DNA from: Candidatus Atabeyarchaeum deiterrae
GTDB taxonomy: Archaea; Asgardarchaeota; Atabeyarchaeia; Atabeyarchaeales; Atabeyarchaeaceae
NCBI GenBank assembly: GCA_037310415.1
Contig: CP147780.1
Span: 1,504,001-1,568,000, forward strand
DNA length: 64,000 nt
Direction: 5' to 3'
Part shown: positions 1 through 64,000 of the stretch, piece by piece
How the letters are laid out: every line of letters starts with the position of its first letter
Numbering within the stretch: position 1 is the stretch's first letter
Translations under genes and position numbers: made by a program
Notes under the pieces: model-generated
The model's database searches: none
Told to the model about the DNA's origin: nothing
The model's input: only the letters and a program-made list of their open reading frames with translations

Positions 1-79
1 CACGTTCGCCGACTGTGAGTGAATTCTGGTTGTCGCTGACAGGAACTCCTTGATTCGTGGTAAGTTGCTTTTCTTTCAT
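1..79 (-). CDS. monofunctional heme catalase, N-terminal fragment (runs off window edge)
   Basis: Not in ORF track. Reverse strand from ATG at 79 reads MKEKQLTTNQGVPVSDNQNSLTVGER, the typical catalase N-terminus (LTTxxGxPVxDNQNSLTxGxRG); divergent from a Fur/PerR gene. Confidence 0.85.
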   Translation of the reverse strand, partial: MKEKQLTTNQGVPVSDNQNSLTVGER

Positions 80-146
80 TTTTCTCGATATCCTCCTCTC
101 TTTCTGTATCCTTGCTTAAGGACTAATACGAAAGCTTATTTAAGAC

Positions 147-163
147 CTATTATTACCTAATAG
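147..163. promoter_or_regulatory. candidate Fur/PerR operator
   Basis: AT-rich inverted repeat CTATTA-N5-TAATAG just downstream of a TATA-like TTATTTAA (136-143), between catalase and fur. Confidence 0.4.
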
Positions 164-639
164 TGACTATGAACGAATACAGGGAATCTGACCTATCAAT
201 AATCGAGGCTTTCCGCAAGAAAGGATACAGAGCCACTCCACAGCGGATCGCGATTTGCCGACTCGCCCTCCACACTCGACAACATCCAAGCGCACAAACA
301 ATATACCAAGAAGTAAAAACACTTTTCCCAACAGTCAGTCTTGCAACAGTTTACAAAACTCTCCAGACCCTGAGTGAACTCGGTTTAATCCAAGAACTGG
401 ATTTCCCGCAGAGTAGGGCTAGATTCGATTCCTACATGAAACCTCACATAAACCTTGTGTGCACGCAATGTGGCAGCATCAAGGATCTAGAAGATGGCAC
501 TGCACGGGAATTAGTCGACAAGGTCACTTCAGCCGCAAAATTCACCACGACAGGACAGCGCCTCGACATATATGGCATTTGTGATTCCTGTCGCAAAAAG
601 GGAAGATCGATCCCAGTCGCAACTGCTTTAGGTGAATAG
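163..639 (+). CDS. Fur family transcriptional regulator (PerR-like)
   Basis: TPQR, HPSA, SLATVYKTL, CxxC and GxCxxC motifs. Confidence 0.92.
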   Translation: MTMNEYRESDLSIIEAFRKKGYRATPQRIAICRLALHTRQHPSAQTIYQEVKTLFPTVSLATVYKTLQTLSELGLIQELDFPQSRARFDSYMKPHINLVCTQCGSIKDLEDGTARELVDKVTSAAKFTTTGQRLDIYGICDSCRKKGRSIPVATALGE

Positions 640-755
640 AATTCTTGCACTTAGCTATGTTTGGGTCCTGTTCTCCCACAGGCTTCTTTTTGTTTGATTT
701 CAGTAGTTGACTCTACAGTTGTCTGAGGTTAGGAGGTGCACTCAACCAGTCTGAG

Positions 756-1883
756 CTAGAGCGGAAGCAGAATCATACTCTCTGGAGGCAGTAGCTTGTT
801 GATCTGCGCGAATACCAACATTGGTATACCCATTTTCATCAAATTAGGAAGAGAGAAACTTCTCTCAAGGGCCTCGTTTGTGGCGAATCTTCTGTTCTGC
901 TTCTTTGCATTCTTTTCAATCGTGTGAACAATGCCTTTCGTGTACCGTTGATAAGGTTGGATAGCTGGGCGGCCGGTCTCTTCAGCTTTAGCGATTGACC
1001 TTGCAGCCAGTCGTCCGCTCAGAGCCGCGTTGTCCATGCCGAGTCCACGATAAAGGTCAATGAAGCCAGCCGCGTCTCCTGTCATTAGCAGGTTTCCGTG
1101 GCCCAGATAAATGCCAGTTCCCAACGGTGAGGTGAAACCTTCCTTCTTAACAGTTTTCCCGCGGAGACGGTACTTATCCTTAACGTGTTTGAAGAATCGG
1201 TTGGCATACCCCATAGGATCTTGGTCTTTGTCTGAACCTGTGCCTATGACCCACATGTCGTCTTTGAGGTACACCCATGCAAACATGACAGGACAGAAAT
1301 CTCGATTGTTGAACATGTAGAGGGTGTTGGGATCCAAGTCACCTTCCCCAGCGAAGTAGAAGTTTACCGCAGCCCCAGAGACTCTTTTCCCAAAATCCAT
1401 CGGTCGAAGCCTTCTTCTTATTCTGGAGTTGGGTCCGTCGGCACCAATGAGATACCGAGTCTTGATCTCTTTCTCTCCGTCTTTTGCAAGGATCTTAACC
1501 TTGAAACACCCAGGGTGCTCGTGGAAGTCCATGAATATGGTTTCATCTCGGAAATCTGCTCCAGCATCAGATGCCAACTCGTTTAGCCAATTGTCAAACG
1601 TCGATCTCCAGAAGTTAAGCATTTTCATTCCCGTTCTAAAAGAACGCCCGCTGGGCGTTATCATCTCCACTTTGGTAAGCTCATTGGAGCATAGTTTTTC
1701 CTTCGGTATGGGTTTGCCTACAAGCTTCTCAAAGAAGCCAAATTGAATCCCTGAGCAAGGTTTGTTTCTTGGGGTCTTGAACCTCTCGATGAGTAGCGTC
1801 TTAAATCCATATCCAGCTGAGAACCTCGCGGCGACAGAGCCAGCTATGCCGCCACCAACCACGACAACATCATAGTCTTTCAT
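756..1883 (-). CDS. geranylgeranyl reductase-family FAD-dependent oxidoreductase
   Basis: GGGIAG, KPCSG, IGADG, GDAAG motifs. Confidence 0.85.
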   Translation of the reverse strand: MKDYDVVVVGGGIAGSVAARFSAGYGFKTLLIERFKTPRNKPCSGIQFGFFEKLVGKPIPKEKLCSNELTKVEMITPSGRSFRTGMKMLNFWRSTFDNWLNELASDAGADFRDETIFMDFHEHPGCFKVKILAKDGEKEIKTRYLIGADGPNSRIRRRLRPMDFGKRVSGAAVNFYFAGEGDLDPNTLYMFNNRDFCPVMFAWVYLKDDMWVIGTGSDKDQDPMGYANRFFKHVKDKYRLRGKTVKKEGFTSPLGTGIYLGHGNLLMTGDAAGFIDLYRGLGMDNAALSGRLAARSIAKAEETGRPAIQPYQRYTKGIVHTIEKNAKKQNRRFATNEALERSFSLPNLMKMGIPMLVFAQINKLLPPESMILLPL

Positions 1884-2113
1884 GGTCTCTCTTCTCTGTG
1901 GGGAATGCTTCTACTTCTGAGGGTGCACGGTCTCTCCCGTTATATAAAGTTTGATAAGAGATATCAAAGCGTACGGAGTCACAGGTTGCAATTGTTATTC
2001 CGACGCCACGGAAAGACTTCAATACTCGGCAGAATTTGAGCCTGGTTCTCCTAACACTATAGACAACGCTTTATGGAATTGATGACAGGGGTACATAGTG
2101 GAGGCTTGGGATT

Positions 2114-2524
2114 TTGAGTTTCAGATTTATCTACACCGGAATAAGAGTCAAGAATATGGATGAGTCAATCAGGTTCTACACTGAGGTTTTGGGAATGAGA
2201 GTTGCGGAAAAACGTGAAAGAATGGAACCGACTAAAGGCGAAGTAGTCACTCTGAAGAGCTCGAACTCCAATCAACTTTTGGAACTGAATTACTGCGAAG
2301 AAGAGAGCCCATTCTACGCTGCGTATCTGAATGGCGAAGATCTTGATCATCTAGCCTTTGATGTTGAGAATTTGGAGAGTTCTGTTTCAACCTTGAAGAG
2401 AAAAGGTGTTGAGGTAGCTGTTGAACCGTACCAGATTGGCGGGTGGAGAGAGGCTTTCGTGAAGGATCCAAACGGTATCTGGATAGAACTTCTTCAGAGA
2501 AGACAAGTCCATGCTCCACCATGA
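2114..2524 (+). CDS. VOC/glyoxalase family protein
   Basis: FYTEVLGM, LLELNY, DHLAFDV, DPNGIWIEL motifs. Confidence 0.88.
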   Translation: MSFRFIYTGIRVKNMDESIRFYTEVLGMRVAEKRERMEPTKGEVVTLKSSNSNQLLELNYCEEESPFYAAYLNGEDLDHLAFDVENLESSVSTLKRKGVEVAVEPYQIGGWREAFVKDPNGIWIELLQRRQVHAPP

Positions 2525-2867
2525 GCACCTGAGAAAGACAAGTCGATAGGACGGACCGCGACCTTTGTAGCAGAAAAGGCGCTCCGGAGCAAGATGGGGA
2601 ACTAAGACCCCAATACCTGTAGGTATTTGGCACCGAAAGACTCAAAGACTCGACGGCATTGATTCTGATTCCCCTGAGGCTCTTCCATGTGTTTTGGTGT
2701 CGGAGGCAAAGCGCGACCCGAGTCATCTAGTGCAAGGTCAATTAACTATCTATGGTTCTCGACCAAGGTTCTACTTCTCGCCTCTGGCATCAAGGATGCT
2801 GGCGTAAGTATCCTATCATGCCAACACTTATATTCTATAACTATAACTACTCTAGGTGATGATTCCC

Positions 2868-3068
2868 ATGCCGACAACAGTTCAAGTATCAGAGAAAACG
2901 CTCCAGATGCTCAATGAGCTCAAGGAAGAAATGAGGGCGCGAAGCCATGATGAAGTCATAAAGAAGCTCATTACCAAGAGAAAGAAGATCCCAAGCTCGA
3001 TGTTTGGCTCTAATAAGAAACTGAAACCTTTCTCAAGTGAGGATGAGGCTGAAAGTCATGAGCTATAA
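2868..3068 (+). CDS. vapB: VapB-type antitoxin (RHH-like)
   Basis: MPTTVQVSEKT...SHDEVIKKL...SMFG; overlaps the downstream PIN gene. Confidence 0.75.
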   Translation: MPTTVQVSEKTLQMLNELKEEMRARSHDEVIKKLITKRKKIPSSMFGSNKKLKPFSSEDEAESHEL

Positions 3069-3467
3069 ATATGTCATAGACTCATACGCATGGATGGAGT
3101 ACTTTAGAGCCTCTCAAGCCGGAGAAGTTGCAAGACAGTACATAGAGAGCGAGGAGTCAGCCACACCAACAATAGTGGTCTCCGAAATCAGCAGGAAGCT
3201 TTTGGGAGAGATCGACCTTGGAAATGAAAGCCAAGAGGGGAGGCTCAAGCGCTTGGCGTTCATAAGAGCAACCACCTACGTGATAGACTTGATTTCAAGA
3301 TTGCGGTCGAAGCAGGTGAAATCGATCCCTTCATGAAAAAGAGTAGGCGCGGCTGGGGACTGGCAGACTCGATAGTTCTCTGCACTGCAAAGGTCACCAA
3401 AGCAAGAGTAGTTACCGGCGACGAGCATTTCAAGGGACTCAATGAAACTATCTTCATCAGACACTAG
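3058..3467 (+). pseudogene. vapC: VapC PIN-domain toxin, frameshifted near 3290
   Basis: N-half YVIDSYAWMEYF in one frame; C-half DFKIAVEAG...WGLADSIVL...VVTGDEHF to TAG at 3467 in the -1 frame. Confidence 0.8.
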
Positions 3468-3886
3468 CAAGCACGTCTAAACTGAAGCCAATCCAGCACG
3501 TGCTTCAATGGTTGAAGAATTCGCTCTGCAATATGGGCAAGAGTAAAAGGGAGACGGCACCGAAAGGCTCAAATACCAATGTTTTTACTAATCTGAAAAG
3601 GCAGCTTTCGTTTCAGACTTGCTTGGGGTGAGTTACTGTTGGCTTGGAGGGATATACAAACCATCGGCTAATGCTTACAAGCTTCTTTTGCCCGGTGGCT
3701 ACTCCGCCAAACGTGGTCTACAAGGTCCTCAAGTAGGTTTTTATGCGTTCTCTGTTGAGATCTCTTGTTCTCATTCAAGTCACGTCAGAATGCAGATTGA
3801 GAAAAGCTCAGCAGAGGCTATCGCAGCGATCAAACTGGGAGAGAAGAGTAGAAGAGATCTAGAGATTTGGGAGATGGCATGACAAA

Positions 3887-5806
3887 ATGTCGAAAAGAAG
3901 CAAGGAATCCAGTTCGGTGGAACTCACGTTTCCAGACGGATCAAGGAAACAACATCGTAGTGGGATAACGCCACTCGAAGTTGCCAACGAGATAGGCCAC
4001 CGGCTTGCAGCAGACGCCATAGCAGCGAAACTCGACGGTGTTCCAGTTGACCTTAACACACCAATCGAAAAGAACAGTAAATTCGAGATTCTTACCTTTG
4101 ATTCAAAGGATGGAAAAGAGGTTCTTAGGCACTCAGCAGCGCATGTGCTAGCCCACGCAGTGACCGAACTCTACCATGATGCTCTCCCAACAATAGGACC
4201 CGCTGTTGAAGACGGATTCTACTATGACTTCGACATGAAGCCTCTAAGCTCGGATGACCTGGCTAAGGTTGAGGCAAAGGTTAAGGAAATCATCAAAGCT
4301 GACCTACAGTTCAAGAGGATCATGGTACCAAAAAAGAAGGCACTTGAACTCTTCAAAGGCAACAGATACAAGGTTGAACTCATCAATGAACATGCCGGAG
4401 AAGAAGTCTCAATTTACCAACAAGGCGAATTCAAAGACTTCTGCAGAGGCCCGCATGTTCTAGGCACAGGAAAAATCGGAGCAATCAAACTCACGAAGGT
4501 TGCAGGGGCATATTGGCGCGGCGACGCAAAGAACCAACAACTTCAGAGACTCTATGGAATCGCCTTTCCCACCGAGAAAATGCTAAAAGAATATATCCAC
4601 ATGCTCGAAGAAGCAGAGAAAAGGGATCATAGGAAGCTCGGACGCGAACTTGAACTATTCAGCTTCCACGAAGAAGGACCGGGAATGCCTTTCTTCCTGC
4701 CCAGAGGACTATTCTTGAAGAACAAACTCATCGAACTTGAAAGAGAAGAACATAGGAAAAGAGGCTACGTGGAAATACTAACTCCCCAGATACTCAGCGA
4801 TAGCCTGTGGAAGCAATCAGGGCACCTTGACTGGTATAAGCAGAATATGTACTTCACCGAAATCGAGGGAGCACAATTTGTAGTAAAGCCAATGAATTGC
4901 CCAGGAGCAATGCTGGTCTACAATGAAAGAAAACATAGTTACCGTGAATTACCAGTACGAATAGCTGAATTTGGTATAGTACATAGGCACGAGCTTTCAG
5001 GAACGTTATCAGGTCTCTTCAGAGTAAGAACCTTCACACAGGATGATGCCCATCTTATCTTTGCCCCGGAGCAGGCTAGAGCTGAGATAACCAGCTTAAT
5101 TGACTTCATTGCGCATATGTACAGGATTTTTGGCTTCGACTTCCATGTAGAACTTAGCACGAGGCCCGCTGGATCGATAGGATCAGACGATGCTTGGGAG
5201 ACGGCTACGAATGGGCTCAAGGACGCACTTGAATCCAAGAAGATGAGGTACAAGATCAACCCAGGAGAGGGAGCTTTCTACGGGCCGAAGGTTGACTTCC
5301 ACATCAAGGATGCCATAGGAAGGACTTGGCAATGCGCAACAATTCAGCTGGACATGAACTTTCCTGAAAGATTTGACTTGAAATACGTCGGTGAAGATGG
5401 GAGGGAGCATCGCTGCGTCATGATCCATAGAGTGATCTATGGAAGCCTGGAGCGATTCATTGGAATACTCATTGAGCACTACGCAGGTAAGCTACCGCTC
5501 TGGCTGAGTCCGCTCCAAGTTGTATTGATCAATGTGGCTGAGAGACACTCTGAGGCATGCATGAAACTGAAGGAGAAACTTGAAGGGAACGGGTTGCAGG
5601 TGCACGCTGACTTACGAAACGAAACGGTGGAAGCGAAGGTAAGAGATGCTCATCTCCAAAAAGCAAACTACATTCTCGTCGTAGGCGACAGAGAAGTTCA
5701 AGAAGGTACGGTCACGCCCAGAACAAGAGACAATGTCGTACAAGGTGCGCTGAAGATCGACGAATTCGTTGAGAGGATCAGCAAAGAGATCAAGGAAAGA
5801 AAGTAG
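3887..5806 (+). CDS. thrS: threonine--tRNA ligase (bacterial/eukaryotic type with TGS and N2 editing domains)
   Basis: HSAAH, CRGPH, RDHRKLG, KPMNCP, FYGPKVD, HRVIYGSLERF. Confidence 0.97.
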   Translation: MSKRSKESSSVELTFPDGSRKQHRSGITPLEVANEIGHRLAADAIAAKLDGVPVDLNTPIEKNSKFEILTFDSKDGKEVLRHSAAHVLAHAVTELYHDALPTIGPAVEDGFYYDFDMKPLSSDDLAKVEAKVKEIIKADLQFKRIMVPKKKALELFKGNRYKVELINEHAGEEVSIYQQGEFKDFCRGPHVLGTGKIGAIKLTKVAGAYWRGDAKNQQLQRLYGIAFPTEKMLKEYIHMLEEAEKRDHRKLGRELELFSFHEEGPGMPFFLPRGLFLKNKLIELEREEHRKRGYVEILTPQILSDSLWKQSGHLDWYKQNMYFTEIEGAQFVVKPMNCPGAMLVYNERKHSYRELPVRIAEFGIVHRHELSGTLSGLFRVRTFTQDDAHLIFAPEQARAEITSLIDFIAHMYRIFGFDFHVELSTRPAGSIGSDDAWETATNGLKDALESKKMRYKINPGEGAFYGPKVDFHIKDAIGRTWQCATIQLDMNFPERFDLKYVGEDGREHRCVMIHRVIYGSLERFIGILIEHYAGKLPLWLSPLQVVLINVAERHSEACMKLKEKLEGNGLQVHADLRNETVEAKVRDAHLQKANYILVVGDREVQEGTVTPRTRDNVVQGALKIDEFVERISKEIKERK

Positions 5807-5934
5807 AAACTGATCGGGCCTTATTGCGGTGAGCTTCAGGTTAGCTCTCCACTTTTTTGTTATGTTCTATTCAACAAAACTCTTAAGTTGCGGGTTAGCT
5901 CTCCGTAGCTTCGAGGAACGGGAAGGTAGACACC

Positions 5935-6786
5935 ATGGAACTCAATGCCCTAGTAGAGAAACTGAAAGGTTTTGGCTTAATGGAAAATGAGGCGAAAGTC
6001 TACCTTATGCTTGTTCTGAAAGGACCGCTCAGGCCGAGTGAGATTTCTGAGAATAGCGGAGTTGCCAGAGCCGAGGTTCACAGACACCTCCGATCGCTTC
6101 AGAAGACAGGCTTTTGTGTGGTCGTTGCCAGCGAAGGCAAAAGATACTCAGCAATCCCTCCCGACGTAGCGCTCGGTTCCGTCATTGAAGAAGAGGAAAA
6201 CAGACGCGACCTTATGACCAAGAAGAAAGAGGATATACTGTCCAAGTGGAATGCTACACAGCATCCTATTGTGCTGACCGAAAGTTGGCAACAGAAACTC
6301 CAGATCATAACTGATGGTCAGGTGGCGCTTGAACGAGGGATTAGGCTAATAGCTGCCACTAAATCACTTGCAAGAATGATCCTGCATGAAATGACTCTTA
6401 GGAGCTATTTCTCTTCCAGAAGTCTCCAACGTGTCGACTTTCTTAAAATGCTTGGCGAGGGAGATCCTAAATCGCTGGCAGAGATGCGAGTTCTTCTTGT
6501 CTCGACAGCGGAGAAGAAAGACGATCTTAGAAGCATGTTGGCGAATGTTGAGATACCATCAAACATAATATTCAAATTCGTCTCTTCGCTGGTTCTGGAG
6601 TCCCTGCCAGACGCCTTGATTATCGATGAGAACGATTTGCTGATCCATATTGTCCCAACAAAGAAATCAGAATATGTTACTTCCAAAGGCAGGCAAGCCG
6701 AGGCCATCGTAACTAATGTCTCATCAATGATAAAACCGTTCATTATTATCTTCGATGAAAACTGGGACAGGGCGACTGGCCTGTAA
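5935..6786 (+). CDS. TrmB family transcriptional regulator
   Basis: FGLxENEAKVYL wHTH N-terminus plus PLD-like C-terminal effector domain. Confidence 0.8.
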   Translation: MELNALVEKLKGFGLMENEAKVYLMLVLKGPLRPSEISENSGVARAEVHRHLRSLQKTGFCVVVASEGKRYSAIPPDVALGSVIEEEENRRDLMTKKKEDILSKWNATQHPIVLTESWQQKLQIITDGQVALERGIRLIAATKSLARMILHEMTLRSYFSSRSLQRVDFLKMLGEGDPKSLAEMRVLLVSTAEKKDDLRSMLANVEIPSNIIFKFVSSLVLESLPDALIIDENDLLIHIVPTKKSEYVTSKGRQAEAIVTNVSSMIKPFIIIFDENWDRATGL

Positions 6787-7005
6787 ACTGATAGGAATTC
6801 GAGTGGTCCTTCTTTGAGAGGCAATCGACATGTTGCTGGAGATCACGGCGTTGAAAGTATCTTCGATGACAGTAATACGGAGTGATTCCCGAGCAGAAGA
6901 CCTGCTCCATGTGTCAGTGGAGAATTCTTTTTTGCCGTCCGAAAGCTGAAATAGGAAGATAGTTGCATGTTGAATCAGACAATCGCTACTGAGGGTCACT
7001 AAACC

Positions 7006-7791
7006 TTGGATCTTGGAGACTTCGAGGATCAGCTAGTGTTTTATGGCTTATCGAAGAAAGAGGCAAAGATATACCTCTACTTGCTGAAGAGCGGGGCCGC
7101 GGAAGTCTTAGAGATATCACGTGGATTAGACATCACTAGGGCAGACATCTACAAGCACCTCAACGAACTTGAAGGAAAAGGGATTTGCAGGGAGATACTC
7201 AGCCACCCCACCAAATTCGAGGCATCTCCGCTGAATGTGACGCTAGAGACACTCATACTCAAACAAAAGGAAAAGACCGAGACACTTTCAAACGTGAAGG
7301 ACGAGGTCGTTTCCGCCTTGGGAAAAGTATCACTGCCGACGCCAGAACCGAAGTTTCAGATCCTGCAAGGTAGAGAGCCGACAACTAACAAGATTAGAAG
7401 AATAAGAAGAAGCTCCAACGATGTTGTTATCTACGTCCGAGAAAGAACACTAACATTCCTTCACACCCTTGGGCTGCTCGACGTAAGCCGAATAGCACCA
7501 GGACTTTCAATAAGGATCTTGTCAAGGCTGACACCCAAGACTATGAAGATAGTCGAAGAATGTGGACACTGCCGGTTCAGAAACATCCGTGAGGATTTGG
7601 ACATGGGTCTGCCAGAATTCGCGGTCTTCGACAAAAAAGAAGCCTTGGTAGCGCTGTCAGCAAGTGACAAGAGTGCTATAATTGATAAGGACGAGTTGGC
7701 ACTTTGGAGTGATAGTCACGCTCCAGTAATGCTACTAGTTGCGCTCTTCGAGAAGATGTGGGAGAATGGAGAAGAACTGAACCCCAAATGA
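7006..7791 (+). CDS. TrmB family transcriptional regulator
   Basis: YGLSKKEAKIYLYLL wHTH; C-terminal FDKKEAL...LFEKMW. Confidence 0.82.
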   Translation: MDLGDFEDQLVFYGLSKKEAKIYLYLLKSGAAEVLEISRGLDITRADIYKHLNELEGKGICREILSHPTKFEASPLNVTLETLILKQKEKTETLSNVKDEVVSALGKVSLPTPEPKFQILQGREPTTNKIRRIRRSSNDVVIYVRERTLTFLHTLGLLDVSRIAPGLSIRILSRLTPKTMKIVEECGHCRFRNIREDLDMGLPEFAVFDKKEALVALSASDKSAIIDKDELALWSDSHAPVMLLVALFEKMWENGEELNPK

Positions 7792-7824
7792 AAATGCCAT
7801 CAATGCATTCTTCTTTTAGAGTCC

Positions 7825-9264
7825 CTATTTTTCAGGCGAGGTATCAGCATATTTCCAGCTTGTTCCTTTGGCTGTGTCCTCAATCACTATACCCATCTTC
7901 CCTAATTGGGCCCTGATGTCATCGGATTTTTTCCAGTTCTTCTTCTTTCTTGCCTCCTCCCTTTCCTCGATCAGTTTCCTAGCTTCGTCAGGCAGTTCTG
8001 TCTCAGTCTTTTCAACTTCAGCGCCAATACTTGACAATCCGAACACAAGTGAAAGTCTTCTCAAGGTCTCAAGTATGAGAGTGAGTGAGCTCTTGTCTGC
8101 TCCAGAAGTCAATGCCTTGTTGCCGAGTTTGACGAGATCTTGGAAGGCGACAACGGCTTCGGGAGTGTTGAAGTCGTTATCCATGGCCTCAATGTATCTT
8201 CGCTCGATCTCAGCTGCACCATGTTCATATGAACTGACATCCTCACCTTGTTTCTCGTTGCTTAGCTCTTCTACTTGCTTCTCTAGTCCTTGAACGACGC
8301 TTGTTACCCTTGTGAGGTTCCTTTTTGCTTGCTCTAGGATCTTCTTCTCGAAATCAATCGGGCTCCTATAATGAGCAGAAAGGATGAACAACCTGAAGGC
8401 ATCGGCGTCGCACTCCTGCAGAAGGTCGCGGATCGTGACGAAGTTACCAAGTGACTTCGACATCTTCTCCCCTCCAGCATTGAGAAAACCAGTATGTAGC
8501 CAGTACTTTACGAAGGGCTTCTTTCCAGTGGCAGCCTCAGACTGTGCAATCTCATTCTCATGATGGGGGAATATTAGATCTTTAGCTCCGCCGTGAATGT
8601 CGAACCTGTCACCAAGGTACTTCGTCGACATCGTTGAGCACTCAATGTGCCACCCTGGGCGTCCCCGACCCCAAGGACTCTCAAAGGACAATTCACCCTT
8701 CTTGGAGTTCTTCCAAAGTGAAAAGTCAACAGGATCCTTCTTCTTCTCATCGATCTCAACTCTGGCTCCAGATAGAACTTCATGAATAGACTGATGAGAT
8801 AGATCACCGTACCCTAGGAACTTCTTGACAGAGAAGTAAACATCACCATTGGCTTGGTAAGCATAGCCCTTCTTGATCAGAGTCTGAATGAATTTGATGA
8901 TCTCAGGAACATGGTCGGTAACACGCGGGTAGATGTCAGCCTTCTCGATCCCAAGTGCATTGAGATCTTTCTCCGCTTCTAGTGCAAATCGAGATGCTAG
9001 CTCAATAGGGCTGATTCCGAGTTCATTGGCCCTAGCAATAATCTTGTCGTCAACATCAGTTATATTCTGGACATGATAAACATCGTATCCTCTATACTTT
9101 AGATAGCGCTTTATCACGTCAAATGCGACGTATGTTCTCGCATGGCCAATATGAGCATAGTCATACACGGTGACCCCACACACATACATTTTCACTTTCT
9201 TTCCTTCGAGTGGCTTGAACTCTTCCAGCTTCTCAGTTAAACTGTTGTAAACTGCAAGCACCAT
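7825..9264 (-). CDS. cysS: cysteine--tRNA ligase (copy 2)
   Basis: CGVTVYDYAHIGH, GRPGWHIECS, FPHHENE, KMSKS; start taken at MVLAVYN. Confidence 0.96.
   Translation of the reverse strand: MVLAVYNSLTEKLEEFKPLEGKKVKMYVCGVTVYDYAHIGHARTYVAFDVIKRYLKYRGYDVYHVQNITDVDDKIIARANELGISPIELASRFALEAEKDLNALGIEKADIYPRVTDHVPEIIKFIQTLIKKGYAYQANGDVYFSVKKFLGYGDLSHQSIHEVLSGARVEIDEKKKDPVDFSLWKNSKKGELSFESPWGRGRPGWHIECSTMSTKYLGDRFDIHGGAKDLIFPHHENEIAQSEAATGKKPFVKYWLHTGFLNAGGEKMSKSLGNFVTIRDLLQECDADAFRLFILSAHYRSPIDFEKKILEQAKRNLTRVTSVVQGLEKQVEELSNEKQGEDVSSYEHGAAEIERRYIEAMDNDFNTPEAVVAFQDLVKLGNKALTSGADKSSLTLILETLRRLSLVFGLSSIGAEVEKTETELPDEARKLIEEREEARKKKNWKKSDDIRAQLGKMGIVIEDTAKGTSWKYADTSPEK
8489..8559. repeat. 71-bp exact repeat shared with 9983-10053 (inside both cysS copies)
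   Basis: ccagtatgtagcc...gcaatctcattctc is identical in both genes; flanking codons diverge. Confidence 0.9.
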
Positions 9265-9297
9265 CTCAAATACACACTCCTTCATGTTGCATTTGTA

Positions 9298-10758
9298 CTA
9301 GGTAGGCTTCCTCTTCCACCTTGTTCCTTCTGAACTGTCTTCAAGTACATATCCTATCTTTTCCAGTTTCTCTCTTATCTCATCAGCTTCTTCCCAACGC
9401 CTGCGTCTTCTTGCCTCTTCTCGTCTCTTGATTAAAGTCGCGACATCCTCAGGTAGATCTTCTTGACTTGTGGTTTGCGCCTTACTTATGCTGGATAATC
9501 CAAAGACTGCAGCTAATTCCTTGATTGTTCTTAGAATAAGTTCTAAACCACTTGGACTTGCGTTGCTGCCGAGTGTCTTGTTGGCGAATTTCAGGAGATC
9601 CCTGAATACGACCAACGCCTGGGGACTATTAAAGTCGTTATCCATGGTGTCAACAAATCTATCCTCGATTCTGGTAAGTTCGGCTCTGACTGTTTCAATC
9701 TCCCGGGTTTCCTGATTATGTTGGGCACTAGTAGATACATCTCGGTTCTTTCTCGAAGTTTCGCTGACACTTGTTTCCAATTGCTCTACCGTATTCTTTA
9801 TCCCAGCCAACATGCTTGAAGCATTGTCTAGTGCACGCTCGCTGAACTCGATTGGGGTGCTGTAGCGAGTTGAGATAATGTAAAGCCTGAATGCATCAGG
9901 GTGCCACTTCTTTATGAGATCTCTCACTCTAATGAAGTTGCCCAGTGACTTGGACATCTTTTCTCCATTGATGTTGAGCAACCCAGTATGTAGCCAGTAC
10001 TTTACGAAGGGCTTCTTTCCAGTGGCAGCCTCAGACTGTGCAATCTCATTCTCGTGGTGCGGAAAGATCAGATCCGTGCCACCCCCATGTATCTCTATCT
10101 GCTCACCGATGTACTTCATTGCTAGGGTGGAGCATTCGATGTGCCAACCTGGGCGGCCTCTTCCCCAAGGACTATCAAAGGACAACTCTCCAGGTTTTGC
10201 TGTTTTCCACAGGGCGAAATCCACTGGGTTTCTCTTTCTGTGATCTACTTCAACGCGGGCCCCTGACATGACCTCGGCAGGAGACTGGCGGGATAGAACT
10301 CCATAGTCTTTGAATTTCTCAACGGAGAAGTAAATGTCTCCGTCAGCCTGATAAGCGTATCCTCTTTTCATCAACCTGCCTATCAATTCGATGATATCTG
10401 GTATGTGCTCAGTAACACGAGGGTATGCATCTGCTCTTTCGATTCCAAGTGCATCTAGATCTTTCAGGGATTCTGCTGTGAACTCTGATGCAAGTTCCAG
10501 CGGATCGACACCAAGCGTCCGCGCTTTTGAGATAATCTTATCTTCGACATCGGTGGTATTCTGAATGTAAGTGACATCGTAGCCTCTGAAAATCAAATAG
10601 CGCCTAATCAAGTCGAAAGCAACGTAAGTTCTTGCATGACCTAGATGTACGTAGTCTTGAACCGTCATACCACATACATACATTCCCACCTTTCCTTCAT
10701 TGAAGGGCTTGAACGTCTCCAACTTTCGGGTCAGTCTATTTAGAACCTTCAGAGCCAA
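9298..10758 (-). CDS. cysS: cysteine--tRNA ligase (copy 1)
   Basis: CGMTVQDYVHLGH, GRPGWHIECS, FPHHENE, KMSKS. Confidence 0.94.
   Translation of the reverse strand: MALKVLNRLTRKLETFKPFNEGKVGMYVCGMTVQDYVHLGHARTYVAFDLIRRYLIFRGYDVTYIQNTTDVEDKIISKARTLGVDPLELASEFTAESLKDLDALGIERADAYPRVTEHIPDIIELIGRLMKRGYAYQADGDIYFSVEKFKDYGVLSRQSPAEVMSGARVEVDHRKRNPVDFALWKTAKPGELSFDSPWGRGRPGWHIECSTLAMKYIGEQIEIHGGGTDLIFPHHENEIAQSEAATGKKPFVKYWLHTGLLNINGEKMSKSLGNFIRVRDLIKKWHPDAFRLYIISTRYSTPIEFSERALDNASSMLAGIKNTVEQLETSVSETSRKNRDVSTSAQHNQETREIETVRAELTRIEDRFVDTMDNDFNSPQALVVFRDLLKFANKTLGSNASPSGLELILRTIKELAAVFGLSSISKAQTTSQEDLPEDVATLIKRREEARRRRRWEEADEIREKLEKIGYVLEDSSEGTRWKRKPT
9983..10053. repeat. 71-bp exact repeat, second copy
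   Basis: Identical to 8489-8559. Confidence 0.9.
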
Positions 10759-10975
10759 ATTAGTTCCACTTCTCCTTCATCTCCAGTCTAACACCTCAGC
10801 CACGTATGGGTCGAAAAGAGATAATGAGTCTAGCGAAATCCCTCTCAACCAAGTTGGCTAGAGCCAGTTGCGTGGTGCACTCTGCCAAACGCATCAGGCA
10901 CAACAGTTATACCGACACGAGGCTTTTTGAGTTGACAATTACGACCAACTCAGAGAGAGATTGCACATTTACATA

Positions 10976-11102
10976 TGGAGGGGAGTAGGGGAATCGAACC
11001 CCTGTCGCGGACTATCCACGGTGTGGGTACTGCAGGCCTTAGAGTGAGCTTGGCTAGGTCGGCCAGAAGCTCATCGCCCCTAAGCCACTCGGACAACTCC
11101 CC
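10976..11102 (-). tRNA. tRNA-Cys(GCA) with two introns (28/29, 36 nt, 11074-11039; 37/38, 16 nt, 11029-11014), CCA encoded
   Basis: Spliced product GGGGAGT-TG-TCCG-AGTGGCTT-AGGG-G-CGGGC-CTGCAGA-GTCCG-CGAC-AGGGG-TTCGATT-CCCCT-ACTCCCC-T-CCA is a 75-nt cloverleaf with U73 and G37; relaxed BHB motifs at both junctions; adjacent to cysS genes. Confidence 0.88.
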
Positions 11103-11161
11103 AACATTGCTGATGTACCTCTCCCACGATAGTGAGGTTTATGATTAGTATTTTAAACTTG

Positions 11162-11169
11162 TGGATTTC
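11162..11169. repeat. left target-site duplication TGGATTTC
   Basis: Exact match at 17329-17336, each copy abutting a terminal inverted repeat. Confidence 0.9.
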
Positions 11170-11229
11170 GGTTCTGTCAAGTCTTCGATTGATGCCTAGT
11201 TTTCCTCTCCCTGTAAAGTTTCGGTTGAT
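11170..11229 (+). repeat. left end: terminal IR plus subterminal copy 36 bp inward
   Basis: CTGTCAAGTCTTCGATTGAT (ends 11193) and CTGTAAAGTTTCGGTTGAT (ends 11229). Confidence 0.85.
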
Positions 11230-11313
11230 ATCCTTGTTAATTTGGCCTAGGATGAGAAATAGCATTAACCGTCGTAGGATGCTATCAAAAATCGGTCTCA
11301 CGGGACTAGATTC

Positions 11314-11883
11314 TCAGAGTGTGTTGTCACATTTTGCGCAGAGGTGTCTTTTTGAAGAGATAATAGTTGCCGCCTCTTTACCACATCTCTCACAAATATA
11401 GGGGACTATTCCAAACTCGTCTTTGCCGTTTGGTTCTCTTAACCCCTTTTTGACTTCGTAAAGATACTTATTGAACCTTACAAAATCTCTTTCAGGCCTG
11501 AAACTTCCCCATTCTCTTAGTTTTCTGCTTTCTTCATCCTCCCTTATGAAGACCATATCAAACAGAGCATCTTTTCCCTCGTTCTCATTGCTAACCCCGT
11601 ACGCTATCACTGTATATTCTTCTCCGTTAACTCTGAATGAAACCTCATCCCAAAGTGGGTATCCACCGTTGATATCAAGAGATCCTCTCTGTTCATGCTC
11701 TATCAGTTTTTCTGCGCTCACTCTATCCATTGTATTCTCAAAACTGTTGTTTTCAAGAAGATACTGTGCTTCAAACCAGAAAGCAATATTATCATATGGG
11801 CCTTCCCACAATCTGTCTTCCTTAGGAATCTCAGTTACTATTCTTCTAAACCTTTGCAATTTCTCTGCATATTCTTTGTCCAT
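11314..11883 (-). CDS. hypothetical protein with C-terminal Zn finger (transposon cargo)
   Basis: 189-aa ORF, CERC...CAKC, purine-rich RBS; last gene of the cargo operon. Confidence 0.7.
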   Translation of the reverse strand: MDKEYAEKLQRFRRIVTEIPKEDRLWEGPYDNIAFWFEAQYLLENNSFENTMDRVSAEKLIEHEQRGSLDINGGYPLWDEVSFRVNGEEYTVIAYGVSNENEGKDALFDMVFIREDEESRKLREWGSFRPERDFVRFNKYLYEVKKGLREPNGKDEFGIVPYICERCGKEAATIISSKRHLCAKCDNTL

Positions 11884-11911
11884 CTTGCAGTGTCGCTCTC
11901 CTAACTAACCC

Positions 11912-12667
11912 TTACAACATTAATAGGCCTCCATTCTTTTTCAGCATGAACATTCTGCCTTCTTCCATCGATCCATTATGCCTAATACTGAATGGCCTAG
12001 GAATACCGATGTCCGTCCAGTATCTCGGTTTGGTCATGATTTCTTCAGCGGCGAGTATTCCACTAGCACCTATCTCTGACCAACCTTTTTTCTCAGTAAT
12101 AATCCATTCCGTAGAAAGTGTTGATCTGATCTTCAAAAGCTCACGCTCTGACATAGTAAAGCCATGGCTAAGAAGTTGTCCTTTAATGATCCTATAAGGG
12201 TTGACTATATCGGGTATCCCAGACATCTGCCGCTTTCTATGTACCATATTACTGTAAGCATTCTGCCTATAGAAAATCTGAGCACTACCGTCCAACTCTT
12301 TCAGTGATGCTAGACTGCCCTTGATTGGTTCCGTAACTCCACGGGTCTTAATCACCACATCTGGCACTTCACCAGAAACCCCAAGAATGTCCTCAAGAAT
12401 TTCCTTTTGTGTCACTGGTGCTACATCATCAGGCTCTGGGTTCCCCATCTGATAGCAATACTTATCGACATCGTATGGATGCTTCACTATTTCGCCAAAT
12501 GTCGTCCTCTTCTCGCTAATTCTCCTAGTATTGACTTGAGATACTTCTGCCCCACACCAGAAAAGCTCTGTCTTCTTTTCACCGACGTCACACTGCTTCC
12601 TTAACAAGGGTAGAAAATCCATTCGCCTTATCCATGAATCTGGATATGGTTTAATTTCTACACTCAT
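11912..12667 (-). CDS. hypothetical protein (transposon cargo)
   Basis: 251-aa ORF with strong GGAGG RBS, co-oriented with neighbours; no family recognised. Confidence 0.7.
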   Translation of the reverse strand: MSVEIKPYPDSWIRRMDFLPLLRKQCDVGEKKTELFWCGAEVSQVNTRRISEKRTTFGEIVKHPYDVDKYCYQMGNPEPDDVAPVTQKEILEDILGVSGEVPDVVIKTRGVTEPIKGSLASLKELDGSAQIFYRQNAYSNMVHRKRQMSGIPDIVNPYRIIKGQLLSHGFTMSERELLKIRSTLSTEWIITEKKGWSEIGASGILAAEEIMTKPRYWTDIGIPRPFSIRHNGSMEEGRMFMLKKNGGLLML

Positions 12668-12718
12668 TTCTTCCCCCTCCGTACTGAACTCTTCCTTCTA
12701 TTCCTTCAGATGGTTTGT

Positions 12719-14059
12719 TTATTTCTTCATCTTCTCAGAGAGTCCTTTCTCAGCGGTTCTTAACTTAGCTAGTTGTTCCACACGCATCTTTTCGTATGCC
12801 TTCTCTGCCTGTGTTATCCTGACATTGTGGCATAGCCAGCCTAGATGGTTCGGCTCACCGCAGACTGGACAAAATAACGCTTTATCGTCTACATGATCCA
12901 GAGCCTTCTGTGCCTCAATAGTTCTGGACCAAGCTTGGTACTCTGGAAGCATCTTCTTTGCGAGGAGTTCTATTTGACTCTCCCTAGATGCATCCACTAT
13001 AGCTTTGACTCTCTCTGGTGAGTAAATCTCTCTTGCTTCCTCAACACTGGTCTTAATCTCGTCTACACGCTTCAGTTGTTCATCCTTAGATTGCTTGGTT
13101 GCATCCAACTCATTCAGGACTCTCTCATGGAACTCCCTTGGAAGTTCTGAAACAACCTTCCCAACAACCTCTGGCTCCATACCACTCTTCGGGTTGATGG
13201 TGGCTTCAATGACTCTGCGTGGCGCACCAGACTTCTCAGCTTCCTTTATGATCTTTGGAATCGCCTGAATGCTATCTGCTTCTAGCCCTGACGCACGTTT
13301 GACAAGCCTTTCCTTATCCTTCGTTGGCAAACTCTGAATCTCTGGAGTCTTCGAGATCTTCACAAGTGTTTCTATTTGTTCTCCCTTTTTTATCTCACCA
13401 GAACCAAGAGCTTTGAATGCCTCTTTCCTCATAGTCTCATCCACAATCCGATCTGCGTCTCTTATGGAGGTAACTCCTACTATGCCATCCTCCACAAGTT
13501 TCCATTGTTCAGGATGCCCCAAAAGTTTGATGTAGATGTTGATTGTCGTTCGCGGCACTCCAATATCGTTTGAAAGCTCGGATTGACCCTGTGGCTTAGT
13601 TCCACCCTCTCCACCTTTTTTCGCATCTGCTAAGCTTAGCAGATGCTCCCGATCCTTCTCATACATCTTCTTGACTTCTGCGATGGTGTGGAACTTACCA
13701 CTGTTGATATTCACGACACCCGTTGCATACGCCCACATGCGGTCTAACTCGTTCAGACTTTTCCTTAACGCATCATCTGCGAGCTGACGCTCAAACCATT
13801 GTTGATCAGACAACCCAACTTTCTTTCGTACTGGGACTTTGACACCAACTTTTATCGCCGCTAAAACTCGATTGTGGCCTCTACGAATCATATTATGCTC
13901 ATCAACCTCTATCGGCTCTATTACTCCTTGATGCTTGTAGTTCTCTGAGAGACTAGCTATGAAGTCTTGGTCAAAGACTGTTCTTGGGTTGTTTGGATCA
14001 GACTTCAGAGATTTCGGATCGGTATAGTTTATTTCAATTCTCGATTCGGGTTCAGCCAT
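12719..14059 (-). CDS. ParB/Srx N-terminal-domain protein with HTH-like segment and helical C-terminus
   Basis: DPNNPR...GVIEPIEVD...GHNRVLAA ParB-N motifs; QSELSNDIGVPRTTI HTH; CPVC near the C-terminus. Confidence 0.78.
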   Translation of the reverse strand: MAEPESRIEINYTDPKSLKSDPNNPRTVFDQDFIASLSENYKHQGVIEPIEVDEHNMIRRGHNRVLAAIKVGVKVPVRKKVGLSDQQWFERQLADDALRKSLNELDRMWAYATGVVNINSGKFHTIAEVKKMYEKDREHLLSLADAKKGGEGGTKPQGQSELSNDIGVPRTTINIYIKLLGHPEQWKLVEDGIVGVTSIRDADRIVDETMRKEAFKALGSGEIKKGEQIETLVKISKTPEIQSLPTKDKERLVKRASGLEADSIQAIPKIIKEAEKSGAPRRVIEATINPKSGMEPEVVGKVVSELPREFHERVLNELDATKQSKDEQLKRVDEIKTSVEEAREIYSPERVKAIVDASRESQIELLAKKMLPEYQAWSRTIEAQKALDHVDDKALFCPVCGEPNHLGWLCHNVRITQAEKAYEKMRVEQLAKLRTAEKGLSEKMKK

Positions 14060-14207
14060 TTCCTAATTCACCTTTTGAGCATTTTTTTACCATTTCAATG
14101 AGCTTCTTGATTATAATATCGTAGGTGTCACCTTTTTTACCCATGTCTGCGAGGATTTCGCGTGTCTCCTTTGAAATTTGAATGGTGGTTATGTCTTCTC
14201 TATTCAT
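14052..14207 (-). CDS. small ribbon-helix-helix DNA-binding protein (51 aa)
   Basis: Below ORF-track cutoff; MNREDITTIQISKETREILADMGKKGDTYDIIIKKLIE; stop overlaps the ParB-like start. Confidence 0.8.
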   Translation of the reverse strand: MNREDITTIQISKETREILADMGKKGDTYDIIIKKLIEMVKKCSKGELGNG

Positions 14208-14213
14208 TTATAT

Positions 14214-14303
14214 CGCCTGTAGATTCTATAGGCGTTATTTCCATTTAAGTTTTTCCGTAGTCCCCATAACACTTATATGCCATAGTGGCTATAGTTACTA
14301 TGG
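14214..14303. promoter_or_regulatory. divergent promoter region with two palindromic operators
   Basis: CGCCTGTAGA-T-TCTATAGGCG (14214-14234) and CCATAGTGGCTA-TAGTTACTATGG (14280-14303), each just downstream of a TATA-like box on its own strand. Confidence 0.55.
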
Positions 14304-15469
14304 TGATGAAGATGTTGACTCTGCAAGAGCTTGAGAAAGTCCGTGAAGAAAGAGGCTTAGAAATCGCGAAGGCAAAGGAAACCCAAGTAACTCGAATTGA
14401 TGATGCCAGTTACAAGGTTCTCTCCCAGAGTGGCAACGGAGCTTACCTCGTCTCTCTTACTGAGGATGGATGGGTGTGCGAGTGCCCAGACTACGGGTTC
14501 AGAGGGGTTAAATGTAAGCACATCTGGGCTGTGGAGATCAGCATCACCCTCAAGGAACAAGTTAGGAAGAATGTTGTCCTTGAGGAGGTTACGGTTTCAA
14601 AGTGCCTCTTCTGCCACTCCGAGAACATAAAGAAGTTTGGAGTCAGACGAAACAAGAGCGGCGGTATTCAGCGTTTCCTCTGTGGTGCATGTGGAAGGAC
14701 TTTCAGCGTGAACATAGGCTTCGAGAAGATGAAGCATAATCCTCAAGCCGTCACGTCAGCTATGCAACTATACTTTAGCGGTGAATCTCTGCGTAACACT
14801 ATGAGGTCTCTGAGGTTGCTGGGTGTCGGCGTTTCACATCAGACGGTTTACAACTGGATTAGCAAGTACGTGAAGCTGATGAAGGAATACGTTGAGAAAC
14901 TAACTCCTAATGTGGGCGATACATGGAGAGCCGATGAGCTATACGTGAAAATCAAAGGTGACATGAAGTACCTGTTTGCCTTAATGGATGATGAGACACG
15001 GTTTTGGATTGCTCAAGAGATAGCCGACACCAAGTATAGACACGATGCGGGAAACCTCTTCCGAAAGGGAAAGGAACTCACGGGGAAGAAGCCTCTAACC
15101 CTGATAACGGATGGTCTCTCAGCTTATCACCTTGCGTACAAGAAGGAGTTTTACACGAACTCCAAACCGAGAACGGAGCACATCCAACACATCACTATTA
15201 GAGGAGACCATAACAATAACAAGATGGAGAGGTTCAACGGAGAAATCAGAGGCAGAGAAAAAGTCATAAGAGGACTAAAGAAAAGCAACACGCCAATCCT
15301 TAAAGGCTACCAAGTATTTCACAACTTCATAAAACCACACGAAGGATTAGACGGCAAGACCCCTGCGGAAGCCTGCGGGATTGAGGTCAAGGGGGACAAT
15401 AAGTGGATAACTCTGATCAAAAACGCAACCCAGATGACGAAAGTTGACAGGAAGACGGAGAACACCTAG
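14285..15469 (+). CDS. IS6/IS240-like DDE transposase with N-terminal SWIM Zn finger and Zn ribbon
   Basis: SWIM CECPD...CKH; CLFC...CGAC; HTH VSHQTVYNWI; WRADE, ITDG, NNKMERFN; TPAEACG. True start may be the ATG at 14312. Confidence 0.92.
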   Translation: MAIVTMVMKMLTLQELEKVREERGLEIAKAKETQVTRIDDASYKVLSQSGNGAYLVSLTEDGWVCECPDYGFRGVKCKHIWAVEISITLKEQVRKNVVLEEVTVSKCLFCHSENIKKFGVRRNKSGGIQRFLCGACGRTFSVNIGFEKMKHNPQAVTSAMQLYFSGESLRNTMRSLRLLGVGVSHQTVYNWISKYVKLMKEYVEKLTPNVGDTWRADELYVKIKGDMKYLFALMDDETRFWIAQEIADTKYRHDAGNLFRKGKELTGKKPLTLITDGLSAYHLAYKKEFYTNSKPRTEHIQHITIRGDHNNNKMERFNGEIRGREKVIRGLKKSNTPILKGYQVFHNFIKPHEGLDGKTPAEACGIEVKGDNKWITLIKNATQMTKVDRKTENT

Positions 15470-15491
15470 ATGGCGAATACTTGACAGAACC
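15432..15491 (-). repeat. internal right-end copy (IR plus subterminal site, 36 bp apart)
   Basis: Reverse complement GGTTCTGTCAAGTATTCG matches the left IR 17/18; paired sites agatgacgaaagttgacag (15432) and agatggcgaatacttgacag (15468). Confidence 0.85.
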
Positions 15492-15770
15492 AATTCTAGC
15501 CCCTTTGAAGTAAGCTCAGCTTTTTGGACAATAAGAACAACGCAACCAACCCCAGAAGGCGCATGGTAAGCATGTAAAGACTTAAATACCCTGAGCTGCC
15601 TAAAAATCAAACATATAGGAAGATACATGCGCGTTTACTTCATTTTAGGCGGGAAGGGAGTAGTTGAACTTGGCTGGAGCGCGTGTGCTAAATTGTAAAG
15701 CAACGCATATCCACCTCGGATGGGGATTATTCTGAAACTAACCAGAATCAAGATACTAAGTTGATGAATT

Positions 15771-16412
15771 ATGACTAGAACGCTTAAAGAAAAGGCTATA
15801 GACTATTTTCTTACCCTTTATTTGGTTGATGATGCGTTCTCTCGCTTGAAAATAGGTTTTCTACCTGACACGAAATTGCAGAAATTAGTTTTCCTATCAG
15901 AAAAGTCGATGATTCATGAACGCGAGAAAGGATTCAATTTCAATTTTATCAAGCTCACGCATGGCCCATTCAGTCAAGAGCTTAAGACTAGTTATGACAA
16001 TCTATCTCAAATAGGAATCCTAGGCGAGTTTGGATTAACACCAACAACTAATTCCAAAATAATTTTAGAGGATTTTCAAGAGATAATCAAAAGAAATACG
16101 ACATTCTTTCAGAAAATCACAACCGTGAACAACGATTTTGCTAGAATGCCACTAGAAGAACTTCTCAAGATAATATACGCAATGCCATGGGGTGGAAAAG
16201 ACCAGACCATTGCAGATCTACAACCACGGACACCCATGCTTTACCCATTGAAACCGAACAATGTCAAAATCGAATTTGAATTGACAAATGACGATGTTGA
16301 AAACTTGCTCATGAATTTTGACGTCAAAACAGTCAAAATGTCACTCCAAGCGATGAAAGAAATGAGAGCTGGGGGTTTGCTTACTCATGAGCAGGTCTTC
16401 TCCAATCTATAA
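15771..16412 (+). CDS. Panacea (DUF4065/SocA-like) domain antitoxin with RelB-like C-terminal tail
   Basis: TKLQKLVFL...FIKLTHGPFSQEL motif; tail AMKEMRAGGLLTHEQVF. Confidence 0.7.
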   Translation: MTRTLKEKAIDYFLTLYLVDDAFSRLKIGFLPDTKLQKLVFLSEKSMIHEREKGFNFNFIKLTHGPFSQELKTSYDNLSQIGILGEFGLTPTTNSKIILEDFQEIIKRNTTFFQKITTVNNDFARMPLEELLKIIYAMPWGGKDQTIADLQPRTPMLYPLKPNNVKIEFELTNDDVENLLMNFDVKTVKMSLQAMKEMRAGGLLTHEQVFSNL

Positions 16413-16719
16413 GGATGTGTATACACCTCTTTTTGTTAGCCAGCTTGAGAAACTTGAGAAGAAAGCTAGGGTACGCGCGGAACATATAAGAGACGAGACA
16501 CAAGCCATTCTCGTTGACCCCTATAGGAACATAAAGTTTGGCAAAGCCATATACCGCGGAAAAAGAGAATGGAAAGTTGACGGCGATAGAATACTCTTTG
16601 TTGTATGTAAGCAATGCAGGAAATTGGGCCATCAGAAGTACAATTTATGTGGCGACTGTGAAAGTACTGCTGATGAGACTGTTGTGTTCGCATCTATTGT
16701 AGAAAGCCACAATTACTAA
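16387..16719 (+). CDS. RelE/ParE-like toxin with inserted Cys4 Zn-binding motif
   Basis: YTPLFVSQLEKL...DPY...REWKVDGDRILF, CKQC...CGDC, terminal H-x-Y; overlaps the antitoxin gene. Confidence 0.65.
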   Translation: MSRSSPIYKDVYTPLFVSQLEKLEKKARVRAEHIRDETQAILVDPYRNIKFGKAIYRGKREWKVDGDRILFVVCKQCRKLGHQKYNLCGDCESTADETVVFASIVESHNY

Positions 16720-16792
16720 GCTTGAACCTGTTTTAGGGTCTTCACGTAGGCGCGCTTAACCATATCGTCAATCGTTTTTCACCGCATTTTGC

Positions 16793-16851
16793 ATCAACCG
16801 AAGGGTAACACCCTCACACATCACTCAGATCAACCGCAGAGGTAAATCACC
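16793..16851 (-). repeat. degenerate internal right-end-like site pair
   Basis: ATCAACCG at 16793 and 16829 (36 bp apart), same core and spacing as the outer right end (17269/17305). Confidence 0.6.
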
Positions 16852-17250
16852 TTGGGTAATGTGGCAAAAAAGAAACTATCAACCAAAGAAATCGAAAATA
16901 AGGCAATAGAATGCGTAGAGGGTTATCTGAAGAGCAGGGGAGAAAAGCCAGAAATCACTAAGAAAGGCATCGATGTTATTTCTGGCGAAAAATGGATTGA
17001 AGTTAAGGGAAGTATGAAAAAGGAAACCAATCTAAGAACAACATGGCAAACATTAAAATATGTTGAGAAAAACGATAAACTCCGTGATTTCTTCATTTAC
17101 TATGTCTTTGACATGGAATCAGGGAATCCGAAACTGCTGATTTTCGATCATGATACCTTCGAGAAATATAAACTCAAAGAAATAAGATGGATAATACAAC
17201 CCAGGAAGATAATAAGGGAAACAGGTAAACCTGAGATAATTCGATTGTGA
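16852..17250 (+). CDS. stand-alone PD-(D/E)xK nuclease, DUF3883-like
   Basis: IENKAIE...GIDVIS...IEVKG...FFIYYV pattern. Confidence 0.65.
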   Translation: MGNVAKKKLSTKEIENKAIECVEGYLKSRGEKPEITKKGIDVISGEKWIEVKGSMKKETNLRTTWQTLKYVEKNDKLRDFFIYYVFDMESGNPKLLIFDHDTFEKYKLKEIRWIIQPRKIIRETGKPEIIRL

Positions 17251-17268
17251 AAACTACCTGATAGTACC

Positions 17269-17328
17269 ATCAACCGACTTTTGACAGCCCACCGAGAAAC
17301 AGCGATCAACCTAAGACTTTACAGAACC
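17269..17328 (-). repeat. right end: subterminal site plus terminal IR
   Basis: Reverse complements CTGTCAAAAGTCGGTTGAT and GGTTCTGTAAAGTCTTAGGTTGAT, 36 bp apart. Confidence 0.85.
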
Positions 17329-17336
17329 TGGATTTC
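17329..17336. repeat. right target-site duplication TGGATTTC
   Basis: Exact match to 11162-11169. Confidence 0.9.
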
Positions 17337-17756
17337 AAGCACATTGAATTTGTGTTGGGCTTTCAACCCAGTCAACGAATCTCCTTTCTGAACACTCTCA
17401 GCCATCTATGAAACTCTAGTTTATGCCTTATTGCTAACCTAGTCAGCCGACTTCCAGATGATTTGCCAAAGATTCTCTAAAATGGCCGACTGTGTTCAAT
17501 ACCATTCTATCAACTACAATAGGCCTGCTTCTCTTGCCTGCCGAGAAACGGCACGGAGTCTCTTAATGGCGAGCTATGATCTATTGCGCGAGTGCAACTC
17601 GCTTTGACTCCCTCCGATGATAAGATGTACGCGCAATCTGACTGTTTGTGGAAGTCGACAAGTGGTGTTGCCGAGGGTTGACCGCGAAGAGGCTGTCTAG
17701 AGGCGATAATCTTAAATGCTCCAGTCTTCTCAAGTCTTCTCAGATAACTTCATAAG

Positions 17757-18485
17757 TTGACAACGTTAACGGAGGGGACAACATTACAGAGAAGATCCGT
17801 CTGTGCTCTTATGCTGCTTCTTGGAGTTCTGCTAACGATATCATGCGTACCTTCGCAAGGTGTTAACTATCCGAAAATAGGGGTAAAGATAGGAGACTAT
17901 GCAGACTACTCATACACATTTTGGTTCAACGGATCATATCATACGCCCTTCGATTGGTATAGAATTCTTGTCGCTAACATTAGCCTATCGTCGATCCCTG
18001 GTTACACTGAATTGAGCATTGAGTTCGATGGACATTTTGCCAATGGAACGTGGTATTCTCCATGGACGGGTCACTTGGACTTGAGCAATAATAGCGTCTT
18101 GACTGGCGGGGTTGTCGACGATATCATGTGGATTGTCCCGGCAGATTTGGTTAATGGGCAATTGGTTTCAATCCCATATGTGATAAACGAGACTACCTCA
18201 ATGTTAGTTGCAGGTGCAGTCAGGACTGTCAACCATCTGAGAATTGCTGCAGATAACTTTGGCGCAGGAGACTATCACCCAGACATCTACTGGGACAAAG
18301 CTACTGGAGTGCTGGTCAAAGCCAACATACTTAGACATAATACTTGGACGAACCTCACAATGTTGTCAACAAACATGTGGTCAAATGGTGACTGGACAAC
18401 CTTGCTCCTGATAAGCGGTGGAGTTGCCCTAGTCATAGGAGTTGCGTGCTTAGTTGCTTTTGTGATTCGAAAGAGGCGAAGCTAA
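17757..18485 (+). CDS. secreted, C-terminally membrane-anchored surface protein
   Basis: Signal-like N-terminus, several N-x-S/T sequons, YWDKATGVLV, C-terminal TM helix followed by RKRRS. Confidence 0.75.
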   Translation: MTTLTEGTTLQRRSVCALMLLLGVLLTISCVPSQGVNYPKIGVKIGDYADYSYTFWFNGSYHTPFDWYRILVANISLSSIPGYTELSIEFDGHFANGTWYSPWTGHLDLSNNSVLTGGVVDDIMWIVPADLVNGQLVSIPYVINETTSMLVAGAVRTVNHLRIAADNFGAGDYHPDIYWDKATGVLVKANILRHNTWTNLTMLSTNMWSNGDWTTLLLISGGVALVIGVACLVAFVIRKRRS

Positions 18486-18863
18486 TCGTCAATTAAGAGC
18501 GATAACGACGCGGTAGCTGCGTGGCGTGTCCTCGAAGCAAACCGTGTCGATTCAAGTACTCTTTTTCGTAATTCTTGGTGTGTCAAATCAATCTTAGCAT
18601 CAATTGCTTAGGAGCTACGAGCAGGCTCTGAGCGCCTGATTGGCATCACGTTCATATAGTGTATTTTTTCCTCTTGGATATTTGTTTCAGTCTGCAACTT
18701 GATATCATTGCGGAGCATAGTTGCCTTTGAATTCTTTCGCTAAGAAGACTTATGCTTGCGAACACGCATATGGAGCCTTTGAGACTGCCAACTACCAAAG
18801 GAAATGCGTGACGGAGCAACATTCGAGAACTCAGAACAATCTGAATCTGGGGAAGAAACTCCC

Positions 18864-19727
18864 ATGACGAACAGACTAACAAAGGCGGAGTTCACTAATC
18901 TAGGCAAGATCATGTATCCAGAGGCGAAAATCACGAAGGCTCAGACAATCGAGTACTATATCCGAATGGCCCCTGCGATGCTGGATCTGCTTCATGATAG
19001 ACCATTGGTTTTGACCAGATTCCCAAATGGGATCAATCGGGAAAGCTTCTACGAAAAAGACGCGCCTCTTGGTGCACCATCTTGGATCAAGACTTTCAGG
19101 AAGTATTCCGAAGCGGCTGAAAGAGACATAAACTATGTCCTCTGTAATGATCTTGACACACTTATTTGGCTTGCTAATCTTGCTGCACTCGAGATCCATG
19201 TTACTCTCTCAAAGGCAACTTCTCTTGAAAACCCGGATCTATTGCTTTTTGATTTGGATCCTCAGCCTCCAGCAAGTTTTGATGATGTTGTCTCTGTTGC
19301 TCTACTACTTAAGGAAACCTTAGAAGAACTAGGTTTGAAATCTTTCACAAAAACCTCTGGAAAGAGAGGGCTTCACATCGTGGTTCCTATCGTTAGTGAA
19401 TACAGTTACCGGCAAACTAGAGAGTTCGTTCATCTCATCGGAAAACACTTAGTTAGGAGATCAGAAATCGTAGTCTCCGAGTTTTCAAGAGAAAAGAAGC
19501 CAGGCACCATATATATAGACTACTTGCAGAATTCTCATGGAAGGACTATGGTAAGCCCTTACAGCCTCAGAGCTACACCTGAAGCTACCGTGTCGACACC
19601 GATTGATTGGAAAGATGTCAAGAAAGGATTAAAACCTGAGACGCTGAATCTGTTCACTGTGCCCAATATTAATGAGCGGCCATGGGAGGGCATGCTACGG
19701 GACAGCCAAAGGCTGGATGTGGATTAG
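18864..19727 (+). CDS. ligD: LigD-type primase-polymerase (NHEJ Pol)
   Basis: RFPNG, FYEK, FDLDP, KTSGKRGLH, IDYLQN, PYSLRA, VSTPIDW; in-frame upstream ATG at 18804. Confidence 0.93.
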   Translation: MTNRLTKAEFTNLGKIMYPEAKITKAQTIEYYIRMAPAMLDLLHDRPLVLTRFPNGINRESFYEKDAPLGAPSWIKTFRKYSEAAERDINYVLCNDLDTLIWLANLAALEIHVTLSKATSLENPDLLLFDLDPQPPASFDDVVSVALLLKETLEELGLKSFTKTSGKRGLHIVVPIVSEYSYRQTREFVHLIGKHLVRRSEIVVSEFSREKKPGTIYIDYLQNSHGRTMVSPYSLRATPEATVSTPIDWKDVKKGLKPETLNLFTVPNINERPWEGMLRDSQRLDVD

Positions 19728-19728
19728 C

Positions 19729-20529
19729 ATGGCAAAGAAACAAGGGGAAAAACGAATCTCAAGAAGACCGATCTGGACTGGTAGCATAACAATTGGCTTA
19801 GTGAATGTTCCAGTGAAGCTACTTACCATGATATTCGATAAAGGCATCTCCTTCAGATTCCTGCATAAACACGATGGGCAGCCACTTAGATACGATAAGG
19901 TTTGTATCGAGGAAAACAAGGTTGTTCCTTGGGAAGAAATAATCCGAGGATACGAAGTCAGGAAAGGCCAATTCATAACCTTCGAAAACGATGAACTTGA
20001 AGCCGCTAGACCAGAATCTGATCAGAGGATTCGCATTGACAAATTCGTCGACTACTCTACAATAGACCCAATCTACTTTGATAAATCCTATATGCTTACG
20101 CCCGACAACAGTGAAGATGCCTACAGCTTGCTTCTAGCGGCTTTGGAGATGATGGGCAAAGCTGGAACCGGAAGAATCACACTCAGAACAAAAGAATATC
20201 CCCTCATCGTGCACGCCTACAAGGGGGCATTGGTTCTGACAACACTGCGCTATGCCTATGAAGTCGCAGATCCAGGTGACCTAGAAGAGCCCATGAAGCT
20301 AAAGCAGCCAAGAAAGGACGAATTAGATCTAGCGATGAAAATCGTCACTGATCTCTCCGGACAATTTGATTCAGCTCAGTACAAGGACGCATATAGAGAA
20401 AGAATAGAGAAACTCATCCAGATGAAACTCAAAGGAGAGCGCATCGTTTTCGAGAAGCCTGTCAAAGAGGAAGCAAAGGAATTAATGATAGCCCTCAAAG
20501 AAACTCTCAAGCAGCTGAAAAAGAAATGA
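19729..20529 (+). CDS. ku: Ku DNA end-binding protein
   Basis: IWTGSITIGLVNVPVKL, IIRGYE, IDPIYFDKSY, YKDAYRERI. Confidence 0.93.
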   Translation: MAKKQGEKRISRRPIWTGSITIGLVNVPVKLLTMIFDKGISFRFLHKHDGQPLRYDKVCIEENKVVPWEEIIRGYEVRKGQFITFENDELEAARPESDQRIRIDKFVDYSTIDPIYFDKSYMLTPDNSEDAYSLLLAALEMMGKAGTGRITLRTKEYPLIVHAYKGALVLTTLRYAYEVADPGDLEEPMKLKQPRKDELDLAMKIVTDLSGQFDSAQYKDAYRERIEKLIQMKLKGERIVFEKPVKEEAKELMIALKETLKQLKKK

Positions 20530-21920
20530 GACAATACTACAAGCCAATGCTCGCAAATTCTGCAGCAGCACCCTTCACATCAAGAGACTGGATTTTCGAG
20601 ATCAAATGGGATGGGATCAGAGCCATCAGTTATGTTGACAACGAACTGAGCGTACGAAGCAGAAACGGGAAGGAAATGAAAGACAAGTTTCCAGAGCTGG
20701 AAGAACTGAAGAGCGTAGCGATGAATACTGTCCTTGATGGCGAGATCGTCGTCATGCAAGAGAAGAGACCGGATTTTCAGACTCTTTTGGAGAGGAGCAG
20801 AGCTACCTCTATTCGTGATGCACAGTATATCGCCAGTAGCGTCCCGGTTACATATGTGGTCTTCGACATTCTTGAGAAAGATGGTGAGCGTCTGGCCAGC
20901 CTTCCGTTGGTAGAAAGAAAGAGAATACTAAGAGAACGAGTCAAGGATGGGAAATATGTCGTGTTGTCTGTCTTCGTAGAAGAGGATGGAGACACATACT
21001 ATAAGGAAGCTATCAAAAGAGGCGTCGAGGGCATCGTCGCCAAGAAAAAAGACAGTCCATATGAATCAGGTGTGCGAAGCAAGAATTGGCTAAAGGTAAA
21101 GAAAGTTCAGACGTGCGACTGCGTGATCTTTGGATATACTAAGGGCGAAGGATTCAGGGAAGGAACTTTTGGAGCCCTAATCCTGGGACTATATGACAAC
21201 AAGACTCCAGTGTTCGTAGGCAAAGTTGGAACTGGATTTTCCGATAGCACCATGCGGACGCTTCTTGAAGCATTTGAGGAGCTTAAGGCAGGCAAAGAGA
21301 CTCTCGCTGGCGTTGATGTCCAAGAGGAGATCACATGGCTCAAACCAGAGCTAGTCTGCGAGGTTGCATATCAGAATCTCACAAAAGAAGGTAAGCTGCG
21401 CATGCCAAGGTTCCACGGACTTCGACCAGACAAGATTCCGACTGAGTGCACCCTGGATCAAGTGAAACAAAGTGGCCTCTCAGAGTACGGCTCAAAGAGA
21501 GACTTCACCGTCACACCGGAGCCAAAAGGTGTCTCAAAGGTTACCGGCGGTAGAACCTTCGTCGTACAGGAACACCATGCAAGAAGACTCCACTATGACC
21601 TGCGATTAGAAAATGAAGGCGTCCTAAAGAGTTGGGCTGTTCCAAAAGGAGTCCCCGAGAAACCTAGTGAAAAGAGACTCGCAGTCGAAGTCGAGGATCA
21701 CCCACTAGAGTACGGACGATTTGAAGGAGAAATACCCAAAGGACAATATGGAGCAGGAACAGTTAGAATCTGGGACAAAGGCACTTACGAGCAAAAGACA
21801 TGGACAGCAGATAAAATCGAAGTTTTCCTAAAGGGAGAAAGACTGTCTGGAAGGTACGTGCTCGTGAAGTTCAAGAAAGCGGGCGAAAAGGGATGGATCC
21901 TCATGAAAGCGAGAGATTGA
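20526..21920 (+). CDS. ligD: LigD ATP-dependent ligase fused to C-terminal 3'-phosphoesterase (PE) domain
   Basis: EIKWDGIR, LDGEIV, EGIVAKK, VGTGF, LRMPRF, then YGSKRDF..TPEP, QEHHARRLHYDLRLE, SWAVPKG, EDHPLEY. Confidence 0.93.
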   Translation: MRQYYKPMLANSAAAPFTSRDWIFEIKWDGIRAISYVDNELSVRSRNGKEMKDKFPELEELKSVAMNTVLDGEIVVMQEKRPDFQTLLERSRATSIRDAQYIASSVPVTYVVFDILEKDGERLASLPLVERKRILRERVKDGKYVVLSVFVEEDGDTYYKEAIKRGVEGIVAKKKDSPYESGVRSKNWLKVKKVQTCDCVIFGYTKGEGFREGTFGALILGLYDNKTPVFVGKVGTGFSDSTMRTLLEAFEELKAGKETLAGVDVQEEITWLKPELVCEVAYQNLTKEGKLRMPRFHGLRPDKIPTECTLDQVKQSGLSEYGSKRDFTVTPEPKGVSKVTGGRTFVVQEHHARRLHYDLRLENEGVLKSWAVPKGVPEKPSEKRLAVEVEDHPLEYGRFEGEIPKGQYGAGTVRIWDKGTYEQKTWTADKIEVFLKGERLSGRYVLVKFKKAGEKGWILMKARD

Positions 21921-21921
21921 T

Positions 21922-22662
21922 ATGAAGAACCTCCACATAGGCACAATGGGCTGGAGCTACAATTTCTGGACCGGCAACTTCTACCCAGCAGGACTCAAAT
22001 CAGACGAGTTCCTAGCTGCATATTCGAAACACTTTGATACGGTCGAAGTAGACAACACGTTCTACAGAGTCCCCTACAAGAGCTCAGTTGAAAAATGGAA
22101 AGAGCAAACGCCAGCAGATTTCATTTTCTCTGCAAAATTCCCTCGAAAAGTGACACATCTCAAAGTGCTAAGGGACTGTGAGGAAGAGGTGCGATACTTC
22201 CTCGAGACGATGACAACTCTTCAAAACAAGCTTGGGCCACTACTACTTCAATTTCCCCCGAAGTTTGGGCCAAAAGATATTCCTGCTCTCAAAGATTTCA
22301 TTCCGATTTTGCCCAAAGGCTACAGATTCGCAGTGGAAGTAAGAAACAAGAACCTGCTTGTTGATAAGTTGTACTCGCTTCTGAGAGAAAACGGGATTGC
22401 ATTGGTCTTGCTAGATAGTCCAATTATGCCACGAATGGAAGAAGTGACTGCTAGTTTTCTCTACACAAGATGGGAAGGAGACAGAAACAAACTGAATGGG
22501 ACACTGGGAAGAGTCGAGATTGACAAAAGAGAAGATCTTCGCGATTGGAGCAAGAGAATAAGGAAAATGCTCGATGACTCAATCGAGGTTTTTGGGTACT
22601 TCAGCAAGTTCTACTCAGGTTACCCTCCATCAGATGCCATGGAACTCTTGAAGCTGATTTGA
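21922..22662 (+). CDS. DUF72 (YecE) family protein
   Basis: IGTMGWSY, VEVDNTFY, LLQFPP, AVEVRN. Confidence 0.9.
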   Translation: MKNLHIGTMGWSYNFWTGNFYPAGLKSDEFLAAYSKHFDTVEVDNTFYRVPYKSSVEKWKEQTPADFIFSAKFPRKVTHLKVLRDCEEEVRYFLETMTTLQNKLGPLLLQFPPKFGPKDIPALKDFIPILPKGYRFAVEVRNKNLLVDKLYSLLRENGIALVLLDSPIMPRMEEVTASFLYTRWEGDRNKLNGTLGRVEIDKREDLRDWSKRIRKMLDDSIEVFGYFSKFYSGYPPSDAMELLKLI

Positions 22663-22759
22663 CCTGAATTTGACCCATAAAACTCGGACAAATCAAAAAG
22701 ACTAATATCCCGTGGAGAACATAGGCAATTCTAACAATCACATCCTCGGAGGAGAGCGA

Positions 22760-22906
22760 ATGGCCAAACTCTGTGCAAAATGCCCAAACTGTGGATCCAC
22801 CTTGCATATAAATGCGTTCGGAGTGGGGGCTATGAAGTTCCCGTCGGGAATATGCGAGAAATGTGGAAAAAGGATTTACACTACAATTTTCTGGCAGGAA
22901 GACTGA
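22760..22906 (+). CDS. small Zn-ribbon protein (48 aa)
   Basis: CPNCG...CEKCG; GGAGGAG RBS upstream of ATG 22760. Confidence 0.6.
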   Translation: MAKLCAKCPNCGSTLHINAFGVGAMKFPSGICEKCGKRIYTTIFWQED

Positions 22907-22912
22907 TAGAGT

Positions 22913-24313
22913 TCAGTTCTTAGAAATTGAAGTTGAGCTTTGTTCTCTTTCGATCCGGTATCCTGCTTTTTTCCATGCTGCCATCCCGCCCAAGACACTT
23001 GTAACGTTTTCATATCCATTTATCTTCAAGACGCTTGCAGCAACCCCGGTTTTGAATCCAGGGTCGCAGACAACACATACTTTCTTGTTCCTTGGGACTT
23101 CCTTCAGATGCTCAACTAAGTGTCCAACGTAGATATGGTTGGCGCCTTCAACGTGACCGCCCTCTTGCCAGTTGCCCTCATCTCTTACATCGAGAATGAA
23201 AAGAGTTTGGTCACTCTTATGCTCTTCAAGGTTTCTTACAGTCCATTCGTCGATCATTCCTATTCTTTCAGCATTCTTATACCAGGTTGGAAAGCCCTTT
23301 GCTAGGTAGCCGATGATGTTATCATATCCGAGCCGAACGAGATACCTCGTGATCTCGTCTATACTCTGATCGTTTTCTTTCACAATAAGGATTGGTTTGT
23401 CGTAACTCAGCATCCAGCCGGCAAAGATTGGTAACCCGTCTTTCCAAATGTTGATGCTTCCTGAAATGTGCCCAGCTGCGAAGGCTGTCGGCATTCTTGT
23501 GTCAACGATCAGCGCGCCATCTTTCATCTGCTCCTTAATCTCCTTGACTGTCAGCGCCTTTGGTGATGGCAATTTGCTTAAAACGGGTGGTCCATTCTTG
23601 TTGTAGATCTCCATTTTGGCGAAGTAGGGCGGCCTTTCGAGTCTTTCCTTCATCTTGTAAGCAACGAAGCTTTCTTCATCCTTGTTTTGGAGGACGCGGT
23701 TGTTTCCCTTTTCAAATCCTATTGTTGTGAACTCGAACCCAGCGATGTCTCCTCCACAGACAGATCCTGCGCCATGCGCAGGGCAAACTATGATCTCATC
23801 GCCCAATCTTAGAATTCTGTTGAATAGGCTGTTATACATGCTTCGAGCAAGTCTCTGCCTCTGGGCTTCGCCGTAGAGATCGGTTCTGCCTACGTCCCCG
23901 GAGAACAGGGTATCACCGGTGAAAACTGTATGCATGCTATCTGAAGATTCCTTGTCTTTTAGCGTGATTGAGATGCTTTCATCTGTGTGTCCTGGCGTTT
24001 CAATGATTCCTAGCTCGAGCATACCAATGTCGAACTTTTCTCCTTCGGTGGCTGTGTTGCCATATGAGAAATCTAGCTTCGCCCCATGGTAGATCTCCGC
24101 ATCAACAATGTTAGAGAGTTCCAATGACCCTATTACATAGTCCTCATTCCTGTGTGTTTCAAAGATGTGCGTGATCTTTATTTCGTACTTCTTGGCTAGC
24201 TCCAAGTAAACATCGCAGTCTCTTCTTGGGTCAATAACAGCAGCTTCGGAGATCGACCCCACAAAATACGAGTTGTGAGCAATGCCCTCAGACTTTACTT
24301 TTTCAAAAATCAC
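22913..24313 (-). CDS. MBL-fold hydrolase with tandem rhodanese domains (persulfide dioxygenase-like)
   Basis: ETHRNEDY, TPGHT, FTGDTLF, PAHGAGS, two rhodanese domains. Confidence 0.9.
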   Translation of the reverse strand: MIFEKVKSEGIAHNSYFVGSISEAAVIDPRRDCDVYLELAKKYEIKITHIFETHRNEDYVIGSLELSNIVDAEIYHGAKLDFSYGNTATEGEKFDIGMLELGIIETPGHTDESISITLKDKESSDSMHTVFTGDTLFSGDVGRTDLYGEAQRQRLARSMYNSLFNRILRLGDEIIVCPAHGAGSVCGGDIAGFEFTTIGFEKGNNRVLQNKDEESFVAYKMKERLERPPYFAKMEIYNKNGPPVLSKLPSPKALTVKEIKEQMKDGALIVDTRMPTAFAAGHISGSINIWKDGLPIFAGWMLSYDKPILIVKENDQSIDEITRYLVRLGYDNIIGYLAKGFPTWYKNAERIGMIDEWTVRNLEEHKSDQTLFILDVRDEGNWQEGGHVEGANHIYVGHLVEHLKEVPRNKKVCVVCDPGFKTGVAASVLKINGYENVTSVLGGMAAWKKAGYRIEREQSSTSISKN

Positions 24314-24484
24314 TTTGCACCCTCTCCTTTCTCAATCGATTGAATGCTCTAGGCGCGCGGTCTTGGAGAGGTAACGGATTGCTCTTTTGAGTTTCTGATG
24401 ATCGATTTGTAATGAGCTATGTTATATATTCATCCACTATTGTATACCCACAGAAATGGTTTCTTTTGAAGGTGTCATAGAAAC

Positions 24485-25180
24485 TTGGCAAGTATGTTCA
24501 AAGCAATGATGGAGTCGATGGAAGGCGAAACACACAAATTCCTACTGATTGGAGAGAAAGCTCCTAGTTTCGAGGCTCAGACGACGAGGGGAAAGGTGAA
24601 TTTCCCTGACGACTACAAGGGCAAATGGATTGTGTTGTTTTCTCATCCAGCAGACTTCACGCCAGTTTGTACTACTGAATTCGTGGCGTTTCAGAAACGG
24701 TTCGAGCAGTTCGAGGAACTCAACGCACAGCTGATCGGACTCAGCATAGACCAAGTGTTCGCCCACATAAAGTGGGTTCAGTGGATCAAAGAGAATCTCG
24801 GAGTCGAGATCCAGTTTCCAGTAATCGCAGATGATAGAGGGAAGATCGCCGAAATGTTCGGAATGATTCATCCTGCGAAGGCAACAAACACAGTTCGAGC
24901 GGTATTCATAATTGACCCAGAGGGAATAGTAAGGCTGATAATATACTATCCACAAGAAGTTGGACGCAACTTCGACGAAATAATAAGAGTACTCAAAGCC
25001 CTGCAAGTAGTTGACAAGAACAAAGTTGCCACACCAGCGAACTGGCCAAACAATGAACTCATCGGCGACGAAGTTATCATCCCGCCACCAAAAGATGTCG
25101 AAGCCGCCGAGAAGAGAAAAGACGAGTACGAGTGCTATGACTGGTGGTTCTGCCACAAGAAACTCTTGGACAGAAACTAG
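24485..25180 (+). CDS. peroxiredoxin (archaeal Prx6 type)
   Basis: [26 protein letters not shown]. Confidence 0.95.
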
Positions 25181-25419
25181 GAAGATCAGTTGTCGTCTCT
25201 CAGGAGGCGCATTACTCCTGATTGGACACAATCATCTTCTTTTTCCGAATGTGCGCTCAGGTGCTGCAACTTCCACGCGAGCTTGTCGAGTGGCGAATCA
25301 TTTATCCATCTGCGTGGGATTTCGAGAACAAAACCGATATCTGAGAAATCTATTAGGTAGTCACAGGCAAGATACTGAAATATGCAGATCCGTATTCTCG
25401 GCATGGATCGGGTTGTTTC

Positions 25420-26100
25420 ATGCTTTCATTCAACAGTGAATTGGCAATAAAGATCCCTAATTTGAAGATTGCGATTCTGAAAGTGGCAGTCCGCAAAGTC
25501 GAAGACAGAAACGAGAAACTCGAAGAGCTAAGAAAATCGCTAGCAGAGGAGGTCAGATCCGAGTATTCATTGGATACAGTCAAGGATGCAAGAAGTTTCA
25601 GGGCTTACAGAGATTTCTTCTGGAGGCTTGACATAGATCCCACGAAAATCAGACCCGCATCAGAAGCACTGATTAGAAGAATCCTACAAACAGGAACAAT
25701 CCCCACCATAAATACTGCTGTCGACGTAGTGAATATTGTATCTATTGAAACAGAGACAGTAATTGACGCATTTGACGCGAATAAGATGGCCAAGCACGCG
25801 GAGATCAGATTCGCATCAGAAGGAGAGAGATTCCTCGGAATAGGTATGGCGCATGATTTGGCGTTAGCTGGAGGAGAGATCGTAATCGCTGACAATAGGG
25901 GTCCAACCGCATTGTACCCGCATCGGGATGCAGAAAGAACAAAGATCACACCCAAAACAAGTGAGATTCTGACGGTTGCCTGTGGCGTTCCCGGAATAAA
26001 CACAGAAGAACTGGTGAACGCAGAAAGAGAAGTCTCAAGAATGATGATTCAGTTCTGCGCTGGGGAGCAAATAGGTGAGATAGTAGTTCTACCAACGTGA
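25420..26100 (+). CDS. stand-alone B3/4 (PheRS-beta editing-like) domain protein
   Basis: AYRDFFW..DPTKIRPASEALIRR, INTAVD. Confidence 0.88.
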   Translation: MLSFNSELAIKIPNLKIAILKVAVRKVEDRNEKLEELRKSLAEEVRSEYSLDTVKDARSFRAYRDFFWRLDIDPTKIRPASEALIRRILQTGTIPTINTAVDVVNIVSIETETVIDAFDANKMAKHAEIRFASEGERFLGIGMAHDLALAGGEIVIADNRGPTALYPHRDAERTKITPKTSEILTVACGVPGINTEELVNAEREVSRMMIQFCAGEQIGEIVVLPT

Positions 26101-26189
26101 CTATATCTCATGGAATCCTTGTTAATACATCATAAGACCTATTTGGATGGGCTCAATTTAACAATTCGACTTGAAGGTGGTTCTCTGGC

Positions 26190-27287
26190 TTGCTATACTT
26201 TGTCATCTTAACTCAAAAATGTAACTTGCGATGCACTTACTGTGGCTACGGAGAAGATGACGACGAATCAACACCTTCCGAAGTCAACTACACAGTCGAG
26301 GACCTCAGGAAGTTCATTATGCAAGACCCAGAAGCATCAATCATATTCTATGGCGGCGAACCCCTACTTCGCCTCCCGCTCATGCAGACAATAATGAACT
26401 CGATTCACGCCAAGAGATACATGCTCCAGACAAATGCGTTCGGACTAGAAAACTTGAAAACCGAGTACCTGCGTAGATTTGACGCCATACTTGTTTCGAT
26501 CGACGGTCGAAAAGAAACAACGGATTACTACCGAGGAAACGGAGCCTATGACAAGATCACTGGAAACCTGAAACTGGCGAGGAAAAGAGGATACTCAGGT
26601 GACCTCATAGCCAGGATGACTGTATCTGAGCGGACTGACATATTCCTTGACGTAATGCATCTTCTTGAACTCAAGGATCCGAAGTTCGATCATGTTCACT
26701 GGCAACTTGACGCTCTCTGGGATTATCCACCAGAGGTACGTTGGAGAGATTTCAAAAAGTGGATGACTGATTCGTACTGTCCAGGGATTGTGAAGCTTGC
26801 AAGAACTTGGGGTGACACGATTTACGTGGAGAAAAAGGTTCTCCCCATAGTACCATTCATGGGTGTGCTCTGGACCATTCTTAATGATGGAAAAGTAGGT
26901 TTAAGATGTGGCTCTGGAATTGGCTCATTTGCAGTCACCACCTCTGGCGTTATAACGGTCTGCCCGATAGCGCCGGAATGGGAGTTCGCCAAGGTGGGAG
27001 ATATTTTTCAAAGTAGACCACAGGATCTTCCTGGCAAGGTTGTGGTAGGTACTCCATGCACTGAATGCGACACGTCTGACATATGCGGCGGTAGGTGCCT
27101 CTTCACAAATAAGACCAAACTATGGGGTGAGACAGGATTCGGCGAGGTTTGCAAGCCCACGAAGATCATGATTAATGAACTCGCAAAACTGAAAACCAAA
27201 ATCATAGAAATGATCATAGAGAAGAAGGCATCAAGAGAAGACTTCAACTATCCCACATTCAATAACGGTCTCGAAATCATACCATAG
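26190..27287 (+). CDS. radical SAM/SPASM domain protein
   Basis: CNLRCTYC, FYGGEP, C-terminal CxxCxxxxxCxGxC. Confidence 0.9.
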   Translation: MLYFVILTQKCNLRCTYCGYGEDDDESTPSEVNYTVEDLRKFIMQDPEASIIFYGGEPLLRLPLMQTIMNSIHAKRYMLQTNAFGLENLKTEYLRRFDAILVSIDGRKETTDYYRGNGAYDKITGNLKLARKRGYSGDLIARMTVSERTDIFLDVMHLLELKDPKFDHVHWQLDALWDYPPEVRWRDFKKWMTDSYCPGIVKLARTWGDTIYVEKKVLPIVPFMGVLWTILNDGKVGLRCGSGIGSFAVTTSGVITVCPIAPEWEFAKVGDIFQSRPQDLPGKVVVGTPCTECDTSDICGGRCLFTNKTKLWGETGFGEVCKPTKIMINELAKLKTKIIEMIIEKKASREDFNYPTFNNGLEIIP

Positions 27288-27355
27288 CACTGAATAAGCT
27301 CGTTGTCTCCGTTGAAAATGCGGCGCTATCATAATACGACTCCTTAACCCACGCT

Positions 27356-28267
27356 TCATCTAGGGCTCCTCCCCATTACAGTTGGATTCTCAGGGTGACA
27401 CGTCCACTCAGTAAACGAGCCTTCATATAGTCTGACACTAGGATAGCATAAATACCACTTCAAAACGGCGAAACTAAGTGACGCAGAGCGACCGGATCCG
27501 CAGGAACAGATGACCATTTTCTCTGGCTTGATACCCTTTTTATCTATTGCGGATCTTATCTCGGTCATTGGCTTCAGCAGTCTCCTGTTATTTTCATCCA
27601 TAAGGTCGGTCCAAGGTAAGTTTATCGCGCCAGGAATATGGCCCAATTTGATCCAGGGACCTTCGCCTTCATAATGACGCGAAACTCGCGTGTCAAGATG
27701 AATAACGTCTTTCCGATCCTTAACAGCCTTGAAATCCTCATATTCCAAGAAATGGTCGGAGTTCACTTTAGCCTTGAATTTGGATACGATAGGTTCGGGA
27801 AAGACTTTTGTTAGCGTTTTTCCTTCACCTTTCCACTTGTCCAAACCACCATCAAGTATGTACACCTTGTTGTGTCCGAAACGCAACAACGTGTAGGCAA
27901 CCACGTACTGCTCATACCCATCGCCCTGGACCTTGAAATTGCCTGCGCTTGTGTACACAATTGCAGGTTGATCGGTCTTTAGACCTATGTTGCGTACAAC
28001 ACTTTCGAAGACCTCTGGGCACACATACTGATTCGGCACGCCTTTCAGAGGCGCTCTAAACAGCTTCTCGCTCAAATATGCCGCGCCTGGAACATGTTCA
28101 TCAATGTAATCATGCATGTCGGGCTGCGCATCAATAATCGTGAGACCAGCGTTCAAGTGCTCCTCCAACCAGTCGGTGGAAACCCATTTAACCCCGCCCG
28201 CTCCCGGAGGGTATGGAAAGTTCTCCAATATCCGTTCACTCCTTTCACATATGCTTGAGGACCTCAA
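27356..28267 (-). CDS. tandem-rhodanese sulfurtransferase
   Basis: VSTDWL, HVPGA, GHIPGA, CGSGRSA, LYEGSFTEW. Confidence 0.92.
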   Translation of the reverse strand: MRSSSICERSERILENFPYPPGAGGVKWVSTDWLEEHLNAGLTIIDAQPDMHDYIDEHVPGAAYLSEKLFRAPLKGVPNQYVCPEVFESVVRNIGLKTDQPAIVYTSAGNFKVQGDGYEQYVVAYTLLRFGHNKVYILDGGLDKWKGEGKTLTKVFPEPIVSKFKAKVNSDHFLEYEDFKAVKDRKDVIHLDTRVSRHYEGEGPWIKLGHIPGAINLPWTDLMDENNRRLLKPMTEIRSAIDKKGIKPEKMVICSCGSGRSASLSFAVLKWYLCYPSVRLYEGSFTEWTCHPENPTVMGRSPR

Positions 28268-28457
28268 CTATTTGACCAATAGGGGTTCGGTGCCTATCTT
28301 AACTTTGCTGAGGCTTCTCTTCTCGGTCAAGTTATATCGCCGATTATGGTTAACCTTAAATACCCGCGAAACCGCTCAAAGTCTGAACATCTAAGGCTTT
28401 CAAAACGGTTATTGATCCTGCCGCTCGGCAGGTATTGCTGTAAGGTGAAGAAACAAC

Positions 28458-28925
28458 ATGGCCGAATACAAACGAGGAATAGAAGCAGGAATTCTCGCTG
28501 GACTAATCGAGGGGATAATTGCTGGCATACTATTTTACGCATTGTATCAGTTTTTGTTCACAGACATGATTGCTGCAGCGCAAGCGGATGCTGTTTCGCA
28601 TGGGTATAGTGGACCTGCGCTTCAAGCATACATGAGTACGTGGGTCGGGAATGCCTCGCTAATCATGTTAGTAATCCAGTTCATTGGCGCGGTAGTATGG
28701 GGCGTAATTATCGGCTCGATCTACGCTAATGCCTACAAGCCAGTCGCAGGCGGCTCAATTGTCAAGGGCATCATCCTTGGGTTCATCTTCTGGATACTTG
28801 TTCTGATACCATCTTTCTCTTACGTCACCGCCATACTATACGATATCATAAGTATGTTGCTCGGAGTGTTCTTGTTCGGCGTACTCATTGGATTCTTCTG
28901 GGACAAATTGGGCGGGAAGAAGTAG
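28458..28925 (+). CDS. small integral membrane protein
   Basis: About four hydrophobic Gly-rich helices. Confidence 0.7.
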   Translation: MAEYKRGIEAGILAGLIEGIIAGILFYALYQFLFTDMIAAAQADAVSHGYSGPALQAYMSTWVGNASLIMLVIQFIGAVVWGVIIGSIYANAYKPVAGGSIVKGIILGFIFWILVLIPSFSYVTAILYDIISMLLGVFLFGVLIGFFWDKLGGKK

Positions 28926-29340
28926 ACGGTCAATCGTCGTCGGGACAGGAATGTCCAATCCTCTTTTTTCATGTTTGTTGAATCCAGAAGTGGAAAGACT
29001 ATCTCAGCGTTGGAATCCGATTGGGATTCGTGGGCGAATATGCTGAAGAGAGAACCAGTTCCTCTTTGTTGGAGATGGGTCGCACCGAAGAGAGCAACCC
29101 ATGGTGTTTCCTCAACAGAAAGCTTTTTATTAATGCATCTGACTATCTAATGCGATATTCAGAAGACGTAATGACGATTTTCCATTTGTATAATCTGGAT
29201 GAGTAACATCCTTCCGAATCACTCACTAATTGAATAATGTTACGCAAGTAATATCCCTGAGCATTGATGGACATACGGAAGACCGCACCAAAAGATGGAA
29301 ATCTTGGTTTCAGCCTGACGGTTGTGGAGGTAGACACACG

Positions 29341-30036
29341 ATGTCAGATCAATTCGTGGTAGAAGCGCACAACTTAAAGAAGATCTACAAGTTGGGCAAG
29401 ACTGAAGTTCAGGCTTTAAGAGGCATAGACTTCACAGTCTCGGCAGGCGAGTTCATAGCTGTAATGGGCGTCTCAGGCAGTGGGAAATCAACACTTCTGC
29501 AGCTACTAGGAGGACTCGACCGCCCTTCAGGAGGAACCATAAAGATCGATGGCGTGGACATATCAACTCTGAAAGACAACCAGTTGGCTGAGATCAGATC
29601 AAAGAAGATCGGCTTCGTTTTCCAATTCTTCAACCTGCTGAATAGAGTAACAGCGCTGAGAAACGTACGACTACCATTGGAGATCGCTGGAGTATCAGGC
29701 AAGGAAGCGGAGAGTCGAGCACTAAAGATGTTGGGTGTAGTTGGTCTCAAGGGGAGAGCCAATCACCGCCCCACGGAGCTGAGCGGCGGCGAACAGCAAC
29801 GAGTGGCAATAGCTCGCGCGCTGATAAATAACCCGAGAATAATCCTAGCAGATGAGCCCACAGGCAACTTGGACAGCAAGACGGGCTCAGATATATTGCA
29901 GTTACTTAAACGAATAAACAAGCAAAACAATCAGACGATCGTCATCGTGTCACACGACTCGCGTGTAGCTGGACTCGCAGACAGGACACTTAGTCTAAAG
30001 GACGGACAAATACTAAATGAGAAAACAAACAGGTAG
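29341..30036 (+). CDS. ABC transporter ATP-binding protein (LolD/MacB type)
   Basis: [30 protein letters not shown]. Confidence 0.95.
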
Positions 30037-30081
30037 GCTCACTAGTCGATGCAGCAATGAGAACGGAGGTTGCGTTTGCAA

Positions 30082-31356
30082 ATGAGGAAGAGAAGTATAG
30101 TCTCGATGTCTTTCAGCGCCCTGAAACAAAGAAAGCTGAGAACCAGCCTGACAACCCTGGGAATAGTTGTCGGAATAATGACAATAGTAGCAATATCTTC
30201 CCTCAGCGGAGGCTTTCAAACACAAATCACTGGTATGCTTACAAGCGGTTTTGAAACTGACGTGATCACTGTCAACTCGGGCTCGATCTTAGGTGGAGGC
30301 GGAGTCACTATCGTGCAGCAGGATGTGCAAAACATAAGCCACATTTCAGGGGTCAAGGTTGCAACGGGAATGATTCAGACGTCGGTCAAGATATTCGAGG
30401 GCAACAGAAACGTCTCAACAGCCATATATGGGGTAAACTTCACTGAATTCTTCGAGATATATCAGAGTAAACTATCCTTCGCTAGCGGTTCCTTGCCAAA
30501 CCCAGTCACTAACGATACAGTGATTCTTGGGTACAGTGATAATCCAATAGCAACCGTAGGCCAGAATGTGTCAGTGCAGTTCTTCATAAGTGGGATCATT
30601 GGAAACAAGAACCTTACAAATGTGAAAGTCGCTGGAGCCTTCAACAAAGTTGGCTTCGCTGGACTAACAATAATAGATGGAGCAGCGTTTGTTCCTTTAG
30701 ATACAATAACGAGTTTCTATAGTAAATACAACAAAACTAGAAATCTCGACACGGTCTTAGTGAAGGTCTTAGATGCAAACAAGGCAGAACAGATCGGAGA
30801 TCAGATTAAGAGCTATTTTGGCAACCAAGCGACTGTCATAGTTCCATCTAGCTTCATACAAACGATGCAGAGGATCCTCAATATTGTAACCATCTTCTTG
30901 CTGGGAATCGGATCGATCGCTCTGCTCGTTGCTGGGATAGGCATAATGAACATAATGACGGTTGCCGTTATGGAGAGAACCCGAGAGATCGGTATACTAA
31001 AGGCATTGGGAGCAAAGAATAGGACGGTGCTAGCGCAATTTCTCACAGAAGCAGCCTTAATAGGCCTGATCGGGGGTCTAATAGCAATTCCCGCTGGAAT
31101 AGGCGTCGCCTATATTATGGGAAGAGTGCTGCCAGGACTATTCTCATCGCAGACGATGGGAGGCACATTCGGCGGCGGTGGCGGCGGAGGATCAATCTTT
31201 GGCAATGGAGGAGATTTCGTCCTTACCCCTGTTATTGACCCGATGAACATGTTGATTGCAATATCGTTTGGTCTCATCATCACGGTAGTCTTCGCACTCT
31301 ACCCAGCTCGCAAGGCTTCGAAACTTCACCCTGTGCAGGCACTTAGATATGAATAA
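30082..31356 (+). CDS. ABC transporter permease (MacB/FtsX type)
   Basis: GIMNIM..VMERTREIGILKALGA, YPARKAS...ALRYE. Confidence 0.95.
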   Translation: MRKRSIVSMSFSALKQRKLRTSLTTLGIVVGIMTIVAISSLSGGFQTQITGMLTSGFETDVITVNSGSILGGGGVTIVQQDVQNISHISGVKVATGMIQTSVKIFEGNRNVSTAIYGVNFTEFFEIYQSKLSFASGSLPNPVTNDTVILGYSDNPIATVGQNVSVQFFISGIIGNKNLTNVKVAGAFNKVGFAGLTIIDGAAFVPLDTITSFYSKYNKTRNLDTVLVKVLDANKAEQIGDQIKSYFGNQATVIVPSSFIQTMQRILNIVTIFLLGIGSIALLVAGIGIMNIMTVAVMERTREIGILKALGAKNRTVLAQFLTEAALIGLIGGLIAIPAGIGVAYIMGRVLPGLFSSQTMGGTFGGGGGGGSIFGNGGDFVLTPVIDPMNMLIAISFGLIITVVFALYPARKASKLHPVQALRYE

Positions 31357-31508
31357 GGCGCACCACCGAGAATTCAGCTGGAAAGCTGCTAGTGCAAACA
31401 ACACCCTTGCCTTGGGGAACTGAGGAGGCTCCTCTAAGCCTCCACCAAATTTCTTCTGGTCGTTGTTCTGCTTTTATGACAATACTTGGAAAGGAGGTGC
31501 GCTGGTCT

Positions 31509-32225
31509 CTATTCTGCAACTTCTCGCACTCTGAGCTGATTAGAAATGTACCAAATTACGTCGCTAGGTGTAATCTTGACTCCGAGTTTTCCCCCAATCT
31601 GATAAGCCTTAACGAATTTAGCGGCCCAGATTGTCTTGAATCTACCAACCTCTGTCGGGAACTCCCTCAGCTTTCTGACCTCCTCTTCGGTCAGATTACA
31701 TCCTTCTCTTAGTGCAACTCTCCGGGATATTTCTGTTTCCAACCCTTCTTTGTGGGTAGTCGAGATCTTTTCTGTGAACTCAGTTAGCTTTCCCTTCGTT
31801 GCTGCGTTCTCCCATTGGCTTATTAGCTCCGAGATGACTATCCTCAAGGCTTCATAGATTGGGGTTGACGCTATTCCCCTGTCAATTAAACTATGTATAA
31901 TCGGGTTTAAAGTGTAACGTGTCTTGACATTGAGAAGACCCAACTGACTTGGGACCCGTGCCATTGTTCTGGGGTTCTGGTCGCTCAGCCTCGCGGTGAC
32001 TCTACCGAGTGCTTCCTTGTACTCCTGCTCTGTTACGGCAATCGAAATGTTGTGCAAAACCTGAACTGTGGACTGAATGTCACTAACAGGCTCTTCAACA
32101 AAGTTCCTAATCTCTTCAATACTAACAAACTGCTCAACCATAGCCGCATCAAAAAGTAGATGAGACACCGTTAGAACAAGTCCTTTGCCTTTCATCTCCC
32201 TGATTCCACCCTTGGAACCCCTCAT
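31509..32225 (-). CDS. hypothetical protein
   Basis: 238-aa ORF with protein-like composition; no family recognised. Confidence 0.55.
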   Translation of the reverse strand: MRGSKGGIREMKGKGLVLTVSHLLFDAAMVEQFVSIEEIRNFVEEPVSDIQSTVQVLHNISIAVTEQEYKEALGRVTARLSDQNPRTMARVPSQLGLLNVKTRYTLNPIIHSLIDRGIASTPIYEALRIVISELISQWENAATKGKLTEFTEKISTTHKEGLETEISRRVALREGCNLTEEEVRKLREFPTEVGRFKTIWAAKFVKAYQIGGKLGVKITPSDVIWYISNQLRVREVAE

Positions 32226-32628
32226 CGCATCACAAGTTTCTGAACATAAGACAGTACCGCGCCAGATGATTCAACAATGTGCCGTCAGATCCTTAGAGCA
32301 TTGAAAGTAAATAAACTTGAAGGCATGTAGATCTTACCACTTGAAAAAGCAGAGGCCTCGCTTGAACTGACTACGTTCATTTAATTCAAAGCGAAGCGCG
32401 AGACAGGAAAGGCGGATTACCTCTGCGTTCCTACTTGTTTCTCTTCTTGGCAGAGATTGGTTCATGAAAGTTCGGAATCAGAGACAATAAATACTGTTTC
32501 TTGAGGAACTCTCTTCAGCAACTCCACCACTTCTTTTATTAAGGTCAATGCCTCCAAACGTAGTACGTGCGCATCCAGGCGCGACTCATCAACCGGTGCA
32601 GAGACTGCCTCATCGGAGAAGAGACATC

Positions 32629-33246
32629 ATGCAGGCAACAATACTAAGAACGAAGAAGGGAAGACTCTACCTGCTATTCCTCACTATCGCTGGCGCTCTC
32701 TTAGTTCTCGCTCCGTTCTTAGCTTGGCTCTATTATGATGTCGAATGCGAAAACGGAGGATTTCTGTCAAACGTTTCTGTCATCGTGACAGGATTCGGTT
32801 CATTGACAACTTCGAACCCAATTATTGGAGTCACATATGTTTTCCCTCCCCTTCAAGGCTGGTGGTACGGCGATCTCACCATGATTGTCGGGGCACTAGT
32901 CGTCGTCGACTCACTGCTGGTTTTGTACAGGCCAGAGACAGCGGGGTTGATAGCGTTTCTACTTAGCTTCATCAACATACCCACATCTTTGTTTTTCTTG
33001 GGCCGATTAGGAGAGATTGAGGTCATGGTCTTAAACTTCGTTTCAGCGATACAAGGCGCCGGATACGCCATAGTGGGCACCGCCTCTGGCTATGCCATTG
33101 GCTTCTATCTTGAAGTCATCGGGACTTTCCTGCTACCCATTGCGAGCGTCTTCATTACAACAAACGCCGCTAAGCTAAAACAAGCGGCGGAGAAAGAAGA
33201 AGACAAAAGGAAGAAACTTGCAGAACAGAAGACTCTTCTGGAATAG
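32629..33246 (+). CDS. membrane protein
   Basis: About four TM segments, charged C-terminal tail. Confidence 0.65.
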   Translation: MQATILRTKKGRLYLLFLTIAGALLVLAPFLAWLYYDVECENGGFLSNVSVIVTGFGSLTTSNPIIGVTYVFPPLQGWWYGDLTMIVGALVVVDSLLVLYRPETAGLIAFLLSFINIPTSLFFLGRLGEIEVMVLNFVSAIQGAGYAIVGTASGYAIGFYLEVIGTFLLPIASVFITTNAAKLKQAAEKEEDKRKKLAEQKTLLE

Positions 33247-33421
33247 TTGGATACTCTGATTGTTCTTATCTCTTGTATTTATCTCCAGATAGCTGTGTCA
33301 AAGCAGTACTCTGCCGAGAACAAAACTAGGTCCAATTGGAGTGAGAGCACGCTTGCGCGCAATAGACCTGTTAAAGAACCAAAAAAAGGAAGAAGGTTGA
33401 AGTGGCTTATTCTTTCGGCTT

Positions 33422-33799
33422 CTATTTGCCCATGTATCCTAGCAGACCACCGAGAATCGACAATATGCTGCCGACCCAATAGAAGTCAGCGCCGATGAAG
33501 CCGATGAAGGTGCCGACGAGGTTGAGCAATCCGAATACTAGAATGATGATGCCAAACATCTTGTTCTTCTTAGTATACATGAAGATGCTCAAGAGTAGTA
33601 TCAAGATTCCCCAGACCAGCGCGATGTATCCACCGATTAGATATGGACCAAGTAACGCGAGAAGCGCAGGTGCGTACGCCAAGAGTATTGCCAAAGCAGG
33701 GTATGTGATTAATGCATATAGTGCGCCGGCTGCTAGTATGATGATGCCACCGATCAAACTAAGTATGAATCCTATTACTGGCTTTGCGCCTTTAGACAT
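33422..33799 (-). CDS. small Gly-rich membrane protein
   Basis: GFILSLIGGIII...GSILSILGGLLG internal repeat. Confidence 0.7.
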   Translation of the reverse strand: MSKGAKPVIGFILSLIGGIIILAAGALYALITYPALAILLAYAPALLALLGPYLIGGYIALVWGILILLLSIFMYTKKNKMFGIIILVFGLLNLVGTFIGFIGADFYWVGSILSILGGLLGYMGK

Positions 33800-34125
33800 G
33801 TCTTCCTCACCTATTGTTTTGTTTTCATTATAGTCCAAGGACTCAGCGACCCATTGTCACCTAGACCTTGGCTTAAGCAAGCTAATGGTCGTGCTGATAT
33901 TTAAGGTTGATTCTTCTCCCTTACGAACTGCGTGGACAATTATCGCCCTCCATCTAGCAAAAGGACTGAAGGTTGCGAAATCTAAGTACAATCAGAGGCA
34001 AATGTGAAAGAATTGGCAATTCTTGGAAGCTTTGACTGTAAAAATGGCTTGTAGATTTAAATACTCTCTAGAAGAAACCCACTATTAAAGAAGAATGCTC
34101 GTTGGTCAGTGCCTTGGCTCTCAGT

Positions 34126-35250
34126 CTACTCTAACTGCAGTTTGCCGTTTCCTATGATCGGTTTCCCATCGATTTCAAGCGTCGCCTTGCTTAGCTCCCC
34201 GATTATCCCGTAGGATGACTTGTTTTTTCCTCCAATGGCTTCATTATCTCCGACGCCTATTGCTACTGCTCCCTCGACGATGTTGTTCATCATGTAGCCA
34301 TACTCTGCTTTGGGGTTCAACCCTATTCCTAATAATGCTATCCTGTCTTTGTCTCCTGAAGCTTTTCCTAGCGTGTCTGAGAGTGGCTCAAGGTTCTTCT
34401 TAGCTGTCATTGAAGTTATCTTTCCTTTCTCAAAGTCCCACTCCAAACCCTCGACGTTTACTCCAAGTGTTTGGATCGGAAGGTCGAAGATCACTTTTCC
34501 ATCTCCACCTGTCTCAACCACAGTAGTCTCGATGAAACCAGCTGGCAATTGAGCGTCAAGGGACTTTCTGGCTATGTCATTTTCATCAATCATGCCATCG
34601 TCGATGTGCACAGGTCTCCCGACCAGTTCTAGAGTCAGACCTGTTCCATTTGCAGCGGTTATCTGCACTTTGTGCCCTTGCTCAAGGATCGATGAGAGTT
34701 CACGTCCCACCTTAGATATCTTCTTCAAGTCGGCCGTGATTGCGTCTTCCATGACATTCTTCCAAGTTCCAAATTTGAATCCATAAGTCTTGGCTCTCTG
34801 AGGTGTCACCAACCCTAACAGGAGATTGGCGCTTCTGATCTTCCTCTCCAAGCTTCTCGGGAAGTGTGCTTTTCTCTCTCCCTCAAACCAAGCCGTGAAC
34901 TTCGATGAAGAGATCTTCTTCAAGAACTCGGGGTTCTCAGGACCGGACAGGTTGACCTGAGCTGTGACCGTCTCTGTGAAAGCTTGACATACCTTCGAGG
35001 GTTCCCTTAGACTCTTCTCCGAGAGTTCCTCCAACAACGAATAGTAGTAGTCATCAGTCCACAAATTAAGCAGGACATCTGCGCCTTGCTTGAAGCATTC
35101 CTTGGAAATGGCGTTGGCGGCATCAATCGTGTGAGGCCAGGTCGTAATAGATACTATGTCACTTGAGTCAATCCTCAACGTGTCATTGACTACTAGCTTG
35201 GCAAGTCTTTCGAACAACGGTTCCTCATCCTCCGTGAGATAGGAAATCAA
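34126..35250 (-). CDS. M29 aminopeptidase-family protein, metal ligands apparently lost
   Basis: NGTGLTL, LPAG, GIGLNP, GVGDN..GGKNKS scaffold. Confidence 0.8.
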   Translation of the reverse strand: MISYLTEDEEPLFERLAKLVVNDTLRIDSSDIVSITTWPHTIDAANAISKECFKQGADVLLNLWTDDYYYSLLEELSEKSLREPSKVCQAFTETVTAQVNLSGPENPEFLKKISSSKFTAWFEGERKAHFPRSLERKIRSANLLLGLVTPQRAKTYGFKFGTWKNVMEDAITADLKKISKVGRELSSILEQGHKVQITAANGTGLTLELVGRPVHIDDGMIDENDIARKSLDAQLPAGFIETTVVETGGDGKVIFDLPIQTLGVNVEGLEWDFEKGKITSMTAKKNLEPLSDTLGKASGDKDRIALLGIGLNPKAEYGYMMNNIVEGAVAIGVGDNEAIGGKNKSSYGIIGELSKATLEIDGKPIIGNGKLQLE

Positions 35251-35683
35251 CCACCTTACTTATAAACCTAACATTGATGGTAATAGATTACGTTCTAGGA
35301 CTATTTCAATGCTTTCAGATTCCTTGTGGCAACTTTCTACCAAGACGATCAGCCTTCAACTACCATTCGTGCCAAGACGGGAAGCGATACCACTTTTGTT
35401 CTTGCTTGCACAATGGGATTGAGGGAATCTGATGCTCTTGGATTGGTTATACAAAAGTTTGTTTCTGAGCGTTGAAGACGATTGGAAAAGACCAGCAATT
35501 CAGATCATGCGACTCGAACATGCGAATGTTAGAGAATGGATGTCGTTTTGCGAATTTCGTTGCAGACTTTAGCGAACGACTACGCAAAATTGAGTTTTCT
35601 CAGAAACTATAAATAGACGAAAAAGGCAAGGGGGGAGGGGGGACATTCGCCTTGTCCCCTTCGAACATCGCCATTCAGAAAGA

Positions 35684-36343
35684 TTGAAGTCAGATCGCGC
35701 GTTCCGTGGTGTTGACTACCAGATGTTGAGCAGAAGTGAAACCGAGAGGCCTCCCGAATTGGAGGAACTCAAGCTCGCAGTGAAGAAACTGAATGAAATC
35801 TATCAGAGAATCAACGCTATCATCCACAGAAGGCAGAAATCTTACATCCTGAGTCCCCTCTCCAAGGAAGAAAATGGGCTGGAAAACATTGAAAGGAAAG
35901 TCCAAAACTTCGGCGAAGCCCTTATGAGCTTCCTCAGGCTAAGAAAGCAAGTTAGAAAAAAAACTAGAGTTTTTACTGAAGGTCTCAGGAACCTTCAAGA
36001 AGCACGAGATGCCAATGAGATCTCCACTCTAATGGGACTAACACTCCTTTCAGACCACTTGGAGTACCGTTACGCCTCAGATAAGCTCATGATGTACTAC
36101 CAGAAAGAACTCAGCCCTTTGATGCCCGAAATAGTCAATACGATGGCGTTGGCTGGGCAAATAAACGAATTTGGCAAGTGGATGGCCGAGTTATCTGACA
36201 AGGATCCCAAGACAGGAGAAGACGACTTGACGAGAATGATACTAGCCATCAGGGATCGCGATGTCGGCAGATTCAATTCACTCTATGATAAACTGGAGCG
36301 GAAAGTTGAGGTTGAAGAAAGAAAAGCTGAGGAAACGCCTTGA
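35684..36343 (+). CDS. hypothetical alpha-helical protein
   Basis: 219-aa ORF downstream of TATAAATA; no family recognised. Confidence 0.6.
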   Translation: MKSDRAFRGVDYQMLSRSETERPPELEELKLAVKKLNEIYQRINAIIHRRQKSYILSPLSKEENGLENIERKVQNFGEALMSFLRLRKQVRKKTRVFTEGLRNLQEARDANEISTLMGLTLLSDHLEYRYASDKLMMYYQKELSPLMPEIVNTMALAGQINEFGKWMAELSDKDPKTGEDDLTRMILAIRDRDVGRFNSLYDKLERKVEVEERKAEETP

Positions 36344-36543
36344 TATCCCTCTTACGGTGAGTCGATCGATGTGCGTCCCCACCGTCAAAGAGGGGCGAAT
36401 CTTCGGCCCAGGTTGTTTTTGAGTTACTCCCTGAAGCTGACTGGTGAGTTGCTGTAACATGTATCCTCTATGACTAATTATATATTGGAATACACTCTTA
36501 TACAAGAAAACACATTCGTCTCTGAAAGTGTTCTTGTTGGAGA

Positions 36544-38469
36544 GTGTGGAGCTCCTTGACTCTTGTGCACCTTTTTGAACCAATAAAAATGGGTAACCTA
36601 ATCGTTAAGAATAGGATTGTCATGCCCACCATTACGACAGGCTTCTCGATCGGTCCAGTCACTGATCAACTCAGGAACTATTTTGTCGAGAGAGCCAAGG
36701 GTGGAGTGGGAATGATATTCGTGGGCATCTCAGGGATTGAGAAAGAACTGAAGTACAGCGTAGATATCTCGACAGATGATACCATCCCAGGTATGCGTGA
36801 CTTATCAAGGGCAATTAAGGCTGCAGGGGCACGTGCAGCAGTACAACTCTGGCATCCTGGGCGTTATGAGTTCACTTGGATAACTGGGAGGAAGCCCGTC
36901 TCAGCATCAGACGTACCTTCCAGTTTGGCGGGAACTGAGAAACCCAGACCTTTGACTATTCCGGAGATTGAGAAGATTGAAGATGAGTATGCTCAGGCAG
37001 CGTTGCGCGCCAAGAAAGCTGAGTTTGATGCGGCTGAATTCATAGGTTCGGCAGGTTATCTGATAAGTCAGTTTCTCTCGCCTGTCACCAATAAGAGGAC
37101 GGATGGTTATGGAGGGCGATTGGAGAACCGAGTTAGGTTTCCGCTCGAAATAGTTGATCGGGCAAGGCAACTTGTCGGAGAATCATACCCAATTACCTTC
37201 AGACTCAGCGGAGACGAACTTATACCTGGTGGCAACGGACTCGAGGAGACAAAGATCATAGCGAAGAAGCTTGAAGACGCTGGGGTGGTAGCTTTCAACA
37301 TTACTGCTGGTTGGCATGAATCACGAATTCCAATGATAACAATGGATGTACCGAGGGGAGGCTATGTTTACTTGGCTGAGGGCGTCAAGAAAGTCCTCAG
37401 TAATGCCAAGGTGATGGCTAGCAATAGGATCAATGATCCAATGCTGGCTGACAGGATAATAGGCGAGGGGAAAGCCGATATGGTCTCAATGGGGAGACCA
37501 CTACTAGCCGACCCAGAGCTTCCAAACAAGGCTCGGGAAGGACGGTTCGAGGACATAAGAATGTGCACGGCTTGTAACCAAGGTTGCTTCGATCACATAT
37601 TCCAAGCTTCACCGATAACTTGTATGGTTAATCCCTTGGTAGGCAAAGAAGGGAAGATCAAAATTGAATCTGCAAAGGAAAAGAAGAAAGTTGTCGTTGT
37701 GGGAGGAGGACCAGGTGGCCTAGAAGCTGCATTGATTGCCGCCAAGAGAGGACACAGCGTAGTCCTATTCGAGAGGAGTGATAAGCTTGGTGGGCAGCTT
37801 AACCTCGCGTCGGTCTCACCGTGCAAAGAGGAACTAGGCACCATAGCTCCCTATCTCTCAACACAAATCAGGAAACTGGGCGTCAGAGTTGAGCTTGGCA
37901 AAGAGGCGACCCTTGAAACCTTGTCCAAGGAGAAGCCAGATGCAGTAATAATAGCGACTGGGGCGCAACCATTGGCGCTCAGCATCCCTGCAGAGAAAGG
38001 ACAATTGATCATTCAGGCATGGGATGTTCTTGCAGGAACTGAATGCAAAGGAGGCAACATAGTGGTAGCCGGGGGCGGAGGAGTTGGTTGTTATACAGCC
38101 CATTACCTCGCAGAGAAGAAAGGTAAGAAAGTCTCGATAATCGAGATGACGGACAAAGTTGCCAGCGACGTGGGCGTATCATCGAAATGGATATTGAGAA
38201 AGCAACTCAAGGACTGCGGAGTGAACTTGTTAACCTCAACGAAACTCGAGCGAATCACGAAGAACGGGGTAGTGGTGAGACGAGGCGACAAAGAGGAGTC
38301 AATAAGCGCCGACTCGGTAGTATTTGCACTTGGAGCAACCCCCAATAACAAACTATACAACGACATCAAAGGCAAGTTCAGCAGAGTCATCGCAATAGGA
38401 GACTGCGTCAAGCCAAGGAAAGCACTGGAAGCGATTCACGAAGGGTTTGAAGCATCCCTCAAAATATGA
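36544..38469 (+). CDS. NADH:flavin oxidoreductase (2,4-dienoyl-CoA reductase / BaiCD-like)
   Basis: KNRIVMP, GYLISQFLSP..NKRTDGYGG, CTACNQGC, GGGPGG. Confidence 0.92.
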   Translation: MWSSLTLVHLFEPIKMGNLIVKNRIVMPTITTGFSIGPVTDQLRNYFVERAKGGVGMIFVGISGIEKELKYSVDISTDDTIPGMRDLSRAIKAAGARAAVQLWHPGRYEFTWITGRKPVSASDVPSSLAGTEKPRPLTIPEIEKIEDEYAQAALRAKKAEFDAAEFIGSAGYLISQFLSPVTNKRTDGYGGRLENRVRFPLEIVDRARQLVGESYPITFRLSGDELIPGGNGLEETKIIAKKLEDAGVVAFNITAGWHESRIPMITMDVPRGGYVYLAEGVKKVLSNAKVMASNRINDPMLADRIIGEGKADMVSMGRPLLADPELPNKAREGRFEDIRMCTACNQGCFDHIFQASPITCMVNPLVGKEGKIKIESAKEKKKVVVVGGGPGGLEAALIAAKRGHSVVLFERSDKLGGQLNLASVSPCKEELGTIAPYLSTQIRKLGVRVELGKEATLETLSKEKPDAVIIATGAQPLALSIPAEKGQLIIQAWDVLAGTECKGGNIVVAGGGGVGCYTAHYLAEKKGKKVSIIEMTDKVASDVGVSSKWILRKQLKDCGVNLLTSTKLERITKNGVVVRRGDKEESISADSVVFALGATPNNKLYNDIKGKFSRVIAIGDCVKPRKALEAIHEGFEASLKI

Positions 38470-38705
38470 AAGCCCCATACTTGTTTTCCTGCGGCTTGTT
38501 TAGTCTCGTTACCCTGACGCTCAGCGGGGCCCAGCATTGCGGTTAATCCCAGAGCAGATTGAAGAGTTTGTATGCTCACTGGACTGCTTCTGATGCAGTC
38601 GAGACTCTAAGGCGCGACGTCGCTTCGAAAGAATGGCGTGCGAACCAAACAGTGAAGTCTTCTCTGGATGTCCTCTGTTCGTATGAATGTCGCTTTTTGA
38701 CGTCG

Positions 38706-39749
38706 CTACTTGGTTTTGATGATCATCCCTGTGCTTGGGCAGATGCCTTCCAATCTCCTAATCCTATTGCCAAGAATTAAGTCAAATCTTCGGAATCTGC
38801 TGGGCAAGCCCTCAGACCTTCGCAGGTCTCTCCCGTTTTGAAGCTGATAATGTATGTGTGGGGAGCCACTGTCACCCGAATTCCCTATCGCACCGATCGT
38901 TTCTCCTTCTACAACTCTGTCACCTGCTTTGGCGCGGACAGAGTCTTTCTGCATGTGAGCCACCACGCTAAACTCATCGTTGCCATGATCGATAATGACA
39001 TGGTTGCCAACATGTCTCTCCATTGCAGCATCAGGATTCCTTATGTGGGTTTCTTCATCAAACGGTGGGGGTTCATACAATGGGTTGTCGGGCACTTCAC
39101 TAGCAACGCTAGATATTCTTCCTTCTCCGGGGCATAGGACTGGCTTTCCCCAACAGAAGAAATCCTCATTTCTGCGAGGAGTATTCTTGAACATTTTGAA
39201 CTCATTATCCAGAAGTACAAAATCATAGGCGAACCTTGAATTGTTCCCAGTTATGCCAATCTGCTGGATTAGCGGGTGAGTAAGAGGAAAGTTTAGGCGA
39301 TGATGAGACAGGAAGTTGTGACCATCTGTCACCAAACACGTTCCGCTGAAAGGAAGAATCAAAGCAGCCTTCTGCTCGTAAATCATCGGCTCTACAGAGA
39401 TCTCGGATCTTACATGATCCCCCTTTTCGGTTCTGAAGCAAAAAGAATAGCGAAGTCTGTGAATAGGATAGTCGAGGGGATAGTCAGCCAATGGATTGAA
39501 GATCTCCAATATTCTGCTGGGTAGCAGCTTTCTCTCGAACACAACACTGATTGAGGGAACAATGCCCCAATTATTCAGCGGTAACCTGAATAACAACTGG
39601 TCTTGTTTGTCAAATCCATCTGCTGTTAGTTCTTCAAGCTCCATAACGTCAGTTGAGTCAGTCTGCAGTCTGAACTCAAAGTTCGCTGACTGCCCAAAGA
39701 CTCCTCGTTCCAAGAATATCCGTTCGGGAAAGTGCGTTATCTTGACCAA
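38706..39749 (-). CDS. M23 family metallopeptidase
   Basis: RFAYDF, GNHVIIDHG, AHMQ, GNSGDSGSPHIHYQLQ. Confidence 0.85.
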   Translation of the reverse strand: MVKITHFPERIFLERGVFGQSANFEFRLQTDSTDVMELEELTADGFDKQDQLLFRLPLNNWGIVPSISVVFERKLLPSRILEIFNPLADYPLDYPIHRLRYSFCFRTEKGDHVRSEISVEPMIYEQKAALILPFSGTCLVTDGHNFLSHHRLNFPLTHPLIQQIGITGNNSRFAYDFVLLDNEFKMFKNTPRRNEDFFCWGKPVLCPGEGRISSVASEVPDNPLYEPPPFDEETHIRNPDAAMERHVGNHVIIDHGNDEFSVVAHMQKDSVRAKAGDRVVEGETIGAIGNSGDSGSPHIHYQLQNGRDLRRSEGLPSRFRRFDLILGNRIRRLEGICPSTGMIIKTK

Positions 39750-39925
39750 GCTTATCGCCTAAACATATCTGCTATTTCTTTGCCTAAAAGTGTTTATGGA
39801 GGAAGGCTCTTCGGCAAAGGCGAAAAAGGTCTTTGATAACTCAATCAGGCAAAACCTGCTCCAGGGCGGCGAATATGCACACTCGCGCTTCTAGTGTTTC
39901 TGAATTCCGGGGTTGCTGCTATTAT

Positions 39926-40213
39926 TCAACTGTAGCCAGATCGCTTTATTTCAAATGATGTGAATTCCCCTTTGTATGGTAGCCACTCAACTTCGATGTT
40001 GGTGACATATGCCCCCGGTGGGCCTCTGTTGCACCACTCGACCATTCTCTCGACTTTGTCTTTCTCCCCTTCGACTACCGTCTCAACTCGACCGTCAACA
40101 ACATTTCTAACCCATCCGGTTACCTCCAATCTCCGGGCAACGTTCCAGGCGCTTGCTCTGAAGCCAACTCCTTGAACCTCTCCTTCAATCCAAGCGTGGG
40201 CTCTGGCCTTCAA
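39926..40213 (-). CDS. acyP: acylphosphatase
   Basis: GEVQGVGFR, GWVRN, GPPGA. Confidence 0.95.
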   Translation of the reverse strand: MKARAHAWIEGEVQGVGFRASAWNVARRLEVTGWVRNVVDGRVETVVEGEKDKVERMVEWCNRGPPGAYVTNIEVEWLPYKGEFTSFEIKRSGYS

Positions 40214-40356
40214 TCGAGTCGTCCTCCGAAAGATGACGTCGAAGAGTATGATGATGACCGCCCTATATGGAATTAGGATTCAACGCGTCTTCCTATTTAG
40301 TTTTTATGCTTTGATCCAAATCCCCGACCCAAAAGAAATAGGAAGAAAGCTGGATT

Positions 40357-41040
40357 CTATTTCCTTCGCCCGTACAGCTCCATCAGAATCACAATTATCC
40401 TGATGAAGATGTTTATGAAATCAATGAAGAAGTTCAGAACTGCCATCATCCAACTATCATCGTCAAGTCTTTCTCTTGCCAAGTGTGTATCATATGCTAC
40501 GATGAACGCAAACAACAGAACTACGCCCAGATCCACGGTCACTCTGAACAGTGTTACTTGAACAAAGGCTTGCGCAATAGTCAAGACTATTGCGGCTAGG
40601 AGAAATAGAAAGATCCAGAAGCCCCAATTTGTCAAGTCTTTCTTGGTCGTCCATTCCCATACCATCGCGATGAAGAAAACACCTGCACTTAGCAGAAGCG
40701 CTTCGGGTAAAATCTTTGCGTTGATGAAGTCGGCAAGATAGAAAACTGTACTAAACAAACCAGCTCCGCAAACTAACGCAAACAAGCTTGCTACAACGAA
40801 AGAAGTTCTGTTATGCTTGGACATTGCTATGAAATACGCCGCGAGGGCAAAGACGAAGTAAAGAACTATTACACCAATAGTTGTCCATATGCTTTCGAAT
40901 ACTCCTATCGTCAATTGAGCTATGTATACGCCAAAAGCACCTTGCATGGCTATTTCGACGAGTTTCGCACCAGCGAACATGAGGAAGATCAACCAGAAGA
41001 GAGCTGGCAACACTTTTGCTCTAATTATCCTCGGTTCCAA
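40357..41040 (-). CDS. Bax inhibitor-1/YccA family membrane protein
   Basis: About seven TM helices, YDTH, FIDFINIF. Confidence 0.85.
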   Translation of the reverse strand: MEPRIIRAKVLPALFWLIFLMFAGAKLVEIAMQGAFGVYIAQLTIGVFESIWTTIGVIVLYFVFALAAYFIAMSKHNRTSFVVASLFALVCGAGLFSTVFYLADFINAKILPEALLLSAGVFFIAMVWEWTTKKDLTNWGFWIFLFLLAAIVLTIAQAFVQVTLFRVTVDLGVVLLFAFIVAYDTHLARERLDDDSWMMAVLNFFIDFINIFIRIIVILMELYGRRK

Positions 41041-41101
41041 CTCGACTCATCACTCCAGAGCGTTCCAATGCTGGCTCGTCTAGCCTTTTAGATTGAGTTA
41101 A

Positions 41102-42847
41102 ATGGGAATGCAACTATTGAAAAGTGTTGTGGTGGATTGTTGGTTGTCTGACCAAACGTCCTTCTCAGATCTCTGCAATGTGATGGAGAAACTAGAGTCT
41201 ACAAAGAAGAGAACTGAGATGATCTTGGAGGTGGCCGCTCTCCTCACTCGTCTCCATCCAGAAGAGTTGATGTCGACAACACTTTTCCTCACAGGAAAGA
41301 TATTTCCTGGGTGGGATGCGAGGACTCTAGAGGTTAGTGGAGCAACACTATGGAGAGTTATTCAGAGAGCAACATCAGCGAAGCCAGAGGAACTCGGTAA
41401 AGCTTTTGATGAAACCGGAGACCTTGGAGATGCTGTTAAGACAACTCTATTGAAGCGGCTGAACACACAGAAGCAAGACACTCTTGTCTCTGGTGCTCCG
41501 CTGACTATCTTGGAGGTTAAGCAGCAGCTTGATGAACTAGCCAAAGTCACTGGTGAGGGCTCCAGAAGAAGAAAGGAAAGAATCGTTGAAGGTCTGCTTG
41601 CAAAGGCTTCTCCTGTGGAAGCGAAGTTTATTGTCCGAATGGTTCTTGGTGAAATGAGAACAGGTTTCCAGGAGGGTCTTCTCGCCGAAGCAGTTTCAAA
41701 GGCTTTCGGTGTTTCCAGTGACTTGGTGAGAAGGGCAACGATGGTTACTGGCGACATGGGAGTCGTGACTGAAGCTGCCATGACAGGCGGCGAGCGCGCA
41801 GTAACAGGACTGAAGTTGGAACCCTTCAGAGTAGTCAAACCGATGTTAGCAGCGGTTTCTTCAGGCGTTGAGGAAGCGCTGGAAGAGCATGATGGAACTT
41901 CTGCATTCGAATACAAACTTGACGGAGCTAGACTACAAATACACTTCTTGAATGGCGAAGTGAAAATATGGAGCAGAAGATTGACCGAGGTCACAGAGAG
42001 CCTACCTGAGATCGTCAAGTTGGTTCAAACGAAGGTGAAAGCGAAGTCGGTAATACTCGAGGGAGAGGTCGTCGCAGTTGGTCAGGATGGAAAGCCTTTA
42101 CCTTTTCAGCATTTGATGAGAAGGTTCCGAAGGAGACACGAGGTCAACAGACTCATTCAAGAGGTACCTACCAGACTCTACCTTTTCGACGTCCTGTATG
42201 TCGACGGTGAGAGCCTTGTAGACAAATCCTATAGTGAAAGGCGAGAGAAACTCTCAGATGTTGCCGATGGGATACAGTTGGTGAATCGCATTATCACGAG
42301 CGATATGGAAGTTGCCAAGCAGTTCCTTGGCGAGGCGCTAAGACTTGGTCATGAAGGCCTGGTTGCGAAAAGCTTAGGTGGGAGATACACACCTGGCACA
42401 AGAGGCAAAAAGTGGCTGAAAATAAAGCAGGTCATGGAGCCCTTAGATCTCGTCATCACAGAAGCTGAGTATGGTTATGGAAGAAGACATGAGTGGTTGT
42501 CTGACTATACTCTCTCAGCCCGCGACGAGGAGACGGAGACTTTTTTCCCAATAGGCAAGACCTTCAAGGGACTCACAGACGAAGAGATAAAGGATATGAC
42601 CCGACGACTAAAATCACTGATGATAACTAAGCACGGAAGAAGAGTCATCGTCAAACCCGAAATCGTAGTTGAAACAATCTTTAACGAGATACAGGACAGT
42701 CCAAAGTACGAGAGCGGCATGGCTCTTCGCTTCGCCAGAATAACTCGGATCAGACTCGACAAATCTGCCAGAGAATCAGACACATTGGAAAGAGTAAGGG
42801 ATCTCTATAAGAAACAATTTGCCTACAAAGCTTCTCCGCAATTCTGA
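41102..42847 (+). CDS. lig: ATP-dependent DNA ligase (replicative, archaeal type)
   Basis: N-terminal DNA-binding domain, EYKLDGAR, EGLVAK, GKTFKGLTD, ALRFAR. Confidence 0.95.
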   Translation: MGMQLLKSVVVDCWLSDQTSFSDLCNVMEKLESTKKRTEMILEVAALLTRLHPEELMSTTLFLTGKIFPGWDARTLEVSGATLWRVIQRATSAKPEELGKAFDETGDLGDAVKTTLLKRLNTQKQDTLVSGAPLTILEVKQQLDELAKVTGEGSRRRKERIVEGLLAKASPVEAKFIVRMVLGEMRTGFQEGLLAEAVSKAFGVSSDLVRRATMVTGDMGVVTEAAMTGGERAVTGLKLEPFRVVKPMLAAVSSGVEEALEEHDGTSAFEYKLDGARLQIHFLNGEVKIWSRRLTEVTESLPEIVKLVQTKVKAKSVILEGEVVAVGQDGKPLPFQHLMRRFRRRHEVNRLIQEVPTRLYLFDVLYVDGESLVDKSYSERREKLSDVADGIQLVNRIITSDMEVAKQFLGEALRLGHEGLVAKSLGGRYTPGTRGKKWLKIKQVMEPLDLVITEAEYGYGRRHEWLSDYTLSARDEETETFFPIGKTFKGLTDEEIKDMTRRLKSLMITKHGRRVIVKPEIVVETIFNEIQDSPKYESGMALRFARITRIRLDKSARESDTLERVRDLYKKQFAYKASPQF

Positions 42848-42940
42848 GAAGAAAACGCAACCTTAAAGTGCGGGAATCAACAGAAAGACACCAACAAATC
42901 GTAACGGCTTCAGAATATAACAATAGCAGGAGTCTAGACA

Positions 42941-44608
42941 ATGTCAAGAAGTTTTGGCTTCTTTCTAGTTCTTGGAATTGTCATCTTTGTCTCAGGTTTC
43001 CTTCCCCTAGTTGCAGTGAACTATCAGTATCCGACGCAGACATTCACAACAAGTACGACGGATGGCGTACAGATCACATATGATGTGACAATGAATCCGA
43101 GTGGCCAAAAAACTGCTCCTTTGGCAATACTAATACATGGTTTCTCCGGAAATCGAGTAATGATGAGGATGTTGGCATTCGCTCTCGCCGACAGAGGCTT
43201 CGTGTGCGCATCGTTGGACCTCAGAGGGCATGGGTCCAGCGAAGGAATGATGGGTAATTCCTCCTACTTCAACAATGATGTTAAGGCGGTCATTCAATCT
43301 CTTCAAAGCAAAGGGATAGGCGACACTTCAAGGATAGTGTTGGTTGGACACAGCATGGGCGGTGGGGTAGCGCTAAGACTTGGATCGCAATTGCCATCGG
43401 TAGTTGCAACGGTTGGCGTAGCACCTGTTTCCTCACCAGACTGGGTTAACACAACATACCCGAAGAATCTGCTCTTAGTAATATCAACCGGGGACACGTT
43501 GATAGATGCCAATACGGTTGAGCAGACGTTCTACAAGTCGATGGGCGCGACTGGTCTTCCGAACCAACTATACACAATAGACAGCACAACAAGAGAACTG
43601 TATATTGTCCAAGGTCCCAGCCACTTTGATATACTTTACAACGCTATCGCGATAAACCAGATAGTAGGCTGGGTGACCAACGCCGTCTTCGGAGCAGGGC
43701 AGTTGTCAAGAATTAGTCCCGACGTGATCAACATTGAGGTGTACGTTTCACTATTGGGCGGCATAACGATGATCATATTTGCAGTTGCAATGATGGGCAA
43801 TAGGCTGTCCCAAGAATTTTCCCCAAAAACACATAAGAAAAGTGACCTGAAGAACTTGGCGAAAACGGGAGTCAAAGCGATCTTGGTCGCTGGATCTTTA
43901 GGATCACTTGTCACGATGGCAGTGGCAATCGTGTTGATGTTGGTCGTTCCTCTGTTCTTGGCGGATTTCGTGGCGGCAGCATTCCTTGGAAACGCAATCA
44001 TCATTGGGTACGTAGCGAGAAGAACGCTGAAACACGGCAAGAAAGACTTTTCATACTTCAGGTTTATCAAAGAATCAATTAGGTCGCCATCACTCAAAAT
44101 CGATGCAGTTTTGGGAATAGCTGAGGCCACATTATTCTTAGTCGTGATCGATCTGACAATGGGGGTTCATGCCACATCGACATTCTCAACAGCATCAATA
44201 AGACTGCTTCTGCTACCTCTGTTCACATTGATCTATGCCTTCGTTTTTGTATTCTATGAATCCTTCTTCAAAGGCGTAGCAAGACCAATGATGGGAGACG
44301 GAGCAAAACGTATGCTTTACTCAGTCATATATGAACTCGTGGTGGTCTTTTCTGCCCTGTTACTAGAGATTCTGATCACGGCAACGCTTCTGGGCCCATT
44401 CATGGGAATGGGAAGCTTGACGTCCTTCATTGGTTTGGGAATAAACCTGATACTCATACCTTTGAGCATAGCCGTAGTGTCGGGTGAATTCTTCTACGAG
44501 AGAACAGGAGGATGGATCGCTCAGATAATCATAGGTGCAACGGTCTTCGCCACTATGTCTATAGTCTTCTCTCCGGTGCTCAATTTCTTCCAAGCCTCTA
44601 TGGGATAG
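42941..44608 (+). CDS. alpha/beta hydrolase with C-terminal multi-TM domain
   Basis: HGFSG, DLRGHG, GHSMGG, then multiple TM helices. Confidence 0.85.
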   Translation: MSRSFGFFLVLGIVIFVSGFLPLVAVNYQYPTQTFTTSTTDGVQITYDVTMNPSGQKTAPLAILIHGFSGNRVMMRMLAFALADRGFVCASLDLRGHGSSEGMMGNSSYFNNDVKAVIQSLQSKGIGDTSRIVLVGHSMGGGVALRLGSQLPSVVATVGVAPVSSPDWVNTTYPKNLLLVISTGDTLIDANTVEQTFYKSMGATGLPNQLYTIDSTTRELYIVQGPSHFDILYNAIAINQIVGWVTNAVFGAGQLSRISPDVINIEVYVSLLGGITMIIFAVAMMGNRLSQEFSPKTHKKSDLKNLAKTGVKAILVAGSLGSLVTMAVAIVLMLVVPLFLADFVAAAFLGNAIIIGYVARRTLKHGKKDFSYFRFIKESIRSPSLKIDAVLGIAEATLFLVVIDLTMGVHATSTFSTASIRLLLLPLFTLIYAFVFVFYESFFKGVARPMMGDGAKRMLYSVIYELVVVFSALLLEILITATLLGPFMGMGSLTSFIGLGINLILIPLSIAVVSGEFFYERTGGWIAQIIIGATVFATMSIVFSPVLNFFQASMG

Positions 44609-44625
44609 GATCTGCTGTCAAATCC

Positions 44626-45885
44626 TCACTTCTTCTTTGGTCTCGATGTCAGTTGTTCCACGTCTTCCACGAATTGTACAGATAACCTTACCATGTCACA
44701 CAAGTTCTCTTTGCTCAGTCTTTCAGGGGTATCTTCTCGGTTGTGCCACACCACAGGGAAACCATCCTTAGCTAACCCGATGACTGAGGTAGCTTTGAGC
44801 CCTTTCCTTGAATAGAACGCCGAATCGGTTCCGCCCATCGAGAAAGGCTCTATCTTCACTGGATACTTGAGGTGAAGCTTCGCAGCTGAGTCTTGAAGCA
44901 TCTTGCAGATCTCGGGTGAGTGTTTGGTGGTATACATCTTCTCCTCGCTCACGATCACGAATCTGCCAACGCCAGCAGTGTCGAAGTTCACCGTATAGGT
45001 GTTCTTTTTCTCGAGTTCCCTATAGTGTCTGTCAGCAAATCTCTTTGAACCTCTCATACATTCTTCACAACCGTGCGAGATCACCCACACATCCACGTTC
45101 TTTGGTCTGTTCCTCGAGAAATACTGAGCAACTCCTAGGGTTACGGCAACTCCCGAGAGGTTGTCATTTGCTCCCAGTGTTTGAGTGCCGGATTTCAAGC
45201 CGTACCTTAAGAGAATAGTCAGAATCGCTCCCAAAGCTGGCACAATGATGAGCAAATCGAAAATCTTGTATCCTAGGAACGTCCAGTTCATGTAGAACAA
45301 GCCGAAGTATACGCCCAAGATTCTGGCAACGTATATTACAAGTATGAGTGCTACTGTCGCGATGATTATTGTCACGAACTTAGGTGACTTACTTCTCCAC
45401 TTTATCGGGATGGGGAACTCTACAGGGCTATCGTGGTGCGCGCCTATAATGACTGTTGCATTCGCCTTGCCTTTGGCCTTTATCTTCCCGTAGATGTTTG
45501 CGGATGTTCTCTTTCTGAAAAGAAGGTCAACGAATTCTCTAAGGTGACCCATCTCAAGCAAGTAGCAACCCACCGCAAGAATAGTGAGTATTAGTGAAAT
45601 CAACGGGAAAAACAGGTAGAGTACGGTAGAGGCGACCTGCAATATTGGTATAATATTGAGGATTCCGAGGAATCCACCTGGTCTGCAAGTGAAGGACTCA
45701 TCCCTTGTTTCGTCGCAGAACCTCTTGTACTCGTTTTTGACCATTTCCCCCGCTTTGCGCTCATTTTCGCTTGTCCCAGGTCTTGGACCAATCTCACTAC
45801 AAACGCGGTTTATGAAACCGCACATGTAATCAACATATGTCTTCTTATCAAGTTGCATGTGATCAACCCTTCTCAGGTGTTCCAT
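44626..45885 (-). CDS. M28 family peptidase, membrane-associated
   Basis: GAHHDS, GANDNLSG, CEE, GGTD, WH..EDT. Confidence 0.9.
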   Translation of the reverse strand: MEHLRRVDHMQLDKKTYVDYMCGFINRVCSEIGPRPGTSENERKAGEMVKNEYKRFCDETRDESFTCRPGGFLGILNIIPILQVASTVLYLFFPLISLILTILAVGCYLLEMGHLREFVDLLFRKRTSANIYGKIKAKGKANATVIIGAHHDSPVEFPIPIKWRSKSPKFVTIIIATVALILVIYVARILGVYFGLFYMNWTFLGYKIFDLLIIVPALGAILTILLRYGLKSGTQTLGANDNLSGVAVTLGVAQYFSRNRPKNVDVWVISHGCEECMRGSKRFADRHYRELEKKNTYTVNFDTAGVGRFVIVSEEKMYTTKHSPEICKMLQDSAAKLHLKYPVKIEPFSMGGTDSAFYSRKGLKATSVIGLAKDGFPVVWHNREDTPERLSKENLCDMVRLSVQFVEDVEQLTSRPKKK

Positions 45886-46328
45886 CAGCCACTTGCGTAT
45901 TTCTGAAGCTTCTTCAAGGCATCAAGCCACACCCTGTCAAACCATTCTCTCGCTTCTTCCCAATCTGCCGCATCTCTCCACCCCGTATGCAGCAAATGCA
46001 CTTCTGTGTGATCTCCTTCAGGGAGGAAGAAGACCGCCACACTCGTAAGCGGTCTAGCTTCGTTCATGAAGTGTTTGAACTGTTTTGGTCCCTTCCACTC
46101 GAAAGAGAGTAACTTGCCAGACTGAATAGCAAGCACCTTGCATCCAATAGTACTGTCGTTTTGCTTGTCTCTTGGGTTCCAGAAGAGTTCGTATTTGCCG
46201 CCCACCCTCGGTTCTATGTCAGCCAATTCAGTTAGCCACTGCTCAAGGTGCTCTTTGAGAGTGAACATCTCGAAAGCTCTCGGTGGTTCGCATCTCAGAC
46301 TCATTGAATGATAGATGATCTTGTCCAT
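45885..46328 (-). CDS. SRPBCC/AHSA1 domain protein
   Basis: EPRVGGKY, LSFEW, TEVHLLHTGW. Confidence 0.88.
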   Translation of the reverse strand: MDKIIYHSMSLRCEPPRAFEMFTLKEHLEQWLTELADIEPRVGGKYELFWNPRDKQNDSTIGCKVLAIQSGKLLSFEWKGPKQFKHFMNEARPLTSVAVFFLPEGDHTEVHLLHTGWRDAADWEEAREWFDRVWLDALKKLQKYASG

Positions 46329-46397
46329 ATCCGTGTCAACTCATGGGGAATTGATTTCATTTCCTTTTTCTTCCTTCTATTTTGTCCGCGACGTTCA

Positions 46398-46769
46398 TTA
46401 TGGTTTTTCTTCCAGCTTCAACGCCAGTTTCGTCGACTCGTCGACGGATTTGCATGCCTTGAGAGCCAGAATCAGCTCGAGAAGCTTTGGTAAGTTCACC
46501 CCACTCACGACGGCGACTCCACCCTTTTTTGTCAGTAAGGCATTCATTCCAGCGTTTGTCGTCATTGGGCGAAACAAGTCAGTCAATATCAAGAAACCTT
46601 TGGCTCCGCCTTTTTTCATTTGATCCATATTCTTTCTGATGTCATTGAGCAGTGTCTCCGGGCTCTCTTCTTCGACCAATACGGCGGGAGCGATTATGCT
46701 GGTCGCCGGCGTTATATCGGTGTAGCTCACTTCGACTTCAATGAACCCCATTGACAAAACCCCTAACAA
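46398..46769 (-). CDS. PTS EIIA(Man)-like fold protein lacking His
   Basis: GFLILTDLF and VVSGVNLPKLLE motifs; no His anywhere in the ORF. Confidence 0.6.
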   Translation of the reverse strand: MLGVLSMGFIEVEVSYTDITPATSIIAPAVLVEEESPETLLNDIRKNMDQMKKGGAKGFLILTDLFRPMTTNAGMNALLTKKGGVAVVSGVNLPKLLELILALKACKSVDESTKLALKLEEKP

Positions 46770-46868
46770 CTCTCGAATTCAATGCAAAATTAAGATGGCA
46801 GAACGCATCGCCGTGAGAAGAGAGATATCCATCATAAGGGAACTCACTTACCATCCCCAACCTTCTTT

Positions 46869-47693
46869 TCAATTAGACCTTGGAAATCTTGCGAAAGCAA
46901 TTTTAAACTCTGACGCTATTTCCCGGGAAATCTCCAAACTATTAAACGTCTTACTCGCCCAATCCCTGAGTTCTTGGATTATCTCGCGATGGGCTTCATC
47001 GGGAACACTCCATGTTCCAGAATAAACCTTGTCGGCCAAGCCCCGGATTATAGAACTGATGGTCATGCGTCCGACCCAAGTGTGTTTCTCGGGTTCTTCA
47101 GGAGCATCATATTCTTTGCTTCGCAGATAGTCGAGAACCTCTTCAATGTTCTCAGCGCCCACTCTCGTGTAACTGTAACCGTGCCTGGCTCGTATCTCCT
47201 TGTATTCATTATTGATGTCGGCTGAGATACCCTTTCTTATGGACTCACCCACAGCCAGCAAACCGCAGTCCACGAGGATGCGCTGAGCTTCGCTTATGAG
47301 CGAATGCCAGCCCTGAATCAAATGCATTACCTGAAAACAGAGAGTCACATCAAAACAACTAGATTTGAACGGCGGATTCTGAGCGTCAGCAAGCACAGGT
47401 TGAACCCTGGAACGCCAATCCGGTCGAATCTTCGAGAGCAACACATGTAGCATTTCCCTGCTAATATCAACTCCGATGACTCTGCACCCTCTGATCGCAA
47501 GAGGTATGGAAAAGCGTCCTGTCCCCGCTCCCATGTCGGCGACGAGCATGCCTTCCTTGTCACCCGCTTCGGCGCATATTTCGCGTGAGATCTCAATGCA
47601 TACTTCGTCCGCCATTCTTCGAGTCGCGTCATAGACTGGAGCTATCCGTTCAAAGGATATGTACGTTTTCGGACTAGGATCAGGGTCAACCAT
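46869..47693 (-). CDS. class I SAM-dependent methyltransferase
   Basis: DMGAGTG, GVDIS, ADAQNPPF. Confidence 0.9.
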   Translation of the reverse strand: MVDPDPSPKTYISFERIAPVYDATRRMADEVCIEISREICAEAGDKEGMLVADMGAGTGRFSIPLAIRGCRVIGVDISREMLHVLLSKIRPDWRSRVQPVLADAQNPPFKSSCFDVTLCFQVMHLIQGWHSLISEAQRILVDCGLLAVGESIRKGISADINNEYKEIRARHGYSYTRVGAENIEEVLDYLRSKEYDAPEEPEKHTWVGRMTISSIIRGLADKVYSGTWSVPDEAHREIIQELRDWASKTFNSLEISREIASEFKIAFARFPRSN

Positions 47694-47858
47694 AAGGTCT
47701 CAACCTCTCTTACCGACAAGTTGAGTATCACTATTTCTGAGATATATTGATGATCCTATTCTAGTTGACTAATGCTTCGTCAATCAGCTAGGATTGAACT
47801 CAGAATTGAATGGCGCACCCCTTCAAGGAAATATGAAGAAACGATTCTCCCCCATCTA

Positions 47859-48731
47859 TCATAAGAGCTCTGAGGCTCTCTGCATGAGCTTGTTTATCTC
47901 TTCTTGACTCAAATTGCTCTCAATGATCCTTAGCTTTTTGTCTTCGACCGTAAATGCAGATCTCTTTTCTTGTTCTGCCTCTGAAACTGCAGGTTTAGTG
48001 ACTTGGTAGACTTTGTCTTCTCCTTTGGCGATGATCTCAACGCTCGCCTTGCCTCCAAGTAGCTCCAATAGCGCAAGCACATGCGCTGCCGCTACTTTCT
48101 CATCTTCACGGCTCTTGAATCTCACACGCATAGTCTCGCGCTCAGCAAGTATCTCAGATGCCCTTCCGAACCTGTCCTCAAGCGCTTTTGACACCTCCTC
48201 GAACTGCGCAGGCGGTCTTGTAATCGATTTGCCTAGCTCTCTCTTTGCCTCTGGGATCTTGGCACCAACTCTGGCAAGTACACCTCCTTCGGCGATCTCA
48301 GCCTTCTTCCTGAAGAGTGCCTTGAGGTCGCCAAACAGTTCTTTGGCCTTGGTATCCTTCGCCATATCAGCTTGATTGACTTCAATCAATTCCAGTCTCT
48401 TTGCTCCTACTTTCCCTATGGGGTGGGGAACATTTTCAAGTCTGTAACCTTGAGATGAGACATCAGCGGCTTTCCTACGAGCGACAGCTTTGGTGATCCC
48501 GTCAACGCTTTCGCCAATCCACAAATACAGACGCTCGTCCGGCTCGTCTATAATCAACGCAGCGCTGTGCTCATCAAGGTTACTCAACGACCATTTAGCT
48601 GGAGCAACTTCTTTTTCGGAATTCACTTTCAACATCAAGAAATAGTAGTCATCCTTTGGTCTTTGAGAAAAACTCTTGCTATTATCCCCACTACTCAAAT
48701 GCAGAACCTCCCACACAACAATGATATGCAA
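47859..48731 (-). CDS. gelsolin-like domain protein
   Basis: LDEHSAALIIDE...LYLWIGE......AVARRKA pattern resembling a gelsolin repeat. Confidence 0.55.
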   Translation of the reverse strand: MHIIVVWEVLHLSSGDNSKSFSQRPKDDYYFLMLKVNSEKEVAPAKWSLSNLDEHSAALIIDEPDERLYLWIGESVDGITKAVARRKAADVSSQGYRLENVPHPIGKVGAKRLELIEVNQADMAKDTKAKELFGDLKALFRKKAEIAEGGVLARVGAKIPEAKRELGKSITRPPAQFEEVSKALEDRFGRASEILAERETMRVRFKSREDEKVAAAHVLALLELLGGKASVEIIAKGEDKVYQVTKPAVSEAEQEKRSAFTVEDKKLRIIESNLSQEEINKLMQRASELL

Positions 48732-48880
48732 ATCGGTTCATCGCATCACTGAGTACGCTAGTATCTGTGTTTACTCATCTTAATAACTCCTTTCATCCAG
48801 ATCTTAGGAATCGAGTTCAGCCTCAAAAACATTCAAAGTTCTGGGGTTGCTCGATCATCCATGGGTGAGACCGCTCGGGG

Positions 48881-49032
48881 ATGCAATGGTTCACAAAATG
48901 CCCAAATGTGGAACTGAAATCGAAGTTGGGAAACCGGTTGCGGAATCAGCACTAGGGGTTTGCCAAGACTGTGTGTTACGCTTTGTTAGTATATTCCGCT
49001 GGCGGCGGTTACAAGTTCATGTGGAACTGTAG
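48881..49032 (+). pseudogene. possible eroded Zn-ribbon microprotein
   Basis: MQWFTKCP / KCGTEIEVG...GVCQDC split across frames. Confidence 0.3.
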
Positions 49033-49371
49033 GTCCTCCAGAATCCCCTTTTTTCATTTTTCAATGGTTTCAAATGCGATGCTGGAATTGGGTCTAGGTT
49101 CCTATATAAACCGACAGAGTGATTTATTTTCTAATCGAACGTTGTTTATCACTGATAGAACTAAGACAATACTGACATTCGTGTATGACATCCTGCAGCT
49201 GCTTGGCATTGAATGTGGAGGCAGGTTCACCTGATTAGGTCTGTGCGCACTGCGAGGCTCCCCTTATTCGGAATAAATGGAACGAACTAAGTGAGATACA
49301 AACAATTGGTGGCATAATGCAAGCCTGTGCCAATATAGAGGAGGGTTAAGAAGTCAACGAAGATATACATC

Positions 49372-50232
49372 GTGTACACTGGTGAGTTCGGGGAGCGCGT
49401 CATCGGGAACTTAGTGAATGACAGATCCTTCTGCAAGGTTTGTGGCGCATCGTGCACCGACTGCAGATGGAAACCTAATTGGAGCTACGTCAAAATGATT
49501 GCTGGCTTGGCAACTATCCCAGACAACCTGCCGGTTGTGGTAGATGACCCTGAGAAATACATTCCCGAGAATCCAGTCAAGAGTGACCTGATCATTTCTA
49601 TTGGAATCCATCCAGATGTCGCTTCAGCATTACCACTGCTTGCGAAGCGGACTGAAGCAAAGGCCGTCATAATTCCAATCGAAGATCCGAAATGGATGAG
49701 CCGAGGACTTCAAGGCGAAATTGAAAACCAGTTATCAGCGATGGGAGTTGAGAGTGCTTTCCCAAAACCTTTTTGCTCCTTGGAGAAACTTGGGACTCCA
49801 GTGATAGATTCATTCGTCTCAGAACTCAGGATTGGGAGACCTTTAATGCGAGTCGCACTGAAGGGAGCGCGAATAATGGAAGCAGAGGTGCTAAGATCTG
49901 CTCCCTGTGGAAGCACATGGTACATTGCGGAGCAAATCAAGAACCATCCCCTGAAGGGGTTGGAGGAAAGGATAGCACTGTCTCATCATTCTTATCCATG
50001 CACGGCGAGCATGGAGAACGATCCCGTGCTAAAGGAGAAAATACTCCACAAAGCAGGATACATGGCTCGGGAAGCGGTTAAGAAAGCGATTGATGAGTTC
50101 GTCGTGTCACATCCGGAATATGAATCTGAGCTGATCCAAACAATACTCCAGGCAAAGAAAGAGACCCAGATAGCGAGCCCTGCGATTACTTCACCGCAAA
50201 TCGAGAAAGAGGTGGAGGAGGGAATGCTCTGA
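49372..50232 (+). CDS. DUF166 family protein
   Basis: GEFGERVI, PKPFCSL, RSAPCGSTW, HHSYPCTAS; true start may be upstream (49357). Confidence 0.85.
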   Translation: MYTGEFGERVIGNLVNDRSFCKVCGASCTDCRWKPNWSYVKMIAGLATIPDNLPVVVDDPEKYIPENPVKSDLIISIGIHPDVASALPLLAKRTEAKAVIIPIEDPKWMSRGLQGEIENQLSAMGVESAFPKPFCSLEKLGTPVIDSFVSELRIGRPLMRVALKGARIMEAEVLRSAPCGSTWYIAEQIKNHPLKGLEERIALSHHSYPCTASMENDPVLKEKILHKAGYMAREAVKKAIDEFVVSHPEYESELIQTILQAKKETQIASPAITSPQIEKEVEEGML

Positions 50233-50234
50233 AC

Positions 50235-50486
50235 ATGCCACCCAAAGTGATTCCTGAGAAATGTAGGGGTTGCAATGACTGCGTAATCGTGTGCCCGAAC
50301 AGGATAATCAAGATCACAAATGGAAAGGCAAGAATAGTTGAGCCTGAAGCATGCATCGAATGCGCTGACTGCATAGACAACTGCGGATGCGGTGGCATCG
50401 AAGGCTCGAGGGACAGACATGAAGGCTACTTGAAAATCATTCAACTGAACTCAAGGCGCATGTCGCTGGTGGCCAAGGAATCGTAG
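50235..50486 (+). CDS. 2[4Fe-4S] ferredoxin
   Basis: CRGCNDCVIVCP and CIECADCIDNC. Confidence 0.88.
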   Translation: MPPKVIPEKCRGCNDCVIVCPNRIIKITNGKARIVEPEACIECADCIDNCGCGGIEGSRDRHEGYLKIIQLNSRRMSLVAKES

Positions 50487-50540
50487 TTCTTCTCTTTCTA
50501 TCTAAACTCTGCAATGTCGTTGCTTTTCGCGAGGTCCGCT

Positions 50541-50906
50541 CTAAAACTTGATCTTCACTAAGCCATAAGTGAGAATTGTAATCTGGAGGATGTCGAACAA
50601 TAATGTGAAGTATGCGCCGGAAATGGCAAGCAAGATCCCGCCGACACTGAGTATGAGTCCTGCTATACTTACTAATAGTCCAAATTTGAAACTCCATTTT
50701 CGCAGTTTGAGCAGCCCGTAAATAACGGCTATCCAAATCGGAAAGAATGGGATGATCGCTGCTTCTATGAGAAGGTTCGGAGGAACCATCAGAATGCTCT
50801 CGTACAGTATTAGAGCGTGGATGAAGAAGTTCACCATGATTGCAGAGATTGCACCTGGTACTGTACTCATACCTTTTGAGCTCATAACCATTTCACACCT
50901 AGTCAA
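50541..50906 (-). CDS. small membrane protein
   Basis: Four hydrophobic segments, YGLLKLRKWS. Confidence 0.65.
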   Translation of the reverse strand: MTRCEMVMSSKGMSTVPGAISAIMVNFFIHALILYESILMVPPNLLIEAAIIPFFPIWIAVIYGLLKLRKWSFKFGLLVSIAGLILSVGGILLAISGAYFTLLFDILQITILTYGLVKIKF

Positions 50907-51123
50907 GAGTGTCCTGCTTTCCTTTCATATATAGTTATTCACTACTCCTGTTATGAGTGGTCGCAATGCAAAGGGCTATTAGGAGTCGGTCGGTTGCGAA
51001 TCTCCCATTGTGACCAACAAGGAAAAAAGCGTTTATTAGCAAGTACTACCAATAGAGTCCATCTGCATAAGACATCATACTCGAGATTGAGAAGTAGAAT
51101 CAGTTGGAAAACACGCTTACCAG

Positions 51124-51555
51124 GTGAATAGATTGAGCAAAGAAGCAGCCTTGCTAGACTTTAGACAAATCCAAGACATATTGGCGTCCCTTCCCAACGA
51201 TTGTCCTGGGATCTCAGGTAGTGCAGCTCTGACAAGGGATGGTTTACCAATAGCATCAGCCGTGCTTCCAGATGGCGTTGATGAGACTATTATTGCCGCA
51301 ATTTCTGCCTCAATACTTACGAGTGGGAGACTGGCGGCAAACGAACTCAAGCACGAAGGCGGAGCGAAACGGGTGCTAGTAGAGACAGGAAATGGTATCA
51401 TAGTTGTTGAAGGAATTCCAGATGCTCAGGCAGTGCTGACTGTGACCGCGCATAAAGACACAAAACTCGGCTTGATTTTCTTGGCAATGGATAAAGCCAT
51501 TAGGAAACTCAGAGCAGAGCTAACGAAGTTTATGGGTGAAATGGCGAAAATCTAG
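51124..51555 (+). CDS. Roadblock/LC7 (MglB-like) domain protein
   Basis: GSAALTRDGLPIAS, IAAISAS, KLGLIF. Confidence 0.9.
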   Translation: MNRLSKEAALLDFRQIQDILASLPNDCPGISGSAALTRDGLPIASAVLPDGVDETIIAAISASILTSGRLAANELKHEGGAKRVLVETGNGIIVVEGIPDAQAVLTVTAHKDTKLGLIFLAMDKAIRKLRAELTKFMGEMAKI

Positions 51556-51618
51556 CCGAAGATCAAGATTGGTTCTTGCTTATCGGACTGTTTGCTCTTT
51601 CGCGCTCGATAAGGTTGG

Positions 51619-52755
51619 TCATAAGTGGACCTTGCTGCGTGATGCGGCAGAAAGGGTTCTTGCATCTGTTTTGGTATTTAGCAATTGCTCAAAGCCACCT
51701 ACGACATCCTCTTTCATGTATTCGAGGTTTCCAAGTCTGATGTTGCGTATTCCCTCTATGGCATCCTTCAGATTCATTTCTCGAATTCCCTCCGTCACCT
51801 TGTAGTATTGAATAGCTTCAAGTTTTTCAGCAACCTTTTTCTCTTTGGCGCTTATGAGCTGTTTGAACATCGCGTCAACTTCATCGTTTTCCTCAAGCAA
51901 TCTGTAGAGTATCGTACTCATCATGAGGTTGTATGAGAACCTCTTGAAGTCGCTGGGGGACGGGCTCCCAACTAGGAGCAGAGGGTCAAGATTCATGAGT
52001 GCAACCCTGAAACCTATGGCCGCATCAGACAGTATCTTGATCGCCTCCTGAACCATGTTGCATCTTAATAGAGAGATCGCTTGAGCCACTCGAGTCTCTG
52101 ATGAACGGTGAAGCAGGATTGACTTGGTCTCAATCGCGATTTCGCCTAAGCCGGACTTGGGGAGAAGGTCACTCAGCTGCTCGAGTGAGGCAACGTATGC
52201 CGACGCGATCTTCCCAAAGATCTCCGAAGCTTGTGTGAACTCTTTGTCCTCAAACTTTTCCTTTGCCTCTTTCTCAAGTTCTGTTATGTCCTCTCCGGTG
52301 CTCAGAACTGATCCCTCAGTCATCAGCCGCTCGGCGTCACTCCACAGTTTTAGTCGAGCCATACAGTCAGCTGCGCCGACATAGCAAATGGCTGCAACAG
52401 TCCTGAAGCGCTTCTCACCGATTCTTCCGTATACTTCGGCAGCCTTCAAATAGCAGCTTACAGCGTCGCCCCAAAGCTGAGCCTTCTTGAGAGAGTTTGC
52501 TGTGAAAAGGTAGAGTTTGCCTGCCTCAGGCAGTGCATTCTTCAATTCGAAAGTTTCCGCAGCATCCATTGTGGAGCATTCTAACCCGGTTACTTCTCCG
52601 TACTCAGAACACGATGCAGCATAATCTAAGAAAGCATCAGCGGCTTCCCCGAAATCCCCCTGATCTAGAAGCTTCAGTGCCTTGCCTCTGATGCGCTTAG
52701 ATTCTTCTATTCTTCTGGTCCATGTCTTGAAATGATCATCCGGTTCAAGCGACAT
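51619..52755 (-). CDS. TPR/alpha-solenoid protein, SNAP-like
   Basis: Repeated EAADAF..AA, EAGKLY..A, DAVSCYLKAAEVY, AAICY..AA helices. Confidence 0.6.
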   Translation of the reverse strand: MSLEPDDHFKTWTRRIEESKRIRGKALKLLDQGDFGEAADAFLDYAASCSEYGEVTGLECSTMDAAETFELKNALPEAGKLYLFTANSLKKAQLWGDAVSCYLKAAEVYGRIGEKRFRTVAAICYVGAADCMARLKLWSDAERLMTEGSVLSTGEDITELEKEAKEKFEDKEFTQASEIFGKIASAYVASLEQLSDLLPKSGLGEIAIETKSILLHRSSETRVAQAISLLRCNMVQEAIKILSDAAIGFRVALMNLDPLLLVGSPSPSDFKRFSYNLMMSTILYRLLEENDEVDAMFKQLISAKEKKVAEKLEAIQYYKVTEGIREMNLKDAIEGIRNIRLGNLEYMKEDVVGGFEQLLNTKTDARTLSAASRSKVHL

Positions 52756-52978
52756 AGCGCAATCAGCCTACCCTGCAATGAATATCGAGCATGCACAAGT
52801 TGTCTTTAAGACTAAGATTCACTCGTTAATAAACACAAGGGGAGACTTAGAGTATCAGCTAGATAGATAGACGGTCTGTCTTCCCCTGACATCACAATCT
52901 CAGACTTACTTCTTCTGTACGCCCACACCGGACGAGACATGAGAATATCCAGTAGGGGATCTCTCGACTGGCGATCAT

Positions 52979-53248
52979 ATGAACGACAGTAATATACTGG
53001 GAAGGAATATTAACCCCCGTCATGTTTATATACTTGGAGTTGCACTATACGATGAAAACGGCTTGCTTTGGCAAGTGCAAAGGGAGATGACTCCAAAAAT
53101 GGTACGGTGTGAGACTTGCGGGCGCGTATTGACAATCAAGGATGGGACTCGACACACCAGCGAGGGCGAGACAATCCTCAGTTTCTGCAGCGATAAGTGC
53201 AAAGACATGTGGAAGACAGCAATCAGAAGTGTCTCAGTAGCGCACTAG
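52979..53248 (+). CDS. small TRASH/YHS-like metal-binding protein
   Basis: CETCG...FCSDKC; true start probably at a downstream Met. Confidence 0.6.
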   Translation: MNDSNILGRNINPRHVYILGVALYDENGLLWQVQREMTPKMVRCETCGRVLTIKDGTRHTSEGETILSFCSDKCKDMWKTAIRSVSVAH

Positions 53249-53449
53249 GATGTCTTTAGTCGGCCTAAGTACGTCCATCAATTACTTCTCATTACAGGCT
53301 CCGTTTTGCCAGTTGATTATCCTTGCGGGCAACTTGCCCTGTGGGAAAACCATTACGTGCTCTAGAAATAGGTCCTGCACTCAATTGAGTGTAACCCCTG
53401 GAGAAGCGGAAAAAAGTGGAGGAACTTGGAAGTAGGAAAACCCACTCAA

Positions 53450-53653
53450 CTATCGTTCCACTTCAAATGCTATTCTAACCTCAGCCCGGTACGCGGTGAC
53501 CTGATTATTGTCGACTTTCACGTCGAGCTTCGTTACTTCAGCTCTCTTTATACCCCTGACTGTCTTGGCTGTCTCTTCGACTGCATTCTTGACCGCATCG
53601 GCGAATGATTCGTCGGATATACCAACTACATCTATCAACTTCCAGATGGGCAT
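53450..53653 (-). CDS. dodecin
   Basis: VVGISDESFADAVKNAV..AKTVRG...YRAEVRIAF. Confidence 0.92.
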   Translation of the reverse strand: MPIWKLIDVVGISDESFADAVKNAVEETAKTVRGIKRAEVTKLDVKVDNNQVTAYRAEVRIAFEVER

Positions 53654-53754
53654 ACCTTTCTCCTCCTGTTTACGGCTATGATACTAAGATGTAGTTAAGC
53701 GTTCCTATATGTAAGGCGTAAATGAAGCTTCTTGCGCGAACGGAGTGGCGGTTT

Positions 53755-54018
53755 CTAATCCATGCTTATTACGCTGACCGGGCACGCGTCTTTGGCGCTC
53801 TCGACACAGGAAACCAAGTGCTCTTCAACTTCGCCTTTGCCTGGGTCTCCCTTTCTGTACTTGGGCAGTATGCTGGACTTTGTGTCTTCGTCCAACTTGA
53901 ATACTTCTGGGCATTGTTCTTCGCAACTGCCGCAAGATATGCAGTTGTCCCTGTCTATAGTTATCTTCAAGAAGCAGACCTTCTCAGTATCATTCTGCAC
54001 AGAAAGTCTTGGCATCAC
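53755..54018 (-). CDS. single-cluster ferredoxin
   Basis: CISCGSCEEQCPEVF...ACPVSVI. Confidence 0.9.
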   Translation of the reverse strand: MMPRLSVQNDTEKVCFLKITIDRDNCISCGSCEEQCPEVFKLDEDTKSSILPKYRKGDPGKGEVEEHLVSCVESAKDACPVSVISMD

Positions 54019-54154
54019 GACTGCGATATAACGGTATCGTTGAACTGACTGACCCTCGCCTCTCTTTCGAAAACTATTTTAGCTACCCTTACGCATAACG
54101 GGAAGCTATAGTCAATATGTACACTCGGTGAGGGTGACATAAGCGTCAAAACAA

Positions 54155-55423
54155 GTGAAAGTCTACGGCTATAGATGGGCTGTTCTTCTTGCCTTTGGTC
54201 TAGTGTTCATGATGAGCCAGTTGACATGGCTTGCGTTCTCCCTAATTCGAGACGAGATCACTCCTGTCTTCGGTGCTTCAATATCAAGTTCCTCAGACAT
54301 TATTCTCTTGACAGCTTCACAACCACTAGTATTCATTATCCTATCAATTCCAATTGGAATGCTGGCTGATCGCAAAGGATTACTTCGGGTAGCGGGCATT
54401 GGGTCAATCATAGTGACGATCTTTGCGATACTTAGAGTGTTCTTGATCGATGACTTCATGTCGATTTTTCTTTGTCAAGTAGGTCTGTCAGTAGGAGCAG
54501 TCTTGGTCCAAAACTGTATCACCTACCTTAGCGCGCATTGGTTCCCGAGAACAGAAAGAACACTCGCTACAGGTGTTAGCACAGTATTCCAGCTTCTAGG
54601 GATGCTAATAGGATCAATTATGAGCTTGCTTTTGTGGAGCGTTCCCTTGTATGGACAAGCGGGCTATACTGCAGTCTTGGCACGGGGAACCATAGTGTCG
54701 GTACTTACCATTCAGGCGGTACTCTCTGTAGTCTTCACATTAGTTTTCTTCTTCGTGGCCAGAGACAGACCAAAATCCCCGCCGGACATCGAAGAAGCTG
54801 TGACAAAGAAACGCAGCATAAAGCAGATGCTGAAAGACAAGAACGTATGGATCATTTCGTACGGTTTCTTTGCTGGCTTTGCAATCATAATTGGTCTCAC
54901 AGGAATTCTTGAAACGTTGCTTCCAAGCCTCGGGATACCAAAAACACCCGGACTCACAAACCCAGTCGTGCTTACACAAATACTAATATTGTCCTTTGGA
55001 ATCATTGGTGCATTTATCATTTCAGCTATCTCCGACAAGGTCCAAAGGAGAAAACCATTCCTGCTTCTCGCCTTGGTGATGGGCGCCGTCACAACGTTGG
55101 TCTTGGGAACAAGCACGATCGCTATACTGACTTTTGTCATATCGGCGTTGCTAGGGTTCTTCCTAATCAGTGTCATGCCGGTGGCTCTGTCAACAATGGA
55201 AGAGTTGAAGTCGGTTGGTCCAGAGTTGTCTGGTGCAAGCGCTGGTATGGCATTTGAACTCGGAAACTTAGGGGGATTCTTGGGACTCATAATCTTGGAA
55301 GCCTTGGTGGTAGCTGGTTCTTACTTCTATTCGATTCTGTTCCTATTCGCTGTAACGCTGATAGCTGGTGTGCTAGTTCTGGTAATCCCGGAAACAGGAA
55401 GACGAGAGAAACGAAAGAAATAA
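54155..55423 (+). CDS. MFS transporter
   Basis: 12 TM helices, GMLADRKG, WFPRTER, SDKVQRRKP. Confidence 0.92.
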   Translation: MKVYGYRWAVLLAFGLVFMMSQLTWLAFSLIRDEITPVFGASISSSSDIILLTASQPLVFIILSIPIGMLADRKGLLRVAGIGSIIVTIFAILRVFLIDDFMSIFLCQVGLSVGAVLVQNCITYLSAHWFPRTERTLATGVSTVFQLLGMLIGSIMSLLLWSVPLYGQAGYTAVLARGTIVSVLTIQAVLSVVFTLVFFFVARDRPKSPPDIEEAVTKKRSIKQMLKDKNVWIISYGFFAGFAIIIGLTGILETLLPSLGIPKTPGLTNPVVLTQILILSFGIIGAFIISAISDKVQRRKPFLLLALVMGAVTTLVLGTSTIAILTFVISALLGFFLISVMPVALSTMEELKSVGPELSGASAGMAFELGNLGGFLGLIILEALVVAGSYFYSILFLFAVTLIAGVLVLVIPETGRREKRKK

Positions 55424-55743
55424 GCAGCCATCTTCCCTCCTTTTTTTGTACAGGTCTGACATGCATCATTCTGATCGAGGATGACTCTCTACAAAGTCGC
55501 AGTCTGGTTTGGTGCTACTTATTACGGTTGAATGGAGCATTGAACTAGGGCCAAGCTACTGGAAGAATCGTCTTTGCTGCGCTGTATGTAAAGTCCAAGA
55601 ACAATGATGGGAAGATGCTGAGCGTCCGGCCTTGTGGGCGAGGATGACTAGTAAGATCCGTAACGAAATGCCTTCTTGCCTGACTGAGACTATTCAACTG
55701 AGCTACAGACTCATATCCGAAGTTGTCATACACGGAAGTCTGG

Positions 55744-57342
55744 TTAGAATACTTCCTCATCTTGATAATAGCTTCTGTTGATCCATGAAGCGATTTTCGC
55801 TTTCTCAATCTCGACACCGAGATAGAAAGCGTGCTCGAGCGTAGATATTACTCCCAGTCTGGTCAACGTGTCTCGTATCTCCAGTGGTCCGCTTCCTCTC
55901 ACAACAAAGTCCAATTCCTCTGCTTCTGGATTGAAATGGGAAACGACTATCTCTTTACTATCTTGATCGACATTTATCTTGAAGAAACCCCCGGGGTCAG
56001 TATTAGGTTCTTGACCGCGTCTGGCTTCGATTACCTGTATACCTTCTTTCTCTTCAGAGGATCCATCATGGGGAACATCCCGTCTTCTCTTTTCTTTCAG
56101 TCTCAGCAAGTCTATCCCTAAATCTTTTGGCGAAGAAATCCTTCTATTTGCTAGATACATCATCTTGCAGGCGGTGGCAAGCTCAGATACAGCTCCTTTG
56201 GTCTTCGGGCTTCCTTCAGTCGTCAATAGCAAGTTGGCGTTTAGCTCCTGTGCGATTCCAGCTAGTGTGGCGTTGACGCCGATGCTGTCCGCATCAATCA
56301 GTTCGGTGATATTTCCCAAACCAAACATTAAGGGTACGTCTGGGTGCCTCTTGGAGAACTCATGTGTAACTATGATTGAAGGGACTGTTCCTGGGAAGAT
56401 GAGTGGATCCAATATCGGATCAGCAATGATCTTGCTGAAACCAATCTGCGAGACACTCTCAACGTTTTCCTCAAGGCTCTCTACCCTTTTTCTCACGGAT
56501 TCTTCCAGAGAGATAGTCTTTCCGCTTTCAGGTGGGTCGGGAATTACGACGACAGCGACATCAGACAGATGTCCGGGATACCTGATTCTGTCTATGTTTT
56601 GGGAATTGAGGCTGAGAATCATATCTGCACCGAATTTTAGACCAGCCTCAAGATCCTCGGGGCATAGTGCATCAACACTTATGGGAACTCCTGGTCTTCG
56701 CTTGAGCAAGGTAACCATTCGTTTGACATCATCTGGTCGGGGCTTTCCCGCCAGCATTCCAATGTCGATTATCTTGGCGCCGCACTTAACATAATATCTT
56801 GCTTTTTTCACTAGCTCATCGTCAGAGAGTAGTGGACCGTCAAGAATCTCGGCCACGACGCGCATTGGGAAGTCTCTGCCCACAAGTAGCCGATTGCCAT
56901 CTCCCCCACCTATTATCATGTTCCATTGTTTCTCAAACACAGATTCATCAGGGTGCTCGGCTTGTTCAAGCAACCCCATGCTTCTTCGCTGTATATGTTC
57001 AGAGAGAATAGCGTCAGCGGCATCGACTTTCGATAATTCCACTTGTCCCAGCGCCTCAAATAGCACGGGAATGTCTGAAGCGTACTTAGTACCTTTGAAG
57101 ACGGGTAGTTTAATAACGTCTTCTATGATTGAGGTGCTTTCGCGAACCATTCCAGGTACAATCACGCAGTCATAACGACCCAGATCCTCGCCTCTAAGTT
57201 TCTCGGCGATGAACTGTGGAGTTAACAATGCTGCGACAGGTGAAGACAGCACTTTGATTGAGAATTGAACATGGCTTTGCTGTGAAGCAGAGTCGTAGAC
57301 CACATGCTCAGCTAACTGTCCAGTGACCAACAACACCCTCAT
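55744..57342 (-). CDS. dihydropteroate synthase-like protein with C-terminal DUF4346-like domain
   Basis: LLVTGQLA, IIDIG, ISVD, ADPILDP, GNITELIDADSIG, HAFYLGVE. Confidence 0.9.
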   Translation of the reverse strand: MRVLLVTGQLAEHVVYDSASQQSHVQFSIKVLSSPVAALLTPQFIAEKLRGEDLGRYDCVIVPGMVRESTSIIEDVIKLPVFKGTKYASDIPVLFEALGQVELSKVDAADAILSEHIQRRSMGLLEQAEHPDESVFEKQWNMIIGGGDGNRLLVGRDFPMRVVAEILDGPLLSDDELVKKARYYVKCGAKIIDIGMLAGKPRPDDVKRMVTLLKRRPGVPISVDALCPEDLEAGLKFGADMILSLNSQNIDRIRYPGHLSDVAVVVIPDPPESGKTISLEESVRKRVESLEENVESVSQIGFSKIIADPILDPLIFPGTVPSIIVTHEFSKRHPDVPLMFGLGNITELIDADSIGVNATLAGIAQELNANLLLTTEGSPKTKGAVSELATACKMMYLANRRISSPKDLGIDLLRLKEKRRRDVPHDGSSEEKEGIQVIEARRGQEPNTDPGGFFKINVDQDSKEIVVSHFNPEAEELDFVVRGSGPLEIRDTLTRLGVISTLEHAFYLGVEIEKAKIASWINRSYYQDEEVF

Positions 57343-57454
57343 GATGCAATCACCCTCTTTACAGCTATGATGATGAGCGAGGCAAACAAGAAGAGCGATG
57401 CCGCCTCATATGAGGTAGAAGCAGAAAGACGAGCTTATGAAATTGTTTGCAACT

Positions 57455-58198
57455 CTATTTCTTTGATTCGACACCTATTTCGAGCAAGAACTCAGATATG
57501 ATCTTGGTTGGGTCCTTCAGGACCTTGATGCCCTCTATTGTCTTCAGCTTGCTAACGTTGTCAAGATCCAATCTCCTTGACCTAACCGTGACCATTTCAC
57601 CCACGCTAACTGCTTCATAAGGGCAAACTTTTGCACATATCCCAAACCCTGAACATCTAGAAAGATCTACTCTCGCCTTGCTGTCAACTCTTACAACCGC
57701 ACGACTGGGGCATTTCTCGATTGGGGGACACACTTCGCAACTCCGACACTTAGTTCGATCAACAAAGGGGGGAAAGATTGTTTCGGTTTCGCCTTCTTGA
57801 TCCGTCGGAACAATCAGCGTGGGAACTCTACCTTTACCTGCCAGAGAGACCGCAGTGGTCACAAGGTTGTCTGCGATCCCATTAACAATCTTGGCCACCG
57901 TATTCGCTGTCGCCGGAGAAACAATGAGAACATCAAACGCTCCTTTTGAGAGTCTTGCAGCGGTTGGCGAAGCTGGGCCCTCCTCCTTTTCCCTCACCAC
58001 CTCACTGTAGTAACTCCCATCTGAGATCTTCGTCAGCTTTTCACCGAAACCATAAATCCTGATTGTCTCAACAGCGGCGCCCGAAAGAAAGGTCGTGACC
58101 TTTACGTCATACTCCTCAACCAATTTCTCCATTAACGAGAAGGACCCTGCGAGAAAATGTCCGGCCCCTGTGATCGCCCAAGCAATGAGCTTTGTCAA
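57455..58198 (-). CDS. dmrX: dihydromethanopterin reductase (acceptor), flavoprotein-ferredoxin
   Basis: AWAITGAGH, PATANTVAKI..GIAD, two ferredoxin motifs; pterin gene context. Confidence 0.85.
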   Translation of the reverse strand: MTKLIAWAITGAGHFLAGSFSLMEKLVEEYDVKVTTFLSGAAVETIRIYGFGEKLTKISDGSYYSEVVREKEEGPASPTAARLSKGAFDVLIVSPATANTVAKIVNGIADNLVTTAVSLAGKGRVPTLIVPTDQEGETETIFPPFVDRTKCRSCEVCPPIEKCPSRAVVRVDSKARVDLSRCSGFGICAKVCPYEAVSVGEMVTVRSRRLDLDNVSKLKTIEGIKVLKDPTKIISEFLLEIGVESKK

Positions 58199-58497
58199 CT
58201 AACATTCACCTCGGATTTTCAGAATTACCACATTGTCTTGTTGCAGATAATGTAACGCATCAGACTCAAAACCTAAGGATGAATCGCCCTGCGTTCTCTG
58301 CCCGCAACGCTCCCAAATAGTATCGTGTCAAACCGGATTAATAAATCTCGCTTCTACTGGCTACATCCTGAATATTCGCTAGCTTTATTAGCAAAGCCAT
58401 CACTACCTCAAGCAGGTAAACTACAGGTGCAGTTGTGCATTTGTTACCATGACAACTGGAGAAAAATCGAAAAAGAATGGAAGGTGAGAAGCAGAAA

Positions 58498-58788
58498 ATG
58501 CCAGAAAAATCAAAATCTGAAGAGAATACTGTATTCGTCGGAGTCAAGCCTCCAATGAATTATGTCCTCGCAGTCATAACATTGTTCCACGACAACGCAA
58601 AGGCGGTCAGCATAAAAGCGCGAGGACAGGCAATAAGTCGCGCGGTGGATGTCGCTGAGATTGTACGCAATAGATTCATGTCGGACGTCAAAGTCAAGGA
58701 AATCATCACCGGAACAGAACAATTAACTGGGGAACAAGGAAACAAGTTCAGCGTTAGCACAATCGAGATATCCCTTTCAAAGGTCTAA
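58498..58788 (+). CDS. albA: DNA/RNA-binding protein Alba
   Basis: [30 protein letters not shown]. Confidence 0.95.
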
Positions 58789-58934
58789 GCCGAGAAGGGT
58801 TGCTATCTGCAAAACCCTTTACCTTCTCTTCTTCTTTTTGTTATCTAGGTACTTGTTTTTTCCATTTCGGCCAACATCCGTCCACCACATCGGACCCACG
58901 GGTACATTGGCTTTCCAAGGAATCTTAGGACATT

Positions 58935-59357
58935 TCATCTCTGTTCTGTCACTTTCTCAATATACATTAAGTCATAATCAAGGTCAGGGATGTGTCTCAT
59001 TGCTAGCACCGCTTTGGCTTTGCCATACAATGTGGTAACCTTTACCTCCATCGTGGAGCCGCTCAGCGAATCATAGTCATATGGTCCTTTGTTACTTTCT
59101 TTGATTTGCTCTTTTCTTATCTTCACATCGACTTTTTCCTTGAAAGGTTGAAGCTCTGTCGTTAGCTTGATGGCTTTCTCAACTGCTTCTATGACTTCAG
59201 GGTCTCTCGAGATAGGGATCCCTGTGAACTGGTGATAAATCGCACCCAAAGCGATTGCCCCTTCGAAGATCGCGCGCTCCCTATCCGAGACGCTCTTATC
59301 GAAGAACTTCTTCGCTTGGTCGATTCTTGTTTCTCCTTCCATAATTATTTCCACCAC
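58935..59357 (-). CDS. mptD: archaeal dihydroneopterin aldolase
   Basis: DRERAIFEGAIALGAIYHQFTG, LQPF, LDYDLMYI. Confidence 0.9.
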   Translation of the reverse strand: MVEIIMEGETRIDQAKKFFDKSVSDRERAIFEGAIALGAIYHQFTGIPISRDPEVIEAVEKAIKLTTELQPFKEKVDVKIRKEQIKESNKGPYDYDSLSGSTMEVKVTTLYGKAKAVLAMRHIPDLDYDLMYIEKVTEQR

Positions 59358-59445
59358 GATATCTCTGGATCAGTTGACGATGACCCTGGGTTATGAATCT
59401 TTCTTGGCCTTATCCATGAACTTCTCGGATGTTGAGAGGCAGGAT

Positions 59446-60276
59446 TTACCTTCTCGCTTTCGTGGAAGCGCACTTGAGGTCTTTGAAGTCTATCTTCGTG
59501 AAGCCTCTTATCGTTTCTCCTCTTGATCCAGTTACGTTGAACAATCCGCTCTTAACTCTCGACCATGTTGCAAGCCACTCAAGCAGTTCCTTGGCGAATC
59601 GGAGTTTCAACTTTTTGATTGACAGCCACGCATCCTCGCTATTGCGCGATTGAATGTCAGCGGGCAAGTTCTTTGAGTATTTGCCTATGGTTGTGCCCAG
59701 ATCCATTGCCGCGAGGATGATGCTTGTGGCTTTCATCTCTTCCGCCAAGAAAACTCCTCTATCTCCGTCTGTGAACCCTCCGAAATTGTGAACCGCTGGA
59801 GGTATGGGCTCAACTTGAGTAGATCCGAAAACGTTCGCTCTGCTTCTTTCGAGTATCTTGGGAACCCATTTCCTAAGAGTATCGATGTTGTCCCCGTGTC
59901 CATGGATAACAATTGCTGAGCCCTGGGCACCTGCCTCGACAATGTCTTCGAGACATCCATCCAAATCTGTGATTACTATGTGAGGTGAGATAGATTGCTC
60001 GAGGAAAGCGGTCGTCGCTCCATCTGCAACTACAAGAACGACCTGCTTGTCTAGGTTAGTTGAAACTAACTTCGCCATGTTGTCTTCAAGTGACGGACCT
60101 GCTCCAAAAACCATTACAGATTTACCTTTGATCAAACTTCCAAGCTTTGCGAGAGTTGGCGGAGCTTCAGATAACAGTTCGCGAAGAACTAGAGTGGCTT
60201 CCCGATCCCTCTCAATGGTGTATCCGAAAGCCGAAGCTATCTTCTCATACCATGGCCACCAAGAACTTAGCTCCAT
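59446..60276 (-). CDS. mptE: 6-hydroxymethyl-7,8-dihydropterin pyrophosphokinase
   Basis: GAGPSL, ADGAT, TDLDG, HGHGDN, NFGGFTDGDR. Confidence 0.92.
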   Translation of the reverse strand: MELSSWWPWYEKIASAFGYTIERDREATLVLRELLSEAPPTLAKLGSLIKGKSVMVFGAGPSLEDNMAKLVSTNLDKQVVLVVADGATTAFLEQSISPHIVITDLDGCLEDIVEAGAQGSAIVIHGHGDNIDTLRKWVPKILERSRANVFGSTQVEPIPPAVHNFGGFTDGDRGVFLAEEMKATSIILAAMDLGTTIGKYSKNLPADIQSRNSEDAWLSIKKLKLRFAKELLEWLATWSRVKSGLFNVTGSRGETIRGFTKIDFKDLKCASTKARR

Positions 60277-60319
60277 GCTTTGTCAAATCACCCATCGAAC
60301 ATGATTTCTCTTCCCAGAT

Positions 60320-61273
60320 TCAAATTCTGGTGTTTCCACCGTTAACCTCATTCATCAGTTCTCCGAGCGTTGCACGTCTAACGGCGACCATGTCATGTTT
60401 GTGAATACTTTCAGCGCTTCTCATTTTCATCAAAACATGGGTTGTTGTCGGAAGGTCGTGGAAAGTTTCGAGAATTCCTTTCGCCATATATCTTATTGAA
60501 TCTTCAACAAACCTTGGGGTGCCTAGGGCCTTGATGACCATCTCAAGCTCATCTGGTCGTTTGAGTAACTCATATGTCGGTGCGCTGACAGACTCCTCAA
60601 TTATCCTTATGATATCTGTTAGATCAACATTGTAACCTTCCGGTGAATCCATGAGGATTGTTCCCACACAGCGTTGCATATGTGTTCCTGTCGGAGGGCC
60701 ATCCAACAGGCTCTCGGCTTGTTCCTTACTCAGTGACTGCGACCCATTCTTATGGATCCTATCTGCGAACAAACTGTCCATTGATTCCTTAACGCATGGG
60801 CATGCAGAAATGCCAACAGCTTTCGCCCCAATCATTCTCTTCGTTGTAACCTTGGACTCTTTGAGTCTCGAAACAACTTTGGCGAAAATGGTGTAAGGCT
60901 CAAAAGTCTCGATTGCAGTTACAGGTGTCTTACGTTCAATAATAGCTTCCGCTCTTGCCCTAACCTCTGTTCTTGTGGCTTCCTCATGCCTTTCTAGAAG
61001 CCTTTCCGAGATACCTGCACAGAGATCTTCAATTTTGTACCTTCTCTTTACAAACTCGTTAAATACCTCTGCAATAACCTCGTAGCTTCTTGAAGCATGA
61101 ATTCCCCTACGCATAGTCGGAAGATCGACAAAAACTTGGAACACTGGAAATATGATTACATTCTTGCCCTTAAGCGAAATGAAGCTCACAGGCATCCTAA
61201 TTCCAACTACGCCGACTTTCTCCAGCGGAATCGCCACTTGTGGCTTCTCACGATGAACATCACGCGGACTCAA
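60320..61273 (-). CDS. mptA: GTP cyclohydrolase MptA (FolE2 family)
   Basis: RGIHASR, SACPC, THMQR, LLKRPDE, PRFVED, ESIHKH. Confidence 0.92.
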   Translation of the reverse strand: MSPRDVHREKPQVAIPLEKVGVVGIRMPVSFISLKGKNVIIFPVFQVFVDLPTMRRGIHASRSYEVIAEVFNEFVKRRYKIEDLCAGISERLLERHEEATRTEVRARAEAIIERKTPVTAIETFEPYTIFAKVVSRLKESKVTTKRMIGAKAVGISACPCVKESMDSLFADRIHKNGSQSLSKEQAESLLDGPPTGTHMQRCVGTILMDSPEGYNVDLTDIIRIIEESVSAPTYELLKRPDELEMVIKALGTPRFVEDSIRYMAKGILETFHDLPTTTHVLMKMRSAESIHKHDMVAVRRATLGELMNEVNGGNTRI

Positions 61274-61557
61274 AGCTTGGACACACCTATCAACCGATTG
61301 AGAAATCGGCTCAGATATGTAGCGTTCAACACTCCCCTAAGGATTGGGGTTTTCATATAAATACTTCAGCTACCTGGTAACAGTGCAATCCACCAGGGAC
61401 GAGAAGTAGATGAGATGCTTGCAAGGCACGTTAAGGTTCTTACGACCAGAGAGGATGAAGGGCGGTACGGGTGTCTGTGTCTCGCAGATCTACATCATCA
61501 ATTAACTCTCATCAACTCTAGCATTTCTACTTATCCCAAAACCCGTTGGCGTCTTGA

Positions 61558-63252
61558 TTACTGCTCAGCGTCTTTTGCCTTTGCTGACTCTGCTCTTAGA
61601 TCCTTCCTGAGAACCTTTCCGACCAAGCTTTCTGGAAGCTGCTTTCTAAACTCGACTATCTTCGGGACCTTGTAGGGTGCCAAAGATTTCTTGGAAAACG
61701 CTTTGATGTCGTTGGCGAGTTCATCTGCTTCCTTGTATCCGTCCTTCAGTACAACGTACGCCTTGACTATCTCGCTGCCTGGTGTCTCACGGTCTGGGAT
61801 GCCGATCACGGAGGCCATCAGAACAGCCGGATGCCCGTACAGCACGTCCTCAACTTCCCTCGGATAGACTTTGAATCCGCTTACGTCGATCATGTCTTTC
61901 TTTCTGTCTACAATGTAGAAGTAGCCATCCTTGTCCATCTTACCTATGTCGCCTGTCTTGACCCACCCATCCTTCATCTGGTTCGCAGTCTCTTCGGGCT
62001 TGTTCCAGTACCCCTTCATGACCTGTGGACCTTTGATCATTATTTCTCCTTCCCCTCCGATCGGTAGGATCTTTGTGTCATCATTTAAATCTACGATCTT
62101 GACCTCAGTATCTGGAAACGGAACACCCACTGAGCCTACTCTTCTCTTTCCTTCTCCCAAGGGGTTGCTGTGTGTCACAGGCGAGCACTCGGTCAGTCCG
62201 TACCCTTCGAGTATCTTTCCACCAGTTCTTTTCTCGAAATCCCTTATCACTTCAGGGGGCATAGGCGCAGCTCCCGTGTTGCAGATTCTGATAGACTTAA
62301 GATCCTTTGCATAGTCATCGATGTCATCGCGCTCAAGTAGGCGCATGTAAATTGTGGGTACTCCGGGCAGCATGCTAGGTCTGGTTTCTCGTATCAATTC
62401 TAGGAGTGACTTTAGGTCTCGGGGGTCGGGATTAAGAATGATTGTTGAAGCGTTGTATACCGCTGTGTTCATGCAAACGGTCATCCCGTAGATGTGAAAC
62501 ATTGGCAGGTTTGTAAGCATCGTTTCTTTCCCTTTTTGGACGCCAGGCAACCAAGTGGCTGTAGCAACTGCATTTGACACAAGGTTGTAGTGTGTCAGCA
62601 TTGCCCCTTTGGGTAAGCCAGTAGTTCCGCCCGTGTACTGGAGCGCAGCCACGTCTTCCTTAGCACTTATCTTCAGTTTGGGTGGGTTTGGCTTTGTCCT
62701 GTTGACTAAGTTGAGGAATTGCATTGCGCCAACTATTTCGGGTGGCTGTCTCTGTGCAGCCGGAGAGTAGTCGAACACATCTGATATTATGATATTCCTG
62801 AGGCGAGTCCTGTCCTTTATGTTTTTGATCTTCTCTAGTTGCCTATCCCACGCTATGATTGTTTCTGCGCCAGAATCGTTCAACTGAAATGCCAGCTCTG
62901 GCTCAGTAAGCATGGTACTGCATGCTGTAATTACTCCACCCGATTTGGAGATGCCATAGTAACTGAAAATGTACTGTGGGAAATTGGGGAACAAGACTGC
63001 TACTACATCGCCCTTCTTCACGCCCAGATTCACCAAAGCAGTCGCCAGCCTATCAGTTATGTCTTTGACTTCTTTGTAGGACATCCCCCTCTTCAGGAAG
63101 TGGATTGCCGTTCGACCGCCAAAATCCTTAGCTGCCCTATCGAGCAACTCATGTACTGGTATCTCCGGGTAGTCAATATGGGCGGGAACACCATCGTCAT
63201 AAATCTTCAACCACGGTTTGCTTGCATACGGATTCTCTTTCTTGTCGCTCAT
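61558..63252 (-). CDS. long-chain fatty acid--CoA ligase
   Basis: YTGGTTGLPKG, EGYGLTE, TGDIG, GKVLR. Confidence 0.95.
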   Translation of the reverse strand: MSDKKENPYASKPWLKIYDDGVPAHIDYPEIPVHELLDRAAKDFGGRTAIHFLKRGMSYKEVKDITDRLATALVNLGVKKGDVVAVLFPNFPQYIFSYYGISKSGGVITACSTMLTEPELAFQLNDSGAETIIAWDRQLEKIKNIKDRTRLRNIIISDVFDYSPAAQRQPPEIVGAMQFLNLVNRTKPNPPKLKISAKEDVAALQYTGGTTGLPKGAMLTHYNLVSNAVATATWLPGVQKGKETMLTNLPMFHIYGMTVCMNTAVYNASTIILNPDPRDLKSLLELIRETRPSMLPGVPTIYMRLLERDDIDDYAKDLKSIRICNTGAAPMPPEVIRDFEKRTGGKILEGYGLTECSPVTHSNPLGEGKRRVGSVGVPFPDTEVKIVDLNDDTKILPIGGEGEIMIKGPQVMKGYWNKPEETANQMKDGWVKTGDIGKMDKDGYFYIVDRKKDMIDVSGFKVYPREVEDVLYGHPAVLMASVIGIPDRETPGSEIVKAYVVLKDGYKEADELANDIKAFSKKSLAPYKVPKIVEFRKQLPESLVGKVLRKDLRAESAKAKDAEQ

Positions 63253-63380
63253 AATTTGAGGATCACCTTTGCATTTGAGTTCTTACTAGATTGGATGCGG
63301 CTCCAATAATCATTGGAGGCTAAGGAGATTAATATGGACTTGGTGTCTCTTTTGTCTGACTTGCAGAGTCTTTGCGGTTG

Positions 63381-63986
63381 TTATGGGGCTTCCTGACCTA
63401 TTTTGTCGAGAGCTTCGGCGGCTTCCTCGCATACATAGTTACATTCGTCATGTATCATACCCTTCAATGCAGATATGACTTGGTTGTCAGCCTGTCCTAT
63501 TCTTCCGAGAGCTTCTACGGTTCGCCACCGAACATCATCTTTCTTGTCGTCTAGGGTCTCTATCAGCGTTGGGATCGCCTTTGAGGCTGCACGTCCAATC
63601 TTTCCCAGTGCTGAGGCAGTTTCGCGGCGGACCCCATGATCGGGATCAGTTAAGGTTTCCTGCAATGCACTGACAGCATCTGCCGCAGCTAACCCCATTT
63701 TGCCCAGCGCCCTAGCAGCCTCAATTCGCACCGAGGCTTTCCCAGTCTTCAATACACCAGCCAAACTAGGAATTGCCGCTTTTGCCTCGCCGCCGATTCC
63801 GCCGATAGCGCTCGCAGCCAGACATCTTACTTCTTCACCTGCATCCTTCAGCGCTTTGATTAAAGCATCAACGGCTGGCTTGCCAATAACGCGAAGTGAG
63901 TCAGCTGCTTTCCCGCGTACACCCTCATCACTGTCCTTCAGTGCGCTGGATAGACCGTCGATTATCTTGGCATCCTTCTCATCCAT
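63381..63986 (-). CDS. HEAT (PBS lyase-like) repeat protein
   Basis: Repeated L.D....VR..AA.ALG.IG units. Confidence 0.88.
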   Translation of the reverse strand: MDEKDAKIIDGLSSALKDSDEGVRGKAADSLRVIGKPAVDALIKALKDAGEEVRCLAASAIGGIGGEAKAAIPSLAGVLKTGKASVRIEAARALGKMGLAAADAVSALQETLTDPDHGVRRETASALGKIGRAASKAIPTLIETLDDKKDDVRWRTVEALGRIGQADNQVISALKGMIHDECNYVCEEAAEALDKIGQEAP

Positions 63987-64000
63987 TTCGCCTAGCGCTT

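Follow-up and report, generated by a model that had tools for sequence, protein, structure and literature searches.

The 64,000-nucleotide stretch analysed here (the window) comes from the Asgard archaeon Candidatus Atabeyarchaeum deiterrae and contains a segment of about 6.2 kb in which one IS6-type transposase gene lies among seven other open reading frames (ORFs). Is this segment a single mobile unit, and how might such a transposase have come to carry so much cargo? Our analysis indicates that positions 11170-17328 (6,159 bp) are very probably a cargo transposon with a single transposase, a 'tIS', belonging to a large IS6-related archaeal group. In ISfinder terms, a tIS is an IS with passenger genes.

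Boundaries and gene content of the element

The outer boundaries are defined by the following features.

11162..11169, no strand: left copy of the target-site duplication (TSD), 8 bp TGGATTTC, identical to 17329-17336
11170..11229, plus strand: IRL, two-part left end, terminal site and inner site with hexamers 36 bp apart
11170-11193, plus strand: IRL terminal site, GGTTCTGTCAAGTCTTCG plus hexamer ATTGAT
11211-11229, plus strand: IRL inner site, CTGTAAAGTTTCG plus hexamer GTTGAT
17269..17328, minus strand: IRR3, two-part outer right end, GTTGAT at both sites, 36 bp apart
17329..17336, no strand: right copy of the TSD, 8 bp TGGATTTC

The element is bounded by GGTTCTGT inverted repeats (left GGTTCTGTCAAGTCTTCGATTGAT; right GGTTCTGTAAAGTCTTAGGTTGAT, read inward) that agree at 21 of 24 positions. 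A repeat search extended the inverted arms to 60 nt (70% complementarity) and found no longer inverted pair in the region. The probability of an 8/8 match at both exact flanking positions by chance is about 1.5e-5, and so exact a duplication of 8 bp speaks for joint insertion of the two outermost ends; IRR3 is the right end that was used in the last insertion. The hexamers are spaced exactly 36 bp apart at both outer ends (11188 to 11224 on the left, 17310 to 17274 on the right), with a CTGT-to-CTGT spacing of 37 bp. The initial annotation had described the 8-bp TSD, the 24-bp repeats and a second site 36 bp inward at each end, all of which were borne out; its bounds, 11162-17336, have real ends and a real TSD but take in both copies of the duplication.

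Between these ends, the genes are arranged as follows.

11314..11883, minus strand: passenger ORF, 189 aa, weak C-terminal zinc-ribbon-like match, last gene of the left-arm operon
11912..12667, minus strand: passenger ORF, 251 aa, no family found
12719..14059, minus strand: ParB/Spo0J-like passenger, 446 aa, ParB_N domain followed by an HTH-like region, the largest cargo gene
14052..14207, minus strand: DUF7557 gene, 51 aa, divergent from the transposase gene, 8-bp overlap with the start of the ParB-like gene
14285..15469, plus strand: transposase, 394 aa from GTG 14285 or 389 aa from ATG 14300
15771..16412, plus strand: cassette 1, first gene, 213 aa, SocA/Panacea-like fold, antitoxin candidate
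16387..16719, plus strand: cassette 1, second gene, 110 aa, 26-nt overlap with the first, no family found
16852..17250, plus strand: cassette 2, 132 aa, NOV_C (NO VEIN C-terminal, PF13020), 26.6 bits against a cutoff of 22.1

The transposase matches the IS6-type catalytic domain PF13610 (61.9 bits against a cutoff of 27, E 9e-17), while its score with the NCBIfam equivalog NF033587 (IS6), 118.3 bits, lies slightly under the cutoff of 125. Residues 54-86 match the SWIM domain PF04434 (27.3 bits against a cutoff of 19.6, E 2.6e-6) and contain the CxCxnCxH signature (C65-x-C67...C77-x-H79). These are followed by a Zn ribbon (C107/C110/C133/C136), which is matched by models NF050000 and NF048018, by three helices at residues 153-203 (HTH), and by the IS6-type DDE region (D217, D276, E315, R322). 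The SWIM C/C/C/H, all four cysteines of the Zn ribbon, and D217/D276/E315/R322 do not vary in an alignment of 38 sequences. In the AlphaFold model (mean pLDDT 77.8) the core is RNase-H-like, and the best Foldseek matches of the model are DDE transposases and retroviral integrases. Bacterial IS6 transposases share 26-31% identity with the protein. These results uphold the earlier assignment to an IS6-related transposase with a SWIM finger.

The reading frame of the transposase gene is intact and the gene is present in one copy in the whole genome, in which no second copy or fragment was found; hence, as had been proposed, the element is a single-transposase carrier and not a composite pair. Seven passengers and one transposase lie inside one TSD-flanked repeat pair with no flanking IS copies. 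We rejected a composite or pseudo-compound transposon, there being only one transposase gene and the extra ends described below being solo modules of about 60 bp. A unit transposon of Tn3 type was also rejected: such elements have a Tn3-family transposase, repeats of about 38 bp, a 5-bp duplication, a resolvase and a res site, whereas the present element has an IS6-type transposase and an 8-bp duplication, and domain and profile searches found no recombinase or resolvase family among its ORFs.

The central transposase is flanked, as first noted, by passengers on both arms. The left arm has four, all minus-strand ORFs (189, 251, 446 and 51 aa), and the right arm has three (213, 110 and 132 aa); an independent gene caller, applied to a Logan contig, returned these seven ORFs as well. 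The 446-aa protein matches PF02195 (2e-4), TIGR00180 (1e-9) and phrog_4715 (2.7e-14), with TM scores of 0.58-0.63 to ParB clusters. The DUF7557 gene occupies the position at which most relatives have an AbrB- or RHH-type gene upstream of the transposase (AbrB/MazE-like, n=14; RHH-like, n=8) and is probably the local version of this regulator. No Pfam match at E<=0.01 was obtained for the 213-aa protein, which gave weak DarG and PDC-M19A matches; its structure has a TM score of 0.88 to an Atlas cluster of 503 members, only 20% of which carry PF13274, and of 0.56-0.59 to clusters annotated wholly as Panacea, and JGI names its relatives 'YwgA'. The 110-aa protein may be its toxin partner, and the two genes also occur together as cargo of another family element (L031). 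Cassette 1 is probably a Panacea-type toxin-antitoxin pair. The cargo had been labelled defence/addiction: the second term is plausible, given the antitoxin candidate with its overlapping partner, but the first is not supported, as the PADLOC defence models gave no meaningful match to the cargo and its largest gene is ParB-like.

Related elements and their two-part ends

Related stretches were found at 237 places in GTDB representative genomes, spanning Bathyarchaeia, Methanoperedens, Nitrososphaeria, Methanoregula, Thermoplasmata and Asgard archaea, and 466 clusters at 50% identity reach E<=1e-30. Of 80 loci fetched, 40 have GGTTCTGT-type end pairs together with exact 8/8 duplications. The elements so delimited are 2,031-8,093 bp long (median 3,570), and six of the 40 (five relatives and the present one) measure at least 6 kb, each with a clean duplication. 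Two of the loci, L034 and L035, are identical over 2,434/2,434 positions within the same genome; their flanks are unrelated and their duplications differ. Members of this large archaeal group carry passengers as a rule, and the present element is no one-off. In the IS6 literature we found no published description of an archaeal group with two-part ends; as far as that literature goes, the statement that the element is not recognisable as a described family holds.

The family tip has the consensus GGTTCTGTnAAgTC. A competent end consists of a terminal site, GGTTCTGTnAAGTCtnCG plus a hexamer, and a subterminal site, which lies further inward by about 27 or about 36 bp and combines cTGTnAAannTCG with the same hexamer. 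The inner site was present at 75 of 80 ends, in agreement with the multi-site ends claimed earlier, and its offset is bimodal, with 51 ends at 26-29 bp and 24 at 35-38 bp. Each element has a hexamer of its own, which recurs at all four of its sites: within an element the terminal and inner copies match at 5.0 of 6 positions, compared with 2.86 of 6 between elements, a level of agreement reached in none of 10,000 permutations.

The hexamer covaries with residues of the Zn ribbon. Five of the eight most strongly associated alignment columns fall in residues 107-141, a stretch holding 27 of the 238 variable columns (hypergeometric p 6e-4), and label shuffles placed at most three such columns there; the comparison covers 38 related sequences, with shared ancestry controlled crudely. 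T139 accompanies GT-type hexamers in rows from several separate parts of the transposase tree. With F118, R130 and T139 in its Zn ribbon, the resident transposase would be of the GTTGAT class, matching the left end, IRR2 (see below) and IRR3. We propose that each end is bound by the transposase at two sites and that the Zn ribbon reads the hexamer through positions 118, 130 and 139, among others; the two ends would then be synapsed, cleaved at the GG tips and inserted with an 8-bp stagger. The element might move either by replicative cointegration, as IS6 elements do, or by cut-and-paste, two routes that no sequence signature tells apart.

The element is single-copy in its genome, and the contigs that cover it, from runs of two studies, all place it at one site and do not differ by a single letter. 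No empty site, no second copy and no contig joined across the element was found among the contigs searched, so that the evidence for movement of the whole 6.2 kb is the duplication, together with the analogy to the relatives. These observations would also suit an element that has become inert or domesticated after a single insertion, being kept for its toxin-antitoxin cassette or its ParB-like operon. We consider this unlikely, since the transposase frame is intact with all catalytic and zinc ligands conserved, the outer ends retain all four sites with cognate hexamers, and the duplication is still perfect, from which it also follows that the insertion is not old.

Internal right ends and growth of the right arm

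Two further right-end structures, with tips at 15491 and about 16852, lie inside the element and had been overlooked.

15432..15491, minus strand: IRR1, internal right end, tip intact GGTTCTGTCAAGTATTCG, 17/18 to the left end, 22 bp past the transposase stop
16793..16852, minus strand: IRR2, internal right end, two exact CGGTTGAT sites 36 bp apart, degenerate tip AGGTGATTTACCTCTGCG instead of GGTTCTGT

All three right ends have the same orientation. The description of the element as precisely bounded thus suits its outer ends with their exact TSD, but the element does not have one simple pair of ends. Likewise, given the three serial right ends, 'moved as one piece' is true only of the last event.

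Both IRR1 hexamers are of the form YCATCT (CCATCT terminal, TCATCT inner, 36 bp apart), instead of the GTTGAT of the outer ends, and no duplication flanks IRR1. IRR2 is the sole exact CG-octamer pair at the family spacing in the 64-kb window, against 0.06 expected in shuffles of the element. The right arm is split by the internal ends into cassettes, a layout suggestive of stepwise capture: the arm may have grown cassette by cassette while the active right end moved outward. IRR3 would now be the only right end that is both intact and cognate; with a non-cognate hexamer in IRR1 and a ruined tip in IRR2, the transposase would skip both and move the whole 6.2 kb. Since both IRR1 hexamers have changed to one new word, simple decay does not explain the switch, and we conjecture recombination with an element of another class. 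Serial or stacked ends occur in only about eight of the 40 relatives, and the reading that many relatives have inner left ends proved wrong.

The serial ends could instead be relics of an IS26-style array, in which each cassette once lay between complete IS copies in direct repeat (pseudo-compound transposons or translocatable units) whose extra transposase genes were later lost, leaving solo ends. IS6-family cargo classically moves between directly repeated copies (PMC7986276), the three right ends point one way, and family elements do insert at or beside one another's ends (L031, and the stacked left ends of L007, L013, L020, L032 and L033). Random deletion, on the other hand, should leave remnants of varied length, whereas the solo ends are only two-part modules of about 60 bp; the similarity that BLAST found to the right ends and transposase 3' regions of relatives is confined to the end modules of IRR2 and IRR3, and the genome has no second transposase copy or fragment. 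On balance we regard an array origin as rather doubtful.

Alternatively, a smaller ancestor with the same outer ends could have made the TSD and then accreted in situ, gaining most of its cargo later by nested insertion or recombination, perhaps along with the transposase module and IRR1, in which case the 6.2 kb never moved as a unit. The duplication dates the outer ends only, the foreign class of the IRR1 hexamer hints at recombination, relatives have nested and stacked ends, and the element is single-copy. Nevertheless, we found neither internal duplications or paired internal ends that would mark nested insertion nor a left end of the YCATCT class, the resident Zn-ribbon residues fit the outer ends and not IRR1, and the relatives include five elements of at least 6 kb with clean duplications. 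In situ accretion therefore appears quite improbable, and we favour a cargo transposon that last moved as a whole.

A wider reading, which we put forward tentatively, is that in this IS6-related archaeal group, for which we found no description, the Zn ribbon reads an evolvable 'address' hexamer at four sites, two per end, with spacing variants one helical turn apart. To be valid, an end would have to suit the resident enzyme in tip as well as in address; internal ends could therefore be silenced by a change of address or by ruin of the tip, upon which the element would extend to the next cognate end and take in cassettes such as toxin-antitoxin or restriction-modification genes. If true, this would provide a simple and general path from an IS to a cargo transposon, as well as a natural set of transposase/end pairs, orthogonal to one another and at work in Bathyarchaeia, methanogens, ammonia oxidisers and Asgard archaea.

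Comparison with known systems

Tn7, Mu and IS21 have several transposase-binding sites per end. The multiple sites of the present element would, by analogy, permit a multi-subunit synaptic complex and discrimination between ends. It differs from those families, to none of which it belongs, in having a transposase unrelated to theirs in sequence, no accessory ATPase or target selector, and just two sites in each end, marked by a hexamer code specific to the element.

Asgard aloposons and the integrated elements of Atabeyarchaeia are likewise integrated cargo carriers, some with ParB-like proteins (PMC8813620; PMC11529989). Aloposons integrate at tRNA sites and have tandem giant genes and a MinD/ParA-like ATPase as their defining features (PMC8813620), but no IS6-type transposase or repeats have been described for them. 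The Atabeyarchaeia paper mentions five 'IS-like transposons' without describing their ends or family (PMC11529989).

The best bacterial matches are the long clostridial IS6-like elements of the ISCpe7 group (clade h/VII) and the ISTet2 group (clade i/VIII), with 28-31% identity from residue 106 or 129 to 373, covering the HTH, the DDE core and, in the longer alignments, also the Zn ribbon. Both groups further resemble the present element in a zinc-finger extension at the N-terminus, repeats of CTGTTA type and duplications of 8 bp (PMC6807381). They differ in being simple bacterial ISs of 1.2-1.8 kb without passengers; alignments with ISCpe7-type proteins begin at residue 106 or later, past the SWIM finger, and one ISCpe7 copy that we inspected had no clear second site with a repeated hexamer.

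With the IS6/IS26 family (IS26, IS257, IS6100; the archaeal ISH14, ISC774 and ISMja1 groups) the element shares the type of DDE domain (PF13610, with NF033587 slightly under its cutoff), GG tips, the 8-bp TSD, and an HTH ahead of the catalytic core. Its repeats are of IS6 type, GGTTCTGTCAAG standing at both ends with a GG start and the cTGT and aa motifs (PMC7986276). Catalogued members are 0.7-0.9 kb long, with one gene and a single 14-20 bp repeat, their archaeal transposases have 206-231 aa (PMC6807381, Table 5), and ISDsp3 is the only IS6 member listed with a passenger gene (PMC7986276). Harmer and Hall hold that long and archaeal forms should stay out of IS6/IS26 (PMC6807381). The 6,159 bp of the present element, with a transposase and seven further ORFs, and the 3.6-kb median of its relatives depart from the plan of a simple, one-gene IS, which measures about 0.7-1.8 kb; compared with IS6/IS26, it is a 6.2-kb carrier of seven passengers whose 394-aa enzyme has two extra zinc modules and whose ends are two-site structures of about 60 bp.

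Anatomy of the element, its transposase and its cargo

The cargo transposon is genuine, and there is more to its anatomy than the first description gave. The target-site duplication (TSD), the inverted repeats and the second sites 36 bp inward that the initial annotation had noted are all present in the sequence as described. The coordinates 11162-17336 take in both TSD copies, and the element proper is shorter. Around its single transposase, an ORF listing gave seven passenger ORFs on two arms.

Features of the element (window positions)
11162-11169: left copy of the 8-bp TSD, TGGATTTC
11170-17328: the element proper, 6,159 bp, between the TSD copies
Left arm, minus strand: four ORFs of 189, 251, 446 and 51 aa
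Right arm, plus strand: three ORFs of 213, 110 and 132 aa
17329-17336: right copy of the TSD

The left tip, GGTTCTGTCAAGTCTTCGATTGAT, and the right tip read inward, GGTTCTGTAAAGTCTTAGGTTGAT, are identical at 21 of 24 positions, and a repeat search returned the left end (IRL) and the outer right end (IRR3) as the longest inverted pair of the region (arms of 60 nt, 70% complementarity). The inner sites read CTGTAAAGTTTCGGTTGAT (left) and CTGTCAAAAGTCGGTTGAT (right), the distance from terminal to inner hexamer being exactly 36 bp at both ends. The same ORF set was recovered on a Logan contig by an independent gene caller. The Logan contigs of all four runs break within the region coding for the DDE domain (14700-15250), where the summed depth climbs; this is consistent with numerous related transposases, belonging to other organisms of these samples, having tangled the assembly.

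Pfam revealed in the transposase an IS6/IS240-type DDE domain (9e-17) and a SWIM finger (27.3 bits; cutoff 19.6). NCBIfam ranked its IS6 model at the top with 118 bits, slightly below the cutoff of 125, and placed an IS1/IS1595-type zinc-binding module at residues 107-141. The SWIM ligands (C65, C67, C77 and H79), the ribbon cysteines (C107, C110, C133 and C136) and D217, D276, E315 and R322 are all invariant in an alignment of 38 family members, and judged by its sequence the window's transposase looks catalytically intact. In its AlphaFold model (mean pLDDT 77.8), the N-terminal part is small and beta-rich; the model further shows a ribbon of three strands, three helices (153-203) and an RNase-H-like core. 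Foldseek matched this model only to generic DDE transposases (ISCth4) and retroviral integrases, and none of the 50 listed matches was an IS6 structure. On plasmids, the best bacterial matches are transposases of the IS6 family, those of ISCpe7 type showing 28-31% identity from residue 106 or 129 on.

At least 27 of 39 relatives have a small gene upstream of the transposase, which is AbrB/MazE-like in 14, RHH-like in eight and of two other small types in five. In the window this position is occupied by the 51-aa DUF7557 gene, which overlaps the gene for the ParB/Spo0J-like 446-aa passenger protein and thus heads a four-gene operon. For the 251-aa ORF, the Atlas search was uninformative and the model had a pLDDT of 0.28. 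The idea that many relatives keep an inner left end 160-200 bp ahead of the transposase proved wrong, since the GGTACTGT motif concerned sits in the AbrB-like gene.

The initial annotation had claimed defence/addiction cargo. PADLOC gave no convincing defence match for the element's cargo, the 213-aa protein obtaining only weak ones (PDC-M19A, 3.9e-6; DarG, 9e-4), and the defence part is unproven. The 213-aa protein, whose relatives carry the JGI label 'YwgA', has a confident Atlas model with a TM of 0.88 to SocA/Panacea-like clusters. Its gene overlaps the 110-aa gene, and the same pair (58% and 51% identity) is cargo of an element of a different class in a related locus, L031; a related-locus search with the 213-aa protein gave no match, and the pair emerged by tblastn on the fetched loci. 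The two genes plausibly form a toxin-antitoxin pair. The 132-aa protein contains a NOV_C domain. Eco57I-type IIG restriction-modification genes occur in six relatives.

An archaeal family with two-part ends

In a scan covering a single genome for each GTDB species, 237 related stretches turned up, in Bathyarchaeia, Methanoperedens, Methanoregula, Nitrososphaeria, Thermoplasmata and Atabeyarchaeia-1, and an exhaustive HMMER search gave 466 clusters (50% identity) at E<=1e-30. In most of the best 150 of these 466 clusters the SWIM region is covered, the alignment beginning before residue 45. Among 80 fetched loci, 40 have the transposase between a GGTTCTGT-type left end and a right end with an exact 8/8 TSD. 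These delimited elements measure 2,031-8,093 bp (median 3,570), and none of the 40 is a bare IS. One Bathyarchaeota MAG holds the same 2,434-bp element twice (L034 7639-10072 and L035 7639-10072), identical at 2,434 of 2,434 positions, with unrelated flanks and different TSDs (CTGTTCGA versus AGAGAGAG). This is direct evidence that elements of the family move as units. The terminal repeats of this element agree at only 13 of 24 positions, even though it has evidently moved.

The window's own genome holds a single copy of the element. Elsewhere it has a lone GGTGAT-class terminal site of 24 nt, GGTTCTGTTAACTCTTCGGGTGAT, that lacks an inner site:
G000:C1:2230424-2230447 (L092 2425-2448), minus strand: solo terminal site, probably a relic of an element like that of Atabeyarchaeia-1

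The ends of the family are built of two parts, a terminal site and an inner site, each followed by a hexamer. The inner site was present in 75 of 80 ends, with the consensus cTGTnAAannTCG. The hexamer, which follows a conserved CG, varies among elements (e.g., GTTGAT, TTTGGT, TCGGAT, TCTGTT, GGGGGT, GCATCT and GGACAT) and is the same within an element, both between terminal and inner sites and between left and right. Terminal and inner hexamers agreed at 5.0 of 6 positions within an element versus 2.86 between elements, a value that 0 of 10,000 permutations reached, and inner-left and inner-right hexamers agreed at 5.4 positions within versus 3.0 between elements. The offset between hexamers is bimodal, at 26-29 bp (51 ends) or 35-38 bp (24 ends), the two classes lying about one helical turn apart; the window's element belongs to the 36-bp class. 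No two-part end was evident in the one ISCpe7 copy inspected.

We employed a covariation test in which per-column identity was regressed on hexamer similarity, the covariate being overall protein identity. Of the eight columns most tied to the hexamer, five (115, 118, 126, 130 and 139) fall in the zinc ribbon, which makes up 27 of 238 variable columns (hypergeometric p 6e-4); at most three ribbon columns were seen in 200 label shuffles. T139 goes with GT-type hexamers, in rows spread over several distinct regions of the transposase tree; where residue 139 is Y or F the hexamers begin with T, and where it is R, W or Q they begin with GG, GC or AG. D118 goes with TC(G/T)G hexamers and Y or W at 118 with TTTGGT. 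These data, from sequences that share ancestry, are suggestive of a zinc ribbon that reads the hexamer.

Serial right ends and proposed cargo capture

The right arm of the element contains three right ends, of which the initial annotation had only the outermost. They alternate with its genes in the order IRR1, 213-aa and 110-aa genes, IRR2, NOV_C gene, IRR3:
15491 (tip): IRR1, 22 bp past the transposase stop; GGTTCTGTCAAGTATTCG, 17/18 identical to the left end
16852 (tip, approximate): IRR2, two exact CGGTTGAT sites 36 bp apart; tip degenerate, AGGTGATTTACCTCTGCG
17328 (tip): IRR3, the outer right end

The inner site of IRR1, 36 bp inward, falls within the last codons of the transposase (QMTKVDR). 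The sister element L003 has its native right end at the same place (QPKVDKE), and by position IRR1 is therefore the ancestral right end. Both hexamers of IRR1 are YCATCT, not GTTGAT; our guess is that this switch came about by recombination with an element of another class. The 64-kb window contains no other site pair like that of IRR2, with 0.06 expected from shuffles of the element. IRR3 is the only right end with both an intact tip and a hexamer that fits the ribbon residues of the resident enzyme (F118, R130 and T139, the GTTGAT class).

From this arrangement we infer cargo capture by end-skipping. The active right end would have shifted outward twice, with one cassette captured at each shift, and the inner right ends IRR1 and IRR2 would now be unusable, each for a different reason. 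Serial or stacked ends are likewise present in L007, L013, L020, L032, L033, L059 and L066.

Two related loci show further arrangements of ends. In L007, from Atabeyarchaeia-1, one left end is stacked on another at a distance of 78 bp (3189-3342): the outer, a GGTGAT-class end, is the partner of the right end and the TSD, and the inner resembles the window's left end, spacer included. The L007 element carries an Eco57I-type IIG restriction-modification gene. In L031 (11875-15660), two GTTGAT-class ends stand tip to tip with 8 bp between them, and this spacer holds an exact insertion of a 3.6-kb GCGCAT-class element (11959-15581; TSD TGCCGCGA), which is the carrier of the homologous 213-aa/110-aa pair. 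The arrangement resembles the junction of an IS circle or tandem dimer used as a target.

Genomic setting and relation to known systems

The host genome is a single contig of 2.76 Mb, from the same family as Atabeyarchaeia-1. Synteny with the latter extends to ~11158 and resumes from ~22735, the intervening stretch corresponding to ~200 bp in Atabeyarchaeia-1; the transposon thus lies beside another strain-specific block, which adjoins it on the right (17337-22735). This block encodes a 242-aa ORF of unassigned function, a LigD primase-polymerase, Ku, a LigD ligase/phosphoesterase and DUF72, and contains a complete end-joining repair set.

The empty site that the initial annotation had proposed to look for was not found. 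The synteny comparison gave no orthologous empty site in Atabeyarchaeia-1, the right flank (17329-19200) had no DNA match in 30 relatives, and no joint skipping the element occurred in the contigs of four runs, which cannot prove its absence. In the metagenome_contigs and genome_contigs collections, both the predicted empty-site 27-mer and the 27-mers of the element's ends were absent, and no further copy came to light. The exact transposase was found on one contig only, with its context unchanged, and contigs from runs of two studies have the element at the same site.

On its left, the transposon lies ~60 bp upstream of the 5' end of a tRNA-like gene:
10985-11106, minus strand: tRNA-like gene, 116 nt, 98% identical to Atabeyarchaeia-1
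With its acceptor stem, class-II-type D arm and GGGGTTCGATTCCCC T arm, this gene looks like an intron-bearing tRNA of Leu or Ser type; ARAGORN gave no call for it, and its Rfam match, to the tRNA clan, was weak. The window lacks the 11-bp att motif that has been reported for elements of Atabeyarchaeia. Farther left, two adjacent minus-strand stretches (~7830-9282 and 9298-10758) are ~70% identical to each other and both map to one Atabeyarchaeia-1 stretch, which suggests a tandem duplication of cysS; Pfam identified 9298-10758 as cysteinyl-tRNA synthetase.

Taken as a whole, the family offers no new principle of transposition. Among uncultured archaea it acts as a carrier of toxin-antitoxin genes and of type IIG restriction-modification genes. 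Its two-site end architecture with helical-phase spacing is a testable feature, its apparent recognition code between zinc-ribbon residues and hexamer has diversified into many specificity classes, and its serial ends may be visible intermediates of cargo capture. Most interesting are the hexamer code read by the zinc ribbon and cargo capture via end-skipping, both of which we infer.

IS6-family elements are textbook ISs that move cargo only as paired copies. A 2021 review of the family lists one passenger-carrying member, ISDsp3, repeats of 15-20 bp, and transposases extended by a zinc finger in clostridial clades only (PMC7986276). Harmer and Hall gave 671-778 bp for archaeal members and 206-231 aa for their transposases, and doubted the family membership of the archaeal and the long forms (PMC6807381). 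SWIM and passenger genes are both unmentioned in a 2026 survey of archaeal ISs (PMC13343696), and the Atabeyarchaeia paper names five 'IS-like transposons' but gives no particulars (PMC11529989). Kinship with aloposons is ruled out by their differing integration mode and hallmark genes (PMC8813620). The element in the window has the ends and the TSD of the IS6 family, is not a simple short IS, and scores close to the limit of the sequence model. In contrast to the IS6 family, cargo here lies as a rule between one pair of ends, and this holds in many archaeal phyla, including an Asgard lineage. The most fitting description of the element is a single-transposase cargo transposon related to IS6, one of a large archaeal group.

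Follow-up and report, generated by a model that had tools for sequence, protein, structure and literature searches.

The locus described here raises the question of how a mobile element with a single transposase can come to hold several gene modules, each followed by what looks like a right end. The window, a stretch of 64,000 nucleotides of contig CP147780.1 of Candidatus Atabeyarchaeum deiterrae, contains a single mobile unit. This is an IS6-related cargo transposon of 6159 bp (11170-17328), whose transposase combines SWIM and DDE_Tnp_IS240 domains. All coordinates are positions within the window, and the features are listed in Table 1.

A sequence-only reading of this DNA had pointed to same-orientation pairs of sites with 36-bp spacing at 15432/15468, 16793/16829 and 17269/17305. 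These pairs, here called R1, R2 and R3, can be read directly from the sequence. As that reading also had it, they lie at the boundaries of the transposase, a two-gene module and a nuclease-like gene, the innermost is a full end over the transposase stop, and only the outermost has a TSD.

Table 1. Features of the element and its flanking duplications.
Feature	Position	Strand	Details
TSD, left copy	11162..11169		8 bp, TGGATTTC
Left end L	11170..11229	+	score 51; genome rank 2
Solo inner-type site	11282..11300	+	CTATCAAAAATCG + GTCTCA; score above the genome's 99.999th percentile
Left cargo arm	11314..14207	-	four co-oriented genes
Transposase	14285..15469	+	394 aa; SWIM zinc finger and DDE_Tnp_IS240 (IS6-type) domains
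R1, intact right end of another recognition type	15432..15491	-	score 48; over transposase stop
Spacer, R1 tip to two-gene module	15492..15753		15492-15596 common to X7 relative
Two-gene module	15771..16719	+	213 aa and overlapping 110 aa with Cys motifs
R2, probable relic right end, TGTTACC-TTGAT subtype	16793..16852	-	both predicted binding sites kept, tip lost
Nuclease-like gene	16852..17250	+	NOV_C, PF13020
Right end R3	17269..17328	-	hexamer GTTGAT at both sites, 36-bp spacing; genome rank 1
TSD, right copy	17329..17336		8 bp, TGGATTTC

The element and its outer ends

With its seven passenger genes, the element lies within the size range of its relatives (2.3-8 kb) and outside the compact form of the IS6 family, which measures 0.7-1.8 kb and has no passenger genes. 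It shares the 8-bp TSD of that family. In the element region, TGGATTTC occurs solely at the two positions that flank 11170 and 17328.

The transposase matches the IS6/IS240-type DDE domain PF13610 with an E-value of 9e-17 (61.9 bits, cut-off 27), and its SWIM zinc finger is N-terminal. The genome has one copy. Homologues, 5085 in number, occur in Bathyarchaeia, Methanoperedens, Nitrososphaeria, Methanoregula and Asgard-related genomes. In a tree, the transposase is sister to that of L082, whose ends are of the TTGAT type with 36-bp spacing, and the CATCT-type L029 is distant. Closely related transposases in the tree often differ in hexamer type, so calling an end "foreign" or "cognate" is a probabilistic statement.

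The genes of the left arm encode 189 aa, 251 aa, 446 aa (a weak ParB_N match) and 51 aa (DUF7557). L082, the closest relative, likewise has a ParB_N gene and a small gene, divergent from its transposase. Apart from the two-gene module, the element's cargo proteins have no relatives in 80 transposase loci (E 1e-3). The right flank has no DNA match among 20 related genomes. The sequence adjoining the left end looks like a tRNA, but ARAGORN and Rfam found none.

Among about 80 relatives, every end is built of two sites, one outer and one inner, with an element-specific hexamer in common. In 75 ends the tip is conserved, the hexamers of both sites match, and the spacing is 26-28 or 35-38 bp (about 27 or about 36); the two spacing classes differ by about 9-10 bp, roughly one helical turn. 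An 8-bp TSD bounds 53 relatives. Together these elements are a widespread, undescribed archaeal family of IS6-related cargo transposons.

In the left end L, the outer site (11170-11193) has the tip GGTTCTGTCAAG and the hexamer ATTGAT, and the inner site (11211-11229) has the hexamer GTTGAT, at a spacing of 36 bp. The tip agrees with the GG and cTGTt/caaa motifs of IS6. The ends, however, are two-site structures of 50-60 bp, in contrast to IRs of 15-20 bp. In R3, ATCAACCG stands at 17269 and ATCAACCT at 17305, and the tip ends at 17328. Its 59-bp end recurs, with 2 differences, in another context in run X7. Judged by their hexamers, R3 and L are cognate (both TTGAT type), and they are probably the working ends of the element, with R3 as the functional outer right end.

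The solo inner-type site, about 76 bp inward of the outer tip, may be what remains of an inner left end. Inner left ends lie at like offsets in the relatives L007 (78 bp), L011 (66 bp) and L020 (81 bp).

Two inner right ends and their neighbours

R1 has the motif AGATGACG at 15432 and AGATGGCG at 15468. Its inner site (15432-15450) bears the hexamer TCATCT and its outer site (15468-15491) the hexamer CCATCT. The tip, ACAGAACC, ends at 15491 and is identical to that of L at 13/13 positions; the transposase stop lies at 15467-15469. The tip is 64 nt past codon 381, and this is also the case in 13 relatives where the corresponding end is the terminus. Going by these sequences, a position over the transposase stop is canonical for the family.

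Homology of the transposase among the window element, L082 and L125 ends at about codon 381 (15426-15428), and the break at 15428 coincides with R1. R1 is absent from L082. Over the last ~200 nt of the gene L082 is no longer the closest relative, but this discordance is weak evidence, as the stretch is generally conserved. In a contig of run X7 that is ~94% identical, 15379-15491 is replaced by 178 letters, and homology is back exactly at 15492. The contigs of four public runs, examined for shorter forms and circles of the element, gave this as their one informative joint and showed no excision or empty site. A scan for CATCT-type ends yielded 20 contigs; in none of them is an end identical to that of R1, and no donor was identified among them.

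The spacer that follows R1 matches nothing else in the genome and none of the retrieved loci. An exact search of JGI metagenomes with 15492-15519 gave 0 matches. Neither visual inspection nor an end detector revealed a relic left end at 15492-15560.

The two-gene module is a putative toxin-antitoxin pair. Its 213-aa protein has a sub-threshold match to SocA_Panacea (PF13274; E-value 0.014; 16.7 bits, cut-off 25.7), and the 110-aa partner has no family match. The module recurs beside transposon termini in L086, L032, L100-104, L096-99 and L006; in L086, L100-104 and L032 it is 4-42 bp from a functional terminus. L086 is a TSD-flanked mini-element of 1416 bp that has kept the ends and the two-gene module along with a remnant of a transposase. 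It is 75% identical in DNA to 15754-16745, and its functional end is where R2 stands in the window element.

R2 has the motif ATCAACCG at both 16793 and 16829. Its TGTTACC core is common to the functional ends of L083 and L012, which it matches except at the tip, where 7 nt have been destroyed (GGTTCTG to AGGTGAT). The nuclease-like gene begins directly afterwards, probably with a GTG start at 16861. Copies of the gene in virus-like and other contexts are homologous to it in DNA from 16852/16858 to 17222/17255. The homology sets in at 16852, one base past the R2 tip, and takes in 9 nt before the start codon. No element pairing this gene with an R3-type end was found, and scans of genome contigs with single proteins (213 aa and 132 aa) were uninformative.

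In homologues, cargo breakpoints thus coincide with the internal pairs to the nucleotide (15492, 16852). The 8-mers that follow the tips of R1 (AATTCTAG) and R2 (TTGGGTAA) each occur once in the element, so there is no surviving TSD from a nested guest.

Origin of the cargo

R1 and R2 are probably former termini of other family members, and the cargo would have accreted through insertions of related elements. The inner ends are bona fide ends of relatives, they lie at homology breakpoints, and the TSD is at the outer pair only, which is the pattern of a nested or compound transposon. Stepwise accretion is supported by the breakpoints at ends, by ten tip-to-tip pairs of different-type elements whose gap is exactly the shared 8-bp TSD, and by about 15 internal foreign ends in relatives, all of them intergenic and outward-facing.

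In this explanation, each end of a family element would bear two predicted transposase-binding sites sharing the element-specific hexamer. R1 and R2 would have been internalised as related elements inserted into or directly beside each other, and redundant parts may afterwards have been lost or swapped through recombination. R2 would be the real terminus of a former element that bore the two-gene module. Transposition would have joined this terminus to DNA 9 bp upstream of the nuclease-like gene, itself adjoining R3, and the cleavage tip would have mutated away later. At R1, a CATCT-type relative may recently have supplied its own end in place of the transposase-stop segment, most likely by inserting at the end already there, after which the two transposase genes recombined. 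The boundaries, end types and family habits are shown by the data; how the events followed one another, and by which recombination steps, is inferred. The presumed guest elements have left no visible relic of their partner left ends except the solo site at 11282.

An alternative is that a single lineage grew outward, with first R1, then R2 and then R3 as its terminus. Here the transposase would pass its own end, use a more distal one and take the intervening DNA along. Each inner end does stand where relatives have a functional terminus, the R2 tip marks a true transposition junction beyond which lies former flanking DNA, and the inner ends of the family all point outward from the transposase. 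The last move, moreover, used L and R3 and thus skipped R1 and R2. Growth of this kind predicts, however, that the older ends are cognate, yet it is the outer pair that fits the transposase clade, and R1 (CATCT) and R2 (TGTTACC core) are of other types. The same holds in L020, L022, L066 and L005, where again the outer pair and not the inner ends matches the clade. R1 is also missing from the nearest relative and replaced in the ~94%-identical contig, and as a family end the outer one is perfect, not a fortuitous look-alike. This route is therefore rather unlikely.

It is less likely still that the inner pairs are retained for a present function, either as alternative ends giving three sizes of element or as transposase-bound operators or promoters serving the cargo downstream. 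The intact tip of R1 would suit such a role, as would the two predicted binding sites kept in R2, which lies directly upstream of the nuclease-like gene, a gene that lacks a promoter region of its own; tip-dead inner ends also recur in L008 and L006. On the other hand, the one copy in the genome has no shorter form beside it, R2 has lost its tip, and neither inner end is of the element's own recognition type.

Finally, it is very improbable that the 16793/16829 pair is a chance likeness and that R1 and R3 are the only real right ends: the octamer CGGTTGAT occurs twice at an allowed spacing only once in the 2.76-Mb genome, at R2 (0.005 expected), R2 matches the ends of L083 at 77% over 53 bp, it occupies the place of a functional terminus in L086, and the homology of the nuclease-like gene breaks at its tip. 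A two-site PWM trained solely on TTGAT-type ends from other genomes gives R3, L, R1 and R2 ranks 1, 2, 3 and 5 of ~5.5 million positions, and a chance origin was rejected on this rank and on the unique octamer pair. A type-blind two-site model, in which R2 reaches no more than the genome's 99.99th percentile, is more favourable to chance, so the significance of R2 rests on its hexamers and on the TGTTACC core shared with L083 and L012. The 13-nt tip (0-1 mismatch, with a second site) is found at three places in the element and nowhere else in the genome.

The observations of the sequence-only reading are upheld, and its interpretation is upheld in part. Its three structures are genuine right ends, the inner two being relics of related but distinct elements (CATCT; TGTTACC-TTGAT), and the middle pair scores above background. 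Its suggestion that relatives insert at or recombine between ends agrees with the 8-bp tip-to-tip arrays, the nested foreign ends and the mosaic transposase gene. Its idea of stepwise capture stands as accretion. Growth of one lineage by skipping its own end finds no support, as both the transposase clade and the left end fit the outer end and the inner ends are foreign. The same is true of an integron-like array of cassettes with a putative defence role, for which there is no dedicated capture site or recombinase.

Accretion by insertion of related elements may, more tentatively, be a general property of the family and achieved by the transposase only. A hexamer (and core-variant) code would define many mutually distinct types, and incoming elements would target the exact boundaries of resident ends to give the 8-bp tip-to-tip arrays. 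Cargo-bearing non-autonomous shells would then merge with autonomous cores by recombination, and inner ends would be silenced by tip mutation. If so, the two-gene pair and the nuclease-like gene would be shuffled in this way among elements, viruses and chromosomes across archaeal phyla. The locus itself is a nucleotide-level record of cargo assembly by a single-transposase element in archaea, where cargo transposons are poorly described.

Comparison with known systems

Members of the IS6/IS26 family form cointegrates replicatively, and host recombination resolves these. They measure 0.7-1.8 kb, have IRs of 15-20 bp and in only one case include a passenger gene (PMC7986276). The archaeal elements share with it the DDE_Tnp_IS240 core, the 8-bp TSD, the GG start of the tip and the CTGT and CAA motifs. 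They differ in their size of 2.3-8 kb, in always carrying cargo, in their two-part ends of 50-60 bp with a type-specific hexamer, and in the N-terminal SWIM zinc finger of the transposase. Two phased sites per end whose hexamers co-vary, distinct spacing classes, tip-dead inner ends and insertion exactly alongside a resident end are absent from the IS6 literature examined. Such features could explain how defence- or addiction-like genes travel among archaeal chromosomes, viruses and transposons.

Small derivatives of the family, such as L086 and the 74-bp element of ends alone in L067, resemble non-autonomous deletion derivatives or MITEs. Unlike these, the archaeal derivatives carry functional cargo and seem to serve as units from which larger elements are put together.

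Tn1721/Tn1722 and other Tn3-family transposons have three IRs of the same type. A same-orientation inner end delimits the basic transposon, which is still mobile, extra cargo lies between the inner and outer end, and the extra end is a duplicate. The archaeal element has the same arrangement of a same-orientation inner end and extra cargo. Its inner ends, in contrast, are foreign-type or tip-dead, and its transposase is of a different family.

In ISEcp1-type one-ended capture, use of a distal end mobilises adjacent genes and creates a new TSD around the larger unit. The alternative right ends of ISEcp1 are poor, fortuitous look-alikes, so that the inner end is cognate and the outer a surrogate. 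In the archaeal element, by contrast, the distal end is a perfect family end, and the outer ends match both each other and the transposase clade.

Integrons, too, have small gene modules in series, separated by repeated recombination sites. The archaeal element has no integrase, attI, attC or common promoter, and its "sites" are transposon ends, so the resemblance is superficial. An integrase domain is absent from all eight element proteins, and the integron reading is rejected for this reason.

When a Tn7-like element inserts inside or beside another, several left and right ends result; nested mobile elements and toxin-antitoxin modules are a main source of cargo in these elements (PMC8649781). 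They use multi-protein machinery and attachment sites, and none were found in archaea in that survey (PMC8649781). The archaeal element differs in its single transposase, and its family in nucleotide-precise tip-to-tip arrays. Nested transposons that leave relic ends are already known from the bacterial Tn3-family and Tn7-like elements; here they are seen in an undescribed archaeal family.

Layout of the element and its outer ends

The element W (11170-17328) is bounded by a left end, L, and an outer right end, R3. Between them lie two inner right ends, R1 and R2.

Features of element W, in window coordinates
Feature	Position	Site pair	Description
L	11170-11229		Left end
Left arm			Four genes, one with a weak ParB_N match and one coding for a DUF7557 protein
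Transposase	stop codon 15467-15469		394 aa, SWIM and DDE_Tnp_IS240
R1	15432-15491	15432/15468, 36 bp apart	Tip ends at 15491, over the transposase stop
Two-gene module	15771-16719		213-aa and 110-aa genes, overlapping
R2	16793-16852	16793/16829, 36 bp apart	Orientation as R1 and R3
Nuclease-like gene	16852/16861-17250		132 aa, NOV_C
R3	17269-17328	17269/17305, 36 bp apart	Tip at 17328

Read directly, the sequence contains all three same-orientation site pairs with 36-bp spacing reported by the sequence-only reading. That reading placed a target-site duplication (TSD) at the outermost end alone, and this holds: TGGATTTC flanks only 11170 and 17328, and the 8-mers following the R1 and R2 tips are each unique within the element. 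In the complete 2.76-Mb genome the transposase is present in one copy, and the full tip occurs at three places only, all in W.

An independent assembly (Logan contig L085, 4201 bp) is 99.8% identical to 14989-19192, a segment that covers all three right ends, the two-gene module and nuclease-like gene between them, and the flank. The 213-aa gene is broken up by three gaps relative to the window; they could be sequencing errors or a genuine frameshift variant. The 213-aa/110-aa pair is a putative toxin-antitoxin system, with a sub-threshold Panacea match for the 213-aa protein.

A ParB_N-like gene and a small upstream gene, divergent from the transposase, are found both in W (11314-14207) and in its closest relative (L082:8530-9924). 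Their proteins have diverged beyond the reach of tblastn. It is possible that these two genes are not free cargo but a conserved accessory pair.

At 10975-11104 (minus strand), 65 bp from the left end, the sequence resembles a tRNA. Neither ARAGORN nor Rfam calls it, probably because of an intron inside. In contigs from two public sequencing runs (X5 and X7), 23-24 other letters stand at 10988-10995; the insert therefore differs from one relative to another.

Homologues of the transposase number 5085, and the analysis covered 80 genomic loci, which come from Bathyarchaeia, Methanoperedens, Nitrososphaeria, Methanoregula, Thermoplasmata, and Asgard-related MAGs. The relatives have a single end design in common, consisting of an outer site (GGTTCTGT[CAGT]AAGTCTNCG plus a hexamer) and an inner site (CTGT[CA]AAAANTCG plus the identical hexamer). 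The hexamers are spaced 26-28 or 35-38 bp apart, two classes that differ by about 9-10 bp, or roughly one helical turn. Each element uses one hexamer at both sites and both ends, and hexamers vary among elements (GTTGAT, TCGGAT, TTTGGT, GGGGGT, TCAGAT, GCATCT, and others). Every family element carries cargo, and sizes range from about 2.3 to 8 kb; a perfect 8-bp TSD was found in 53 element pairs among the relatives.

L067:12101-12174 is a minimal shell of 74 bp in which a left tip joins a right end directly, with nothing else; a full element has its right end 8 bp away. The genome of W also holds a second, degenerate family element of about 1.2 kb outside the window (G000:C1, about 2229227 (+) to 2230447 (-)). 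It has outer sites of the GGTGAT type with a TGTTAAC core at both ends, and is without clear inner sites or a transposase match.

L and R3 are both of the TTGAT type with 36-bp spacing, and a PWM trained on other genomes only places R3 and L first and second genome-wide. The W transposase is sister to that of L082 (84% aa); the ends of the L082 element (TSD CGATATCA) are likewise of the TTGAT type, spaced 36 bp. The only full transposase with CATCT-type ends, in L029, belongs to a distant clade. End types are clustered on the transposase tree, yet they switch often, so cognacy is a matter of probability: L and R3 are probably cognate with the W transposase.

The inner right ends

With a score of 48, R1 resembles a working end; L and R3 score 51-52. 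Its hexamers (CCATCT/TCATCT) differ in type from those of L and R3, in agreement with the earlier proposal that the innermost pair derives from a related but distinct element. CATCT-type ends with 36-37-bp spacing can be found in 20 metagenome contigs and in L029. Of 89 full-length transposase copies, 13 have a right end that extends over the 3' terminus of the gene; its tip lies 55 nt past codon 381 where the spacing is short and 64-65 nt past it where the spacing is long.

DNA homology between W, L082, and L125 ends at one point, codon ~381 (W 15426-15428). At this breakpoint L082 has no end, and in L125 a decayed end of the TTGAT type precedes a cargo gene. A 536-bp contig from run X7, which belongs to another study, is about 94% identical to W; it matches 15146-15378, continues with 178 other letters, and matches W again from exactly 15492. 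Over the last ~200 nt of the gene, L082 is no longer the closest relative. From the breakpoint, the replacement in X7, and this loss of closeness, the transposase tail and R1 appear to have been swapped in together recently, with the R1 tip as the right boundary. Along 14285-15469, the best match passes from L082/L125 to L008 (15000-15280) and to others past 15280, which suggests frequent recombination among family members.

The degenerate pair at R2 stands above background. It ranks fifth among about 5.5 million positions with a PWM trained on other genomes, and no other CGGTTGAT pair in the genome has an allowed spacing, against an expectation of 0.005. Its core is a distinct subtype, TGTTACC, as in the TSD-flanked functional ends of L083 and L012, with agreement at 16/17 positions of the outer core and hexamer and at 16/19 of the inner site. 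At the tip, the 7 nt GGTTCTG have changed to AGGTGAT. Given the core match and the altered tip, R2 is a real end of another subtype whose cleavage tip was destroyed.

The two-gene module to the left of R2 recurs at transposon termini in relatives. The 3' end of the small gene faces the tip at a distance of 42 bp in L086, 16 bp in L100-104, and 4 bp in L032; by this recurrence, R2 occupies the place of the working terminus in relatives. L086:7635-9050 is a non-autonomous 1416-bp element with TSD CACTCTCC on both flanks and the module as its sole genes. Its order is left outer site, remnant of an L082-like transposase 3' end (the last ~16 codons, fused to the outer site), spacer, module, and right end. 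Identity between L086 and W 15754-16745 is 75%, and the match extends 26 bp beyond the stop codon.

To the right of R2, DNA homology to other copies of the nuclease-like gene begins at 16852/16858 and ends at 17222/17255. The 9 nt ahead of the start codon, TTGGGTAAT, are common to W, L094, and L090; upstream of 16852, W has nothing in common with the homologues' DNA. Since homology begins at 16852, the R2 tip is a transposition junction, 9 bp upstream of the gene. None of the homologues has transposon ends nearby; their surroundings are virus-like in L087/88, include an adjacent integrase in L094, and are of other kinds in L090 and L092. A host shell carrying the gene was not found. In W the gene ends 18 bp short of the R3 inner edge. 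Breakpoints in homologues therefore coincide with the internal pairs, as had been predicted, both at R1 (X7) and at R2 (nuclease homology).

Insertion and recombination among relatives

Ten tip-to-tip pairs of different-type elements have exactly 8 bp between them. The intervening 8-mer is also the TSD on the far sides, with four copies in L032 and five in L043. This spacing and the shared TSD indicate that new elements insert exactly where resident ends stop. Rows of three or more elements of different types, with one and the same 8-mer between neighbours, stand at L032:7227-16700 (TGCCGCGA) and L043:8908-14992 (TTGAATAT), which implies repeated insertion into exactly the same target beside resident ends.

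Extra inner ends are present in about one in five TSD-bounded elements. Almost all are of another type, and every one is intergenic and directed outward from the transposase. Between the inner and outer right ends there is often one small gene. In L007, L011, and L020, an inner left end is located 66-81 bp inward of the outer tip, and the solo inner-type site at W 11282 would fit a relic of such an end about 76 bp inside the outer tip. Tip-dead inner ends also occur in L008 and L006.

Related elements may thus land inside or beside one another. Recombination between co-oriented transposase genes, or deletion, would leave one transposase and remove the inward-facing end. The surviving transposase could then move the whole unit via the end pair it recognises, and inner ends would stay on as foreign-type or tip-dead relics. 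Such a course of events would produce foreign inner-end types, outward orientation, a single mosaic transposase, and exact breakpoints. Left ends of the guest elements are missing from W.

Two routes of growth had been offered earlier. Insertion of relatives at ends, or recombination between them, is favored by the 8-bp tip-to-tip arrays, the foreign inner ends, and the mosaic transposase. Pure end-skipping by one lineage agrees with the last move of W, which bypassed R1 and R2, but it predicts cognate inner ends, and those of W are foreign; growth by this route is not borne out.

Comparison with known systems

The likeness to an integron array, also suggested earlier, is only a loose analogy, since W lacks an integrase. 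Multiple ends also occur in Tn1721 and Tn21. In Tn7-like elements, they result from internal or adjacent insertion (PMC8649781). The W family is placed with IS6, with which it has the core enzyme, TSD, and tip in common. IS6 elements have 15-20-bp IRs and a size of 0.7-1.8 kb, and one member carries a passenger (PMC7986276). In view of the short IRs, small size, and single passenger-carrying member in that review, the W family is an undescribed variant relative to it.
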